NCBI GenBank assembly: GCA_963739365.1
Contig: CAVUAG010000009.1
Span: forward strand, 28,715 to 92,714
Source: an uncultured Chloroflexia bacterium
GTDB taxonomy: Bacteria; Chloroflexota; Limnocylindria; Limnocylindrales; CSP1-4
Direction: 5' to 3'
Length of the DNA: 64,000 nucleotides
In this document: positions 1-64,000 of the stretch, one piece after another
Layout: each line of letters begins with the position of its first letter
How positions within the stretch are numbered: position 1 is the first letter of the stretch
The notes under the pieces: generated by a model
Databases searched by the model: none
What the model was told of the DNA's origin: nothing
Seen by the model: the letters and a program-made list of their open reading frames with translations, nothing else
Position numbers and translations under genes: made by a program

Positions 1-738
1 GGCGAGACGCCGGGTCATCACGTACCGTCGTGCCTCGCGCTCGAGCGGTCCGGAGCCGACGACCAGGAGGCGGGCATCGCTGCCCGTCCGGCGGACCATC
101 CGGAACGCCTTGAGGAGGTGCAGGAGGCCCTTGCGCGGCTCCAGGCGCCCCACGAAGAGGATGTTCGGCCGGCCATCCTGCCAGCGGGCCAGCGGGACGG
201 CGTGGGTGAAGAGGCGAAGGTCCACGCCGTTCGGGATCACCTTGTAGTCGCCCGGCAGGTAGCGGTCCGCGAAGTGGCGAGCGGCGGCGCTGACGGCGAT
301 GCGCCCGTGGAGCCGGCTTGCGGCGACCGGGCCGAGCATCCGGCCGCCGATCTGGTAGCCCGGGGCGTAGCCGGCGAAGGCGTGGAAGGTGGCGACATTC
401 ACGCTCCGGGATTCGTGCAGGGTCGTCAGGGCGAGGAACGGGACGAAGGGCTCGTGGAAGTGGAGCAGGTCGAACTGCTCGTGATCGAGCACAGCCCGGA
501 TCTGGGACCGATAGCGCAGGGAGACCGTCAGGGTGCCGACGGAGCCGTTGGCCGGCACGGAGAAGCCCTTGCCGATCCGGATGACATCCCCCTCCGAGCT
601 GCGCTGCAGGCCGTGGCTGGCGGTCAGGATCCGGACGTCGTGGCCGCGGACGCGGAGGCTCTCGTAGAGGTGGCCGACGTGGTCGTTCACGCCGCCCGGG
701 AGCGGGTAGACGTACGGCGTCACCAGGCCGATCTTCAC
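1..738 (-). CDS. pimA: GT4 glycosyltransferase, PimA-like phosphatidylinositol alpha-mannosyltransferase (3' end outside window)
   Basis: Manual translation from GTG at 738 gives MKIGLVTPYVYPLPGGVNDHV...HFHEPF...ATFHA...YKVIPNGVD...ILFVGR, typical of the PimA/GT4 family. It overlaps the stop of the upstream PHP gene (GTGA) and lies in an operon with pgsA, ino1 and acyltransferases. Confidence 0.8.
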   Translation of the reverse strand, partial: MKIGLVTPYVYPLPGGVNDHVGHLYESLRVRGHDVRILTASHGLQRSSEGDVIRIGKGFSVPANGSVGTLTVSLRYRSQIRAVLDHEQFDLLHFHEPFVPFLALTTLHESRSVNVATFHAFAGYAPGYQIGGRMLGPVAASRLHGRIAVSAAARHFADRYLPGDYKVIPNGVDLRLFTHAVPLARWQDGRPNILFVGRLEPRKGLLHLLKAFRMVRRTGSDARLLVVGSGPLEREARRYVMTRRLA

Positions 739-1601
739 GGCCGCCCCTCGTCTCCCCGGGGGACGATGGCCGACCCATCCAGCCTCGGCGGCCGCCGGTC
801 GCCGCCCGGGTAGCCGTGATCCCGGCCCGAGCCGTCGCGCCGGACCCGGCCCCCGACCTCGGCCCGGATGTCCCGGCTGTACTTGCGCAGCTGGCGGCCG
901 AAGGTCGGGAGCTGCGATGAGGTCCGGTGGAAGCTCCCGTGCCAGCCGGACTCGCCCGCCAGGATCGCCGCCCGGAGATCCTCGGCCGTCCGGCCCCGGA
1001 ACGTGGTCCAGCCCGTGCCAACGGCCGACGCCTCGTGGGCGTCGCTGTTCCCGACCACGGCCAGGCCGTGCTCGGCCGCGAAGGCGACGACGCGGCGGTG
1101 CACGGGCCGCCCGAACGTGGTCGGGTTGAACGCCTCCAGGGCGTCGGGCCGGACGCGCGGGTCCTTCGCATCCAGCAGCGCCCGCAGCGTCCAGGCCTGG
1201 GCGCAGAGGGGATAGGGGAAGAGCGGGTGGGCCGGGATGGCCAGGCCGCCCTGCTCGTGGACGAGGCCGACCGTTTCGCGCAGCGAGCGCAGCGGAGGCA
1301 CGGCCTCCTCGATGAAGAGGGCGAGCAGGTGGCCTCCGCGGGTGGTCACCTCCTCGCCGATGACGACCTCGAGCGGGAGGTCGCGCGCCCGGGCGATCTC
1401 CCGGGCTGCATGCGCCGCGTCGACGCGTTCGTGGTCGGCGATGCCGATGACGTCGAGCTGGGTGTGCTCGAGGACGAACGCCAGGATCTCCTCGACCCCG
1501 CTCACGCCGTCCGAGGCCAGCGTGTGCACGTGGAGGTCGGCGCGGCCGTGGGCGACATCGACGTCGGGGCCGGTCGCCGAGTGGAGGTTGGCCGCGGTCA
1601 T
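735..1601 (-). CDS. PHP-domain phosphoesterase
   Basis: Motifs ADLHVHT..SDG, IADHE, GEE, HLLAL, IPAHP, GNSDAH; ATG at 1601 overlaps the upstream stop (ATGA). Confidence 0.85.
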   Translation of the reverse strand: MTAANLHSATGPDVDVAHGRADLHVHTLASDGVSGVEEILAFVLEHTQLDVIGIADHERVDAAHAAREIARARDLPLEVVIGEEVTTRGGHLLALFIEEAVPPLRSLRETVGLVHEQGGLAIPAHPLFPYPLCAQAWTLRALLDAKDPRVRPDALEAFNPTTFGRPVHRRVVAFAAEHGLAVVGNSDAHEASAVGTGWTTFRGRTAEDLRAAILAGESGWHGSFHRTSSQLPTFGRQLRKYSRDIRAEVGGRVRRDGSGRDHGYPGGDRRPPRLDGSAIVPRGDEGRP

Positions 1602-2626
1602 CGCGCCGGCCCGCCGGTTGCCGGTGATCCCGCCGTCGTGGTGCCGCTCCGACGTGCGCGCGGCCCGACCTCTTCCCAGATCGGGAAGAAGACGGTCCAC
1701 CACTGTTCCGGAGCGATCGAGATGAACGCCTCGAGCGCCTCTGCCTCGGCCCGGAGCAGGGCCTCGATCCGGGCCCGCCGGGGCAGGTCCGCAGGCGGGT
1801 GGGGCACCGTGACGAGCCCTCCCCGGTACGACTCACCCTTCGCGCGCCAGACGGCGGCGACGTGGAGCGGCGCCCCGTGCTCGAGGGCGAGGTAGGCTGG
1901 CCCTATCGGGAGCCTCGTCCGGCGGCCGAAGAGCGTGACCGGCACGCCGCCCCCGGCGATGTCGCGGTCGGCCACGATCCCGACGCCCTCCCCCCGCGCG
2001 AGGGCGTCGCCAAGCGCGTGCCGAGCCTGATCGAGGCCCACGATCCGCGCCCCGCTGCTCTCACGCGCCCGCAGCAGGAGCCGCTGGAGCGGCGGATCGC
2101 CGATCGTCTCCATCGGCGCGGTGATGGGGACCCGGCAGTTGTCGCCGAGCACGGTCGCGGCACCGGTCATCGACCCGAAGTGGGCCGTCACGAAGACCAC
2201 CGGGCCCGGGGTCGCGAACGCCGCGTTCACCGGGGCGGGAACCTCGATCAGCAGGCGGCGGCGGAGGTCACGGGCGCTCGCCCCGCCGCGCAGCGTCTCC
2301 GCGTACATCCGCACGCTGTGCCGGAAGGCCGCTCGCACGAGGTGCTCCAGGGCTGCCGGATCCGTGGCCGCCGTACGCGCCCGGGCGTTGCCGCGGCCGG
2401 TCGCCGCCAGCCAGCCCGCGACGTGGGCGAGGTTGCCGCGGGCGCGAGCGGCGCGGCCGGGAGTCGCCCGATACCAGAGCTCGCCGGCCGCGTCGCACAG
2501 CCCGCCGACCACGGGCGCAGGGAGGTGCGCGAGGACGACTCCCAGGGCGCCGACGAGGCTCGCCCGGACGCGCTGCACGGTCGTGCCGCGCGTCTCTGCC
2601 GGCCGCTCCACGCCCGCCCCGGTCAT
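1598..2626 (-). CDS. Lipid A lauroyl/PatA-like acyltransferase (copy 2)
   Basis: VTAHFGS, IVADRD..GGGVPVTLFG, LPIGPAYLA and PEQWW motifs of the Lip_A_acyltransferase family; ATGA coupling at 2623-2626. Confidence 0.8.
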   Translation of the reverse strand: MTGAGVERPAETRGTTVQRVRASLVGALGVVLAHLPAPVVGGLCDAAGELWYRATPGRAARARGNLAHVAGWLAATGRGNARARTAATDPAALEHLVRAAFRHSVRMYAETLRGGASARDLRRRLLIEVPAPVNAAFATPGPVVFVTAHFGSMTGAATVLGDNCRVPITAPMETIGDPPLQRLLLRARESSGARIVGLDQARHALGDALARGEGVGIVADRDIAGGGVPVTLFGRRTRLPIGPAYLALEHGAPLHVAAVWRAKGESYRGGLVTVPHPPADLPRRARIEALLRAEAEALEAFISIAPEQWWTVFFPIWEEVGPRARRSGTTTAGSPATGGPAR

Positions 2627-3681
2627 CCGGCGGCTCCCTGCGAGGCCGCGCCGCGGTCGCGCAGCGCGCGCTCCGCGAGGGCCGCCTCTTCGGCCGGGTC
2701 GTCGGGCCACATGGGCTTGAAGACGCACCACTGCTCAGGCGCCTCGCGGACGGCCACCTCGAGGGCGTCGGCGATGGCCTGCGTCGCGCGCGCGATCTCG
2801 TCCGGCTCGGCGGAGGCCACGACGATGGGGGTGCCGACCTCGCCGAGGAAGGTGCCGTCCGGGCGGCGGATGGTCCAGAAGGGGACGATGGTCGCACCGG
2901 TCCGCGCGGCAAGGATGGCCGGGCCGGACGGGAGCGTGGTCCACGACCCCAGGAAGCGGACCGGCTGCCCATCCGGGCGGTAGCCCCAGTCCACGAGGAG
3001 CCCGAGGATCTTGCCGCCGCGCAGGACGCGGTAGACCTCGCGGAGGTTGCGCCAGCGGATGACCTCGATGCCCCAGGCTCGTCGCTGGGCGACGAAGCGC
3101 TCGAAGAGGTCGTCGTACGCCGTGTCGTCGGCGAGGTAGTGAACCGGCCAGCCACGGCCCGCGAGCGCGGCCGCCGCGACCTCCCCGTTTCCGATGTGAA
3201 GCCCGGCCAGGATCACGCCGCTCGAGGCCAGCCACGCTTCGTGGAGGCGATCCGGCCCTTGGCCCGTGAACATGGCGACGTGCTCCCCGTTCGTCATCCG
3301 GACGAGGTGCATGCCCTCGAGGACCCAGCGGACCTGGTTCCGGAAGACGGCCCTGCCCAGGGCGTCGACCCGCGGGTCGGACGGCGGCAGGGCCAGGATG
3401 CGCGCGGCGTTGGCGCGCACGTAGCGGCGCTTCTCCGGCCAGAGCCGATAGACAGTGTCGGAGATCCAGCCGCCGATGCGGACGCTCGGCTCGAGCGGGA
3501 GCCGGCCCAGGGCCCACGACCCGCCGCGATAGGCCACGACCACGAGCTTCTCGCGGAGTCGCGGCCCGCTCTTCTCCCGACGATGGGGCGCCCGAAAGCG
3601 CCCCCCGTCATCGTTCGCCGCCTCGGAGCCCGGCGACGCGGCGGGAGCCGCGCCAGCCGGGGATCCAGGGGCGGATGTCAC
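2623..3681 (-). CDS. Lipid A lauroyl/PatA-like acyltransferase (copy 1)
   Basis: [27 protein letters not shown] and PEQW..FKPMW motifs. Confidence 0.85.
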
Positions 3682-4934
3682 TTGGCGGCGACCTTGGCCG
3701 GCGCCTTGGCGAGCGTCCGCAGCTTGCGCGCGACGAGCTTCTCGGTCCCGACGAGGGTCTCGTTGTCCTCGCCGCGGATGAACGCCTCGACGCGGTTGAA
3801 CGCGATGTCGTCGTGGAGCTGCGCCGGCGGGCTCTTCATGAAGTAGCTCGACGGAGCGACGAGCGTCCCCTTGAGGCCGCGGTCCAGGCCGAGCTTCATG
3901 CAGCGGATGGCGTCGGTGATGACGCCGGCGCTGTTCGGGCTGTCCCAGACCTCGAGCTTGAGCTCGGCGCGGAGCGGCACGTCGCCGTAGGTGGTGCCCT
4001 CCATCTGGATGTAGCAGAACTTGCGGTCGGTCAGCCAGGGCACGTGGTCGCTCGGGCCGACGTGGACGTCGTCGGGCTCGAGCTCGTAGTCGAGCATCGA
4101 GGTGACCGCGTTCGTCTTGCTGATCTTCTTGCTCTCGAGGCGCTCCCGCTCGAGCATGTTGAGGAAGTCGGTGTTGCCCCCGAAGTTCAGCTGGTAGGTC
4201 CGGTCGAGGCGGACGCCGCGATCCATGAAGAGGCGGGTCATGACGCGGTGGGTGATCGTGGCCCCGACCTGGCTCTTGATGTCGTCGCCGATGATCGGGA
4301 GGCCCTCCTCGGCGAAGCGGCGCTGCCAGTACGGCTCACGGCCGATGAAGACGGGGATCGCGTTGACGAACCCGACGCCGGCCTTGAGGGCCTGCTCGGC
4401 GTACCACTTCGTGGCCTCCTCGCTCCCGACCGGGAGATAGGAGACCATCACGTCGACCTCGCGCTCCCGCAGGATCCCGACGATGTCGGCCGTGGGGCCG
4501 GGGGCCTTCTCGATGACCTCGCTGAGGTACTTCCCGAGGCCGTCGTGGGTCATCCCGCGGTCGACCTTCACGCCCATGTGCGGGACCTGCTGGAAGACGA
4601 TCGTGTTGTTCGGGTGCGCGTAGATCGCCTCGGAGAGGTCCTTGCCGACCTTCTCCTTGTTGATGTCGAAGGCGGCGACGAACTCGATGTCGCGGACGTG
4701 GTAGCCACCCAGGCTCACGTGCATGAGGCCGGGGACGAAGTCCGTCTCTTTCGCGTTCTCGTAGTAGTAGCGGCCCTGGACGAGGCTGCTCGCGCAGTTG
4801 CCGACGCCCACGATGGCGACGCGGATCTTGCCGTCCTTGCGGTTGGCGCCGGCCCAGGCCTTGCCCGTGCCGCTGGCGGCCTTCGTGCCGTTCCCGTTGC
4901 TGCTCACGCTGTTGCTCCCGTTCTTCTTGGCCAT
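3678..4934 (-). CDS. ino1: myo-inositol-1-phosphate synthase
   Basis: [65 protein letters not shown]. Confidence 0.97.
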
Positions 4935-4986
4935 GGTGTGCTTCGTGGTTCCTCCTGCGATGGGTGGGGGATTGGGTGTCGGAAGG

Positions 4987-5697
4987 TCAGCTCGCCCGGG
5001 TCTCGCCCTCCGTCGGTGCAGCGGCCGTGTTCAGGGCGGCCGAGCGGGCCTGGGCGCGCGTGTGGAGCACGCGCTGGATGACCGTGAGGGTGGCCCCGAT
5101 GGCGATGATCGCCAGGGCCGCGTCGATCACGAGGATGCCCGTGGGGATCGCGGTGGCATCGGCGCCGACCGCCGGGGCGGTGCCGAGCAGGCCGCCCACG
5201 ACGAGACCGCCGCACAGGATCACGAGGCGGATCTCGCGCGGCATCACGCCGACCGCGGCCATGCCGATCCCCGCGGAGAAGCCGAGGCCCTCCGACTTGG
5301 CCCGGGCGTAGCTGACGAGGAACGCCGAGGCCATCGCGGCGGCGGCGAGGAGTGGCCCGTACGACCAGCCGGCGGCGGCGAGGCCGGCGACGAGCCCGAC
5401 GTAGACGAGCGCCTCGCCCCAGCGGTCGAAGACGGAGTCCATGAACGCGCCGAGCTTGCTGACCTGGCCGGTCGCCCGCGCCAGGGTGCCATCGAACATG
5501 TCGAAGACGCCGCCGGCGAAGACGATGAGCCCGCCGACCACCCAGAGCTGGAGGCCGAGGAGGATGGCCCCGATCGTCGTGATCCCGAACCCGATGAGCG
5601 TCAGCCCGTCCGGGGTGAGGCCGAGGCGGCCGAAGAAGAGGGCGATCGGCTCGCCGATCTTCTTGACGCGGCCACGCGTGTCGTTCGAGATTGCCAT
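4987..5697 (-). CDS. pgsA: CDP-alcohol phosphatidyltransferase (phosphatidylinositol-phosphate synthase-like)
   Basis: Signature [12 protein letters not shown]...[10 protein letters not shown] and [11 protein letters not shown]; adjacent to ino1. Confidence 0.9.
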
Positions 5698-5699
5698 GC

Positions 5700-6032
5700 T
5701 CAGCTCATTCCCAGGATGGCGCGTTCGCGCGCCGCGACCTCGCCGAACGCCTCGGGGCGCAGCGAGCAGATCGTCTCGCGGCCGGCCCGGCGGGAGACGA
5801 CCAGGCCTGCCTCGCGAAGGCGGCGCAGGTGGTGGCTGACGAGCGGCTGACTGAGGCCGACGTGGTCGATGAGATCGCCGACGCTGGCCGGGCCGTCGGC
5901 AAGGCGACGGACGATCCGCAGCCGGTTCACGTCGGCCAGGGCCTTGTGGAAGGTGCGGATCTCGCGGAGGTCGTCCGGTTGATCGACGATCGAGGCGATC
6001 GTGGAGCGGAAGCGCGCAGGCGAGGGGCTCAG
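5700..6032 (-). CDS. ArsR/SmtB family transcriptional regulator (start uncertain; CTG at 6032 proposed)
   Basis: FHKALADVNRLRIVRRL...SVGDL...LSQPLVSHHLRRLREAGLV winged HTH. The frame is open upstream of the listed GTG up to a CTG preceded by GGAG. Confidence 0.85.
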   Translation of the reverse strand: MSPSPARFRSTIASIVDQPDDLREIRTFHKALADVNRLRIVRRLADGPASVGDLIDHVGLSQPLVSHHLRRLREAGLVVSRRAGRETICSLRPEAFGEVAARERAILGMS

Positions 6033-6088
6033 GGGTTCGCTCCGATCGGGTCGGGTTGTCGCCGGGCAACGGCGAGCAGCAACATTCG

Positions 6089-6137
6089 TTTATATAAAGC
6101 GTCGTTGATGGTAGCCGCGAGCTTCGCCGAGTGTCAA
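6089..6137 (-). promoter_or_regulatory. Sigma70-type promoter with a putative ArsR operator for the PI/PIM operon
   Basis: Minus strand TTGACA (6137-6132), 18 bp spacer, TACCAT (6113-6108), then ATCAA-N6-TTTAT and the palindrome TTTATATAAA in a local AT-rich patch. Confidence 0.7.
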
Positions 6138-6462
6138 GCGGTCCGCGAGCCGGTGTCGGGGTTCCGTGGCACGGTCGTGCGATGCCGGCGTGTCGCCTCC
6201 CTGCCCCGCTTCCTGGGCCGCGCCTCCGGCTGCTCGACCTCGTCCGGTGTCTCCTCGTCCGTCGCCCCGGGCACGCCGCCCGTCCCGGCGGCCCGGCCGC
6301 GCTTCACCTGGGCATCGAGGACCTGCTTGAACTGCTTGGCGAGACCGGTCCGCATCCCCGAGCGCGCGGCCGCGGCCGCGTCGTGGTCGCGCCGCCGGGC
6401 ACGCGCAGCCTCGGCCGGCGGAAGCTCAGTCGGACCGGTCGTCGGGCGGTTTCGGCGTCATC
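6134..6462 (-). CDS. Small hypothetical protein (possibly frameshifted at the 5' end)
   Basis: ORF 6134-6355 (MRTGLAKQFKQVLDAQVKRG) has plausible codon usage and may join MTPKPPDDRS upstream through a frameshift. Confidence 0.35.
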
Positions 6463-6493
6463 GTGGCGAGGGTCGCGCAGGTCGCCTCGCCCG

Positions 6494-7012
6494 TCAAGCC
6501 GGCTCGATGGACGGACGCCGCGCCAGCTCGTGGTTCGTGTAGGCCGACTCCGTGCTCACCTCGCGGACGATCAGGGCAGCGATCCCGGGCGGCGGCTCGG
6601 GCACGTCCGCCGCGTCGTCGAGCTCCACCTCGAGCAGGACGAGCCCCGGCGGCTCGTCGAAGACGTCCAGCTCGTAGGTCCAGCCACCGCTCACGAACAC
6701 GTGACGCGTCTTGCGGATCACCCGGCGCGCGGGGTCGGCATCGGCCAGCAGGCGCGCGTACTCGTCGGCCGTGAGGTCGTCCTCGAGCTCCTGGCGCACG
6801 ATGCCGGCGACGTCGCGCTTGCGCGTGAACACGTGGCGGACGATCCCCCCGCGATCGGTCCGTCGGACGCGACGCACCCACTCGCCGTCCGCGCGCAGGT
6901 AGGCCTGCTCGATCCGGACGTCGAGCGCACCCAGCGCCGCAAGGTCGGATGCGGCGGGGGCACTCGACAGCAGGTACTTCCGCTCGATCTCGAGCCCGGT
7001 CTCTCGGCCCAT
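6494..7012 (-). CDS. CYTH/triphosphate tunnel metalloenzyme domain protein
   Basis: EIERKYLL N-terminus, IEQAYL, IRKTRH, ELDVF, LLEVEL, YTNHELA. Confidence 0.9.
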   Translation of the reverse strand: MGRETGLEIERKYLLSSAPAASDLAALGALDVRIEQAYLRADGEWVRRVRRTDRGGIVRHVFTRKRDVAGIVRQELEDDLTADEYARLLADADPARRVIRKTRHVFVSGGWTYELDVFDEPPGLVLLEVELDDAADVPEPPPGIAALIVREVSTESAYTNHELARRPSIEPA

Positions 7013-7176
7013 GGAGCTCCCTTCGCGGGGAGTATGCGCCGGCCGGCGGGTGGGGTGAGCCGGCTGCGCGCCCTGGGCCCGCCGGGCGGGCGAGGCGAGC
7101 CGGTCACCGGTCGGCGCTCGATCCCCCGCCCTGCCCCGCGCGAGGCGGGAACGGGCGGCGGCTCTACACTCCGCGC

Positions 7177-8844
7177 ATGGACCGCCGGGTCGCGCTCGTG
7201 CTGCTCGCCGTCCTGGGAACCGGCGTCTTCCTGGCCGGGCTCGAGCTGATGATCACCGCGGTGGCGCTCCCCGCGATCATCGCGGACCTGGGCAGCTGGA
7301 CCGAGCTGCGCCACGCCAGCTGGATCATCAACGCCTACCTCCTCGTCTACGTCGGGACGATGCCCCTCGCGGGTCGCCTGGCGGACACCTGGGGTGCGCG
7401 ACGCCTCTTCCTGGGCGCCTTCGTGTTCTTCACCCTGGGCTCGCTGCTGGCCGGGATGGCCCAGTCCCTCGACCAGCTGATCGCGGCCCGGGCCATCCAG
7501 GCGCTGGGGGGCGGCGCGCTGGTCCCGGTGGCCACGGCGGCCGCATCCCACCTCTTCGAGGGTCACGATCGCCCCCGTGCGCTCGGCGTGATCGGCGCGC
7601 TCACGTTCCTGGGGATGGCCGCCGGGCCGTTTCTCGGCGCGGCGATCCTCGACGCGGTTCAGCCGGCGGCGGCCCTCGCCCGGCTGGGCCTGCTCAACGA
7701 GCCGATCGCGGACTTCCTGGCGCCCGCCTGGCGGTACGTCTTCTACATCAACGTTCCCATCGGGCTGGCGGCGCTGGCCATCGGCTGGGCGGCGACCGCC
7801 GGCTGGGACACGCCGCGCTCGACGGCGCGGGTGGATGTGGTCGGCGCCGTCCTCTTCACGATCGCCCTCGGGGCGCTCCTGCTCGGCATCACGCTCCTGG
7901 GCCAGGGGGGCGGGGCGCAGGGGGGCGGCCCGGACCCGGCCGCCATCTCCGCCATCCTGATCGCCGTCGGGCTGGCCGCGGGGGCTGCCGCGGTCGTCCT
8001 GGGCCTGCGCCGCCGGGATCCCTTCCTCGACCCACGGCTCTTCATGGACCGGGTCTTCGCGTCCGCCGCGCTCGTGAGCCTCCTGACCGGCTATGCGTTC
8101 GCCACCGCGATCGTCGGGTCCGCCGTCTTCGTGGACCGCGTGCTCTACGGCGGCCCGGACGACCAGCGCCTCGCCCTGGGTGCCCTGGCCGGCGCCACGG
8201 CCGTCGGCGCCCTGGTGTCCGGGTGGCTCGTCCGGCGCTGGTCGCTGCGCGCCGTCACGGTCGTGGGCCTGGCCGCCTCGACCGCCGGCCTCCTCTGGAT
8301 GGGCACCTGGGACGCGCACGTGTCCTACCCCATCGTCGCCGGCGCAGCCGCCCTCTTCGGCCTCGGCTTCGGCCTGACCGTGACGCCGCGCAGCACGGCC
8401 GCCGTGGAGGCCGTGGGCCGGGCCCGGTTCGGGACGGCCTCGGCGACGGTGACGGTGGCCCGCATGATCGGGATGGCCGTCGGCCTCGCGATCCTGACGG
8501 CCTACGGTTCGACGACCATCGACCGCCTCTCGGACCAGGTCTTCGGGTCGCCGGACGCCTATCGCGACATCGTGCCGCCGGCGCTCGCGGACCGGCCCCT
8601 GCGCGACCCACTCGTCGTCGACGCCCTCGAGGCGTGGGCGGCCGCCCGGGCCGCCGAGACGATGGTCGCCCTCTTCCTCGTGGCGGCCGGAGTCACCGTG
8701 GCGGCGTTCCCGGCCGGCGTCGCGCTCGGCGCGCGGCCGCGTATGCTCCGCGACGAGGCGGCAGGCGCCGCGGTCGCAGCGGGAGGTCCCGATGACGGAG
8801 GAGCCGGGCCCGGCGGGGAATCCGAGCCCACCCTCGCCCTCTGA
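7177..8844 (+). CDS. MFS transporter, DHA2 (EmrB/QacA-like) family
   Basis: GRLADTWGARRLF motif A, ARAIQALGGG, WRYVFYINVPIG; about 14 hydrophobic segments; TACACT 6 nt before the ATG at 7177. Confidence 0.9.
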   Translation: MDRRVALVLLAVLGTGVFLAGLELMITAVALPAIIADLGSWTELRHASWIINAYLLVYVGTMPLAGRLADTWGARRLFLGAFVFFTLGSLLAGMAQSLDQLIAARAIQALGGGALVPVATAAASHLFEGHDRPRALGVIGALTFLGMAAGPFLGAAILDAVQPAAALARLGLLNEPIADFLAPAWRYVFYINVPIGLAALAIGWAATAGWDTPRSTARVDVVGAVLFTIALGALLLGITLLGQGGGAQGGGPDPAAISAILIAVGLAAGAAAVVLGLRRRDPFLDPRLFMDRVFASAALVSLLTGYAFATAIVGSAVFVDRVLYGGPDDQRLALGALAGATAVGALVSGWLVRRWSLRAVTVVGLAASTAGLLWMGTWDAHVSYPIVAGAAALFGLGFGLTVTPRSTAAVEAVGRARFGTASATVTVARMIGMAVGLAILTAYGSTTIDRLSDQVFGSPDAYRDIVPPALADRPLRDPLVVDALEAWAAARAAETMVALFLVAAGVTVAAFPAGVALGARPRMLRDEAAGAAVAAGGPDDGGAGPGGESEPTLAL

Positions 8845-9826
8845 CGTGCTCCGCCTCGAGGCCGAGGCATCGCTCCGGATCGAGCACTGGCGCGACGGCG
8901 AGCACCGGACGCTGACCGGGCTCGAGGCCCTGCACCACGCCGTCGGTGAGTCGAGCGCGCTCCACTGGGTCGACCTGACGGACCCATCCCCGGCCCTCGT
9001 CGAGGCAGTCGCGGACGAGCTCGGCCTCCACCCCCTCATCGCCGAGGACATCCTGGAGCGCAACCAGCGCCCCAAGCTGGAGCTGACCGACGGCTTCGCG
9101 CACCTCGTGGTCTTCGCCGTCGCCTGGGAGCGCGAGCTGCTGGTCGACGAGATCGACCTGGTCCTGGGCCGCTCGTTCCTGCTGTCGGTCCACACGGCGT
9201 TCTGGGATCCGCGCGCGGCGGAGCACCTGCGGGACGGCGTGGAGCCGGTGATCGCGCGCGGGACGGACTACCTGCTGTGGGCGCTCCTCGATCACGTGGT
9301 CGACCAGTACTACCCGGTCTTCGACCGGATCGAGGACGCGGTCGACGATCTCGAGGACCGGATCGTCAGCCGGCCGGACAACGACACGCTCGAGCAGCTC
9401 TTCGGCCTCAAGCGCCAGCTCGTCGAGCTGCGCCACGTCAGCTCGCCGCAGCGCGAGGTCTTCAACCAGCTGACGAACCGGACGCTCCCGTTCATCGACC
9501 CCGAGCACGTCATCTACTTCCGCGACATCTACGACCATGCCGTCCACCTCTCCGACGAGTACGACTCGTTCCGGGAGCTCGTCTCGGCGGCCCTCGACGT
9601 CTACCTCTCGACGATCAACAACAACCTGTCCCTCATCATGAAGCGGCTGACCGGGATCACCGTCATCCTGGCCGGGATCGGCGCCTTCGCCGGGATCTTC
9701 GGCATGAGCGAGGCGGGCGCGGCGTTCAAGCTCGGCGAGGCGCCCGGCTTCTGGATCGTCACCTTCGGGATCATCGCGCTGGCGGTGGGGCTGGCGGTGG
9801 TGCTGCGCCGGATCCGCTGGATCTGA
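8792..9826 (+). CDS. corA: CorA-family Mg2+/Co2+ transporter
   Basis: LHPLIAED...QRPK, YFRDIYDH, NN..MKRLT, two C-terminal TM helices with GIFGMS (GMN-like). Confidence 0.9.
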   Translation: MTEEPGPAGNPSPPSPSDVLRLEAEASLRIEHWRDGEHRTLTGLEALHHAVGESSALHWVDLTDPSPALVEAVADELGLHPLIAEDILERNQRPKLELTDGFAHLVVFAVAWERELLVDEIDLVLGRSFLLSVHTAFWDPRAAEHLRDGVEPVIARGTDYLLWALLDHVVDQYYPVFDRIEDAVDDLEDRIVSRPDNDTLEQLFGLKRQLVELRHVSSPQREVFNQLTNRTLPFIDPEHVIYFRDIYDHAVHLSDEYDSFRELVSAALDVYLSTINNNLSLIMKRLTGITVILAGIGAFAGIFGMSEAGAAFKLGEAPGFWIVTFGIIALAVGLAVVLRRIRWI

Positions 9827-9895
9827 CGGGCGGCAGCCCAGGGGCCCTGCGGGCCATCGCCCACCGGGCAGTGACCGAGCAGGCCCGGATCGCGC

Positions 9896-10624
9896 CTACT
9901 CGCAGACGAGCGGCTTCGCGATCGGGTTCGCGGCCGTCGGGTCGGCCGGCCCGGCGCTCAACGGTCGAGCCACGACCATCATCACCAGGCCGGTGTAGCC
10001 GGGCACGCCCTTCCGGGGCCCTTCCGACGTCTGGAGGACCAGCTGCTCCGCTGGTTGCCGCGAACGCGAAGTCGAGGCTGTCCTGGTTGCGCATGACCCG
10101 GGTGATCTCGTAGAGGAACAGCTGGTTGTCGCTCGTGTACACCTGGACGAGCATCCCCACCATCTTCGCGTCCGCGGTCCTGAGCAGGGGCAGGAACATC
10201 CCCTCGCGGGCATGGGCGAAGAGGTAGGTCGTGCCCGGGGAGCCCGGCTGCTTGAGCTGAGGAAGGTACTCGGCGACGTTGCAGTACGGGAAATGGTCTC
10301 GGATCGCCGGGGGGCCGCACGACGGGGAGGTCGATTTGCAGGGCCGGGACCACGACCCGGCTTGCGACGCGGGTCGCCCCTCGGGTCTGGCGAGGGCACC
10401 GCGGATGCGGACGGGGCTCCGGTGGGGATCGGCGGGAGGCTCGGTCGGGGCGTCTGGGCGGCGGAGCCCGGGGGCTCGGCAGATGGGACCACCGACGGGG
10501 CGAGCGCCACGGCCTGCGGGGGATCCTGGTAGCTGAGCAGCCCGACCATCAGCAGCACGACACCGGCCGCCGTCACGAGGGCGGGCAGCAGGCGGCGGGC
10601 GATCCAGTCGAGGAGCGAGCGCAT
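9896..10624 (-). CDS. Membrane-anchored sortase-like protein (frameshifted in this assembly)
   Basis: Stitched from three frames: N-terminal TM, Pro-rich linker, ATRVVVPALQIDLPVV, PGSPGTTYLFAHAR, FLYEITRV, LVLQTSEGP, matching the sortase fold order. Confidence 0.6.
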   Translation of the reverse strand: MRSLLDWIARRLLPALVTAAGVVLLMVGLLSYQDPPQAVALAPSVVPSAEPPGSAAQTPRPSLPPIPTGAPSASAVPSPDPRGDPRRKPGRGPGPANRPPRRAAPRRSETISRTATSPSTFLSSSSRAPRARPTSSPMPARGCSCPCSGPRTRRWWGCSSRCTRATTSCSSTRSPGSCATRTASTSRSRQPAEQLVLQTSEGPRKGVPGYTGLVMMVVARPLSAGPADPTAANPIAKPLVCE

Positions 10625-10837
10625 CAGTGAAGGCATCCTAGCAAGGAGATCGGGTGAGGCCACCCGGCGGTTTGTCCGGTGCTGGGACGCAGGAGGTCCC
10701 GGACCTGTTGCGCGGCCGGAGCGCCGCCGGTGACGCGCCGCACATTCGGGGGCGGGCGTCCCCGGCCGTGCCCCGCGCGGAGCGCCGGCCTGACCGGCGC
10801 GCGCAGCGCCGCCGCGAGTCGGCTACGCTCCCCGCCG

Positions 10838-11506
10838 ATGCGCTCCTTCGTCGCGATCGCGCTCGGGCTGATCGTCGGCGCCGCGGCCGCCCTCGGGCTG
10901 GCCGTCGTCGTCTACTCGATCGTGCCGCGCACCCCCGCGCCAACGCCGGCTCCCTCGTCGACGCCCGTCGTCCGTGCTGCCCTCGTCGACGCCCGTCGCT
11001 CGCGCCGCTGCCGCCGACGCCCTCCCGCCACGCCCGGGTCGAGCGCGAGTCGCAGCCCGTCTCCCTTCCCGCTTGTCGGGAAGCCGGCCCCGCCCCTCGT
11101 CGCGCCCGGCCTGGACGGCTCCACGATCGACCTCGCCGCCTACCGTGGGCAGCCGGTCTGGATCGTCTTCACCGCCACCTACTGCCCTCCCTGTCGCGAC
11201 GAGTACCCACTCATGAACGGCTACGCCGTCCGCTACGCCGAGACGGGCCTGGTCGTCCTCGCCATCCACGTGAAGGAGGACGCGGCGACCGTCAAGCCGT
11301 TCGTGGACGAGCTGAACGTGACCTTCCCGGTCGCGCTGGACGAGGACGGGAGTCGCGCGGCGGCCTGGGACGCGCTCGCCCTGCCGGTCCACTACTGGAT
11401 CGACGAGGCGGGCATCGTGCAGGAAGCGGCGCTCGGCGGGCTCGGACCGGACCAGATGGCTGCGGGCCTGTCGACGATCCTGCCCGGCGTCACGATCGGC
11501 GAGTAG
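10838..11506 (+). CDS. TlpA/ResA-like membrane-anchored thiol-disulfide oxidoreductase
   Basis: N-terminal TM, GKPAP..LDG..IDL..YRGQPV, FTATYCPPCRDE (CxxC), LPVHYWID. Confidence 0.9.
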   Translation: MRSFVAIALGLIVGAAAALGLAVVVYSIVPRTPAPTPAPSSTPVVRAALVDARRSRRCRRRPPATPGSSASRSPSPFPLVGKPAPPLVAPGLDGSTIDLAAYRGQPVWIVFTATYCPPCRDEYPLMNGYAVRYAETGLVVLAIHVKEDAATVKPFVDELNVTFPVALDEDGSRAAAWDALALPVHYWIDEAGIVQEAALGGLGPDQMAAGLSTILPGVTIGE

Positions 11507-11520
11507 GCGCCCGCGCCCGG

Positions 11521-12995
11521 CTACGGCAGCGCCGCACCCACCGCCGCGGCGGCCGAGCCGACGGCCTCGAGGAGCGGGCCCGGGAAGAGGCCCAGGAGGA
11601 TCGTGCCCACGCCGGTGATCGTCAGCCCCACGCGAAGCAGCATCCCGTGGGCGACGGGCGTCGCGTCGCCCTGCGGCTCGCGCATGTACATGTAGACGAT
11701 GACGCGCAGGTAGTAGAAGGCGGCCGCCGCGGCGTTGAGGACCGCGATCACCGCGAGCAGGGTCAGCCAGCCGCCGCCCTGGACCGCCGCCAGGATCACG
11801 TACGCCTTGCCGAAGAAGCCGGCCGTCGGCGGGATCCCCGTCAGGGAGAGCAGGAAGAGGACCATCAGGACCCCGAGGATCGGCTCGCGGCGGCCCAGGC
11901 CGGCGAACGTCTCGAGCCGGCTCGTCACGCCGGGCCGCTTCTGAAGTGCCGAGATGACGGCAAAGGCACCGAGGTTCATGAACGTGTAGGCGGCGGCGTA
12001 GAACAGGAGCCCTTCGAGGCCCTCGATCTGGCCCGCGGCGTACGCCGTGAGGCCCACCATCATGTAGCCGGTGTGGGCGATCGAGGAGTACGCGAGCATT
12101 CGCTTCACGTTGTCCTGGGTGAGCGCGACGAGGTTGCCCAGGGTCATCGTGAAGGCCGCCAGGACGAAGAAGACGATGGCCCACTCGTCCTGCAGCGGGC
12201 CGAGCGCCTCGGCGAAGACCCGCAGGATCACCGCGAAGGCGCCGATCTTCGGCAGCACCGAGAGATAGCCCGTGATCGGCGTCGGCGAGCCCTGGTAGGC
12301 GTCGGGCGTCCAGTAGTGGAACGGGACGGCCGCGATCTTGAAGGCGACGCCGGTGGTCAGGAAGGCGAGGCCCAGGGCCAGGCCCGGCGAGAGGGCAGCC
12401 TGGCCCTCGACGATGGCCTCCAGCGCGGCTGCCACGTCGCCGACCCGGGTGGAGCCGGTGAGCCCCCAGACGAAGGCCAGCCCGAAGAGGAAGATCGCGC
12501 TCGAGAACGACCCGAGGAGGAAGTACTTGATCGCGCCCTCCGTGGAGAGCGCGTCGCGCTTGTGGTAGCCGGCCAGCATGTAGCCGGGGATCACCATCAG
12601 CTCGAGGCCCAGGAAGAGCACCAGGAGATCGGCTGACGCCGCGATGAGCATCGCTCCCGAGAGCGCGAAGACCAGGATGGCGGCGAACTCCGGCACGGGC
12701 AGCCCGCGCGCCGCGAGATACTCCGGCCCGAAGAGGATCGTGAGGGCCACGATCGCCACGAAGACGAGGTCGAGGAACGTCGTCAGGTCGTCCACGCGGT
12801 AGGAGCCGCCGAAGGCGCTTCCGGGCGTCGCCCCGGCCCAGACGACGAGGGCTGCGACGACCGCCAGGCCCACCAGGCTCACCCCGATGGCGGCCCGGCA
12901 TTCGCCGGGGGCGACGATGTCGGCCACGATGATGGCGCGGCGAGCAGGACGACCGCGACGAGCGGCGCGATGACGGCGAGGTCGGCAGTGGACAT
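11521..12995 (-). CDS. nuoN: NADH-quinone oxidoreductase subunit N (frameshift near 5' end)
   Basis: EGAIKYFLLG, FKIAAVPFHYWTPDAYQGSPTP, KRMLAYSSIAH, LSLTGIPPTAGFFGK. Confidence 0.95.
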
Positions 12996-13009
12996 CGGCG
13001 GGGCTCCCG

Positions 13010-14555
13010 TCAGTTCCCGAGCGCCGTCGCGAGCGACGGGTCGACGGCGGCGAGCACGGCCTTCACGGAGCCGGCGATGAGATCGAGCACCAGGCCGGGG
13101 AAGAGGCCGAAGATCACCGTGAGCGCGCCGAGCGGTGCCAGGGTCAGGATCTCCACCGGCCGCATGTCGGTGAGGTGGTGCCCGAGCCCCTTGAGGAAGT
13201 CCGAGAGCGGCCCGAAGAGGACCCGCTGCTGCATCCAGAGGAGGTAGGCGGCGGCGAGGATCATCACGAAGGTGATCACGACTGCCGTCCACGGGCTGAA
13301 CGCGAACGTGCCCTGGAAGACGAGGAACTCCCCGACGAAGCCGGCCAGGCCGGGCAGGCCCACCGAGGCGAAGACGAAGAAGCCGAGCGCCGCCGAGAAG
13401 ACCGGGACCGGAGCGCCGAGGCCGCCCATCTTCGCGATCGTCCGGTCGTGCGTCCGCTCGTAGATGACGCCGACGAGGATGAAGAGGGCGCCGGTGATCA
13501 GGCCGTGGTTGACCATCTGGAGGATCGCGCCCTGCATCCCCTGCTCCTGGAAGACGAAGATCCCCAGGGTCACGAAGCCCATGTGGCTGACCGAGCTGTA
13601 GGCCACCAGCTTCTTGAGGTCGGGCTGGACGAGGGCCACGATCGCGCCGTAGATGATGGCGATGACCGAGAGCACGATGATCAGGGGGGCGAAGGCCTGC
13701 GCCCCCTCGGGGAAGATCGGCAGGGCGAAGCGGATGAACCCGTAGGCGCCCAGCTTGAGGAGGACGCCGGCCAGGATCACCGATCCCGCCGTGGGTGCCT
13801 CCACGTGGGCATCGGGCAGCCAGGTGTGGAACGGGAACATCGGGACCTTGATCGCGAACGCGAGCGCGAAGGCGGCGAACGCGAACAGCTGGAAGGTGCG
13901 GTCGAAGCCGTGGCCGGCCAGGTTCTGCAGGTCGAACGCCCCGTCCCAGCTCCCGGTCGCTGCCTGGTAGGTGAACGCCGTGGCCAGGATCGCCACGAGC
14001 ATCAGGAGCGAGCCCACCAGGGTGTAGAGGACGAACTTGATCGTGGCGTAGATCCGGTTGGCCCCGCCCCAGATCCCGATGATCAGGTACATCGGGACGA
14101 GCACGACCTCCCAGAAGATGTAGAAGAGGAAGAGGTCGAGCGACACGAAGACGCCCAGCATCCCGACCTCGAGGATCAGGAAGGCGATCATGTACTCCTT
14201 CACCCGCTCCTTGATCGGGGAGAAGCTGGCCAGGATGGAGATCCAGGTGAGGGTCGTGGTGAGGACGACCATCGCCACCGAGAGCCCGTCCACGCCGAGC
14301 TTGTACTGGATCCCGAAGATGGGGATCCAGTCGAGCTGCTCCACGTACTGGAAGGCCAGCCCGGGGCCCGTCTCGCGGCCCGGCAGGTAGCCCAGGAGGA
14401 GCCACAGGCTGACGACCCACGCTGGCCAGCGAGAAGACGAGCGCCGCGCCCCGGATCGCGCCCACGTTGCGGCGCGGGATGAGCGCCACGACGAGCGCGC
14501 CGACCAGCGGCAGGAAGGTGATGACGCTCAGGATCGGGAAGTCGCCGATGTTCAT
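13010..14555 (-). CDS. nuoM: NADH-quinone oxidoreductase subunit M (frameshift near 14410)
   Basis: [48 protein letters not shown]; N-terminus [17 protein letters not shown] is in another frame. Confidence 0.95.
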
Positions 14556-14566
14556 CGTCGTCCTCC

Positions 14567-16586
14567 CTACCTGGCCGCGATCGACGAGGTACGCGCCGGC
14601 CATGACGATCAGCCCGATCGCGATGCCCAGCGCGTAGTTCTGGACACGCCCGGTCTGCACCCGGCGCAGGCCGCGACCGGCGTCGACCGTGAGGCTGCCC
14701 ACGCCGTTCACCGTGCCGTCGACGACCGTCCGATCGAACCACCAGATCGCCGCCGCGACGCGGCCGCCGATGACGATGAACAGCAGGTGGTTCAGGTCGT
14801 CGAACCACCACTTGTTGAGGCTGGCCCGGTAGAGGAAGCGGGTGGCGCCGTTGGCGTTCGTGATCGCCTGGACGCGCGCCGGGTTGCCGGCCCGGCGGAA
14901 GGCGCCGAAGAGCCAGATCCCGACGACGAGACCCACCGTGGCGATGGCGACGCTGACGAGGATGAGGACACCGTCGATGCCGAACAGCTCGTAGGCCGGC
15001 TTGTCCGGGTGGAGCATCTCCTCCGACTCGGCGAAGACCGGCTCGAGCCAGTGGATGATCCGCGAGTCCCCCAGCGGCGTGCCGAGGAAGATCCCCAGCA
15101 GCGCGGATGCGGATCGCCAGGAGGACCAGCGGCACGGTCATCGTCCAGGTCGACTCGTGGATCCGGTCCCAGATCCGGCGCACGTACTCCGACGGCTGCC
15201 CGTAGAACGTCTTGCCCATCAGGCGCCACATGTAGAAGGCGGTCATCCCGGCGACGACGAAGCCGATCGCCCAGACCCAGTAGAAGCCGAACTTGAAGCT
15301 CTCGGCGAGGATCTCGTCCTTGCTGAAGAAGCCGGCCAGCGGCGGGATCCCGGCGATCGCCAGGGTGCCGATGAGCATCGTCCAGTGGGTGACCGGGATC
15401 CTCCGGTGCAGGCCGCCCATGTTGTTCATGTCCTGCTCCTCGTGGACGGCGTGGATGACGCTGCCCGAGCCGAGGAAGAGGAGGCCCTTGAAGAAGCCGT
15501 GGGCCATCAGGTGGAAGATCGCGGCCACGAAGGCGCCCACGCCGAGCGCGGCGAACATGAGGCCCAGCTGGGAGAGGGTCGAGTAGGCCAGGACGCGCTT
15601 GATGTCGGTCTGGGTGAAGGCGATCGAGGCGGCCAGGATGGCGGTGAAGATGCCGATCGCCGCCACGATCGACCATCACACCCGGGGCCAGGGCGAAGAT
15701 CGGGTTGGCGCGGGCGACGAGGTAGACGCCGGCGTTGACCATCGTGGCGGCATGGATGAGGGCGGAGACCGGGGTCGGGCCCTCCATCGCGTCGGGCAGC
15801 CAGACGTGGAGCGGGAACTGGGCGCTCTTGCCCACCGCGCCGCAGAAGACGAGGAACGCGATCGCGGCGATCGTCGCCTCGTCGAGCTCGGCGATCAGCT
15901 CGAACGACTCGCGGATGTCGAGCGTCCCCGTGCTGACCCAGATCAGCATGATGCCCAGGGCGAACCCGACGTCGCCGACGCGGTTGACGATGAACGCCTT
16001 CTTGGCGGCGAGGGCGGCCGAGCGCTTCGGGTACCAGAACCCGATGAGGAGGTACGAGCACAGGCCCACCAGCTCCCAGGCCGCGAAGACGGTGAGCCAG
16101 CTGTCGCCCAGGACGAGCAGGAGCATGCTGAACATGAAGAGGTTGAGGTAGGCGAAGAAGCGCCAGCGGCCCGGGTCGTGGGCCATGTAGCCCACCGAGT
16201 AGAGGTGGACGAGCATGCCGATCGTCGTCACGACGATGAGGAGGCAGGCCGTCAGCTGGTCCACGTAGAGGCCCATCTCCACCTGGAAGGCCCCCGCCGG
16301 GATCCAGGTCCAGAGCGTGATCCCCGCCCCGTGCTCGCCGAAGCCGCCGGTGAGCGCCTCGTAGACGACCACCATCGCGATCGCCCAGGTGGCCACGATG
16401 AGGAGGAGCGGGACCAGGAAGGCGAAGCGCCCGATCCGCCGCCCGAAGAGCGCCGTGAAGACGAAGCCGGCAAGGGGCAGGACGAGCAGCAACGGCACGA
16501 GGTTGATCACCTCGCTCGACTGCCTCGGCTTCCTCGGAGGCGGCGGCCAGGAGCGGGGCGGCGTTCGGGAGAAGGGATTCGAACAC
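14567..16586 (-). CDS. nuoL: NADH-quinone oxidoreductase subunit L (several frameshifts)
   Basis: [70 protein letters not shown] spread across several frames. Confidence 0.93.
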
Positions 16587-16611
16587 GCGGGTCTCTCGGG
16601 CTCCTCGCGGG

Positions 16612-16923
16612 CTACTGGCGCATGGCGTCGTACTCGTCGACGAGCGGCGTCCGCCGGTTGCGGTAGATCGCCATGACGATGGCGAGGCCGACGGTCGCCT
16701 CGGCCGCGGCCACCGCCATCACCATGAGGGCGATCACCGAGGCGTCGACGTTGAGCTCCGGCACGAAGGCGCCGAAGGCGACGATGACGAGGTTGACGGC
16801 GTTGAGCATCAGCTCGATCGACATGAGCATGCTGATCGCGTTGCGCCGGGCCAGGAAGCCGAAGCTCCCCACGGCGAAGAGGATGCCGGCGAGGATGAGA
16901 TAGGCGTCGAGCGACTGGCTCAT
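16612..16923 (-). CDS. nuoK: NADH-quinone oxidoreductase subunit K
   Basis: [19 protein letters not shown] and [13 protein letters not shown]; ATGA overlap with nuoJ. Confidence 0.95.
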
Positions 16924-17453
16924 GCGTCCCGGTCCTCCCGCTTCGCGAGGAAGACGCCGCCGATGACGGCCGCCAGCAGGAGCACGCTCACGACCTCGAA
17001 CGGCAGGATGTACTCGTTGAAGAGGAGGCGCGCCAGGGCGTCGGTGGCGGTCGCGAGCCGCGTGCTCACGTCGCCCCAGTCGGTGGACACGACCGACAGG
17101 GCCACGATGACCGCGATCACGACCGCTGCGACTGCCGCGGGGATCGCCTGGGTCTGGAAGACGAGGCGCGCGGGCGCGTTCTTGGCCTGGGTCAGCATGA
17201 CCGCGAAGAGGATGAGGACCGCGATCGCCCCGATGTAGACGAGGACCTGGGCCGCGGCCACGAGCGGCGCACCGAGCATGACGTAGATGCCGGCCAGGGC
17301 GCCGAACGCGACGACCATCGCGATCCCGCAACGGATGATGTCGCGCAGGGTGACGACCAGCAGGGCACTGCCGAGCAGGATGCCCGCGAGGACGACGAAG
17401 AGGACGTCGTTCCAGCTGATCCCCAGGAACGGCACCGTGTCCGGGATTGCCAC
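16920..17453 (-). CDS. nuoJ: NADH-quinone oxidoreductase subunit J
   Basis: [19 protein letters not shown] and [18 protein letters not shown]. Confidence 0.95.
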
Positions 17454-17465
17454 CTCTCGCCTCGC

Positions 17466-20100
17466 TCAGTCGGTGCCGTGGGATGACGGCGCGTGCGCGG
17501 TGTCGTGCGCCCCGCCGCCATGGCCATGGCCGTTGTGCCGGGAGCCGTTGCCGTTCCCGCCGCCCGCGATCGATGCCGGGAGGACGGGCAGCATCCTCGG
17601 CCCGATGTCACGCCCCGCGGCGAGCGCCCGCTCGGCCCAGTCGGGCTCGCGCCGGATGTAGGTCATCTCCGTCTCGCGGTCCACGGCGGCGATCGCGATG
17701 AGGTCGATCATCGGCTCTTCGCGGCTCGTGTGGGCCAGCTCGAAGTCCGGGCCGCAGCGGAGCGCGTCGTACGGGCAGACGTCCACGCAGATGCCGCACA
17801 GGATGCAGCGACTCTCGTCCACCTCGTACTTCTCGAGGATCCGCGGCTTGGGCATGAGGGCGCCCGTCGGGCATGTCTCGGCGCACCGGCCGCACGAGAC
17901 GCAGGGCGTGTCGTTGAGGCTCATGTCGAGCGGCGTCGTGACCAGCGTGTCGAAGCCGATCCGCATGAAGTCGTAGCACGCCGCTCCCACCACCTCCGCG
18001 CACACGTTGGCGCAGCGGCCACAGTCGATGCAGCGCGAAGGCTCGCGCAGGATGAAGGCGTGGCTGTCGTCGCGGAGGTAGTCGTGGTTGGTGCCGGTGA
18101 AGCGGTTCTCGGTGACGCTGCGATAGCCGGCCCCGCGGTTGTACTGCGGTTCCAGCGTGCGCAGGGTCGTCCCGTACTCGATGCCCAGGCGACGCAGGTC
18201 GCAGAACCCGATCGCCTCGCACGTGCACTGGAGGCAGCGCGTGCTCTCCGCGACCGCCGCCTCGCGGCTGTACGGGATCTCGTACTCGATGTACGAGTCG
18301 CGCCGTGCCTCGCCGGGCATGCTGGAGAGGCGGTGCCGGGATTCCTTGACCTCGGAGGTGAAGGGGACGATGGAGAGGAACTCCGGCTGCGGCTCGGCCA
18401 GCGTCTGGCGGGTCCGGATCGCGGCCAGGTCCAGGCCCTGCAGGAAGGCGTCCACGGCGTACGCGGCGCGCCGGCCGTCGGCGATCGCCTGGACGACCGT
18501 GGCGGCACCGGTGCGGACGTCGCCCGTCCCGAAGATGCCGGGCCGGCCCGTCTCGAAGGTGACCGGATCCACCTTGAGGCGCCACTGCTTCGTCTTCTCC
18601 AGCCCCGCGTTGCCGCCCCCGAGCCAGGTCAGGTCCGGCCCCTGGCCGATGGCGAGGAGGACGCGGTCGCACTCGATGACGAACTCGGTCCCGGCCGCCG
18701 GTTCGGGGCGCCGGCGGCCCGAGGCGTCGGGCGCGCCGAGCTGCATCCGGATGAACTCCACGCCGGAGACCTTGCCGGTCGCCTCGTCCACCAGGACGCG
18801 GGTCGGGCCGGCCTGGAAGATCATGGTGACGCCTTCCTCGATCGCCTCGTGGACCTCGCTGGACGCCGGCATGTCCTTCATGTCGCGGCGGTAGACGAGC
18901 GTCACCTCGTCGGCATGCTGGCGAACCGACGTGCGGACGCAGTCCATCGCGGTGAAGCCGCCACCGATGACCACGACGCGGGTCCCGGCGTGGCCCGGGT
19001 AGGTCAGGCCGAGCGTGGCGATCTTGAGGTAGGCGAGGCCGTCGATGACGCCGTCCGCATCCTCGTTCGGGATGCCCAGCGTGTTCGTGTCGTAGCAGCC
19101 GATGGCGACCACGACCGCGTCGAACCCCTGGTTCTGCAGGTCGTCGAGGCTGAAGTCCCGCCCCAGGGCCTGGCCGCACACGAAACGCCCGCCCAGGCGG
19201 GTGACGCTCTCGTACTCGGGCTCGAGGACGCGCTCCTTCGGCAGGCGGTACTCGGGGATGCCGTAGCGGAGCATGCCGCCGGGGGCCTCGTCCCGCTCGA
19301 AGATCGTGACGTCGTGACCCGCGATCAGGAGGTAGTAGGCAGCCGACGCGCCGGCGGGCCCGGAGCCGATCACGGCCACGCGCTTGCCCGTCTTCGGCTG
19401 CAGCTCGAAGGGGAGGGGCGGGTCGATGCCCTGCTCGCGCATCTCCTGCAGCACCTGGTCGCCGGCGTAGCGGTGGCTGTCGCGGATCGCGATCGCCTCG
19501 TCCACCTCGTCGCGGCGGCAGTGCTCCTCGCAGGGCGCCGGGCAGACGCGGCCCAGGATCGAGGGGAAGGGGATCGTCCGCTTGAAGATCCGGGCAGACT
19601 CGCGGAACTCGCCCTCCGCGTTCGCCTTCAGGAAGCCCGGGATGTCGATGTGGCTCGGGCACTTGTTCTGGCAGGGCGGAAGGCAGTACGCGTTGTGGTC
19701 GGAGAAGATCAGCTCCAGGTTCGTCCGCCGGATCCGCCGGATCTCCTCGGTCTGGGTCCGGACCACCATCCCGGCCTCGGCCTCGCGCGAGCAGGAGATC
19801 GGCGGGTGCTCCTCGCCCTCCACCTCGACGACGCACATCCGGCAGGCCCCGAAGCCGGGCAGCTTGGGCTCGTAGCAGAGGGTCGGGATCTCGATCCCGT
19901 TGTCGCGGCAGACCTCCAGGATCGTCTGGCCCTCGCGGCCCTCGACGAGCGCGTCCGTCGACCTCCAGCCGGATCGCGGGCGTCGACTGCGGCCGCTGCG
20001 GCGCCTGGGTCCGGAAGAGGCGCTCGGCGAGGCTTTCGACGGCCGGCTCGGGGCTGGTCGAGGGGACGATGTCGGCAGGGCGCGAGATCAGGTCGGCCAT
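17466..20100 (-). CDS. Multidomain Fe-S flavoprotein: NuoG/HydA-type [2Fe-2S] domain + GltD/NfnB-type FAD/NAD(P)H domain + 2x[4Fe-4S] + C-terminal half of NuoI (one frameshift near 19950)
   Basis: [17 protein letters not shown]; [11 protein letters not shown]; [12 protein letters not shown]; [10 protein letters not shown]; [14 protein letters not shown]; GTGD..GAATVV; RCLQCTC..C; CIDCGRC..C; CVSCGRC..CPTGAL; then [28 protein letters not shown]. Confidence 0.9.
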
Positions 20101-20114
20101 CGTGTGGTCGTCGC

Positions 20115-21471
20115 CTACCTTCCGGTGGCGGCGGCTGGCAGCGCGATCGGGCTGCAGACGCCGGCGGGGCAGACACCCCGGAGGATGTGGTCGTCGATCT
20201 CGGGACCGAAGTATCGCATCGCGGTCCGGAGTGGAGCGGACGCCAGCCGCTCGTGGTCGCACAGGGCGCTCGCCGCGCAGTCGTCGGCGAGGTCGGCGAG
20301 CAGCTTCGGATCGCCCGGACGGGCCGTGCCGTCGACGTAGCGCTGGCCGATCTCGGCGAGGCGGCGCAGGCCGATCCGGCAGGGGATCGTCTTGCCGCAG
20401 GCCTCGTCGGCGGCGTAGCGGACGAGCAGCCGGGCCAGGTCCACGACGCAGGCACGCTCGTCGGCGACCACGACGCCGCCCGACCCGACGTGGGCGCCGG
20501 TCGCCCGGAGCGCGTCGAACGAGTAGGGCGTGTCGAGCAGCTCTTCCGGCAGGAGGCCGCCGGTGGGGCCGCCCACCAGGACCGCCTTGAACGTGTGCCC
20601 GGCGGCCACGCCACCGGCCAGGTCCACGAGCTCGTGAAGCGTGGTCCCGGTCGGGACCTCGACGATCCCGGGGTTCGCGACCGCGCCCTGACACCCCCAC
20701 GAGGACGGTGCCCGGGGCGTCGGGGTCGCCGATGGCGCGGAACGCGTCGGCGCCGTTGGTGACGATCCAGGGCAGCGACGCGAGGGTGGCCACGTTGTGG
20801 ACGAGGGTGGGGTGGCCCCACAGGCCGCGCTCCGTGGGATACGGCGGGCGCTGCTCGGGCTGGCCTCGGCGCCCCTCGAGGGCGGCGATGAGGACCGTCT
20901 CCTCGCCCAGCATGTAGGCGCCCTGGACGGCACGGACCGTGACGGCCACGTCGCGGCCGGAGCGCAGGACGTCCGTGCCCAGGAACCCGGCCTCCTCGGC
21001 GGCGAAGACGGCTGCCTCCAGGGCCGCCACCGCGTCCGCGTACTCGGCCCGGACCGCGATGATCGCTTCGCGGGCGCCGACTGCGAGGGCCGCGATCGCG
21101 ATCCCCTCCACGACGGCAAAGGGGCGCGCCTCCATGAGGACCCGGTTCGTGGCCTGGGCCGGGTCGGCCTCGTACCCGTTGCCCACGACGTACCGGACCG
21201 GATCGGCGGCACCGGCGACGGCCCGCCACTTGGCCCCGGCCGGGTAGCCGGCCCCGCCCCGGCCGCGGAGGCCAGACGCGACGATCGTCATCAGGGTGCC
21301 GGTGGGCCCCAGGTCGCCGACCACGGAGCGCAGCGCGGCGAATGCGCCGCCCGCAATCGCGGCCGCGAGGTCCGGCGCGCGGCCGGGCGCGCCGTCGGGC
21401 GCGATCGTCGCCACGGCGTCGCCCAGGATCGGGCGGGGCTGGCCGGCGGGACTCGCGAGGATCGTCGTCAT
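20115..21471 (-). CDS. nuoF: NuoF/HydB-like flavoprotein, degenerate (frameshift near 20690)
   Basis: SGLRGRGGAGYP, GAYMLGEET, RPPYP, GGPTGG, GSGGVVV, CGKTIPCRIG, ALCDHE, HILRGVCPAGVC. Confidence 0.85.
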
Positions 21472-21475
21472 CGGC

Positions 21476-22309
21476 TCAGTGGACCGTGCGGGTGGCCGGA
21501 TGCTCCCCGGCGAGCGCCTGCGCCCAGGCGGTGGCATTGGCGGCCGTCACTTCCGGCTGGACCTCGCCGTCGAGGACCACGAGCGGGGCGGCGGCGCCGG
21601 ACGGGTGCGTCGGCAGCCAGGCGTAGCGGATCCGGCCGTCGGGCGTGGGCCGGCCAAGCTCCGTCCGGAGCCCGGCGCCGATCGCGTCCGCAAGCCGGCC
21701 GCCGCCGGCCATGAGGCAGGCCGGGCAGCGGCAGACGGCGACCTCCTTCACGGCCCGCTCGAGCCGGAGGTGGCGGTAGTAGCTGGCGGTGCCGTAGATC
21801 ATCGCGTACCAGGCGCCCGTCCGGTGGCTGATCCTCTTGAGCGCCGCGACCGGCAGGTGCCCGCACTCGGCCTGGACCGCCTCGAGGATCGAGAGCATCC
21901 GGTGAGGGTCGTGGTCGTGCGCCTCGAGGATCGCGTCGATCGCCGCCAGGTCCACGGGTTCGAAGTGCTCGTACAGCTCGTCCGGAACCTCGCGCCCGGC
22001 GCGCCGGAGCGCCGATTCGGTGCGCCGCTCGCCGTACGTCTCGGCTGCGCCCCAGTGGACCGCGTAGCGGCCCTTCGTGTCCCGGCCGCCCATGTCGATG
22101 CACTCGATCGGGCAGGCCTGGGCGCACTGGAAGCAGGTCTCGCACTTGAGCGTGCCGTGCTCGTCGTACAGGAGCTGGAGCCGCCCGCGGTACTTCACCG
22201 CGATGTCCGGATCCACCTCGGGGTACTTGATCGTGACTGGGGGCTGGAAGAAGCGGCGCATGGTGAGGGCCATCCCCTTCACCAGCCCGAGACCCGGGAT
22301 GTTGCTCAT
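21476..22309 (-). CDS. Fusion of the N-terminal half of NuoI to a degenerate NuoE-like thioredoxin-fold domain
   Basis: GLVKGMALTMRRFFQPPVTIKYPE..YRGRLQL..KCETCFQCAQACPIECI (NuoI N-half), then LSILEAVQAECGHLP..IYGTASYY..VCRCPAC..TPDG..AP.V.LDG (NuoE). Confidence 0.9.
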   Translation of the reverse strand: MSNIPGLGLVKGMALTMRRFFQPPVTIKYPEVDPDIAVKYRGRLQLLYDEHGTLKCETCFQCAQACPIECIDMGGRDTKGRYAVHWGAAETYGERRTESALRRAGREVPDELYEHFEPVDLAAIDAILEAHDHDPHRMLSILEAVQAECGHLPVAALKRISHRTGAWYAMIYGTASYYRHLRLERAVKEVAVCRCPACLMAGGGRLADAIGAGLRTELGRPTPDGRIRYAWLPTHPSGAAAPLVVLDGEVQPEVTAANATAWAQALAGEHPATRTVH

Positions 22310-22319
22310 CGCCGCCCCC

Positions 22320-23664
22320 TCAACCGCTGGCCAGCATCGAGACCGCCATGGCGGTCGCGAAGATGTTGAGAAGGGCGGCCGGCAGGAGCCACTTCCAGGC
22401 GAAGCCCATGAGCTGGTCCACGCGGACCCGCGGGAACGTCGCCCGCATCTGGACGAAGACGATCACGAAGAGGTAGCTCTTGGCCATCATCCAGAAGAGC
22501 CCGGCGACCCAGTCGAGGCTGATGAACGCCCAGCCCAGGAGGGCGCCGACCGCCAGGACGTTGAAGAGGATGAAGCCGATGAGCGAGCGCCTGGAGGGTC
22601 GAGACGCGCGAGGAGCCCAGCCAGAAGGGCAGGGCCAGGAGGAGGGTTCCCAGCAACGGGACCAGGGCCACGTAGAAGAGGAGGCCCAGCCCCAGGCTCC
22701 CCGGGTCGAGGTTCAGCTCGATCGCGAACGGCCAGTCGAACGGGGCGTTCCAGCCGCCGAAGAAGAGGACGGCGATCATCGCCGACATCACGAACACGTT
22801 GACGTACTCGGCGAAGAAGAAGAAGCCGAAGCGCATCCCGGAATACTCGGTGGCGAAGCCGGCCACGATCTCCTGGTCGGCCTCGGTCATGTCGAGCGGG
22901 GTCCGGTTCGTCTCGGCGATGCCGGCGATGAAGAAGATGAGCAGGCCCAGCGGCTGCTTGAAGACGTTCCAGTCCAGGAGCGAGCCGGCCTGCTGCTCCA
23001 CGATGGAGCTCAGGCTCATCGTGCCGGCCAGGATGATGACGCCCACCACCGAGAGGGTGAGCGGGATCTCGTAGCTGATCGCCTGGGCCGCCGCGCGCAG
23101 CGCCCCCAGGAGGCTGTACTTGTTGAAGCTGGCCCAGCCGGCCATCATCAGGCCGACCACGTTGAGGCCGCCGATCGCGAAGAAGTAGAGCAGGGCGATG
23201 TTGAAGTCCTGCGCGACGAGGCCGGGCGCGAACGGGATCACGAGGAGGCTCATGATCGTCGCGAGGAAGACGGCGACCGGGGCGACCGTGAAGATCGGGA
23301 CGTCCACGCCGCGCGGGGTGTAGTCCTCCTTCGCGAGCACCTTCAGGCCATGGACCACGCTCATCGCCAGCCCGAAGGGCCCGACGCGGTCCGGCCCGAC
23401 CCGGAGGTTCATCCGGGCGATCACCTTGAGCTCGAGCAGGATGATCAGGAAGGCCGTCGGGATCGTCATCACGATCACGACCGTCGCGGCGATGAGGAAG
23501 CGGACGAGGTCGGTGTTCGCCGCCAGGAAGTCGACGAGCGGGGGCACGAGCAGGGCGATCGCGACCGTCGCCACCGCCCCCAGCAGGAGGAGCGTCGGCA
23601 GGGCGACCAGCACGACCCTCGAGGGCACGGAGAGGCGGTTCCAGTAGGACGTCACGGCGGTCAT
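22320..23664 (-). CDS. nuoH: NADH-quinone oxidoreductase subunit H (frameshift near 22585)
   Basis: RVGPDRVGPFG, KYSLLGALRAAAQAISYE, AETNRTPLD..EA..E..GFATEYSG, FFAEY; C-terminal FPRVRVDQLM..WK is in a shifted frame. Confidence 0.95.
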
Positions 23665-23677
23665 CGACGGACGGCCT

Positions 23678-24892
23678 TCACTTGTCCACGCCGCCCATGA
23701 CCGGGTCGAGCGAGGCCATGATCGCCATCGTGTCCGGGATGAGATTGCCCGGCATGAGCAGGGTCATCAGCTGGAGGTGGAGGAAGCTGGGGTCGTGGAT
23801 CCGCATCCTGAAGGGCTGGTCCGTGCCGTCGCTGATCACGTAGGTGGAGTACTGCCCGCGCGGCGCCTCCACCGCGGCAAAGGCGCGCCCGGGACGCGGC
23901 CGCAGGAGCCGCGGCAGCCGCGCCGAGACGGGCCCGTCGGGCATCTGGTGGAGGCACTGGTCGATGATCCGCAGGCTCTGGCGCACCTCGTCCATCCGGA
24001 GCAGGTAGCGGGCCAGCGAATCGCCCTCGCTCCGCGTCGGGATGTCGAAGTCCAGCTCCGGGTAGACGCTGTACGGGTGAGCCCGCCGAAGGTCGAAGGG
24101 GACGCCCGACGCCCGCAGGTTCGGGCCGCTCACGCACATCCGGAGGGCCGTCTCGCGGTCGATCACGCCCATGCCCCGGGCGCGCCGGACGAAGATCTCG
24201 TTCTGGTTGAGGAGGCCCATGCCGGCTTCGATCTGCCCGCCGGCGCGGCTCATCCAGTCGCCCAGGCGGCTCATGAACTCGTGGTTCAGGTCGCCGTTCA
24301 CGCCGCCGATCCGGAAGTAGTTGAAGAGGAGCTTCTGGCCGGTCAGGGCGGCCAGCATCTCCATGATCTCGTCGCGCTCGGCAAAGCTCCACAGGATCGG
24401 GGTGATCCCGCCCAGGTCCAGGGCGAACCAGCCCATGTAGAGCATGTGGCTCGCCACCCGGTTGAGCTCGGCCGAGAGGACCCGGATGTACTCGGCGCGC
24501 CGCGGCACCTCGAGGTCCAGGAGCTTCTCGAACGAGAGCACCGCCCCCCACTCGTTGAAGAGCGAGCTGATGTACTCGAGGGGGTCCACCTGGCTGATGA
24601 CCTGGTGGTAGTCGGCGTTCTCGCAGAGCTTCTCGACGCCGCGATGGAGATAGCCCAGCACGGGGTCCAGGTCGGTGACCTGCTCGCCGTTGATCTTGAG
24701 GATCACCCGCAGCACGCCGTGGGTGGACGGATGCTGCGGCCCCATGTTGATGAGCATCTCGCCGTCCCTGAGGGCGAGGAACTCCCGCTGGCGCTCGGTC
24801 CGGGCGAGCGGGATCGGGTCGAAGATGCCGGCGTGGTCGATCGGGATCGTGAGCGCCGGGTCGTCGAGGCTGGGCCGCGTCGGCGTCGTCAT
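23678..24892 (-). CDS. nuoD: NADH-quinone oxidoreductase subunit D
   Basis: INMGPQHPSTHGVLR, GYLHRGVEK, ELNRVASH, RIGGV, EAPRG, SLDPVMGGVDK; no NiFe CxxC motifs. Confidence 0.96.
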   Translation of the reverse strand: MTTPTRPSLDDPALTIPIDHAGIFDPIPLARTERQREFLALRDGEMLINMGPQHPSTHGVLRVILKINGEQVTDLDPVLGYLHRGVEKLCENADYHQVISQVDPLEYISSLFNEWGAVLSFEKLLDLEVPRRAEYIRVLSAELNRVASHMLYMGWFALDLGGITPILWSFAERDEIMEMLAALTGQKLLFNYFRIGGVNGDLNHEFMSRLGDWMSRAGGQIEAGMGLLNQNEIFVRRARGMGVIDRETALRMCVSGPNLRASGVPFDLRRAHPYSVYPELDFDIPTRSEGDSLARYLLRMDEVRQSLRIIDQCLHQMPDGPVSARLPRLLRPRPGRAFAAVEAPRGQYSTYVISDGTDQPFRMRIHDPSFLHLQLMTLLMPGNLIPDTMAIMASLDPVMGGVDK

Positions 24893-24896
24893 GTCG

Positions 24897-25454
24897 CTAC
24901 GCCCGCGCCCCGGGCGTCGTGCGGCGCAGGGTGGTCTCGTCGGCATCCGTCGGAGCGACCGCCCGCTCCATCGGCCGGATCCCACCGCCCGGCGAGCGCG
25001 CGGCATCGTCGGCCAGGTGGAAGTCCTTGCGCAGCGGGAAGCTGACGAACTCATCCGGGAGGTAGATCCGGCGCAGGTCGCGGTTCCCCTCGAAGACGAG
25101 GCCGAACATGTCGTAGGCCTCGCGCTCCATCCATTCGGCGCCCTTCCAGAGGAAGGTCAGGGACGGGACGCGCGGCTCCTCGCGGGGGATCCCGTCCACC
25201 ACGACCCGCAGCCAGTCGGGGGTCACGTCGCTCCACAGGTGGTAGACCACCTGGAACGTGGTCCCGGTGTCGACGCCGCACAGGTCGGCGAGGTACTCGA
25301 AGCGCAGGTCCGGCTCGTCGTGCAGGGTCCGCATGACCTGGGGCAGGTCGCCCGGCCGGATCCGGATCTCGGTCTGGTCCTGGCGCTGGCGGACGGGGCC
25401 CTCCATCCAGGATCCCAGCTTCCGCTCCAGGAGCGCCTTGAGCGCACGGTCCAC
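24897..25454 (-). CDS. nuoC: NADH-quinone oxidoreductase subunit C
   Basis: FEYLADLCGVD, VPSL..LW.GAEWMEREAYDMFG, LRRIYLP, FPLRKDF. Confidence 0.95.
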   Translation of the reverse strand: MDRALKALLERKLGSWMEGPVRQRQDQTEIRIRPGDLPQVMRTLHDEPDLRFEYLADLCGVDTGTTFQVVYHLWSDVTPDWLRVVVDGIPREEPRVPSLTFLWKGAEWMEREAYDMFGLVFEGNRDLRRIYLPDEFVSFPLRKDFHLADDAARSPGGGIRPMERAVAPTDADETTLRRTTPGARA

Positions 25455-25456
25455 GG

Positions 25457-26209
25457 TCAGATCCCCTCCGGAACCGTGGGGCCGATGTTGCGCTCGGGCC
25501 AGTGTCCGCGGCGGTCGCGGACGAGGTGCTGGAGCTTCATCATCCCGTAGATGAGGCCCTCGGGGCGGGGCGGGCAGCCCGGGATGTAGACGTCCACGGG
25601 GAGGACCCGGTCGATCCCCTGGATCGTGCTGTAGCTCCGCTTGTAGCGGCCCCCGGAGCAGGTGCAGTCGCCCATCGCGACCACCCACTTCGGCTCCGGC
25701 ATCTCCTCCCAGAGCCGGATGAGCGGCTCGGCCATCTTCGTCGTCAGGGTGCCGGCCACGATCAGCACGTCGGCCTGGCGGGGCGAGGCCCGGAACGGGA
25801 ACATGCCCCAGCGATCGATGTCGTTGCGGCTCGTCGCGGTCGACATCATCTCGATCGCACAGCAGGCCAGCCCGGAGAGGAGCGGCCAGAGGCTGTTGAG
25901 ACGGATCAGGTCCAGGACGTAGTCGGCCTTCGTCGGCACCACGTCGAGGGCGCCCCAGCGGCCGTCGTTCCGGCGCCCCTCGCCGGTCTCGTCGTAGCGC
26001 TTGAGGGCGAGCGTCGGCGCCTCGTCGAGAGGAACGCCGCTGTAGGCTTCGGGGTCGGCCGGCGTCCAGAGCGCGTTCGGGATGACGACCGGCTCGGCGA
26101 CCGCGTCCGCCGCAGTCGTGGCCGGGATGGGAAGGCGGCTGCCGGGCGTGCCGGGCGGCGGGCCGCCGGCGGGCGGGGCGCTGTCGGCCGGCGGCGGGGT
26201 CAGCGCCAC
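25457..26209 (-). CDS. nuoB: NADH-quinone oxidoreductase subunit B
   Basis: [46 protein letters not shown] (N2 ligands intact). Confidence 0.96.
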
Positions 26210-26556
26210 GTCAGCACCCCCTTGCGCCACGCGTAGGCCAGCCCCAGGAGCAGGATGCCGACGAAGATCATCATCGAGGCCATCAGGCCCGGGATCGGGT
26301 CGCGCACGACGAGGGCCCACAGGAAGATGAAGATGACCTCGATGTCGAAGGCCACGAAGAGCAGCGCGTAGATGTAGTACGAGACGCCGAACCGCCCGTG
26401 GGTGTCGCCGTACGTCGGGATGCCGCTCTCGTACGGGAGCCCCTTGAGCGGGCTCCCCTTCGTGCGGTGGCTGATCAGCCACGAGGCGCCGATCGTCAGG
26501 AAGACGAACGTGACGCCCGCGAAGGCGAAGCCGACGACGTACCAGATGCCTTCCAT
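26200..26556 (-). CDS. nuoA: NADH-quinone oxidoreductase subunit A
   Basis: [29 protein letters not shown]. Confidence 0.96.
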
Positions 26557-26758
26557 CGCACCTCTCTGCGGCCGGCGGGTTCACGAATCCGTGGCGGGTC
26601 CGCCGGCCTGGCGGGAAGCTCGGGTGAGACGCGCGCACGACCGCGCACCGGGGCCCGGACGTGCGCCGGCATCGTAGCAGGGGCGGCCGGAAACTGCGCG
26701 CCAGCCCTCGCGGGCGGAGGGCGGCCGCAACCCGTGGCCCCGTCGATGCGCCGCCCCG

Positions 26759-27910
26759 CTATCGCCGCCCCGGCATCCGGTAGGCGAGCCCGCGCAGGGG
26801 CGGCTCGGCGGCGATCCCACGCCCGGCCAGCACGGCCCGAAACGCGCCGAGGTGGCGCGGATCGAGCAGCCGCATCACAGCGCTGCGCAGCTCGAGCGCC
26901 TCGGTCGCCGTGGCGAGCGCCGCCTGGCGCCGCTGGACCAGCCCCTCGAGCCCGCAGCCGACGAGCAGCTCCGCCTGGGAGGTCTCGCCCAGGAGATCGA
27001 GCCCGGCAGCCGCGAGCGCGGCGCCGAGGGCGGTCGTGTCCACGTGGGCGGTGATGTCGCGCTCGCCGATGTCGCGATATGGCGCCCCCGGGTCACTCTC
27101 GGCGACGTGGCCGCGATAGGTCATGAGCGTGCCCGCGGGGCGTCGCGGCCCGTACAGGTCGGTCGCCGGCGCCCCGTAGTCGAGCACGAGCACGAGACCG
27201 GCCGCGAGTCGCCGGCTCACCTCGTGCGCCCACGCCCCCACGGCCGGGCGGACCTCGAGCCGCTGGCCCTCGGCGAGCACGATTCCCGCCGCGCCGAGCG
27301 ACTCCAGTCGCGTGGCCACTGCGTCGTCGGACAGCTCGCCGAGGACGTCCTCGAAGGCTCCGTCGCAGCCGATCCCCACGTGGACCTCGCGCGGCCGCCC
27401 TTGGCGCACCTCGACGACATGGACCGGAAGCGCGTCGAGGAACTCGCTGGCGAGCACCACCCCCACGGCCGGCGCGTCGTCCAGCCCGGCCGGATCAACG
27501 ACGGTCAGGCCGGCCTTCGCGGCGCTGCCCTGAAGCTCGGCCAGTCGATGTCGGTTGACCTCGACCGGGGCGTACACGAGGGCATCCGCCAGGGGCGAGC
27601 CGTCGTCGCGGAGGCCGTCAAGGATCGTGACGGCGAGCGTGCCCGCCCCCGCGCCGTATTCGACGAGCGTGAACGGGACCGGCCGGCCCAGTCGCTCCCA
27701 GGTCTCGGCGACCTGTCGGGCGAGCGCCGCCCCGAAGACCGGGTGCAGCTCGGCAGCCGTCAGGAAGTCCCCGCCGCGGGTCGGCCGGGCTGCGGCGGCG
27801 GTGTAGTAGCCGCCCCCTGGATGACCGAGCGCGAGCGCCATGAAGGCGGCGAATGAGATCGGACCGCGGCGCGCGATCTCGGCCCGGATCGCCGTCTCCG
27901 CGGGGGTCAC
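26759..27910 (-). CDS. SAM-dependent methyltransferase, MidA/NDUFAF7 family
   Basis: GPISFAAFM..AL..GGYY..GDFLTA, LVEYGAGAGTLA, SEFLDALP, LDYG, GERDITAHVD. Confidence 0.9.
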   Translation of the reverse strand: MTPAETAIRAEIARRGPISFAAFMALALGHPGGGYYTAAAARPTRGGDFLTAAELHPVFGAALARQVAETWERLGRPVPFTLVEYGAGAGTLAVTILDGLRDDGSPLADALVYAPVEVNRHRLAELQGSAAKAGLTVVDPAGLDDAPAVGVVLASEFLDALPVHVVEVRQGRPREVHVGIGCDGAFEDVLGELSDDAVATRLESLGAAGIVLAEGQRLEVRPAVGAWAHEVSRRLAAGLVLVLDYGAPATDLYGPRRPAGTLMTYRGHVAESDPGAPYRDIGERDITAHVDTTALGAALAAAGLDLLGETSQAELLVGCGLEGLVQRRQAALATATEALELRSAVMRLLDPRHLGAFRAVLAGRGIAAEPPLRGLAYRMPGRR

Positions 27911-27946
27911 GGCGGGGGCCTCCTGGTCACGGTGCGGGCCCCCTCG

Positions 27947-29051
27947 TCACCGCGCCTGCTCCGCCAGGAGGCGCAGCCCGGGCCCGACGAGCGTGTGCCC
28001 ACCCAGGAGAACCGGGATGGGGGCATCCACGGCCGAGATCGTGAGCGCACGCAACCACGGGTCTCCGATCTGGTCCGCCAGCAGGAGGTCCGACGCGAAC
28101 CGGTCCTCCGGGGACGGCCAGTCGTTCTCGTCCGCCCCGAGCCGGTGGGCCAGGAGGACCCGCGTGTCAACGATGGCCGCGTCGCCGAGCCGGGCGAGGA
28201 GCCCGCCGAGCTCTTCGGGGCCGTGGCAGTCGAGGAGGAGGCCGAGCGTCGAGGCGGGCGGGCGGACGGGCCGCGGGGAAGCCGCCGACGCGAAGGCGGA
28301 CGCCGCCGGGGCGGGCACGGTCGACGAACCGTCCAGGGCCAGAGGCGACGCAGCCCGGAGCCCGCGCTCCTCGATCAGCGCCCGGACCCGGCATGCCGCG
28401 CGGCGCTCGAGCGCGACGATCGTGCCGGAAGACGATCGACCAGCAACGGTAAGCTCTGCCCGACGGTCGGCGAGCACGGACCGAATGCTCTCCAGCCGCG
28501 CGACGAAGGCCGACTCGCGGGCGGCCGCCGGCAGCGCGCCTCCAGCGAGCACGATGTCGGCGGGCGAGTCCAGGTCGAAGCCGAGACGGGGCCGCCGGCG
28601 GAGGTCGTCCACGCGGTAGCCGGCGACCTCCTCGAGCCAGCGCGGCAGGGCGTTGTCGGCCGGAAGGTCCGGCAGGTCGAGCAGAGCCGCCGCGCCCGCC
28701 ACCGCGACTGCGTCCGCCGAGTAGCGGTTGTTGGCCAGCGCGTTCGGCAGGTCGGAGGCGGCGGCGGCCACCAGCGCGCGGTAGTCGGCCGGGCGCGCGA
28801 GAGCGATGGCCCCGGACCCGAGGACCACGAGTCCCGGCGTGCCCGCGTCCGCGGCGAGGCGACGGAGGCGCGCCCCGAACGGCTCGGGGTGCTCCTCCTC
28901 CACGAGGGCGACGGACGCGGCACCGGCCGCGCCGGAACGCGGCGAGGTGGCGCGCCGCCAGCTCCCGCCGTGCGGCGTCGAGCGCGGCAACGAGCGCTCC
29001 CGCACCGGCGGGGAGCGGAGGATGAAGAACGAGGACCGTCACGGCACCCAC
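27947..29051 (-). CDS. Conserved hypothetical protein, possibly CofC/nucleotidyltransferase-like (frameshift near 5' end)
   Basis: Long ORF with FGARL, GSGAIAL, NNRYSAD, DNALP and FDLDSPAD (D-x-D-x-P-x-D as in CofC/GT-A-like folds). Confidence 0.5.
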
Positions 29052-29113
29052 GCGCGTATTCTCGGGGCATGGCGACACGAGAGCGCGGGAGATCGTCTCG
29101 TGCGCACGAGGCC

Positions 29114-29764
29114 GTGCCGATGCAGCCGTCGCGGCGGCCCGGCGCGCCCGCCGCGCCGGGTCCGGGCCTACGTCGGCCTCGGCGCCAACCTCGGCGACGC
29201 GGCGGCCACGCTGGCGGCGGGCATCCACGCCCTCGCGGCGCTGCCTGGAGTCCGGCTCTGTCGAGGTCTCGCGTCTCTACGCCACGAAGCCCGTCGGCGT
29301 CACGGACCAGCCGGAGTTCCGGAACGCGGTCGTGGCCCTTGACGTCCCGGCAGGCCCCGACCCGGAGACCGGCGCGCTGGCACTGCTGCTCGCGCTCAAG
29401 ATGGTCGAGCGCGCCTTCGGACGGCAGGCGCGAGAGCACTGGGGCCCTCGCGAGCTCGACCTCGACCTCATCGTCTTCGGCCGCCACGCGATCCGGGTCG
29501 AGCGCCCACCCGCCGCCCGCAGCGACGACCCGGCGAAGCCCGGCCGTCCAGTGGCTCCAGGTTCCTCACGCGAGCGCCCGGGAGCGCCTGTTCGTGCTCG
29601 CGCCACTGGCCGACCTCGCCCCCGGCCTCCGGCCACCCGGCTGGGGCGAGGCCGTGGCGACGTCCCGTGCCCGCGCCGAGCGCATCGAGGGCACGGACGC
29701 CGTTCGCCCGATCGCGCTCTGGAACGCGGTCGACGGGACCTGGCGCCCCTGGGCCGGGACCTGA
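29114..29764 (+). CDS. folK: 2-amino-4-hydroxy-6-hydroxymethyldihydropteridine diphosphokinase (frameshifted)
   Basis: AYVGLGANLGD, YATKPVG.TDQPEFRNAV, WGPRELDLDL, VPH..ARERLFVLAPL across frames. Confidence 0.9.
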   Translation: MPMQPSRRPGAPAAPGPGLRRPRRQPRRRGGHAGGGHPRPRGAAWSPALSRSRVSTPRSPSASRTSRSSGTRSWPLTSRQAPTRRPARWHCCSRSRWSSAPSDGRRESTGALASSTSTSSSSAATRSGSSAHPPPAATTRRSPAVQWLQVPHASARERLFVLAPLADLAPGLRPPGWGEAVATSRARAERIEGTDAVRPIALWNAVDGTWRPWAGT

Positions 29765-29897
29765 CCCCGGGGATGACCGGCGCGCGACGGCACCGGCGCC
29801 TACCGGCTGGCCCCGCGAGCCAGAACGGCGCGCGGGGTGCTCGATGCCGTCCGTCGACGCCCGCTGGCGCCGCGCACGCCTGCTGCGAGCGAACGCC

Positions 29898-30881
29898 CTA
29901 CATCCGAACGGCCGGGGGCCGGTCGCGGTCGAACATGTGGACCGTGTCGACGAAGCGGACCTGCTTCGTCTGGTACGCCATCACGAGCGAGTGCGTTCGA
30001 GCTCCCCCGCCGAAGAAGCGGACGCCCTCGAGGAGGTCGCCCTTCGTGACGCCCGTCGCGGCGAAGACGATGTTCTCGCCCGAGGCCAGCTCGTCCGTCT
30101 GGTAGACCCGGGTCGGATCGCCGTGGCCCATCCCCTCGGCGCGCTCGCGCTCGGCGTCGGAGCGGAAGACGAGGCGGGCCTGGATCTCGCCGCCAAGGCA
30201 GCGCAGGGCGGCCGCGGTGATCACGCCCTCGGGTGCCCCGCCGATCCCCATCACGGCATGGACACCGGTGCCGGAAACCGCGCACGCGATCGCCGCCGAG
30301 AGGTCCCCGTCGCTGATGAGCTTGATCCGAGCGCCGGCCTCGCGCACCTCCGCGATGAGCGCATCGTGCCGGGGTCGCTCCAGGATCACGACGGTGATGT
30401 CGTTGACGCCGCGGCGGAGCGCGGCCGCGATCCGCCGCAGGTTCTCGGCCGGCGGCGCCATGATGTCCACCTTGCCGGCGACGACGGGGCCGACGCAGAG
30501 CTTGTCCATGTAGCAGTCGGGGGCGTTCAGGAGCCCGCCCCGCTCGGTGGCCGCGAGGACCGTGATGGATCCGGCCTGGCCGCTGGCCACGAGGTTGGTG
30601 CCCTCGAGCGGGTCCACCGCGATGTCGATCTCGGGCGCCTCGCCGACGGCGCTCGCGGGATCACCGACGCGCTCGCCGATGAAGAGCATTGGGGCCTCGT
30701 CGCGCTCGCCCTCGCCGATGACGATCCGGGCGTCGATCGGGATCTCGTCGAAGGTGCGGCGCATCGCCTCGACGGCGAGCCGGTCGGCGTCCGTCTTGTC
30801 GCCGCGGCCCATCAGGCGAGCCGACGCGATCGCGGCAGCCTCGGTGACGCGGACCATCTCCAGTGCGAGCAGGCGTTCCAT
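29898..30881 (-). CDS. glpX: Fructose-1,6-bisphosphatase class II
   Basis: [65 protein letters not shown]. Confidence 0.97.
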
Positions 30882-30937
30882 CGGTCGATCCCTCTGCTGG
30901 ATGCCGGATCCGGCGCCGGTGAGGCCGGCACGCCGCG

Positions 30938-32485
30938 CTAGTGCCGGAAGTGCCTCCGCCCGGTGAACACCATCGCGAGGTGGTGCCGGTCGGCCACCTC
31001 GATCGCCATCTCGTCGCGGCGTGAGCCGCCCGGCTGGATGATCGCGGTCACGCCCGAGATCGCCGCGTGGGCGATCACGTCGGGGAAGGGGAAGTAGGCA
31101 TCGGACGACATCACCGCCGTCTTGGCCCGGTCGCCGGCTCGCCGCAGGGCGATCTCCACGGCCACCTGGCGGCTCACCTGGCCGCCGCCGATCCCCACGG
31201 TCTGGAGGTTGCGGGCCAGGACGATCGCGTTCGAACGGACGTGGGCGGCGGCCCGCCAGGCGAACATGAGGTCGGTGAGCTCGTCGAGCGTCGGGCGCCG
31301 CTGGGTCACCACCCGCAGCTGGTCGCGGTCGAGGGCCGTCCCGTCGAGCGTCTCGACGAGGAGCCCGCCGCCGACCCGCTTGAAGTCGAGGGCCGCGATC
31401 CCATAGTCCCGCAGGCCGTCCGACGGGTTCGGCGGGATCGCCAGGAGCTCGAGCTCCGGCCGCGCGGAGAGGATCCGCGCGGCCTCGTCCGAGTAGCCCG
31501 GCGCCACGAGCGCCTCGAACGTCCCTTCCACGATCGCGCGCGCGGTCGCCTCGTCCACGGTCCGGTTGACGGCGACGGTGCTGCCGAAGGTTGCCGCCGG
31601 GTCCGTCTCGAGGGCGTGCCGGAGCGCTCCCGCAAGGGCGTTGTTGGAGGCGATCCCGACAGGGTCCGTGTGGCGCACGACCACGGCGGTCGGGGCGGCG
31701 AAGTCGGCAGCGATCCGCCACGCGGCGTCAAGGTCGAGCAGGTCGTTGAACGAGGGCTCGCGGCCCTGCAGGCGCGTCGCGTCGGCCAGCGAGCCGTCGC
31801 GGTGGGTCGTCTCGCGGTAGAAGGCGGCCCGTTGGTGCGGGTTCTCGCCGTGGGCAAGGTCAGTCACCTTCTCGAGGACGACGCTGATGTGGGGCGGGAA
31901 CGTCGTGCCCGTGACCTGGTTCAGGTACGCGGCAACCTGGGCGTCGTAGGCGGCCACGACGGCGAATGCTTCGGCGGCCAGGCGCTGGCGGAGCTCGGCG
32001 GAGACGCTGCCTCGGTCCCGGATCTCGGCCACGATCTGCTCGTACGCAGCGGGAGCGGACACCGCAGCGACCCCGGCGTAGTTGCGGGCAGCGGCGGAGA
32101 GGAGCGACGTCCCGCCCACGTCGATCATCTCGATCGCCTCGTCGAGAGGGACGCGGCGCTCGCCGACCTGGGGGGCGAAGGGCGCGACATTGACGACGAC
32201 GAGGTCGATGAGCCCGATCGCCTGCTCGGCCAGCTCGGCGAGCTGCTCGGGCCGGTCGCGCCGGGCGAGGATCCCGGCGTAGATCGCCGGGTGGAAGGTC
32301 CTGACCGTGCCGCCCAGGAGCGGCGGGACGTTGGTGAGGGCCGCCACCGGAAGCACGTCGAGGCCGTCTGCCGCGAGGTGCTCCCGGGTTCCGTCGGTCG
32401 CGTAGACCTCGACGCCGAGGGCCAGGAGCTCGCGCGCGAGACCGGCCAGTCCCTGGCAGTTGGCGACCGAGAGGAGGGCTCGCAC
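30938..32485 (-). CDS. purH: Bifunctional AICAR transformylase/IMP cyclohydrolase (divergent)
   Basis: [52 protein letters not shown]. Confidence 0.9.
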
Positions 32486-32686
32486 CCGGCTGGGACCTCC
32501 GTATGGGCGCGTCGCTGGGCTGCGCGCGCCGATCGCACCACCCGGGGCGCAGGGTGGCGCTCACGCTCCGTCGCCCGAGTATAGCGCGCGACCGTGGCAT
32601 ACTCGGGCGAACGTTTCCGTGGTGCCCGCCGGGTGCCACGCGTGGTGCCCGACCGGGTGCCGGCCCGCCGAGGAGGCTTCGCGACC

Positions 32687-33139
32687 GTGACGCTCCCGCC
32701 CTGGGAATACCTCTTCATCTCGTTCAACGACGTCAACTTCCCGGATCTCTTCAACGCGATCTGGGTCTTCTCGCTGATCGGGCTGGTCGCCACGGTCGTC
32801 CTCTACAACGTGCGAACACGGCAGCTCAGGCGTCACCGGATCTACCTCGATCTGTACGAGTGGCTGCTCTGGGCGGGCGTGATCTTCTTCTTCATGCTCC
32901 TCGTCTACGCCCTGTTCCACTTCGACTTCCTCTTCGTCGTTCTGTCCATCCCGATCGGGGTCGGGATCCTTCTCTGGATCCGCTTCGTCCGTTTCCCGCC
33001 CTACCTCGCGGCCTACGAGACGCAGCTGGCCCGCTCCCGCTACTACTCGAAGCAGAAGTTCGCCCACCCCGAGGCGACGATTCGCCCCAAGCGCGCGGCG
33101 CGTTCCCGTACCGCGCGGTCACAGCGTCGCCGTCGCTGA
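32687..33139 (+). CDS. Hypothetical membrane protein (about 3 TM, basic C-terminus)
   Basis: GTG start after AGGAGG; strong coding bias; hydrophobic segments. Confidence 0.75.
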   Translation: MTLPPWEYLFISFNDVNFPDLFNAIWVFSLIGLVATVVLYNVRTRQLRRHRIYLDLYEWLLWAGVIFFFMLLVYALFHFDFLFVVLSIPIGVGILLWIRFVRFPPYLAAYETQLARSRYYSKQKFAHPEATIRPKRAARSRTARSQRRRR

Positions 33140-33153
33140 GGCCGGCGCGGGCG

Positions 33154-33648
33154 ATGGAGATCCGGCGCTTCGGGGTCGGCAACCGGCGCCCCGACGGGCC
33201 GCCCGGGACGACTGGTGTCGCCGGGCAGGTGATCTGCGCGGACGCGCGCGGATCCGTGTCGGAGCTCGCGTTTGCCCGGCGCGGCTCCATCGAGCTGCAC
33301 TCCAACCCGAACACAACATGGTTCGTCGTCATCGAGGGCGGAGGCGTGGTCCAGGTCGGGGACGAGCGAGCCCGTCTCGCGGCCGGCGAGGCGGTCCTCT
33401 GGCCGGCCGACGTTCCCCATGGCGCCTGGACAGAGCTGTCCGAGATGCGGGCAATCGTCGTCGAGCTCGCCGGGGCGGACGACGCGCACCTGCGCGGGAT
33501 CCTCGCCGGGCGGGCGCTGGAGATCTCCGCGGGCGGGTCCGCGCCTGCCGCGGGCGCCGCAGGCGCGCCGGTCCTCACGACCGACGGGGAGCTCGCCGCC
33601 ACGCCCGCTGACGCGGCGCAGGCCGCCGCCGAGGGTGAGCCGATCTGA
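33154..33648 (+). CDS. Cupin-domain protein
   Basis: IELHSNP..WFVVIEGGG.V.VG...AGEAVLWPADVPHGAW cupin pattern. Confidence 0.8.
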   Translation: MEIRRFGVGNRRPDGPPGTTGVAGQVICADARGSVSELAFARRGSIELHSNPNTTWFVVIEGGGVVQVGDERARLAAGEAVLWPADVPHGAWTELSEMRAIVVELAGADDAHLRGILAGRALEISAGGSAPAAGAAGAPVLTTDGELAATPADAAQAAAEGEPI

Positions 33649-33701
33649 CACTCGGCCCCTGATCTGACACGCGGCCCTGATCTGACACTCGGCGCCTGAT
33701 C
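33642..33701. repeat. Three tandem 18-19 bp repeats GATCTGACAC(T/G)CGGC..CT
   Basis: Copies at 33642, 33661 and 33679, plus a partial copy at 33698, between convergent genes. Confidence 0.85.
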
Positions 33702-33707
33702 GGCCGC

Positions 33708-34346
33708 CTATCGACTTCCGAGCACCGCCCCGAGCTGGCCGAGGATCGCGGCCGTGGCGCCCCAGACGATTCGCCCCTCCACCATGTAGGCGCCGTAGCG
33801 GAGCGGGCGGCCGCGCGGGTCCGGGTCGATGATCCGCGGCTCCACGTCGGGGAGGAAGGCCGCGACGGGTGCCTCGAGGATCGCCGCCACCTCACGCGGG
33901 TCCGGCACGAAGATCGGCCGGCGTTCGGCCACGGCCACGATCGGCGCGACGAGGAAGTTGCTCGGCGGGATCCAGAGCGCGTCGAGGTGGCCGATCACCT
34001 CCACGCCGGAGGTGTCCGGGTCGAGCCCCACCTCCTCTTCGGCCTCGCGCAGGGCGGTGGCAACGGCGTCGGCATCGCCGGGGTCCGACTTCCCGCCCGG
34101 CAGCGAGACCTCGCCCGAGTGGTGATCCGCGCCGTACTCGACCCGTTCGGTCAGGACGAGGTAGGCCTCGCCGTCCGGGCCGGGATAGACGAGGACGAGG
34201 GCGGCGGCCGACCGGGCGTCGGGCGGGGGCGCCGGACGCTCGAACGGGACGCCATCGGGCAGCTGCTCCGGGCGCAGCCACGCCGGCGGAGGCGGCAGGG
34301 GCCGCGGCGCTGCGGCGAACCGGACGCGGACCTCGGCGGGCGTCAT
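33708..34346 (-). CDS. Nudix hydrolase, CoA pyrophosphatase (NudL/PCD1) family
   Basis: LVLTER..HSGEVSLPGG..DPGD...TALREAEEEVGL, EVAAI, VWGATA. Confidence 0.9.
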   Translation of the reverse strand: MTPAEVRVRFAAAPRPLPPPPAWLRPEQLPDGVPFERPAPPPDARSAAALVLVYPGPDGEAYLVLTERVEYGADHHSGEVSLPGGKSDPGDADAVATALREAEEEVGLDPDTSGVEVIGHLDALWIPPSNFLVAPIVAVAERRPIFVPDPREVAAILEAPVAAFLPDVEPRIIDPDPRGRPLRYGAYMVEGRIVWGATAAILGQLGAVLGSR

Positions 34347-34418
34347 GCGCGCATGGTACGGGCGACGGGCCGCGGCACCGGCCGAGGTGCGCCCGCCATG
34401 GCGTGCACGCCGAGGCCG

Positions 34419-34928
34419 TCAGGACGGGGGCGGGACCCTCGAGAGCCGGCCGCCCTCATCCGCGAAGTCCCAGGCGTCGATCGCCGGTGGCTCGAAGCCA
34501 AGCGCCGTGAGAGCGGTGCAGACCTGGCTCCGATGGTCGGTCCCATGGTGGAGCGCTTGCGCGAGCCGGATCCCCAAAGGGGCGTGGCTCTCCGCCCCGT
34601 CGTCGCGATACCTGACAACGACGGTGTCCGGGTCGAGGTCCGGCATCAGCAGCGAGTCCCACGCGGGTCCGTTGCTCTCCATCGCGGCGCGCAGCTCCGG
34701 GAGGCCCATCCGGTCCTCGTCGATGGCAGCAACGCGCCCGCCCGTCAGGGCGAAGAGGTACGCGCAGTCGGCGCCGACGAGGTGCCGCATGGTGTCCAGG
34801 ATCGAGCCGTAGGTTCCCGGCACTACCGTCGCTGTCTGCTCCTCGGTCAGTCCGAGGCATGCATCGATCAGTCGCAGCGTCGCCCACACGTGGTGCGCGA
34901 ACGCGTCCGCCAGGATGGATCTGGTCAT
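34419..34928 (-). CDS. DinB/YfiT-family protein
   Basis: HHVWAT, GSILDTMRHLVGAD, QALHHGTDHRSQV His triad. Confidence 0.88.
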   Translation of the reverse strand: MTRSILADAFAHHVWATLRLIDACLGLTEEQTATVVPGTYGSILDTMRHLVGADCAYLFALTGGRVAAIDEDRMGLPELRAAMESNGPAWDSLLMPDLDPDTVVVRYRDDGAESHAPLGIRLAQALHHGTDHRSQVCTALTALGFEPPAIDAWDFADEGGRLSRVPPPS

Positions 34929-35036
34929 TCGCCCACGGTACCATCCCGTGTCGCGCGGCTCAGCCGCGCCCGCTCGGGTTCTGCGCCGACGCCTCACGCC
35001 CTCGGCGTCGGACTCACTCGCTTATGTCACCGGGGG

Positions 35037-35227
35037 CAGCACTACCGAAGATCCGAGCCGGCCAGGACGGTGCAAGGAGGCCCTCATCCCCGGGCCAGGC
35101 GCCGGAATCCTCGCCATTGCGAGCCAAAGCGGTCGGTCGTGGCAGATTCGCCGCTCGGGGCCGCATCCGGCGGGGTCGAGATGGGGTCGGGATGGTGCCG
35201 CTGGCCCAGGCTTCTTCGGTAGTGCTG
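35037..35227. mobile_element. MITE-like 191 bp element bounded by perfect 15 bp inverted repeats
   Basis: CAGCACTACCGAAGA (35037-35051) and TCTTCGGTAGTGCTG (35213-35227); non-coding interior; no clear target-site duplication. Confidence 0.5.
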
Positions 35228-35258
35228 GTGGGCTGAGCATTGGCGTAGGAACTTGGGC

Positions 35259-35365
35259 CGCCCCGCCCGGCGTCGAGCGGCGCCTCGCCCCGCCCGGCGT
35301 CGGGCCGGCCAAGACGGTGCCCGGCGTCGAGCGGCGCCTCGCCCCGCCCGGCGTCGAGCGCCTGG
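35259..35365. repeat. GC-rich direct repeats (GCCCGGCGTCG core, with GAGCGGCGCCTCGCCCC)
   Basis: Four GCCCGGCGTCG cores, with a longer unit duplicated, downstream of clpB. Confidence 0.65.
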
Positions 35366-35393
35366 GCCGGAGAGGACCACGCCCGGCGAGAGC

Positions 35394-38145
35394 TCAGTTC
35401 AGCCGCTCGCCCCCGTCGCCGCCATCCTCCGTTCGTCGGCTTGGTCGGGGGCAGGTCCAGGATCGAGGGCGCCGGAACGGCCGCCCCGGCACCCGCCCCG
35501 GATCGCGCGTCGCGCCGGTTCCCGGACTCGGCGACCACCGTCGCCCCCTCCTGGGTGAACAGGAGCGTGCCGCCCACCGGATCCGCGTCCACGCCGATGA
35601 CTGCCCCGGGGCGGAACTCCCCGCGGAGGAGCGCCCGCGCCAGCGGGTTCTCCACGAGGCGCTGGATCGTCCGCTTCAGCGGTCGTGCACCGTAGGTCGG
35701 ATCGGTCCCCTCGCGGGTGATGACCGCCCGCGCCGCGGGCGTCACCTCGATCTCCAGGTCGTGGCCGGCCAGCCGTCGGCCCAGCTCCGCCAGCAGCAGG
35801 TCCACGATCCGCGCGAGGTCCTCGTCGGTGAGGGCGTGGAAGACGATCACCTCGTCCACCCGGTTGAGGAACTCCGGCCGGAAGGTGCCCCGGAGCATCC
35901 CGAGGACCTCCCGCTTCATCGCCTCGTAGCCCGCCACCCCGGCCGCCGGCCGTCCCGCGTAGGCGGCGATCGCCTGGCTGCCGACGTTGCTGGTCATGAT
36001 CACGACCGTGTTCTTGAAGTCGACCGTGCGGCCCTGGCCGTCGGTGAGTCGGCCGTCGTCGAGCACCTGGAGCAGCACGTTGAAGACGTCCGGGTGGGCC
36101 TTCTCGATCTCGTCGAGGAGGACGACCTGGTAGGGCCGCCGGCGGACCGCCTCCGTGAGCTGGCCACCCTCGTCGTACCCCACGTAGCCCGGCGGCGCCC
36201 CGATCAGCCGCTGCACCGAGAACTTCTCCAGGTACTCGCTCATGTCGATCCGGACCATGGCGTGCTCATCGTCGAAGAGGAACGCGGCCAGGGCGCGGGC
36301 CAGCTCCGTCTTGCCGACACCGGTCGGGCCGAGGAAGAGGAACGAACCGATCGGCCGGCGCGGGTCGCCGAGGCCGGCCCTGGCGCGTCGGACGGCGTCG
36401 GCGACGGCTTCGATCGCCTCATCCTGCCCGACGACGCGCTCGTGGAGGGCTTCCTCCATCCGGACGAGCTTCGCCATCTCGCCCTCCAGCAGGCGCGCCA
36501 CCGGGATCCCGGTCCACGCCCCGACGATCTCGGCGATGTCGTCGGCGTCGACCTCCTCCTTGAGCAGGCGCGGGGCGCCGTCGGAGGTCGCGAGCGCCTC
36601 CTCCTGGGCCCGCATCCGCTCGCCGAGCTCCACGAGCGTGCCGTACTTGAGCTCCGCTGCGGTGGCGTAGTCGGCCTCACGCTCAGCCTGCTCGATGCGC
36701 AGCTGAAGCCCCTCCAGCTCCGCCTTGGTCGACCGCAGCCCCGCGATCGCAGCCTTCTCGGTCTCCCAGCGCTGCTTCATGGCGCCTGCCTGCTCGGCGA
36801 TCGCGCCCAGCTCCGCCTCGAGCGCCACGAGGCGCGCCTTCGAGGCTTCGTCCTTCTCCTTCTTCAGCGCCTCGCGCTCGATCTCGAGCTGGACCCGTCT
36901 GCGCTCCAGCTCGTCGAGCTCGACCGGCATGGAGTCGATCTCCAGGCGCAGGCGGCTGGCGGCCTCGTCCACGAGGTCGATCGCCTTGTCCGGGAGGAAG
37001 CGCTCCGTGATGTAGCGGTTCGACAGGGTGGCGGCGGCAACGAGCGCCGAGTCCGTGATCCGGACGCCGTGGTGCACCTCGTAGCGCTCGCGCAGGCCGC
37101 GCAGGATCGAGATCGTCTCCTCGACCGTCGGCTGATCCACGAGCACCGGCTGGAAGCGGCGCTCCAGCGCTGCGTCCTTCTCGACGTGCTTGCGGTACTC
37201 GTCGAGCGTGGTCGCGCCGATCGTGTGGAGGTCGCCCCGGGCCAGCATCGGCTTGAGCAGGTTGCTGGCGTCCATGGCCCCTTCGGCGGCCCCGGCCCCC
37301 ACGACCGTGTGCAGCTCGTCGATGAACAGGACGATCCGCCCCTCGCTGTCCTTGATCTCGCGCAGGACCGCCTTGAGGCGCTCCTCGAACTCGCCGCGGT
37401 ACTTGGCTCCCGCGATGATCGAGCCCAGGTCCAGCACGACGACCCGCTTGTCCTTGAGCCCCTCGGGCACGTCGCCGCGGACGATCCGCTGGGCGAGGCC
37501 CTCGACGATGGCGGTCTTGCCGACCCCGGGCTCGCCGATGAGGACCGGGTTGTTCTTGGTGCGCCGCGAGAGGACCTGGATGACCCGCCGGATCTCCTCG
37601 TCGCGCCCCACGATCGGGTCGAGCCTCCCGGCCCGTGCCTCCTGGGTCAGGTCGCGGCCGTACTTCTCGAGGGCCTGGTACGTGCTCTCCGGCGTCGCGG
37701 AGGTGACCCGCTGTCCGCCGCGGATCCCGGCCAGGGCGGCCAGGAAGGCCTCGCGCCCGGCCCCGTGACGCTCCAGGAGGGCCTGGCCATCTCCGCCCAC
37801 GTCGACGATCCCGAGGAGCAGGTGCTCGGTGGAGACGAACTCGTCGCCGAGGCGGCGGGCTTCGTCCGCGGCGCGCTCGAGCACGCGGCGAGCACGGGCG
37901 TCGAGGGCCAGCTGACCGCCGGCCACCTTCGCCCGCCGGGCGAGGAGCGCGGCCAGCTCCCCGCGGAACGCGGCCAGGTCCACGCCCATCCGGCGAAGGG
38001 TCTGGGCCGGGATTCCCTCCTCGTCCTCGGTGAGCGCCGCGAGGAGGTGCTCGGCATCGAGCACGGGGCTCTGGAGCCGTTCCGCGAGGGCCTGCGCGCC
38101 GGCGATCGCCTCCTGGGCCTTCTGGGTGAATCGTTCGAGGTTCAT
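35394..38145 (-). CDS. clpB: ATP-dependent chaperone ClpB
   Basis: N-domain, GEPGVGKT, coiled-coil M-domain, [20 protein letters not shown]. The likely true C-terminus GDGGERLN* at 35394 follows a frameshift. Confidence 0.96.
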
Positions 38146-38197
38146 GGCGAATTCGTGCTCCGGGTGGTCGCGCCGGACTGAGGCGCTGGTGCCGGGC

Positions 38198-39202
38198 TCA
38201 GGCGCCCGGGCGGGGATTGGGCTGGTCGATGGCGTCGAGGATGGGGGTCACGGCGGTGCGGGCGGACGCATCGAGGGTGGGCAGGACCACCCGGACGCGG
38301 ACGAGCAGGTCACCGCGGTCGCCGCCCTTCAGCCGGGGCATCCCCTGGCCGGCGAGGCGGATCACCTGGCCCGGCTGCGTTCCGGCGGGGATCTTGAGGA
38401 GGAGTCGCTTCCCGCCGAGCGTGACGACCGGCACCTCCGCCCCGAGGAGCGCTTCCTTGAGCGTCACCGCGAGCTCGCGAACGAGGTTCGCTCCGTCACG
38501 CGTGAAGACGGCGTGCGGCCGCAGGGCCATGACGAGGACCAGGTCGCGGGCGTCCGCGCCCGAGCCACCACCCTGGCCCCGAAGGCGGATCCGACTGCCG
38601 CTCTCGACCCCCGCCGGGATCGCCACCTCGAGGCGCCGCCCGTCCACCTCGAGGAGGCGGGTGCCACCGGCGGCAGCGTCCTCGAGGGTGACCTCGACGA
38701 CGGCCTCCACGGGCGGCACGGTGACCGGCCGGCGAGAGCTCGAGCGCCGGTGGGTGCCGCCGGGGACGGTGCCCGCTCCCGGCGCGCCGGCGGCTGCCCC
38801 CGCCATCCCGCCGGCAAAGAACGTGCGGAAGAAGTCGGAGAAGCCGCCCGGGTCGCCGGCGAACTCGAACCGGACCCCGCCCGGCGCACCGGCAGCCGCC
38901 CCCGCCGGGCGAAACCCCGCGAAGGGACCGCCCGGCGCGAACGGGTCGTCGCCCGGGCGGCCCGCGGCGCGCGCGTACTCCTGCCAGTGGGCCCCGAGCT
39001 CGTCGTACTGCTTCCGCTTGACGGGGTCGGCGAGGACCTCGTTGGCCTCGTTGACCTCCTTGAAGCGGCGCTCCGCCTCGGCATCGCCCGAGTTGCGATC
39101 CGGGTGGTGCTTCCGGGCGAGCGCCCGGAAGGCCTTCTTGATCTCCCCGGTCGAGGCCGTGCGCGGCACGCCCAGGACGGCGTAGTAGTCCTTGTAGTCC
39201 AC
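38198..39202 (-). CDS. DnaJ-class chaperone (type II, CbpA-like)
   Basis: [13 protein letters not shown]-domain, G/F region (FSDFF), C-terminal DnaJ_C; no zinc finger. Confidence 0.93.
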
Positions 39203-39228
39203 GACGCCCCCCGCGGTCCGGGGTCTCC

Positions 39229-41702
39229 TCAGCCGCCCGAGGCGATCGCCGGCGGTTGATCGGCCGGGAAGCCGGCGGGCGGCGCGGGACTGCGAGCGGG
39301 ACGCTCTTCCGCGAGCCGCCGCCGGACGCCGGTGCCTTCACGACGAGCCCCTTCGGCTTCCGCCGCAGCGCGTGCTCGAGGACCTGGTCCATCGAGTCCA
39401 CCAGGACGAGCTTGATCTGCTTGCGGATCTCGTCCGGGATGTCCTGGAGGTCCTTCTCGTTCTTCTTCGGGAGGATCACGACGCGCGCGCCGGAGAGATG
39501 CGCGGCCAGGATCTTGCTCTTGAGACCGCCGATGGGCAGGACCCGGCCACGCAGGGTGATCTCGCCGGTCATCGCCACGTCCTTGCGGACCGGGATGCCG
39601 GTGAGCGTGCTCACCATGGCGGTCGCCATCGTGATCCCGGCCGACGGTCCGTCCTTGGGAATCGCCCCGGCCGGGACGTGGATGTGCAGGGTGTTCTTCT
39701 CGAAGGTCTCGCGGTCGACGCCCAGGCGCGTGGCGTTCGCTCGGATCCAGGAGAGCGCCGCGCGGGCGGACTCCTTCATGACGTCGCCGAGCTGGCCGGT
39801 GAGGATGAAGTCCTCGCGGCCCTCCATCTTCGTGACCTCGACCGCGACGACGTCGCCCCCGACCTCGGTGACGACGAGGCCGGTGGCGGCCCCGGTCTGG
39901 TCCTCCGCCTCCAGCTCCCCGTACTCGAAGCGCGGCGGGCCGAGGAACTCGATGAGCTTGCGGTTGTCGACGACGGTCTTGCGCTTGCGCCCCTCGGCGA
40001 CCCGGCGGGCGACCTTGCGCATGACGTTGGCGATCTCCCGCTCGAGGTTCCGGACGCCGGCCTCGTGCGTGTAGGCCTGGACGAGGGTGACGAAGGCCTC
40101 GTCGGTGATCTCGATGTGCTTCGCGGTGAGCCCGTGGTTGTGGAGCTGCTTGGGAAGCAGGAAACGCTTGGCGATCTCGACCTTCTCGAGCTGGGTGTAG
40201 CCGGGCAGCCCGATGACCTCCATCCGGTCGCGCAGGGGGGGCGGGATCGGGTCGAGCAGGTTGGCGGTCGTGATGAAGAGCACCTTCGTGAGGTCGAAGG
40301 GCACCTCGAGGTAGTTGTCCTGGAAGGTGTTGTTCTGCTCCGGGTCGAGGACCTCGAGGAGGGCCGAGGAGGGATCGCCCCGGAAGTCCATCCCGAGCTT
40401 GTCGACCTCGTCGAGCATGAAGACGGGGTTGTTCGTGCCGGCCGTCTTGACGTTCTGGATGACGCGACCCGGGAGCGCCCCGATGTAGGTTCGGCGGTGG
40501 CCCCGGATCTCCGCCTCGTCGTGGACGCCGCCGAGGCTCATCCGGACGAACTTGCGGCCCATGGCCCGGGCGATGCTCTTGCCGAGCGACGTCTTGCCCA
40601 CGCCGGGCGGCCCCACGAAGCAGAGGATGGGGCTGCGGATCGTGTCCGCCAGGGCCCGGACGGCGAGGTACTCGAGGATCCGCTCCTTGACCTTCTCGAG
40701 CCCGTAGTGATCCTCGTCGAGGATCTTGGCTGCCTCGCGAATGTCCAGGTTGTCGGTCGTGGAGGTGGTCCACGGGAGGCCGACGAGCCAGTCGACGTAC
40801 GTCCGGATCACGCCCACCTCCGGCGAGGCAGAGGGGATCCGACTCATCCGGTCGACCTCCTTGAGGGCGCGGGCGCGCACCTCGTCGGGCATGCCCGACG
40901 ACTCGACCTTCTCGCGCAGCTCGTGGATCTCGGCCTGCTGCGGGTCGTCCTCGCCCAGCTCCCGCTGGATCGCCTTGAGCTGTTCGCGGAGGATGTACTC
41001 CCGCTGGGTCTTGTCCATCTCGGACTTGACCTCGCTCTGGATCTTCCCCTTGAGCTCGAGGATCTCGACCTGGCGGGCGAGGAATGCCGAGCAGAGCTTG
41101 AGGCGCTCCACGACGTCCACGGTCTCGAGCAGCTCCTGGCGCTGCTCCGTCGTCATGTCCGGGCTGTAGGCGACCATGTCGGCCAGCAGCCCCGGCTCGG
41201 TGATGTTCCGGGCGGCCACCGCAGCCTCTGGCGGGACGGGCGCGCCGGACTGGACGTACTGCTCGATCTGGCCCTGGACCGTCTTCATGAGCGCTTCGAT
41301 CTCGACGCCGGTCGGCGCGATGTCCGTCAGCTCTTCGACCCGGGCGAGAAGGTAGGGGCTGGTCGCCGCGAACCCGTGGAGCCGGAGCCGCCCCTGCCCC
41401 TGGACGATCGCCCGGACCGTCCCGTCCTGGAGCTGGACGACCTGGGCGATCTTGGCCAGGGTGCCGATCTCGTAGAGCTCGGCCGGGTCCGCGATCTCCT
41501 CCTGCTCGGCGCGACGCTGCGTGACGAGCGCGATGAGGCTCGCGCCGGCGACGGCGGCGTTGAGCGCGTTCACGCTCTTCTCGCGGCCGACCTGGAGCGG
41601 CACGATCATCTCCGGGAAGATCACGGTCTCGCGCAGGGCCACGAGCGGCAGCTCGCGGATCGGCGTGGGCGGCCGGCCGGACGGGGCCTTCGACTTCGGC
41701 AT
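39229..41702 (-). CDS. lon: Lon (La) ATP-dependent protease
   Basis: [67 protein letters not shown]; C-terminus frameshifted. Confidence 0.97.
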
Positions 41703-41840
41703 CTGGCTCTCCTGGGCCTCGGGCCCTGCGGGCCTCCGGGTGCTTGCGGAGGACCGATCGGTCCGCCGGTTCGGGGGTTGGTGGGCTTCTGGGAGGGCCC
41801 GCGCTTCGGGGTACGTCGGGAGCGAGAGGGCCGGTCGGGG

Positions 41841-42200
41841 TCACCTGCCAAGTCGAGCCCCTCCCTCGGTCGTCGCGGCGCCGTCCTCGTGGCCGGCACC
41901 CGTTCCTTCGTCGTAGAGGGCCTCGAGGATGCGGACGCCGAGGCGTTCCTCCAGCTCGAAGAGGATGCGGATCCCGGCGAGGTTCGCGCCCCGCTCCTGG
42001 GTGAGGTGCCGGATCCACAGGATGCGGCGGATGTCCTCGTCAGAGTAGAGGCGGATGTTCGTGGGCGTGCGGGCCGGCTCGATCAGGCCCTCGTCCTCGT
42101 AGATCCGGAGCGTCCGCGGGTGGACCGAGACGATCCGGGCTGCGACCGAGATGACGTAGACGGGGCGAGTCGGGTCCCTGTCGAGCCGGCCGCGGAACAC
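41841..42200 (-). CDS. hspR: MerR-family heat-shock repressor, HspR-like
   Basis: PVYVISVAA..VHPRTLRIYE..GLI.P.RT..N.RLYS..D...LTQE.G.NLAGI is the HspR pattern; lies inside a chaperone operon. Confidence 0.85.
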   Translation of the reverse strand: MFRGRLDRDPTRPVYVISVAARIVSVHPRTLRIYEDEGLIEPARTPTNIRLYSDEDIRRILWIRHLTQERGANLAGIRILFELEERLGVRILEALYDEGTGAGHEDGAATTEGGARLGR

Positions 42201-42213
42201 GCGCGTTCGGCCG

Positions 42214-42708
42214 TCAGCCGGCCGCGCCGGTCCCGACGAGCTCGCGCTCGGGTTGCGCATCGCTGGTCGCCGTGATCCGGATCTGCTTCGGCTTGACTTC
42301 CTCGGCCTTCGGAATGCGCAGCGTGAGGATCCCCAGCTCGTACGTCGCGCTGGCGCGGTCGCCGACGAGACCCTCCGGGAGCTCCAGCGTGCGGCTGAAG
42401 CTGGCCCGCCGAATCTCGTTGAGGATCCAGGACTCGTCATCGCGGCGCGCTTCCTCGCGCATCTCCCCCGAGATCGTGAGGGTCGTGCCGGTCAGGGTGA
42501 GCTCGACGTCCTCGGGCCGCCAGCCGGGAAGGCTGGCCTTCACGAGCAGCTCGTCCGGCGTGGTCGTGATGTCAAGCGCCGGCTCTGCCCCGAGGCTGAC
42601 GGTGCGCCAGGTGCGCGGGTGGAAGGCGTCGTCGTCGAAGAGGCGGTCGACGGCGCGGCGAAGGGTGAACAGCTCGTCGAACGGGTTGGCTCTGCGGATG
42701 ATGGTCAT
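42214..42708 (-). CDS. Hsp20/alpha-crystallin small heat-shock protein
   Basis: PALDI..T.DELLVKASLPG..PEDV, LTISGE, FSRTLELP, ATYELGILTLRIPKAEE. Confidence 0.93.
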   Translation of the reverse strand: MTIIRRANPFDELFTLRRAVDRLFDDDAFHPRTWRTVSLGAEPALDITTTPDELLVKASLPGWRPEDVELTLTGTTLTISGEMREEARRDDESWILNEIRRASFSRTLELPEGLVGDRASATYELGILTLRIPKAEEVKPKQIRITATSDAQPERELVGTGAAG

Positions 42709-42813
42709 GGTTCGAGCACCTCCGGGTGCGCTGAGTGGGTCTTCTTCCGGGCTCCACCCGGCCGGGTGACCGGATGGGAGGGCGCCGTGCGCCGCCTCAC
42801 CGGACACGACCGT

Positions 42814-42844
42814 AGGGTAGAACCATGACAATCATGTTGTCAAG
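42814..42844 (-). promoter_or_regulatory. Heat-shock operon promoter with an overlapping inverted-repeat operator
   Basis: Minus strand TTGACA, 18 bp, TACCCT; CTTGACA-N7-TGTCATG inverted repeat at 42824-42844 covers the -35. Confidence 0.75.
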
Positions 42845-43094
42845 AGTCTGCACATCGATGCGGCAGGGACAGCGAGGGCCGCCCCACACGAAGGCGCTCG
42901 TGGGCCCTCGATCCCGGTCGGGTCGTTGGCGCTGGCCACGGTGAGCTTGGCGTGGGAAGCCTGACGGCGCCGCCTCGCCCGCGGCTCGCCGACGCCCCCC
43001 GCGGCTCGCCGACGCCCCGCGACGCACAGCCCGCCCCGCGCCGCCGCGGCCCCGCGCCGCGCCGCGGCCCCGCGCCGCGCCGCGGCCCGCGCGA

Positions 43095-43763
43095 TCAGCC
43101 GGGGGTCGACACCCCGATCAGGATCTCGTGGAGGGCCGGCTCGCACTCCGATCGCCCCGTCGCGATCACCTTGTCGCCCGCCCGCAGGATCGTGTCGGGC
43201 TGGATCGCCTGGGCCACGTCGTCCCGGACGATGGCCACGATGGCGCAGGCCGCCGGCAGCTCGATGTCGCGGGGGTTTCGGCCGGTGGCCGGGGAGGCGT
43301 CGTCGAGGAGCGCCTCGACGAGCTCGAAGTCGCCTGACAGCTGGGCCAGGTGAAGGAGCTCGTAGACCGGGATCTCCTGCTCGATCGAGCCCAGGATCAT
43401 CCGCGTGGGTGACACCAGCTCGTCCACGCCGAGGTGGCTGAACAGCAGCTCGTTCTTCGGGTTGTTCACCCGGGCGATCGTCTTGGGCACTGTGAAGTGG
43501 TGCTTGGCCATCTGGCAGATGACCAGGTTGTCCTCGTCATCGCCGGTGACCGCCGCCACGACATCGGCCCGGTTTGCCCCGGCCTCGGCGAGTGCGCTGC
43601 CCTCGCAGCCGTCCTTGGCCACGACGATCGATCCGATCTCGTCGGCGATCTGGTCGGCTCGGACGCGGTCCTTCTCCATCAGGACCACCTCGTGGCCCGA
43701 CTCGCTCAGCTCCTTGGTGAGGTAGTAGCCGACCTTCCCACCGCCAACCACCAGCACGAACAT
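43095..43763 (-). CDS. trkA: TrkA-family K+ uptake regulatory protein (RCK_N + RCK_C)
   Basis: VVGGGKVG, DGCE..LAEAG..RADVV.AVTGDDEDNL, IARVNNP, C-terminal RCK_C. Confidence 0.92.
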   Translation of the reverse strand: MFVLVVGGGKVGYYLTKELSESGHEVVLMEKDRVRADQIADEIGSIVVAKDGCEGSALAEAGANRADVVAAVTGDDEDNLVICQMAKHHFTVPKTIARVNNPKNELLFSHLGVDELVSPTRMILGSIEQEIPVYELLHLAQLSGDFELVEALLDDASPATGRNPRDIELPAACAIVAIVRDDVAQAIQPDTILRAGDKVIATGRSECEPALHEILIGVSTPG

Positions 43764-43766
43764 GGC

Positions 43767-44280
43767 TCAGGCCTCCCGGGCGATCGAGTCGACGGCCGTC
43801 GAGTCCGCCGCTGGCCGTGTCTCCGTGGCAAGCCGCGTGGCCGTGGCTGGTCCCCTCTCGGACGGAGGGATCGCCGCTGGCCGGCTCACCGAGGGCGGTC
43901 AGCAGGGCATCTGCGATCAGCGTCGTCCGGCACATCGTCCCGATCCCCAGCTCGGCATAGGCCTGCGCCCGGACCGGGTCGTTGATCTTGGCGTAGGCGC
44001 GGTGGATGCCGAGCGACTCGAGGGCCAGCTGGGCGGACATGGCGTTGCGGTTGTCGCCCTCTGTCAGGGCCAGGAAGAGGTCGGCACCCTCCGCCCCGAT
44101 GCGGCGCAGGGTGTCCTCGTCGGTGCCATCGCCCCTGATGGCACTGCCCTGGAAGGTGGCGGGGAGGCGGTCGAATGACCGCGTGAAGAGATCGACGATC
44201 GTGACCTCGTGGCCCGTCGCGTCCAGCACCTGCGCCATCCTGGCGCCCACGCGGCCGCAGCCGACGATCACGGCTCTCAT
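43767..44280 (-). CDS. TrkA-family protein, RCK_N only (3' end uncertain, frameshift)
   Basis: MRAVIVGCGRVG, GDGTD, ADLFLALTEGDNRN, AKINDP. Confidence 0.85.
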
Positions 44281-44739
44281 GGTCGGTACTCCTCGGGCAT
44301 CGGCTCGCGTGACACCCAGACGGCGCACGGAGCGTTCTTCAGGACGTACGGCACGGTACGTCCGATCGCGAAGTCACCACCGAACTTCTTGCGATAGGGC
44401 AGGCCCACGACGAGCAGATCGGCGGCACGCTCGACGGCCTCGTCTACGAGGGCGGCTCCGACGTCGCGGGCCTGGACGAGGACCGCCTCGAGCGGATGCC
44501 GGCGTGCTCGGCCTGCGTCTCGGCCATGTCGAGCACGCGCTGGGCCGGCTCGCTGCATCTTGGGCGACGCCCGCGTCGAGGGGCAGGGTCCAGTCGATCT
44601 CGACGACATGGACCGCGACGACCTCCGCGTGGGCGGGCTTCGCCAGGTCGAGCACGACGCGCAGGATCCGCGCGTCTGATGGCCCCCCGTTGAGGGCGAC
44701 GACGGCTCTCCTGAATGAGGGAACGGACTTCTCGCTCAC
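44277..44739 (-). CDS. Universal stress protein (frameshifted)
   Basis: RAVVALNG, VHVVE, QARDVGAALVDEA...ADLLVVG, GRTVPYVLKNAPCAVWV. Confidence 0.85.
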
Positions 44740-44850
44740 GGGACTGGACGGTCCTCCGGATCAAGGCTGCGCCTCACACCGAATCGGCGTCACGGAGGCG
44801 ACCCAGCCTCACACGATAGCACCGCCGCACGCACCCGTCGGTCCCGCGGG

Positions 44851-46904
44851 TCAGTCGGCCTCGCTCGCTTCATCGTCCGGTCGCCGGAACGCCGCGGGCT
44901 CCTCTCGCCGGTACGGGACGTTGGTGACGACCGTGTCGGGTCGACCGAGCAGGGCCCGCCGCAGCTCGTTCGTGGACTGGTTGTAGAGAAGCCGCTCCCA
45001 CCAGTGGCGCGGCACGAACTCGGGGATCACGACGAAGGTGACAGGGGCCTCCTTGTCGGGCGGCCAGGTCTGGTCGAGGACCTCGAGGTAGGCGAGCAGC
45101 GGGCCGGTCAGGGCGCGATACGGGCTCTCGACGACGATGAGCGGGCACACCCGGCACCTGGAGATCCCACGCCGTCCGGACCTCCTCCGCGTAGGCTGCA
45201 TCCTCCGAGACAAGGACGGCCCGGATGTCGGTCGAGACGGAGCGTCCGACGTTGACGGCCTGGATGACCGCGCGGTTGAGGCCGCTCACCGGGACCACCA
45301 CGCGCTCGTGGCGGCGGGGCAGCGGGGCGACCTGGTCGGGGCGCAGGGCCACCTGCGCCCGGGATGCGGCGTACTGGCGGTGGATGAACTGGAAGACGAG
45401 GATCTGCAGCGGGATCAGGATGATGACCAGCCATGCCCCATCGACGAACTTGACGCTCGCGACGACCGCCAGCACGAGGAGCGTCAGGATCCCGCCGAAG
45501 GCGTTGATGCCCGCCCGCCATTGCCAGCCGGGCTCCCGCACGGCGAACCAGTGGCGAACCATCCCCGCCTGGGAGAGCGTGAAGCAGACGAAGACGCCCA
45601 CCGAGTAGAGCGGGATGAGCGCGTGGGTGTCCCCGTCGAAGAGCACGAGGATCGTCCCCGCGACGGTCGCGAGGACGACGATCCCCCAGGAGAAGGCGAG
45701 GCGGTCGCCACGGAACCCGAACTGGCGCGGCATGTACTCGTCCTGGGCCAGGATCGCCGCGAGCCGGGGGAACGCGTTGAAGCTGGTGTTCACTGCGAGG
45801 AAGAGGATCAGCGCCGTCGCGGCCTGGAAGAGGAGGAACGGGACCGTTCCGTCGCCGAAGACCGCGGCCGCGACCATCGCGACGACCGTCGGTCCGCCCT
45901 CCTCGGTGGGCCGGATCCCGAACCCGTCGGCGACGATCGTGATCCCGATGAAGAGGACGCCGAGGAGGATCGCCATCGCCAGCATCGTGTTGGCGGCGTT
46001 CTTTGCCTCGGGCGGCTTGAACGCCGGCACCCCGTTGGCGATCGCCTCCACGCCGGTCAGGGCCACCGACCCGGCGGCGAAGGCCCGGAGGATCAGGATG
46101 ATCCCCAGCGCCTGCGTGCCCAGCGGGACGAGCTGGTCCTCGGGCGGCGACGTGACCGGGGCACCGCCAGTGGCGATCCGGGCAACCCCCAGGGCGATCA
46201 TCAGGAGCGTCATCCCGACGAAGATGTAGGTCGGGCTGGCGAACAGGAGCCCTGCCTCGCGTAGCCCCCGGAGGTTGGCGACGGTGATCAGGGCGATCGC
46301 CGCGAGGGCGATCTCGATGCGGATCTCGTAGAGCTCCGGGACCACCGAGTAGATCTGCGAGACCGCCGACGAAGTCGAGACCGCGACGGTCATGACGTAG
46401 TCGATGAGCAGCGCGGCTGCTGCCACGAGGCCGGCAAGGTGCGAGATGTTCTCGCGCGCCACCACGTACGCGCCACCGCCCGACGGGTAGGCGCGGCAGA
46501 CCTGGCGATAGGAGAGGGAGACGACGGTTAGAAGACCCACGATCGCGAAGGCCATCTCGATCGAGAGGAGCAGGGCCCCCGCCCCGGCGACCACGAAGAC
46601 CCGCAGGATCTCCTCCGTCGCGTAGGCGGAGGAGCTGATCGCGTCGGAGCTGAAGATCGGGAGGGCGAGCTTCTTCGGCAGCCGCTCGAAGGCCTCCTCT
46701 TCGTTGGAGAGCCGGCGCCCGAAGAGGAAGCGGCGGAAGGCTCTGCCCCCGTCCGCGCGACGCCGCGGGGGCCAGCGACGCGGACGCCTTCGCGGTCATC
46801 ATGCCGGGCCCCGTGTACCGGAAGTACGCCGAGTGGGGCCGCTCCACCCGTACCCGGCGGTCGGCGACCTTGCGTCCTTGGAGCGGCCGTCGTCCGCCGA
46901 TCAC
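44851..46904 (-). CDS. APC-superfamily permease, KimA/YdaO-like K+/H+ symporter, paralog 2 (frameshifted)
   Basis: FSSDAISSSAYATEE, SYRQ..AYPSGGGAY, LLIDYVMTVAVS, GVEAIANGVPAFK, LIPLYSVGVF, VESPYR, LLYNQ. Confidence 0.88.
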
Positions 46905-48986
46905 GGGGCGGCCCGATCCTGTTCGGAAGGCGTGGCCTCGCTCCGGTCCACGTCAGATGCCGGAGCGCCCGCCAGGCCCTCCACGCTCCGGTACGGCACG
47001 TCGAGGACGACCGTGTGCACCCGGCCGACGAGCTGCGCCCGGAGCCGACGGGCCCCCTGGTTGTAGAGGAAGCGATCCCACCAGTAGCGGCCGACGTACT
47101 CGGGGAGGATCACGACCGTCGTCGGCACCTCCTTGTCGGGCGACCACGTCCGGTCGAGGACGTCGAGGTAGGCCACGACGGGTCCGATCAGGGCACGGTA
47201 CGGGGACTCCACGACGACGAACGGCACGTCGGGCAGCTGACGGATCCACCGCTCCCGCAGGGCGTCGCCGGCGTCGGGATCGACCGTCACGTAGACCGCC
47301 CGGATGTCGTCGCTCAGCGTGCGCCCCACGTTCACTGCCTGGACCACCGCCCGGTTGATGCCGTTGACCGTCACGACCACGCGCTGGGTCCGGTGTGGCC
47401 GGGGGATCTCGGCGTCGGCGGCCACGAGCAGCTCGGCCTCCTGGCCTCGGTACTGGGCGCGCACCCAGCGCATCAGGCCGACCAGGATCGGGGACGGTGA
47501 TGAGGACGATCCAGGCCCCGTTGGGGATCTTGGACGCGGCGCTGATGACGAAGACGAGCCCGGTGACGAGCGCCCCGACGAGGTTCAGGCCGAGCTTCCA
47601 TCGCCAGCCGCCGCCCCGCTCCTCGTACCAGTGGCGGACCATGCCGGCCTGGGAGATGGCGAACGAGAGGAAGATCCCGATCGAGTAGAGCGGGATCAGG
47701 GCCGGGACCGACGCGTCGAAGAGCCAGATCAGCAGGCACGCGAAGCCGGCCAGGATTGCGATCCCCCAGCTGAACGCGAGACGGTCGCCCACGATCGCGA
47801 ACTGGCGGGGCATGTACCCGTCGACCGCCAGGATCCGGGCCAGGCGCGGCGCGCCGTTGAAGCCGGTGTTGGCGGCCAGGATGAGGATGAGCGTCGTCAC
47901 CGCCTGGAAGAGCACGAAGGCCAGCCCGTCCCCGAAGACCTGCTGCGCGACCTGGGCGATGAGGGTGACCTCCTCGCGCCGGGTCCGGGACGATGCCGAA
48001 CGCGAAGGCGAGGACGGACACGCCAACGAAGATCGTCCCGAGCAGGAGCCCCATCGCGGTCATCGTGTTCGCGGCATTGCGCGCCTCGGGTGGCTTGAAG
48101 GCGGGCACGCCGTTCGTGATCGCCTCCGTCCCGCTGAGCGCCACCGAGCCGAAGGCGAACGCCCGGACGATGAGGATCACGGACAGGGCCTCGAAGCCGC
48201 CCTCGGGCGGCACCACGCTCGGGGATCGGGAACGTCGCGGCCGGGTCGCCGGTCACGATCCGGGCGACCCCGATGCCGATCAGCGCCAGGGCGCCGACCA
48301 CGTAGGCGTAGGTCGGGACCGCGAAGAGGTTGCCGGACTCGCGCAGGCCGCGCAGGTTTGCCACCGCGAGGAGGATCGTGGCGAGGATGGACAGCTCTGT
48401 CCGGTAGGGCAGGAGCTCCGGGACCACCGAGGTGATCGCCGCGATGCCTGCCGCGATGGATACCGCCACGGTCATCATGTAGTCGAAGAGGAGCGCCGCG
48501 GCCGCAAGCAGCGCGACCGGCACCCCGAGGTTCGCCCGGGCCACCGCGTAGGCACCGCCACCCGACGGGTAGGCGTGGCAGACCTGCCGGTAGGACGTGG
48601 TCACGATGACGAGCAGGCCTGCGATCGCGAGGGCGATCGGCACCGACCAGACCACCGCCGCGCCCCCGGCGAGGACGAGGATTCGGAGGATCTCCTCGGA
48701 GGCGTAGGCGGAGGAGCTGATGGCGTCGGAGCTGAAGACGGCGAGCGCCTTCGGCTTGGAGAGCCGCTCGCCGATCTCCTCCTCGCTCGCGAGGGGCCGT
48801 CCGATGGCGACGGCCTTCACCCTGGCCCAGGCTCGCCCGATCGCCGGTCTTGGGTGCGCTCGCCGCCCGCTTCGCGGTGAGCTGGCCGGGGCCGGTGTAG
48901 CGGAAGTACGCGCTGTGCGGCCGCTCGATCCGGACGCGCCGGTCGCCGACCTTCCGGCCGCTCAGCGGGCGGCGTCCTCCGATCAT
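46901..48986 (-). CDS. APC-superfamily permease, KimA/YdaO-like K+/H+ symporter, paralog 1 (frameshifted)
   Basis: FSSDAISSSAYASEE, AYPSGGGAY, LLFDYMMTVAVS, GTEAITNGVPAFK, LIPLYSIGIF, VESPYR, FLYNQ. Confidence 0.88.
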
Positions 48987-48988
48987 GG

Positions 48989-49712
48989 TCAGTCGCCCCC
49001 GGCCAGGCGATCGGCCAGCCATCCCGGCAGGCCCGGCGGCCCGGATGTCGGCCTGGGTCGTCGCGATCGGGTAGGCCACGCGGTGCCAGGTGACGCGCTG
49101 CATCTCCGTGTCCAGGACCAGCGCGCTGGCCCGCGGGTCGCCGTCGCGCGGCTGCCCCACGCTGCCCGGGTTGAGGAGGAGGCGTCGTCCGTCGAGCGCC
49201 AGGGTCGAGCCGTCGGACGGCCCGAGCGCCTCCACGTGCCCATCGTCGTCGCGCCACGCGGCGGGGACGTGGGTGTGCCCGTGGAGGCAGTAGGGCGTCA
49301 CGAGCACGGCGAGGTTCGCCCGCGCGTCGGGCGTCGTGGTGATGTACTCCCAGGTCGGGTCGCGCGGGCTCCCGTGGACCAGGGTCATCTCCCCCAGCTC
49401 GGCCCGCTCGGGAAGGTCGGCCAGCCAGGCCCGGGTCTCGGGGGAGATCCGCCGCGCCGTCCACTCCACCGCCCGGCGGGCGGCCGGGTTGAACCACTCC
49501 ACGCCCAGGCTGCCGAGGGCCGCGGCATCGTGGTTGCCGCGCACGCCCGTGGCCCCGATCTCCCGCAGGCGCGCCACGACCTCGTCGGGATGGGGCCCGT
49601 ACCCAACCACGTCGCCCAGCTGCCAGACGGCGTCGACGTCGCCCAGTGCCGCGAGCACCGCGTCGAGCGCCGGGAGGTTCGCATGGATGTCCGACAGGAC
49701 CGCGACTCGCAT
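48989..49712 (-). CDS. Calcineurin-like metallophosphoesterase (YfcE/MJ0912-like)
   Basis: SDIHAN, LGDVVGYG, RGNHD, VHGSP, HGHTH, NPGSVGQPRDGDPRAS; frameshift near the end. Confidence 0.92.
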
Positions 49713-49755
49713 CGCCGCGGAGCGTATCGCGGCGCCGCCCGTCGCGTGCGGCCGG

Positions 49756-50536
49756 TCACCAGGGACGGCGCTTCCGGTCGGCGGGCGGGCGCGGCCACTC
49801 TCGTGCCGTGGACCCGCCCTTGCGGACGACGACGAGCCGGTGGTCCTCCAGGCCGTCGATCGTCGCTGGAAGCGGAGCGACTTCCAGGCTCCCGCCGCCC
49901 AGCGCCGCGACGGCCCGCAGCGCCCGATCCTGCTCATCGCCGAGGCCTGCCCGCTTCCAGGCCAGGAGAATGCCGCCGGGAACGAGGAGAGGGAAGGCGA
50001 GCTCGACGAGCTCGGGGAGCGACGCGACGGCGCGGACCGTGACCGCCGGCCAGCGCTCGCGATGGAGGTGATCGGCTGCCAGGTCCTCGGCCCGGACGGC
50101 GGCCACCGCCGCCCGGTCGGCAACGCCGGCAGCCGCCACGGCGACCTCCAGGAACGCGGCCTTCTTGACGATCGAGTCGACGAGCAGGGCGCGCTCCGCC
50201 GGCAGGGCCAGGGCGAGGGGAAGCCCGGGATAGCCACCCCCGGAGCCGAGGTCGACGAACCGGCGCACGCCGGCCTCCCGCAGGAGCGGGACCGCCGCAA
50301 GGCTGTCGAGCAGGTGGCCCACGACCGCCGCCTCGGGATCGCGGATGGCGGTCAGGTTGATCGCCGCTCGTCCACGCCAGGAGAAGGCGGAGGTGCCCGA
50401 GGATCCCGTCGCGAGCGCTGTCAGGCAGGTCTCCCAGGCCGAGCGACGCGCAGCCGGCGTCGAACCGGGCGATCGCCGCATCCGGAAGCTCGGGACAGAG
50501 AGAAGGATCGGCCGGGAGCGGCGCACGGTTGCCCAT
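49756..50536 (-). CDS. rsmG: 16S rRNA m7G527 methyltransferase (frameshifted)
   Basis: INLTAI, HLLDSL, DLGSGGGYPGLPLA, DSIVKKAAFL, RAED, RAVA. Confidence 0.92.
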
Positions 50537-50759
50537 GGGACCCTCCGTCGCGTCGTGCGGGCCCCGGGCATCCGGACCGCGCCGCTCCCGGCCGGTGATC
50601 GGCTCGCACCGGCTGGACCTGGGAGGACGGTCTCTCGACGCTCGTCCGGTTGGCGGCCCGGGTCTCCCCGTGCCCCTCGCGACCGCCGCCCCCCGTCATC
50701 GGGTCCGCTGTCGATGCGGACCGTGATCGTTCGACCGCCGCTCCCGGCCGTCAACGGGG

Positions 50760-50813
50760 TTATCCACCGGGTTATCCACGATCTGCCGCACGACGCGAGG
50801 CGCTGGTGGAAAA
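50760..50813. promoter_or_regulatory. Cluster of three DnaA-box-like 9-mers
   Basis: TTATCCACC (50760), TTATCCACG (50772) and reverse TTTTCCACC (50805-50813), each one mismatch from TT(A/T)TNCACA, in a GC-rich intergenic region. Confidence 0.6.
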
Positions 50814-50847
50814 CCCGGGTCCGGCCGGCGACCCGAGTCGCGACGCG

Positions 50848-52389
50848 TCAGGCGGCGTCGACCGCCGGCATCTCGGCGCTCCGCGGCCCGCCGTCCACCC
50901 GCTCGGCACCCCCCGCGGGATCGTCCATGCCCGGCGCGCCGGGTCCTGCTTGTCGGGCGGCGGCGCGACCGCCGATCCCGCCCCCGGCGCGGAGCGCTCG
51001 CAGGACGGCCCGCTCCTCGAGCCCGATCTCCTCGGCCTCGGCCGCGCCCCGGATCGCCGCCGCGACCACGCCGCGGGGGATCTCGGCGACGGCCGGGAGG
51101 CCGACGACGAACGCCGACCCGCTGGCGGGGACCGATGCCAGCGCCACGTCGCCGCCCATCGCCCGGGCCAGGTCGCGGCTGATCGGCAGCCCGAGGCCGG
51201 TTCCCGGGATCCGCTCGTGGCCCTCGAGACGGGCGAACGGCCGGAAGACCCGCTCGAGGTCGCCCCGCTCGATCCCCGGCCCCTCGTCGCGCACGATGAT
51301 GAGCGCCACGGGGCCGTCGACCCGGGCGCCCAGCTCGACGAGCCCGCCCTCCGGGGAGAACTTGCAGGCGTTGGCCGCGAGGTTCGCCACGATCTGCTCG
51401 ACCCGGCGCCGGTCGACTCGGGCCGTGCGGATTCGCGGCGGGAGGTCGGTCACCAGTCGGACGCGGCGCCCCGCAGCGAGCGGCGCAAGGGGCGAGATGG
51501 CCCGTTCGCAGATCTCCGTGAGCGAGCAGGCCTCGATCTCCAGGCTGAGGCTGCCCGCCTCGATCCGACTGAGCTCGAGGAGGTCGCCGACCAGTGATGC
51601 CATGCGCTCGACGATGCCCTGCCCGCGCTCCACGAACTCCCGTCCGATCTCCGGATCGTCCACCGCGCCGCCGGCCAGGAGGTCGAGGTAGCCCCCGAGA
51701 CCGGCGAGCGGTGTCCGGAGCTCGTGGGCGACCATGGACACGAAACGCTCGCGCTCGCGCTCCCGGGCCCGCAGGGTGGTCCGTTCGGCCTCGTCGGCCG
51801 CCCGCGCGGTCGCGGCCGCCAGGGCGGCCAGCACGTGGCGGAGCGTCGCGGCGGGGAGGCGTGCCGCGACGGCCGCCGCGTCGTCCGGGCTCACGAGCTC
51901 CAGGCCGAGCTGGACCTTCGCCCCGGGGACGTCGAGGCGGAGGAGACGCTCGACCAGCGCCGCGGTGGGAGGTTCGAGCACGATCCCGGCCGGGCTTCGT
52001 CGGGCGCGCACGACTGCGACCTCGGCCGGGGCCGCTGCGGCCCGGACCGCGGCAGGTCGGGCCGCGCGGGCGTCGAGCCACGCCGCCAGCTCCAGCGCGT
52101 CGGCCGTCTCCTCGCCCGGTTCCGCGCTCACGAGGACCCGGCGGGTCGGGTGGTCGGTCACGATCGCCGCGCGGCGCGCCCCGACGACGCGCGCGACCAG
52201 GGCCAGGATCTCGGCTACGTGGGTCGCGGCGTCACCCGGGCCGGCGAGCACGTCGAGGGCCCGGGCCAGCAGGGCCCGCTCCTCGTGGGCGGCGAGGTCC
52301 TCGTCGCGCCGGAAGGTCCGTCGGCGTTCCGTGAACGGGGACGGCGCGGGGACGGCCGGCAGCGAGGGACGGCTGGGGTGGTGCTCCAT
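50848..52389 (-). CDS. Cytoplasmic sensor histidine kinase (HisKA + HATPase)
   Basis: VAHELRTPL H-box, NLAANACKF N-box, DEGPGI, F box, GTGLGL; no TM segment. Confidence 0.9.
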   Translation of the reverse strand: MEHHPSRPSLPAVPAPSPFTERRRTFRRDEDLAAHEERALLARALDVLAGPGDAATHVAEILALVARVVGARRAAIVTDHPTRRVLVSAEPGEETADALELAAWLDARAARPAAVRAAAAPAEVAVVRARRSPAGIVLEPPTAALVERLLRLDVPGAKVQLGLELVSPDDAAAVAARLPAATLRHVLAALAAATARAADEAERTTLRARERERERFVSMVAHELRTPLAGLGGYLDLLAGGAVDDPEIGREFVERGQGIVERMASLVGDLLELSRIEAGSLSLEIEACSLTEICERAISPLAPLAAGRRVRLVTDLPPRIRTARVDRRRVEQIVANLAANACKFSPEGGLVELGARVDGPVALIIVRDEGPGIERGDLERVFRPFARLEGHERIPGTGLGLPISRDLARAMGGDVALASVPASGSAFVVGLPAVAEIPRGVVAAAIRGAAEAEEIGLEERAVLRALRAGGGIGGRAAARQAGPGAPGMDDPAGGAERVDGGPRSAEMPAVDAA

Positions 52390-52469
52390 GCATGCCGGAG
52401 GGTGCGCGCGGGCACCGGCGGCGGGCCATCCCCCGAGCGTCGCACGCGGACGGCCGGAAGTACCGAGCG

Positions 52470-52846
52470 TCAGGCGCGCGGCGCGCTCCGCACCGGGCGA
52501 CCGAGCGTCCGGCGAACGACGTCGAGCACCTCTTCGACGTACTGGTCGGCCTCGCCCCGCTCCGCCGCCGTCCGGACGCAGCCCTGCACGTGGTCCTCCA
52601 GGACCATGATCGAGACCGCGTCGATCGCGGCCCGGAGCGCTGCGGTCTGCTGGAGGATGTCCACGCAGTACTCCTCGCGCTCGATCATCCGTCCAATCCC
52701 GCGCACCTGGCCCTCGATCCGGCTGAGGCGGCGGATGAGCTGGGCGCGGTCGCGCGTGTAGCTGTGGCGAAAGGCCGCCTCGTCGGCGCCGGCGTCGCCG
52801 GCGCGCGTCGGCGTGCGCGCGTTCCGCTCTGGTCGCCCGGCGTCAT
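52470..52846 (-). CDS. csoR: CsoR/RcnR-family metal-sensing repressor (5' frameshift)
   Basis: RRLSRIEGQVRGI..MIE...YCVDIL.Q....EDHVQGCV carries the Cys/His/Cys copper-type ligand set. Confidence 0.88.
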
Positions 52847-52879
52847 GGTCGTCGTTCTCCGGTGGGGTGGGTGGCGGCT

Positions 52880-52902
52880 ACGATGATACTCCCCATGGGT
52901 AT
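52880..52902 (-). promoter_or_regulatory. CsoR-type operator overlapping a -10 element
   Basis: Minus strand ATACCCATGGGGAGTAT (TAC-C/G-tract-GTA pseudo-palindrome) running into TATCAT, upstream of csoR. Confidence 0.7.
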
Positions 52903-53077
52903 CGGCGGCTCGCTGCCGGCGGTCACCCCGGCGCTCCGGACGGGCAACTCCGACCCGGCGGACTGGCGCCGTCGGACCGGCTAGACTTGGGCCGATGGAT
53001 CGCCCGACGCACCGTCCCGAGCCGCTCGCCCCCGGCGAGGCGCGCTCCCGGCGCGCGGCCCCGGGACGCGCAGCCCG

Positions 53078-53631
53078 GTGACCGACGCCCGTCCCCGGCC
53101 CGCGTTCGCCCATGCGAGCGAGGCTGAGCTGGCGCGGATCCTCGACTTCTACGAAGTGGCCTGGGAGTACGAACCACACACGTTCCCGATCCTCTACGAT
53201 CGGGACGGGACGGTGCTCGAGAGCTTCAGCCCGGACTTCTACCTGCCCGAGCTGGACCTGTACGTGGAGATCACGACGCTCAAGCAGCGCCTCGTCCGCA
53301 AGAAGAACCGCAAGCTGCGCCGCCTCCGCGACCTCTATCCCGGCGTCCGGATCAAGCTCCTCTATGCGCGGGACTTCCGGGCGCTGCTCCTCAAGTACGG
53401 GCGGATCAGCCTGGCCGACGCCCTCAGCGGCGCGGAGGGGCAGGCCACGCCGCCCCGGCGCGCCTCGAACGCCGCCGCAGCCGGCGCCGCCCCGTCGGTC
53501 GCCCACCACTCCGATGCGTCGCTCGGGCTGCCCGTCCCGTCGCGGGCAGCCCGGGCGCGCCGGACGCGCGCCCAGGCCCGGGCTCGCGCGGCCGCCCGGA
53601 CCAGCGCCACGCCCACCGTGGAGATGAACGG

Positions 53632-53635
<4 letters not shown>
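53078..53635 (+). CDS. Uncharacterised PD-(D/E)XK-like protein
   Basis: SEAELARILDFY..WEYEP..F..FSPDFYLPELDLYVEITT resembles a restriction-endonuclease-like fold; ATGA overlap with hpt. Confidence 0.7.
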
Positions 53636-54194
<559 letters not shown>

Positions 54195-54198
<4 letters not shown>

Positions 54199-54627
54199 CG
54201 CTCCACCGTCGCCCGCTCGGCCGCGGACGCCTGGTCGCGGCGGTCAGCGCCATCCTCATGCTCGTCGGCTGCCTCCTTCCCTGGTTCCGCGCCGGCGGCA
54301 GCGACGGCATCCCGCCGATCGAGGGGAACGCGTTCGAGGGAGCGGGGATCCTCGTCTTCCTGGCCGCCCTGGCGACCCTCGCCCTCGTCGCGCTCCCCTA
54401 CGCGGCCGGCGACCGGCCTGTCGCGTACGACCGCTGGTGGGCGTATGGAGCCCTGGCGCTGGTGGCGGCCGTGGCGCTCGTCGCGCGCGTTGCCGGGATC
54501 GCGGCCGAGAGCCGGCGGGCTCGCCACGATGCTGCCCGACCGGGCCCCCGGGCTGTGGCTCACCGCGGCCGGTGTCATCGGCCTCATCTTCGCGACCGCC
54601 GAGATCTACGGCTCCCGCCGGGAGTAG
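54195..54627 (+). CDS. Hypothetical membrane protein (about 4 TM, frameshifted)
   Basis: ATGA-coupled to hpt; GCLLPW...TM helices; C-terminal PDRAPGLWL...EIYGSRRE* in a shifted frame. Confidence 0.65.
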
Positions 54628-54722
54628 CCCGGCACAGGCTCGTCCCCGTGCGGGCCCGTGCCGGTGCGGGCACTCGCTGTCGCGGGATCTCGTCAGGCGG
54701 TCCAGGGGCACCGTCAGCGGCG

Positions 54723-55584
54723 TCACGGGGCCGCCGCAGGCGGCGTCGCGGGGGCCGTTGGCGGCACTCCGGGAGCCGGCGTCGAGTCCCCCTCCGGCCT
54801 GATCCACGGCCCCCGCAGCTCGATCGCGAGCCACGCGGCGTGACGTCGCCGGCTGGCCCGGCGCCCGGGTGCTCGACCTGGAAGACGTACGTGCCGACCG
54901 GCCACGCAGGGTTCGTCGAGAGGTCGACTCGGCGCACGTTCGGCGAGATCGTCGGCGGGCCGTACAAGCGCCCCGCGATCGGCGAGCGTGCCACCCGAGA
55001 CGAGGGTCGGCGCGATCTCCGCGGCGCTCCGCGGGCCGGCCGTAACCGAAGCCCGACCGGATCCGCCAGGCGCGCACATGGAACGAGGCGAGATCGGAGC
55101 CCGCCGCGGGGGAGCCGGCAGCGCCCCGACCAGGGCCCCGTGTCCGGGGCGCAGAAGCCGATTCGCGGCACGGAGTCGGCGTAGACGTGGGTCCGGGCGA
55201 CGGTCGGCATCGAGCGGCTCGGTCGCCGGGACGAGATCCAGGCGCGTCCACGAGCGGGAGTCCGTGGGCCCGTTCACCTGGTCGACGACCGCCAGCCAGC
55301 TTGTCCCGGACACGCAGGCGACCCGGGGCACGGCGCCGGTCCAATCACGGGATGCTGATGTCGGGGCGACGGTCGGCGAGGTCGCCGGCCGTGCCGTCGA
55401 TACCGCGACTCCTTCCCGGCCAGGAGGCCGCGGCCGGCGGGGCGAGCCAGTCCCAGGGCTTCAGGACGGCGACCACGAGCGCGAGCGCCACGAGGACGAC
55501 CGCCGTCGAGAAGCCCCGGCCCGCTCCTCCGGCTGGCCCGATCCGGGTCGTCAGTGGTCGCTCCGCGTCGTCCCCCCGGTCCAT
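54723..55584 (-). CDS. Hypothetical exported/membrane-anchored protein (frameshifted)
   Basis: N-terminal TM (VVLVALALVVAVLKPW) followed by coding-like fragments (SRSWTRLD, AWPVGTYVFQV) in several frames. Confidence 0.45.
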
Positions 55585-55597
55585 GGAGGGGATGCGC

Positions 55598-56346
<749 letters not shown>

Positions 56347-56350
<4 letters not shown>

Positions 56351-57344
56351 GCGGCCGGCTTCCCGAGGTACGCCTCGATGACCCGCGGGTCGCTGCGGAC
56401 CTCTTCGGGGGTGCCCTCGGCGATCTTGCGCCCTGCGTCGAGGACAGTCACCCGGTCGCTGATGCCCATGACCACCTTCATGTCGTGCTCGATGAGGAGG
56501 ACGGTCAGGCCGAGCTCGGTGCGAAGACGCGAGATGAGCTTCATCAGGTCCTGCGTCTCCTTGGGATTCATCCCCGCCGCCGGCTCGTCGAGGAGCAGCA
56601 GCTTCGGGCCGGCGGCAAGCGCGCGCGCGATCTCGAGGCGCCGCTGGTCTCCGTAGGGGAGGTTCTTGGCGAGCTCGTTGCCGATCCCGCGCAGCCCCAC
56701 GTAGGTCAGGAGCTCCTGGGCCCGGCGATCGCAGAGATCCTCCTCGCGGCGCGCCCGCGGCGTGCTGAAGAAGCCGTCGAAGAGGTTGGAATGCATCTGG
56801 GAGTGCATCCCGATGAGCACGTTCTCCACCGCCGTCATGTTCTTGAAGAGGCGGATGTTCTGGAAGGTACGGGCGACGCCCGCCTGCACCATGTCGTTCG
56901 GCCGGGCGCTCCGGAAGATACCGAACCGGAGCAGGAGGGTCTGGTACCAGAGCGGGCGCACGATCGCGAGGAGGAGCGTCCCGATGAGGAGGCCGATCGC
57001 CGCGACGCCGGCGATGGCGATCCCGCCGCCGGCAAGGATCCCCGTGACCCCGAGCGCGAGGCTGACGAGGATGACGAGGATGGACGGCGCGACCCAGACG
57101 AGCGACTCCAGGCCGACCCGGCGCGGCCGGGCGATCATCGGCCGCCCGTCGAACTCGACCCGGCCCGCGGTCGGGTCGATGATCCCGAGGAGGACGTTGA
57201 AGAACGTCGTCTTGCCTGCGCCGTTGGGGCCGATGAGGCTGACGATCGACCCCTCGGGGATCGTGAAGTCCACCTCGTTGACCGCGACGAGGCCGCCGAA
57301 GCGGCGGGTGACCCGCTCGGCCACGAGGATGTTGCGCGTCGCGC

Positions 57345-57348
<4 letters not shown>
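56347..57348 (-). CDS. livG: Branched-chain amino acid ABC transporter ATPase with an internal hydrophobic insertion
   Basis: GPNGAGKTT, RTFQNIRLF, LPYGDQRRLEIARAL, LLDEPAAG, IEHDM, VIEAYLG. Confidence 0.93.
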
Positions 57349-58558
<1,210 letters not shown>

Positions 58559-58562
<4 letters not shown>

Positions 58563-59589
58563 GCCCGCTCCCCCACCTGCTGGCCGAGGAGACCGGCGGG
58601 ACGGAAGACAAGGACGATGACCAGGACCCCGAAGACGACGGCGGGACCCCAGCGCCCGTAGCCGAAGGCGACCGCAGCCACCTCGATGAAGCCGATGATG
58701 AAGCCGCCGAGCGCAGCGCCAACCTGGTTGCCGATGCCGCCCAGGACCGCCGCGGTGAAGGCCTTGAGGCCGGCCTGGAACCCGAGGTCGAAGCGCGTGA
58801 CGCCGTACTGCAGGCCGTAGGTCACGCCGGCGGCGCCGGCCAGGGCGGAGCCGATGAAGAAGGTGATCGCGATGGTGCGGTTGATGTTGACGCCCATGAG
58901 CGCCGCGGCATCACGGTCGAGCGCGGTCGACCGCATGGCGCGCCCGAGGCGCGTGCGCCCGATGAACAGCTGGAGCCCGATCATCATGCCCACCGCCACG
59001 GTGATGATGAAGATGCTCAGGACCGGGATCTGGACGTCACCGATCTGGATGAACCAGTCCGTGGGGAAGATCTGGGGCGAGTTGGTCTGGAACGGGCCGT
59101 AGAAGATCTGGACGATGTTCTGGAGGATGAACGAGACGCCGATGGCCGTGATCAAGGGCGCGAGGCGGGGTGCGTTGCGCAGGGGCCGATACGCCGAGCG
59201 CTCGATCAGGACGCCGACCAGGCCCATCACGATCATCGTGAAGGCAAAGACCGCGACGAGGAGCACGACCAGCAGGAGGGGATCCCGGACGGCGCCGGAG
59301 AAGCCCAGCGAGACCAGGAACGACAGGCTGACGAAGGTGCCCACCATGAAGACGTCGCCGTGGGCGAAGTTGATCAGCTCGATGATCCCGTAGACCATCG
59401 TGTAGCCGATCGCGACGAGGGCGTAGATCGCCCCGAGCGTCAGCGCGTTGACGAACTGGGCGGGGCCCAGGACCAGAAGGCGACGACGAGCGCGACCGCC
59501 ACGATGCCGAGCTGGATCAGCGCCGGGCTCGCGGTACCGCGGAGCGAGCGAGCGGGCGGTGCTTCGGCGGTAGCGGCAGGAGCGGTCAT
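58559..59589 (-). CDS. livH: Branched-chain amino acid ABC transporter permease (frameshift near 5' end)
   Basis: GYTMVYGIIELINFAHG, ER.AYRPLR, GRAMRS...AALMGVN, KAFTAAVLGGIG. Confidence 0.93.
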
Positions 59590-59629
59590 CGGGATCCCCT
59601 CACGGCTCGCGTTGGACGGATTGGTGCCG

Positions 59630-59672
59630 AAGAAGAGAAGCCGGGGCACCCGCAGACGGGCTCCCCGGCTTC
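59630..59672 (-). terminator. Hairpin between the binding-protein gene and livH (terminator/attenuator or mRNA stabiliser)
   Basis: Minus strand GAAGCCGGGG-AGCCCG-TCTG-CGGGTG-CCCCGGCTTC followed by TCTTCTT. Confidence 0.65.
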
Positions 59673-59697
59673 CGATCAGCGATGGGCTGACAGCGAC

Positions 59698-60928
59698 CTA
59701 CTCAGCGGTGAGGGTCACCTGCTTGATGAAGGTCCAGTCGCCCGTGCCCTCGCCGGCAGCCATGTCGACCTTGAAGAGCGAAATGTACTTCTGGCTGGTG
59801 TCGCCGACCGCGTCGAACTGGAGGTCGCCGATGACGGTCTCGAAGGTCGCCGCGGTGTCGGTTCCGGCCGCGCGAACGGCCTCCCGGGTCACGTCGCCGT
59901 CTGCGACGGCCTTCTCGATCGCCTGGAGGAGGACCTGGGCACAGGCGTAGCCCGAGGCCGCGTACGCGCCGGGCGCCGCGTCGTACTCGGCCTCGTACTT
60001 CGCCGCGAACTCCGCCTGGCCCGGGAACTCGGCGATCGCCGCGACCGAGCTGTAGGAGTTCGGGGCAGCGTCGCCGGCGATGTTGATGAACGAGCCGGCG
60101 GTGTCGCCGCGGCCGTCCTGGATGCCGTCGCCGCCAAGGTAGACGAGGTCGCCGAGGCCGGCCTGCGGCATCTGCTTGCGCACGAGGCCGCCGCCGGTCG
60201 CCGTCACGCCGCCGTAGAAGACCGCGTCGGGGCTGCCTTCCTTGAACTTGGTGAGGATCGGGAGGTAGTCGGTGGTGCCCTTCGGGGCGCCCTCGCGACC
60301 CACGACCTCGCCGCCGAGCTGCCTTCCACTCAGCCTCGAAGGTGTCCGCGAGGCCCTTCCCGTAGGTCTCCGTGTCGTCGATGATCGCGACCTTCTTGAG
60401 GCCGAGGTCCGTGACGCCGAGCTGGGCGACCGCGGGTCCCTGGATGTCGTCGGTGGCGGCAACACGGATGTAGTTGATCCGGTCGGGGAACGCGGCCCGG
60501 AGCTGCTTGCCGGGTTCACCCATGGTCAGGTCCGGGTTCGTGTTGGCCGGGGAGCACTGCAGGAGCCCGGCCTCGTTCGAGACCGGGATCTGGACCTTGC
60601 CGACGCTCGAGTTGAAGGGTCCGACCACGGCCATGACCGCGGCGTCGGACACGAGCGTGGTCATGTCCTTGGCGCCCTGCTGCGGATCGTGGACGCCGTT
60701 GACCGAGTGGTCCAGGACGAAGGGCTCGACCTTGTAGCCCTCGAGGCTGAACTCCTTGATCGCGAGCAGCGCCCCGTCGCGGGCCGGGCCGGCGCTGGCC
60801 AGCGAGCTGCCCGAGAGCGGCAGCGAGATCCCGACCTTGATGACCGTGTCCTCGCCGCCCGTGCCTCCGCACGCCGCAACAACGAGGGATGCGGCGGCGA
60901 TGGCCGCACCCAACCGGGTGAGCTTCAT
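59698..60928 (-). CDS. livK: Branched-chain amino acid ABC transporter substrate-binding lipoprotein (frameshift near 60325)
   Basis: Lipobox LVVAAC, IKVGISLPLSG, VVGPFNS, SPANTNP, DDIQG, YGKGLA, GGDG, YA..GY. Confidence 0.9.
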
Positions 60929-61236
60929 GCTTCCTCCTCGATTCCTCCCACGTGACCCGCCCCGGGTCACGTGCCCTCCATCCGAGCCTTGACGGGCGCC
61001 GCGGCCTGGGACGCAACCCGAACGCCGTTTCCCTGTCGGTGGAGCGATGCCGTATATTAGGCGATGGCGACCCGAATGCAACAAGGGTTCCTGCGCCCCG
61101 GCGTGGCCCGGGGATGCGCGAGATCGCGCTTCCCGCCCCGGTGCGGCGCAGGGCACCGGAGCCCGGTCGAGCCCGACCGCCAGCTCCTCACACCGGACCA
61201 CGAGGTCGCCCTCCTGTGCGAGGTCAGGCCCTCGGA

Positions 61237-61699
61237 GTGGAATACCAGGTTCGAGCGGCACGGATCACCGACGTCGAGCGCATCGTCGCGCTCGTCGCGT
61301 CGGCCGCGCCGGCGGCAGCCGCCGCAACCACAGAAGGGGCGGACCTGCTGCGGCAGCTGGTCTACCTCCCCCAGGCGAGCGTCCTCGTCGCGGAGTCGCA
61401 GCGCACGATGGTTGGTGTCGCAGTCCTCACGCTGCGCCCATCCGTGCGGGCCGGCGGCAGCGTCGGGACGATCGACCTTCTCGCCGTCGACGAGCATCAC
61501 GACAGCGGATCGCGTCGTGGGGCTGCTCCTCGCTGAGCTGCTCCGGTCCGCTCGCAACAAGGGCTGCGCCGTCGTGGACACGGCGGCCCCCATGGACGGC
61601 GCCGCGCCGACCGCGTGGGAACGGCACGGCTTCCGGCCGGCCGGGCCCCGCATCGAATGTCAGATCAGGGCGGACCGGGCCTCCGCCGACCAGGGGTGA
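61237..61699 (+). CDS. GNAT-family N-acetyltransferase (frameshifted)
   Basis: VRAARITD, VLVAE...VGVA, IDLLAV...LLL..LL..AR.KGC, WERHGF. Confidence 0.75.
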
Positions 61700-61782
61700 A
61701 TGCCGGGGCGCGCGTGGCGCGCGACCGGCGGGCGGACGTCCGGGGATCCGGCACCCGACCCGATAACAGCTGAGGAGTCACC

Positions 61783-63770
61783 GTGGGCAAGAACGTCGCC
61801 GTCTTCGTGGACGTCGCGAACATCTTCTACGCGGCCAAGGCGGCCGGCGCAGACATCGACTACGTCCTGCTGCTGAAGGCGGCTACCGCCGGACGCGACC
61901 TCGTGCGCGCCTACGCGTACACGGGCCTCGATCCGGACAACGAGAACCAGCGCAACTTCCACTCGTTCCTGGCCCGCAACGGGTACAAGGTCGTCAGCAA
62001 GGACATCCGCAAGTACGGCGACGGGAAGGTCAAGGCGAACCTCGATATCGAGCTGGTCGTCGACATGATGAAGACCTCCCGAAACCTCGACGTCGCCGTC
62101 GTCGTCTCCGGCGATGGTGACTTCGCTCCGGCGATCCGGGCAGTCCAGGAGATGGGCGTCCGGTGCGAGGTGATCAGCTTCCGCGGCAACACGAGCTCGG
62201 ACCTGATGGAGGTCGCCGACCGGTTCACGGACATCACCCAGCTGGCGAAGGTCGAGAAGACCTCGACGGCGTCCGGCCGGCGTGTCGCCACGGACGACGA
62301 GGACCTCTCGATGACGGAGGTTCCGGACAAGGAGTCCGAAGGGACCGGCCGGGGCCGGGGCCGCGGTCGCGGCCGAACCCGCACCGAACGCGTCGTGGAG
62401 CCGGTCGAGACGATCGAGCCGAGTCGCAGCCGGGGTCGCGCCCGCACGCGCGTCGCCGCCGAGCCGGTACCTGCGGCAGCCGTCGCGGTCGCCGCGGGCG
62501 GCGCCCTCGTGGCCCTTCCGGGCGAGAAGCTGTCGAAGGCGGCCGTGGAGAGCCCTCGACGAAGCCGTCATGGCCGAAGGCGCGGACGAGGCCACCGAGG
62601 TCGCCGAGGTCACCGAGATCGTCGGTGACGAGGAGACGACGGGCACTGCCGAGGAGCACCGCCGCCGCCGGCGGCGTGGCGGTCGCGGTCGCGGTCGCGG
62701 TCGCGGCCAGGAACAGGAACACGAGCAGGTGAGCGAGTCCGAGGGGGCCCCCGCCCCCGAGGAGCTCGTCGACGAGCAGGACGAGGAGGTTGGCGAGCCG
62801 GCCCGCCCGGCGCCGCGCCCCGCGGCCTTCGGATCCGTCTGGGACTCCCAGATCGGTGTGCCGAGCGCGCCGCGTGCGGCGGCCTCGGTCACGGACGAGG
62901 AGTTCGACGACGAGCCGGCGATTCCCGAGTACCTGCTCGCCGAGCGGCGCGCGGGAAGTCGCGGTGGGCAGCGCGGTGGGCAGCGCGGCGGCCAGGGTGG
63001 CCAGCGTGGTCGCGGCGGCGCGTACGCGGCTGCCGTCGATCGAGAGCGGTACGGCGGCGCCGGCCGCGGCTCCCCCGGCAGCGGTCGCATCTCCGAGCCG
63101 TCCGGCCGGGGCGCTGTCGAGCGGGGCACCGAGCGGCTCGCAAAGCGGGCAGCGCCCGCCGCACACCCCGCAGCAGGCCGCCTACCGCGATCGCGCCCCG
63201 GAGCGGCGGCCGTCGTCGGAGCCGTGGAGCGAGGTTCCCCCGGAGCTCGAGGAGCTCCTGCGGGCCCAGCTGGCCCAGAAGACCGCTCGCCAGGAGGCCG
63301 CTCCGGCCCCCGCCGCCGAGCCGGCCGCGAAGGCCCCGACCCGCACGTCGCGGACCCGGAAGGCGGCGCCCACCGCTGCGGCACCGGTGGAGGCCGCTCC
63401 GGCCCCCGTCGCCGAGCCGGCCGCGAAGGCCCCGACCCGCACGTCGCGGACCCGGAAGGCGGCGCCCACCGCTGCGGCACCGGTGGAGGCCGCTCCGGCC
63501 CCCGCCGCCGAGCCGGCCGCGAAGGCCCCGACCCGCACGTCGCGGACCCGGAAGGCGGCGCCCACCGCTGCGGCACCGGTGGAGGCCGCTCCGGCCCCCG
63601 CCGCCGAGCCGGCCGCGAAGGCCCCGACCCGCACGTCGCGGACCCGGAAGGCGGCGCCCACCGCTGCGGCACCGGTGGAGGCCGCTCCGGCCCCCGTCGC
63701 CGAGCCGGCCGCGAAGGCCCCGACCCGCACGTCGCGGACCCGGAAGGCGGCGCCCACGGAGGGCGCCTGA
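61783..63770 (+). CDS. NYN (LabA/DUF88, PIN-like) domain protein with a very long low-complexity C-terminal tail (two apparent frameshifts)
   Basis: VFVDVANIF, KANLDIELVVD, VSGDGDFAP, LMEVADRF; coding-like tail continues through RRRRRRGGRGRG, acidic and repeat segments to the stop at 63770. Confidence 0.8.
63294..63758 (+). repeat. 96 bp coding tandem repeat, about 4.8 copies (EAAPAP(A/V)AEPAAKAPTRTSRTRKAAPTAAAPV)
   Basis: Unit starts at 63294, 63390, 63486, 63582 and 63678; copies are nearly identical. Confidence 0.95.
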
Positions 63771-63817
63771 CCCTCGGTCCGTCACCCGACGCCGGTCGAT
63801 CGCCCGAGGCCGCCCTG

Positions 63818-64000
63818 ATGCCGGTGCCGCGGTCGCGCGGCCGCCAACCGCTCGAGACCCCGGCGCGCGCGCGGCCAGCTCCTCGACTTCGGGCACCGAC
63901 CGCCGGACGGTTCGCCACGCGCGGCCAGCCGTCGGCTGTCGCCGCCGTCGAGCGGATGCTGCGTCACGGCGCCCCGCAGGCGCTCCTCCTCGTGGGACCC
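63818..64000 (+). CDS. holB: Probable DNA polymerase III delta' subunit, 5' fragment
   Basis: ATG at 63818 is in frame with FATRGQPSAVAAVERMLRHGAPQALLLVGP, resembling the clamp-loader N-terminus before Walker A; truncated by the window end. Confidence 0.55.
   Translation, partial: MPVPRSRGRQPLETPARARPAPRLRAPTAGRFATRGQPSAVAAVERMLRHGAPQALLLVGP

Follow-up and report, generated by a model that had tools for sequence, protein, structure and literature searches.

The closest printed concept to the locus described here is Nuo-Bfu, a predicted 14-subunit complex I in which NuoEFG is replaced by BfuABC and which has been attributed to Geobacter, Deferribacteres, Planctomycetes and Nitrospirae (Schut et al. 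2022, PMC9304861). Since this complex is described as subunits A to N, NuoI would be a subunit of its own there; the name "NuoI" is absent from the main text of that report. The three subunit types of the module analyzed below also make up the soluble, ferredoxin-reducing Nfn-Bfu enzymes StnABC of Sporomusa ovata (PMC7483475) and NfnABC of Caldicellulosiruptor (PMC11829005; PDB IDs for these enzymes: 8oh5, 9bov, 9n5u), whose large subunit runs into a molybdopterin-like domain. Canonical NuoI (Nqo9, TYKY or NDUFS8) is encoded between nuoH and nuoJ and forms a single chain in all solved complex I structures among our matches. Rearranged subunit boundaries within complex I are described for the nuoCD and nuoBCD fusions, which join whole subunits (PMC4758237).

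Here we analyze a 64,000-nucleotide stretch (the window) of contig CAVUAG010000009.1, from an uncultured member of the Limnocylindria, that probably encodes a respiratory complex I with NuoI, the carrier of clusters N6a and N6b, in two pieces and with a two-donor, non-bifurcating NAD(P)H input module. As in Nuo-Bfu, a Bfu-family three-gene module lies in the middle of the nuo operon as the putative electron input of a proton-pumping complex I. What sets it apart from Nuo-Bfu is that NuoI is cut in two, with one half joined to the BfuC-like and the other to the BfuA-like subunit, that the BfuA-like subunit has a GltD/NADPH domain and no molybdopterin-like domain, that the features linked to bifurcation look degenerate in the window's lineage, and that the taxa differ. 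Unlike the nuoCD and nuoBCD fusions, it is a single cluster-binding fold that is cut here, with its halves on different partners. Our literature searches turned up no account of a divided NuoI, though the supplementary tables of PMC9304861 might list such clusters, and the arrangement appears to be undescribed. The claim of a first-pass annotation that no description was known agrees with these searches for the split itself, but a related complex had already been predicted in print as Nuo-Bfu.

Organization and integrity of the operon

Pfam profiles identified nuoA, B, C, D, H, J, K and L in the window, and tblastn searches with intact orthologs recovered nuoB, C, D, H, K, L, M and N together with the three genes of the module, here called X, Y and Z. 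The combined results define the order nuoA-B-C-D-H-X-Y-Z-J-K-L-M-N on the minus strand (Table 1), with the module between nuoH and nuoJ as first annotated. The G007 orthologs used to locate nuoD, nuoM and nuoN score above the cut-offs of NF004739, TIGR01972 and TIGR01770, respectively. The start codon chosen for Y is the ATG 5 nt after the X stop codon.

Table 1. Complex I genes of the window and domains of the inserted module (window positions; residues of Z refer to a 790-aa ORF)
Feature	Position	Strand	Evidence or remark
nuoA	26200..26556	-	Pfam Oxidored_q4, 101 bits
nuoB	25460..25954	-	Pfam Oxidored_q6; tblastn 93% identity to G007 NuoB
nuoC	24909..25454	-	Pfam Complex1_30kDa; tblastn 90% identity
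nuoD	23681..24775	-	Pfam Complex1_49kDa; tblastn 93% identity
nuoH	22306..23664	-	Pfam NADHdh, 302 bits; frameshift near 22580-22583
X (NuoI N-half + NuoE-like domain, 277 aa)	21476..22309	-	
X, NuoI N-half (aa 12-76)	22082..22276	-	TIGR01971 positions 1-64
X, N-half motif C56-x2-C59-x2-C62-x3-C66-P67	22109-22144	-	
X, NuoE-like thioredoxin-fold domain (aa 124-261)	21527..21940	-	Pfam PF01257 (2Fe-2S_thioredx, NuoE fold), 62.5 bits
Y (NuoF/BfuB-like FMN flavoprotein)	20115..21471	-	TIGR01959 in two frames; frameshift near 20689-20691
Z (NuoG N-terminus + GltD-like FAD/NADPH + two-cluster ferredoxin domain + NuoI C-half)	17466..20100	-	Frameshift near 19949-19950
Z, GltD-like FAD/NAD(P)H domain (aa 54-467)	18438..19679	-	TIGR01318, TIGR01316, PRK12814
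Z, HydA/NuoG-like 2x[4Fe-4S] domain, two complete CxxCxxCxxxC motifs	17868..18032	-	Pfam Fer4_Nqo3, HoxU and FeFe-hydrogenase families; Cys invariant
Z, NuoI C-half (aa 666-711)	17706..17843	-	TIGR01971 positions 71-116
Z, orphan third motif C678-x2-C681-x2-C684-x3-C688-P689, then GPDFELA	17772-17807	-	
nuoJ	16920..17453	-	Pfam Oxidored_q3, 110.9 bits
nuoK	16615..16923	-	Pfam Oxidored_q2; tblastn 93% identity
nuoL	14583..16510	-	Pfam Proton_antipo_N + Proton_antipo_M; tblastn in three frames, two frame changes
nuoM	13013..14543	-	tblastn 83-91% identity to G007 NuoM; one frame change
nuoN	11599..12933	-	tblastn 85% identity to G007 NuoN

Across the operon, the tblastn alignments change frame at least six times (in nuoH, Y, Z and nuoM, and twice in nuoL), as might be expected if misassembly or frameshifts in a noisy metagenome-assembled genome had produced the fusions, or if this were a pseudogene. 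Three of these sites were compared with public short-read contigs. Contigs from all four independent runs compared there lack one base at 22583 in nuoH, and public contigs likewise lack one base at 20689/20691 in Y and one at 19949/19950 in Z. Given this single surplus base at each examined site, we read the nuoH, Y and Z frameshifts as probable assembly errors rather than decay. The first reading of the locus needs correcting on this point, for the window sequence changes frame within Y, near 20690, and at the start of Z, near 19950, as well as in nuoH, nuoL and nuoM.

Both fusion junctions, in contrast, lie inside unbroken ORFs in the window and in its relatives, so that, as the first-pass annotation had argued, the indels do not explain them. 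Unbroken junction ORFs recur in dozens of independently assembled genomes, two of them from cultured Dictyobacter. Of 23 Limnocylindria loci retrieved, 21 carry an intact Z, and the cysteine motifs are invariant. The independent assemblies contradict an artefact or decaying operon, which we regard as extremely improbable.

NuoI is divided between the first and last genes of the module

The first-pass annotation had proposed that NuoI is split, one half being part of the first gene of the module and the other part of the last, and had suggested aligning the start of X and the end of Z to a NuoI profile. The two align to complementary stretches of TIGR01971, positions 1-64 and 71-116, and they share with canonical NuoI both motifs, their flanks and the slot between nuoH and nuoJ; unlike canonical NuoI, they belong to separate polypeptides, their coding regions lying apart by about 4.3 kb of other coding sequence. 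Against Thermus Nqo9, X residues 9-71 align to residues 6-68 and the Z tail to residues 86-125, placing the cut, as proposed, in the loop between the two cysteine motifs. The N-half comprises the amphipathic N-terminus together with the first of the CxxCxxCxxxCP motifs, and the C-half, at the C-terminus of Z, the second motif and GPxFE. Either half by itself scores 46-50 bits, far under the NuoI family cut-off of 113 bits.

Conservation and structural matches agree with this assignment. The four Cys and the Pro of the N-half motif are invariant in 23/23 X sequences (alignment A1) and the third-motif Cys of Z in 21/21 sequences (alignment A2), so that none of the eight orphan-motif Cys varies. 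All 35 solved-structure matches of X residues 1-110 are NuoI, TYKY or NdhI chains, and the single-stretch matches of the Z tail are NuoI or TYKY.

Distribution of the split architecture and of intact nuoI

The suggested search of related genomes for the same two fusions found them in many, across three bacterial classes and two phyla. Ortholog-grade X matches occur in 39 of 41 relatives and, within class Limnocylindria, in every genome of three families: f1 (35/35), f2 (5/5) and f4 (40/40, a count that takes in the unpublished genomes G122 and G131). Thermoleophilia (Actinomycetota) also carry the split architecture, within complete nuo operons, and Ktedonobacteria, the two cultured Dictyobacter genomes among them, have it as nuoB-X-Y-Z. 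An N-half on X and a third motif on Z occur together in 60/60 complete loci (21/21 in Limnocylindria, 12/12 in Thermoleophilia and 27/27 in Ktedonobacteria). By contrast, two soluble Nfn/Stn-like loci (L071 and L072) have neither, their NuoE-like subunit lacking the N-half and their large subunit carrying two dicluster motifs only. The split architecture is not peculiar to the genome of the window.

An intact nuoI scoring above the family cut-off was not found in the genome of the window, which is 69% complete, so the absence there rests on its relatives; none was found in any of 40-41 relatives either. Across the class, 4 of 121 genomes contain one, none of them in f1 or f2; the lineage of the window has no further nuoI. 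A 157-aa NuoI-like ORF, encoded by some genomes of the genus, is located in a separate cluster with one NuoD-like and one Mrp-like gene. In Thermoleophilia and Dictyobacter, an intact nuoI is present elsewhere in 4/4 genomes checked; the split form is a second system there, and its necessity cannot be argued from nuoI absence in those groups.

These distributions bear on whether X-Y-Z might be a self-contained soluble transhydrogenase of the Nfn/Stn type, with the NuoI-like pieces as an internal connector and a membrane complex that works without it, for instance with ferredoxin or another NuoI-like protein. A Thermoleophilia locus (L052) has an X-, Y- and Z-like trio beside PFOR genes, its Z having the third motif as well as a PorB-like C-terminus, indicating that the split domain can serve outside complex I, and Ktedonobacteria retain only nuoB next to X-Y-Z. 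Against this, the first 45 residues of X and the GPxFE tail of Z are NuoI-specific, as the structure matches of X bear out, X-Y-Z sits in the exact nuoI slot (H-I-J) in both Limnocylindria and Thermoleophilia operons, and f1 and f2 have no other nuoI. To our knowledge, every complex-I-family enzyme requires a NuoI homolog to link the input with N2. We therefore consider a soluble enzyme very unlikely, and favor a split NuoI that would operate within complex I.

The inserted module resembles Nfn/Stn-type enzymes

The module had been first described as E/F/G-like, a label that does not hold: it is of the Nfn/Stn type (Bfu family) and not of the NuoEFG type. Z residues 42-774 match NfnA (9bov_A, E 9e-161; 9n5u_A) and StnC (8oh5_C), an alignment that includes the GltD insertion and two cysteine-rich junction motifs. 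These motifs, HxxxCxxxCxxxCP and CxxCxC, have been described for NsoC/StnC (PMC7483475) and are invariant in alignment A2, in which GSGPAG and a second motif of 11 residues (FAD, NADPH) are also conserved. Z has the GltD-like FAD/NADPH domain, lacks the large C-terminal domain of NuoG and, unlike NfnA and StnC, runs into the NuoI C-half. The solved chains closest to Y are NfnB, HydB and StnB, every complex I NuoF being more distant, but Y differs from the BfuB subunits of StnABC and NfnABC in lacking the N- and C-terminal cluster domains.

Predicted electron input in the window's lineage

The NuoE-like domain of X has CxCxxC only: in all 20 rows of A1 that hold the stretch, the [2Fe-2S] site is without its second Cys pair (the other three of the 23, L046, L047 and L048, end before it). 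In Y, the N3/B1 motif reads CGK[T/A/S]xPC in 18 of 20 sequences, the second Cys missing. With N3/B1 reduced to three Cys in most Limnocylindria, electron flow from the FMN may be compromised, which makes NADH input uncertain; with the N1a/C1 ligands lost as well, the NADPH/FAD route might work alone, Y and the NuoE-like domain persisting as structural relics of an NADPH-specific complex I. Yet the FMN/NADH motifs GLRGRGGAGF and GEET of Y are conserved, and its orthologs (465 aa and intact in G007) share 42-83% identity with many invariant glycines, suggesting clear constraint. Moreover, a Glu three residues past the fourth Cys shows at least 90% conservation, and the two sequences without it are precisely those with CGKC, a pattern that would fit a ligand swap and not cluster loss. 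On this evidence we doubt an NADPH-only enzyme, and retain two-donor input as the preferred reading.

The same losses are pertinent to bifurcation. Kinship with the bifurcating NfnABC and StnABC, and the full set of features in Thermoleophilia (a 4-Cys NuoE-like domain, CGKC, and the N- and C-terminal cluster domains of BfuB), would be compatible with a module that still bifurcates or confurcates, e.g. from NADPH and NADH, or from ferredoxin and NAD(P)H, to quinone, as has been suggested for Nuo-Bfu. However, the minimal bifurcation site has been defined as FMN, B1 and C1 (PMC11829005), and Limnocylindria lack the C1 ligands, one B1 ligand and the ferredoxin-binding C-terminal domain of BfuB. 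Retained bifurcation is thus very unlikely in this lineage, where the residues that define it appear degenerate, which points instead to a non-bifurcating complex I oxidizing NADH and NADPH.

Taken as a whole, the locus suggests that an NAD(P)H enzyme of the Nfn/Stn type (Bfu family) gave rise to the module, which in the window's lineage would have lost its bifurcation-linked features to become a plain two-donor input. NADH would be oxidized at the FMN of Y and NADPH at the FAD of Z, both feeding the iron-sulfur chain of Z. The two orphan motifs would co-fold into one 2x[4Fe-4S] NuoI-type domain, each cluster being held by three Cys of one polypeptide and a fourth of its partner, and this cross-chain ligation would staple the module to NuoB, NuoD and NuoH. 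Electrons would then pass from the Z chain through N6a/N6b and N2 to quinone, with the usual proton pumping.

NuoI is encoded in two halves within a complex I operon

Complex I is among the best-studied enzymes, and NuoI/TYKY is a single polypeptide in every solved structure matched here by X and by the tail of Z, the first and last of three genes (X, Y and Z) lying between nuoH and nuoJ in the window. The core genes of the complex were found in one operon, in which Pfam identified A, B, C, D, H, J, K and L, and tblastn with the intact orthologs of a relative identified B to N; no gene is present in the nuoH-X and Z-nuoJ intervals of the window. The eleven core genes of complex I (A, B, C, D, H, I, J, K, L, M and N) are all represented, with subunit I present as two halves only. 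In G007, a two-contig genome of the same genus, the gene order is nuoB-C-D-H-X-Y-Z-(J)K-L-M-N, both Y (465 aa) and Z (878 aa) are unbroken, and NCBIfam cut-offs are exceeded by the orthologs of NuoB, D, L, M and N, as judged by family scores only.

Positions of the complex I genes and of the inserted module in the window
Feature	Position	Strand	Length	Identified by
nuoA	26200-26556	minus		Pfam
nuoB, nuoC, nuoD	between nuoA and nuoH	minus		Pfam, tblastn
nuoH	22306-23664	minus		Pfam, tblastn
X	21476-22309	minus	277 aa	
Y	20115-21471	minus		
Z	17466-20100	minus	ORF of 790 aa	
nuoJ	16920-17453	minus		Pfam
nuoK, nuoL, nuoM, nuoN	after nuoJ	minus		Pfam (K, L), tblastn

The window has a G+C content of ~72% and lies on contig 9 of a source genome of 2.3 Mb in 23 contigs that is 69% complete. 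Proteins nearly identical to those encoded here carry the source names Chloroflexi/Chloroflexota, Candidatus Limnocylindrales and Candidatus Limnocylindria. At least six frame changes fall within positions 11599-23664 (in nuoH, in Y, at the start of Z, twice in nuoL and in nuoM), which suggests an indel-prone assembly, and the same cause may have lowered the completeness estimate. Contigs from three DNA runs and one RNA run, originating from different studies, were compared with the window over positions 17400-22700. Relative to the window, one base was missing from these contigs at 19949/19950 for part of the depth in all four runs, at 20689/20691 for part or all of the depth in the three DNA runs, and at 22583 for all of the depth in all four runs. 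The sites missing a base in these public contigs are exactly the three located shift sites in nuoH, Y and Z, and we read these frameshifts as errors of the window's assembly.

Contigs from X16, a sediment metatranscriptome run, cover positions 19906-20475, 21414-21736 and 22129-22470, spanning the Y/Z, X/Y and nuoH/X boundaries, and differ from the window by ~3-4 letters per 100; they hint at transcription in relatives but do not prove it, since such libraries can contain DNA. NuoH is long in both the window and G007 (447 aa), with matches to NuoH models in two stretches, and its residues ~310-385 are unmatched in most Thermoleophilia orthologs; the protein may carry a lineage-specific insert near the usual docking place of NuoI.

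The N-terminal part of X (aa 12-76) matches the NuoI model TIGR01971 at profile positions 1-64 of 121 (1-65 in the search of the whole source genome), as well as a dozen NuoI equivalog models, and aa 666-711 of the Z ORF (window 17706-17843) match TIGR01971 at positions 71-116. The two matches thus cover complementary, non-overlapping parts of the profile. They are also the best TIGR01971 scores in the source genome (49.5 bits for the N-half and 46.1 bits for the C-half, on two genes), in which no single polypeptide carrying both CxxCxxCxxxCP motifs was found above the cut-off of 113.05 bits. When X 1-110 was searched against solved structures, all matches at E <= 0.001 (35/35) were NuoI/TYKY/NdhI, with X 9-71 aligned to residues 6-68 of Thermus Nqo9. 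The equivalent list for the Z tail is headed by polyferredoxins, which match it in several partial repeats; nearly all of its matches over a single stretch are to NuoI/TYKY/NdhI or to the corresponding subunit of related membrane complexes (e.g. Nqo9 86-125). Because X and Z align to flanking stretches of Nqo9, NuoI is cut in the loop between its two motifs, which agrees with the position of the split proposed earlier.

The split form is the sole NuoI found in two Limnocylindria families

Orthologs of X are present in 39 of 41 relatives, the two genomes without one being 75% and 67% complete. Across the families of class Limnocylindria, X was detected in f1 (35/35), f2 (5/5) and f4 (40/40, a count that includes the unpublished genomes G122 and G131), and in neither f3 (0/39) nor f5 (0/1). 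An intact NuoI above the TIGR01971 cut-off was found in none of the 41 relatives and in 4 of 121 genomes of the class (three of f3 and one of f4, the latter also encoding the split form). The split NuoI is hence the sole NuoI found in f1 and f2, and no other was found in the window's lineage. A 157-aa NuoI-like ORF in some genomes of the genus was considered as an intact nuoI and rejected, as it sits in a separate cluster with NuoD-like and Mrp-like genes.

Such a second complex I-like cluster was seen in a family scan at L132 (genome G005, 5798-10954), where the 157-aa NuoI-like gene accompanies a gene for an Mrp/HyfB-like antiporter subunit and a NuoD-like gene that falls below all NuoD cut-offs and has weak hydrogenase large-subunit similarity; another, at L133 (genome G019), was recognized by eye only. 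In one f4 locus (L023, genome G125, 4321-5846), Z and nuoJ are separated by two ORFs, one with a PAS domain and one with a metallo-beta-lactamase fold.

Eight invariant cysteines are divided between X and Z

The eight cysteines of the two orphan motifs are invariant and lie in complementary halves, with exactly one orphan motif in X. Pfam Fer4_7 joins motifs 2 and 3 of Z, which would have the third motif pair inside Z itself. We rejected this arrangement on the alignment of motifs 1 and 2 with NfnA and StnC, as these two motifs already constitute a complete two-cluster domain of the HydA/StnC type, as in the solved NfnA and StnC structures, and motif 3 is consequently left without a partner inside Z. 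Furthermore, wherever an N-half on X occurs with an unbroken Z, Z has three motifs (21/21 loci in Limnocylindria, 12/12 in Thermoleophilia and 27/27 in Ktedonobacteria, excluding loci cut by contig ends or frameshifts), and two soluble relatives with complete genes have a NuoE-like protein without the N-half and a Z with two motifs. A complex prediction of X 1-110 with Z 658-760 and two 4Fe-4S clusters, run without controls, scored 0.29 against a mark of 0.32, a result that weighs neither way on pairing. From the complementary profile coverage, the cysteine pattern, the co-occurrence and the lack of another NuoI in the window's lineage, we infer that the X and Z halves probably form one NuoI-type fold.

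The inserted module is of the Nfn/Stn type

The first-pass annotation had taken the insertion for an E/F/G-like module. By sequence comparison, it is not NuoEFG but a module of the Nfn/Stn (Bfu-family) type, related to the characterised StnABC and NfnABC. Z, which is best described by NCBIfam PRK12814, consists of a NuoG/HoxU-like N-terminus, a GltD-like domain, a HoxU/FeFe-hydrogenase-like two-cluster domain and the NuoI C-half, in that order. Among solved structures, Z is nearest to the large subunit of two types of transhydrogenase, Nfn-Bfu and Stn (9bov_A, E 9e-161, with Z 42-774 aligned to chain residues 3-698; 8oh5_C; 9n5u_A). The motifs HxxxCxxxCxxxCP and CxxCxC..C have been described as the scar left where GltD was integrated into a protein resembling NuoG (PMC7483475), and Z keeps both invariant, as expected of an NfnA/StnC/NsoC-type large subunit, together with the FAD (GSGPAG) and NADPH-type (GGGFTAMD...YRR) motifs. 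The C-terminal molybdopterin-oxidoreductase-like domain of the Nfn-Bfu/Stn large subunits is absent: the match ends at residues 698-700 of chains of 1178 and 1172 aa, and what remains of Z beyond that point is the NuoI C-half. The aligned Z sequences of f4 terminate ~50-130 residues before those of f1 and f2.

With E values of 3e-103 to 3e-100, Y is nearer to NfnB, HydB and StnB than to any NuoF of complex I, the best of which gives 4e-84. Since Y 44-455 aligns only to residues 113-525 of the 584 of NfnB, where Y ends, it is devoid of the N- and C-terminal cluster domains of NfnB. The NuoE fold is detected at residues 124-261 of X (Pfam 2Fe-2S_thioredx, PF01257; 62.5 bits, cut-off 24.8), with only the first cysteine group of the four [2Fe-2S] ligands of NuoE (TIGR01958) present. 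In three f1 loci (L046, L047 and L048) X is just 186-225 aa long and stops before or within the thioredoxin-like part of this domain.

Bifurcation motifs are degraded in Limnocylindria and complete in Thermoleophilia

The minimal bifurcation site has been defined as a flavobicluster of FMN, the [4Fe-4S] cluster B1 and the [2Fe-2S] cluster C1 (PMC11829005). Its motifs are incomplete in the class of the window and complete in the Thermoleophilia versions of the module. Among 23 aligned Limnocylindria X sequences, the second cysteine pair of C1 is absent in all 20 rows holding the stretch (L046, L047 and L048 stop short of it), and the first group (CxCxxC) is kept. The B1/N3 motif of Y reads CGK[T/A/S]xPC instead of CGKCxPC in 18/20 sequences, leaving B1 with three cysteines. 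The two exceptions (L043 and L044) keep CGKC and read LCGHG from the fourth cysteine, against LC..E in the others. Loss of the second cysteine thus co-varies with a Glu three residues past the fourth (18/20 versus 2/20; positions 372-421 of the first sequence in the Y alignment), and this nearly invariant Glu may be a replacement ligand. The N-terminal [2Fe-2S] and C-terminal ferredoxin-like domains of BfuB are both missing from Y, whereas both are present in the Thermoleophilia Y, which also has CGKC and is encoded with an X holding all four NuoE cysteines. The module of Thermoleophilia resembles a complete Bfu-type module, and that of Limnocylindria a reduced derivative.

The split NuoI extends beyond Limnocylindria

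A search of the phylum with X at E <= 1e-20 recovered the fusion only in three Limnocylindria families, a threshold that missed divergent Ktedonobacteria forms found later. A profile search of 1.84 billion representatives revealed more distant fused forms with a NuoI-like N-half, some with a four-Cys NuoE domain. We scanned one genome per species having such forms and mapped the gene content of the best 80 of 277 confirmed loci. Among these 80, 18 Thermoleophilia/Actinomycetota loci have the order nuoB-C-D-H-X-Y-Z-K-L-M(-N) as far as each extends (L057, L059 and L065 end early, and L067 and L069 have broken or unmatched genes), and 42 Ktedonobacteria/Chloroflexota loci have nuoB-X-Y-Z, including those of the cultured Dictyobacter vulcani W12 and D. 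arantiisoli Uno17, confirmed with NCBIfam. The others are one Thermoleophilia locus with a Por-type trio (L052), 16 canonical nuo loci, mostly of Elusimicrobiota, and three soluble Nfn/Stn-like loci. An intact nuoI was found elsewhere in all four genomes checked (two Dictyobacter and two Thermoleophilia-type), so that the split form is a second system in Dictyobacter and Thermoleophilia.

L052 (~6800-14920) encodes PorG, PorA, an X-like protein with one CxxCxxCxxxCP motif that does not have the NuoI-like first 40 residues, a full Bfu-type Y-like protein, and a Z-like protein with the third motif and a C-terminus resembling the TPP-binding (PorB) part; the same split connector appears to be used with a 2-oxoacid oxidoreductase. 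In D. vulcani W12 (L112, 8200-16025) and D. arantiisoli (L093), nuoB-X-Y-Z lies away from other nuo genes, X stops after the helical part of its NuoE-like domain, and a second, tandem copy of Z is present (in two frames in L112). The Dictyobacter genes may provide one membrane arm with an alternative set of peripheral-arm subunits.

We inferred a quick tree of Z from 30 sequences, picked by hand from a larger set of loci and cut down to the stretches that BLAST aligned (nine each from Limnocylindria, Thermoleophilia nuo-type loci and Ktedonobacteria, one Por-type and two soluble). Each lineage defines one group (support 100), and the deep branches are weak (77) and drawn open.

Discussion

Taken together, these data establish the X-Y-Z complex I as a real, conserved and widespread variant. 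The split complex I had been seen correctly from the initial sequence, and the identity of the inserted module and its taxonomic reach needed correction. The nearest printed idea is Nuo-Bfu, a predicted 14-subunit complex I of other phyla with BfuABC replacing NuoEFG (PMC9304861), whose text makes no mention of NuoI. In line with the initial claim of novelty, neither a split NuoI nor a nuo operon with a GltD-bearing module was described in the full texts that we searched, Chloroflexota genomics papers included; the supplement of PMC9304861 may list related clusters.

In the putative mechanism, the two NuoI halves would assemble as a single NuoI-type domain attached to NuoB, NuoD and NuoH, and electrons from NADH at the FMN of Y and from NADPH at the FAD of Z would pass through the clusters of Z to N6a/N6b, N2 and quinone, presumably without bifurcation in the window's lineage. 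The least certain step is conduction through the three-Cys cluster of Y, without which the enzyme would be NADPH-specific. It is conceivable, albeit on balance doubtful, that the split NuoI is a portable adapter, in which the first and last subunits of an Nfn/Stn-type NAD(P)H module share one 2x[4Fe-4S] fold, with each cluster held by two polypeptides, and which allows the module to dock to complex I in Limnocylindria, Thermoleophilia and Ktedonobacteria and to a PFOR-like enzyme in one Thermoleophilia locus; that the only complex I of Limnocylindria is a proton-pumping NADH and NADPH oxidase; and that the Bfu-type version of Thermoleophilia could be a bifurcating or confurcating complex I.

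Annotation pipelines label X as 'NAD(P)H-dependent oxidoreductase subunit E' or 'formate dehydrogenase subunit gamma', so genome surveys would count these organisms as lacking nuoI. The presence of the cluster in cultured Dictyobacter species makes it testable at the bench. If the proposal is true, it would represent a new way to build an electron wire and attach an input module, with the N6a/N6b fold common to two chains of an NADH/NADPH module of the bifurcating-enzyme family, and in abundant freshwater and soil lineages (Limnocylindria, Ktedonobacteria and Thermoleophilia) a proton-pumping complex I may take up electrons from NADPH directly.
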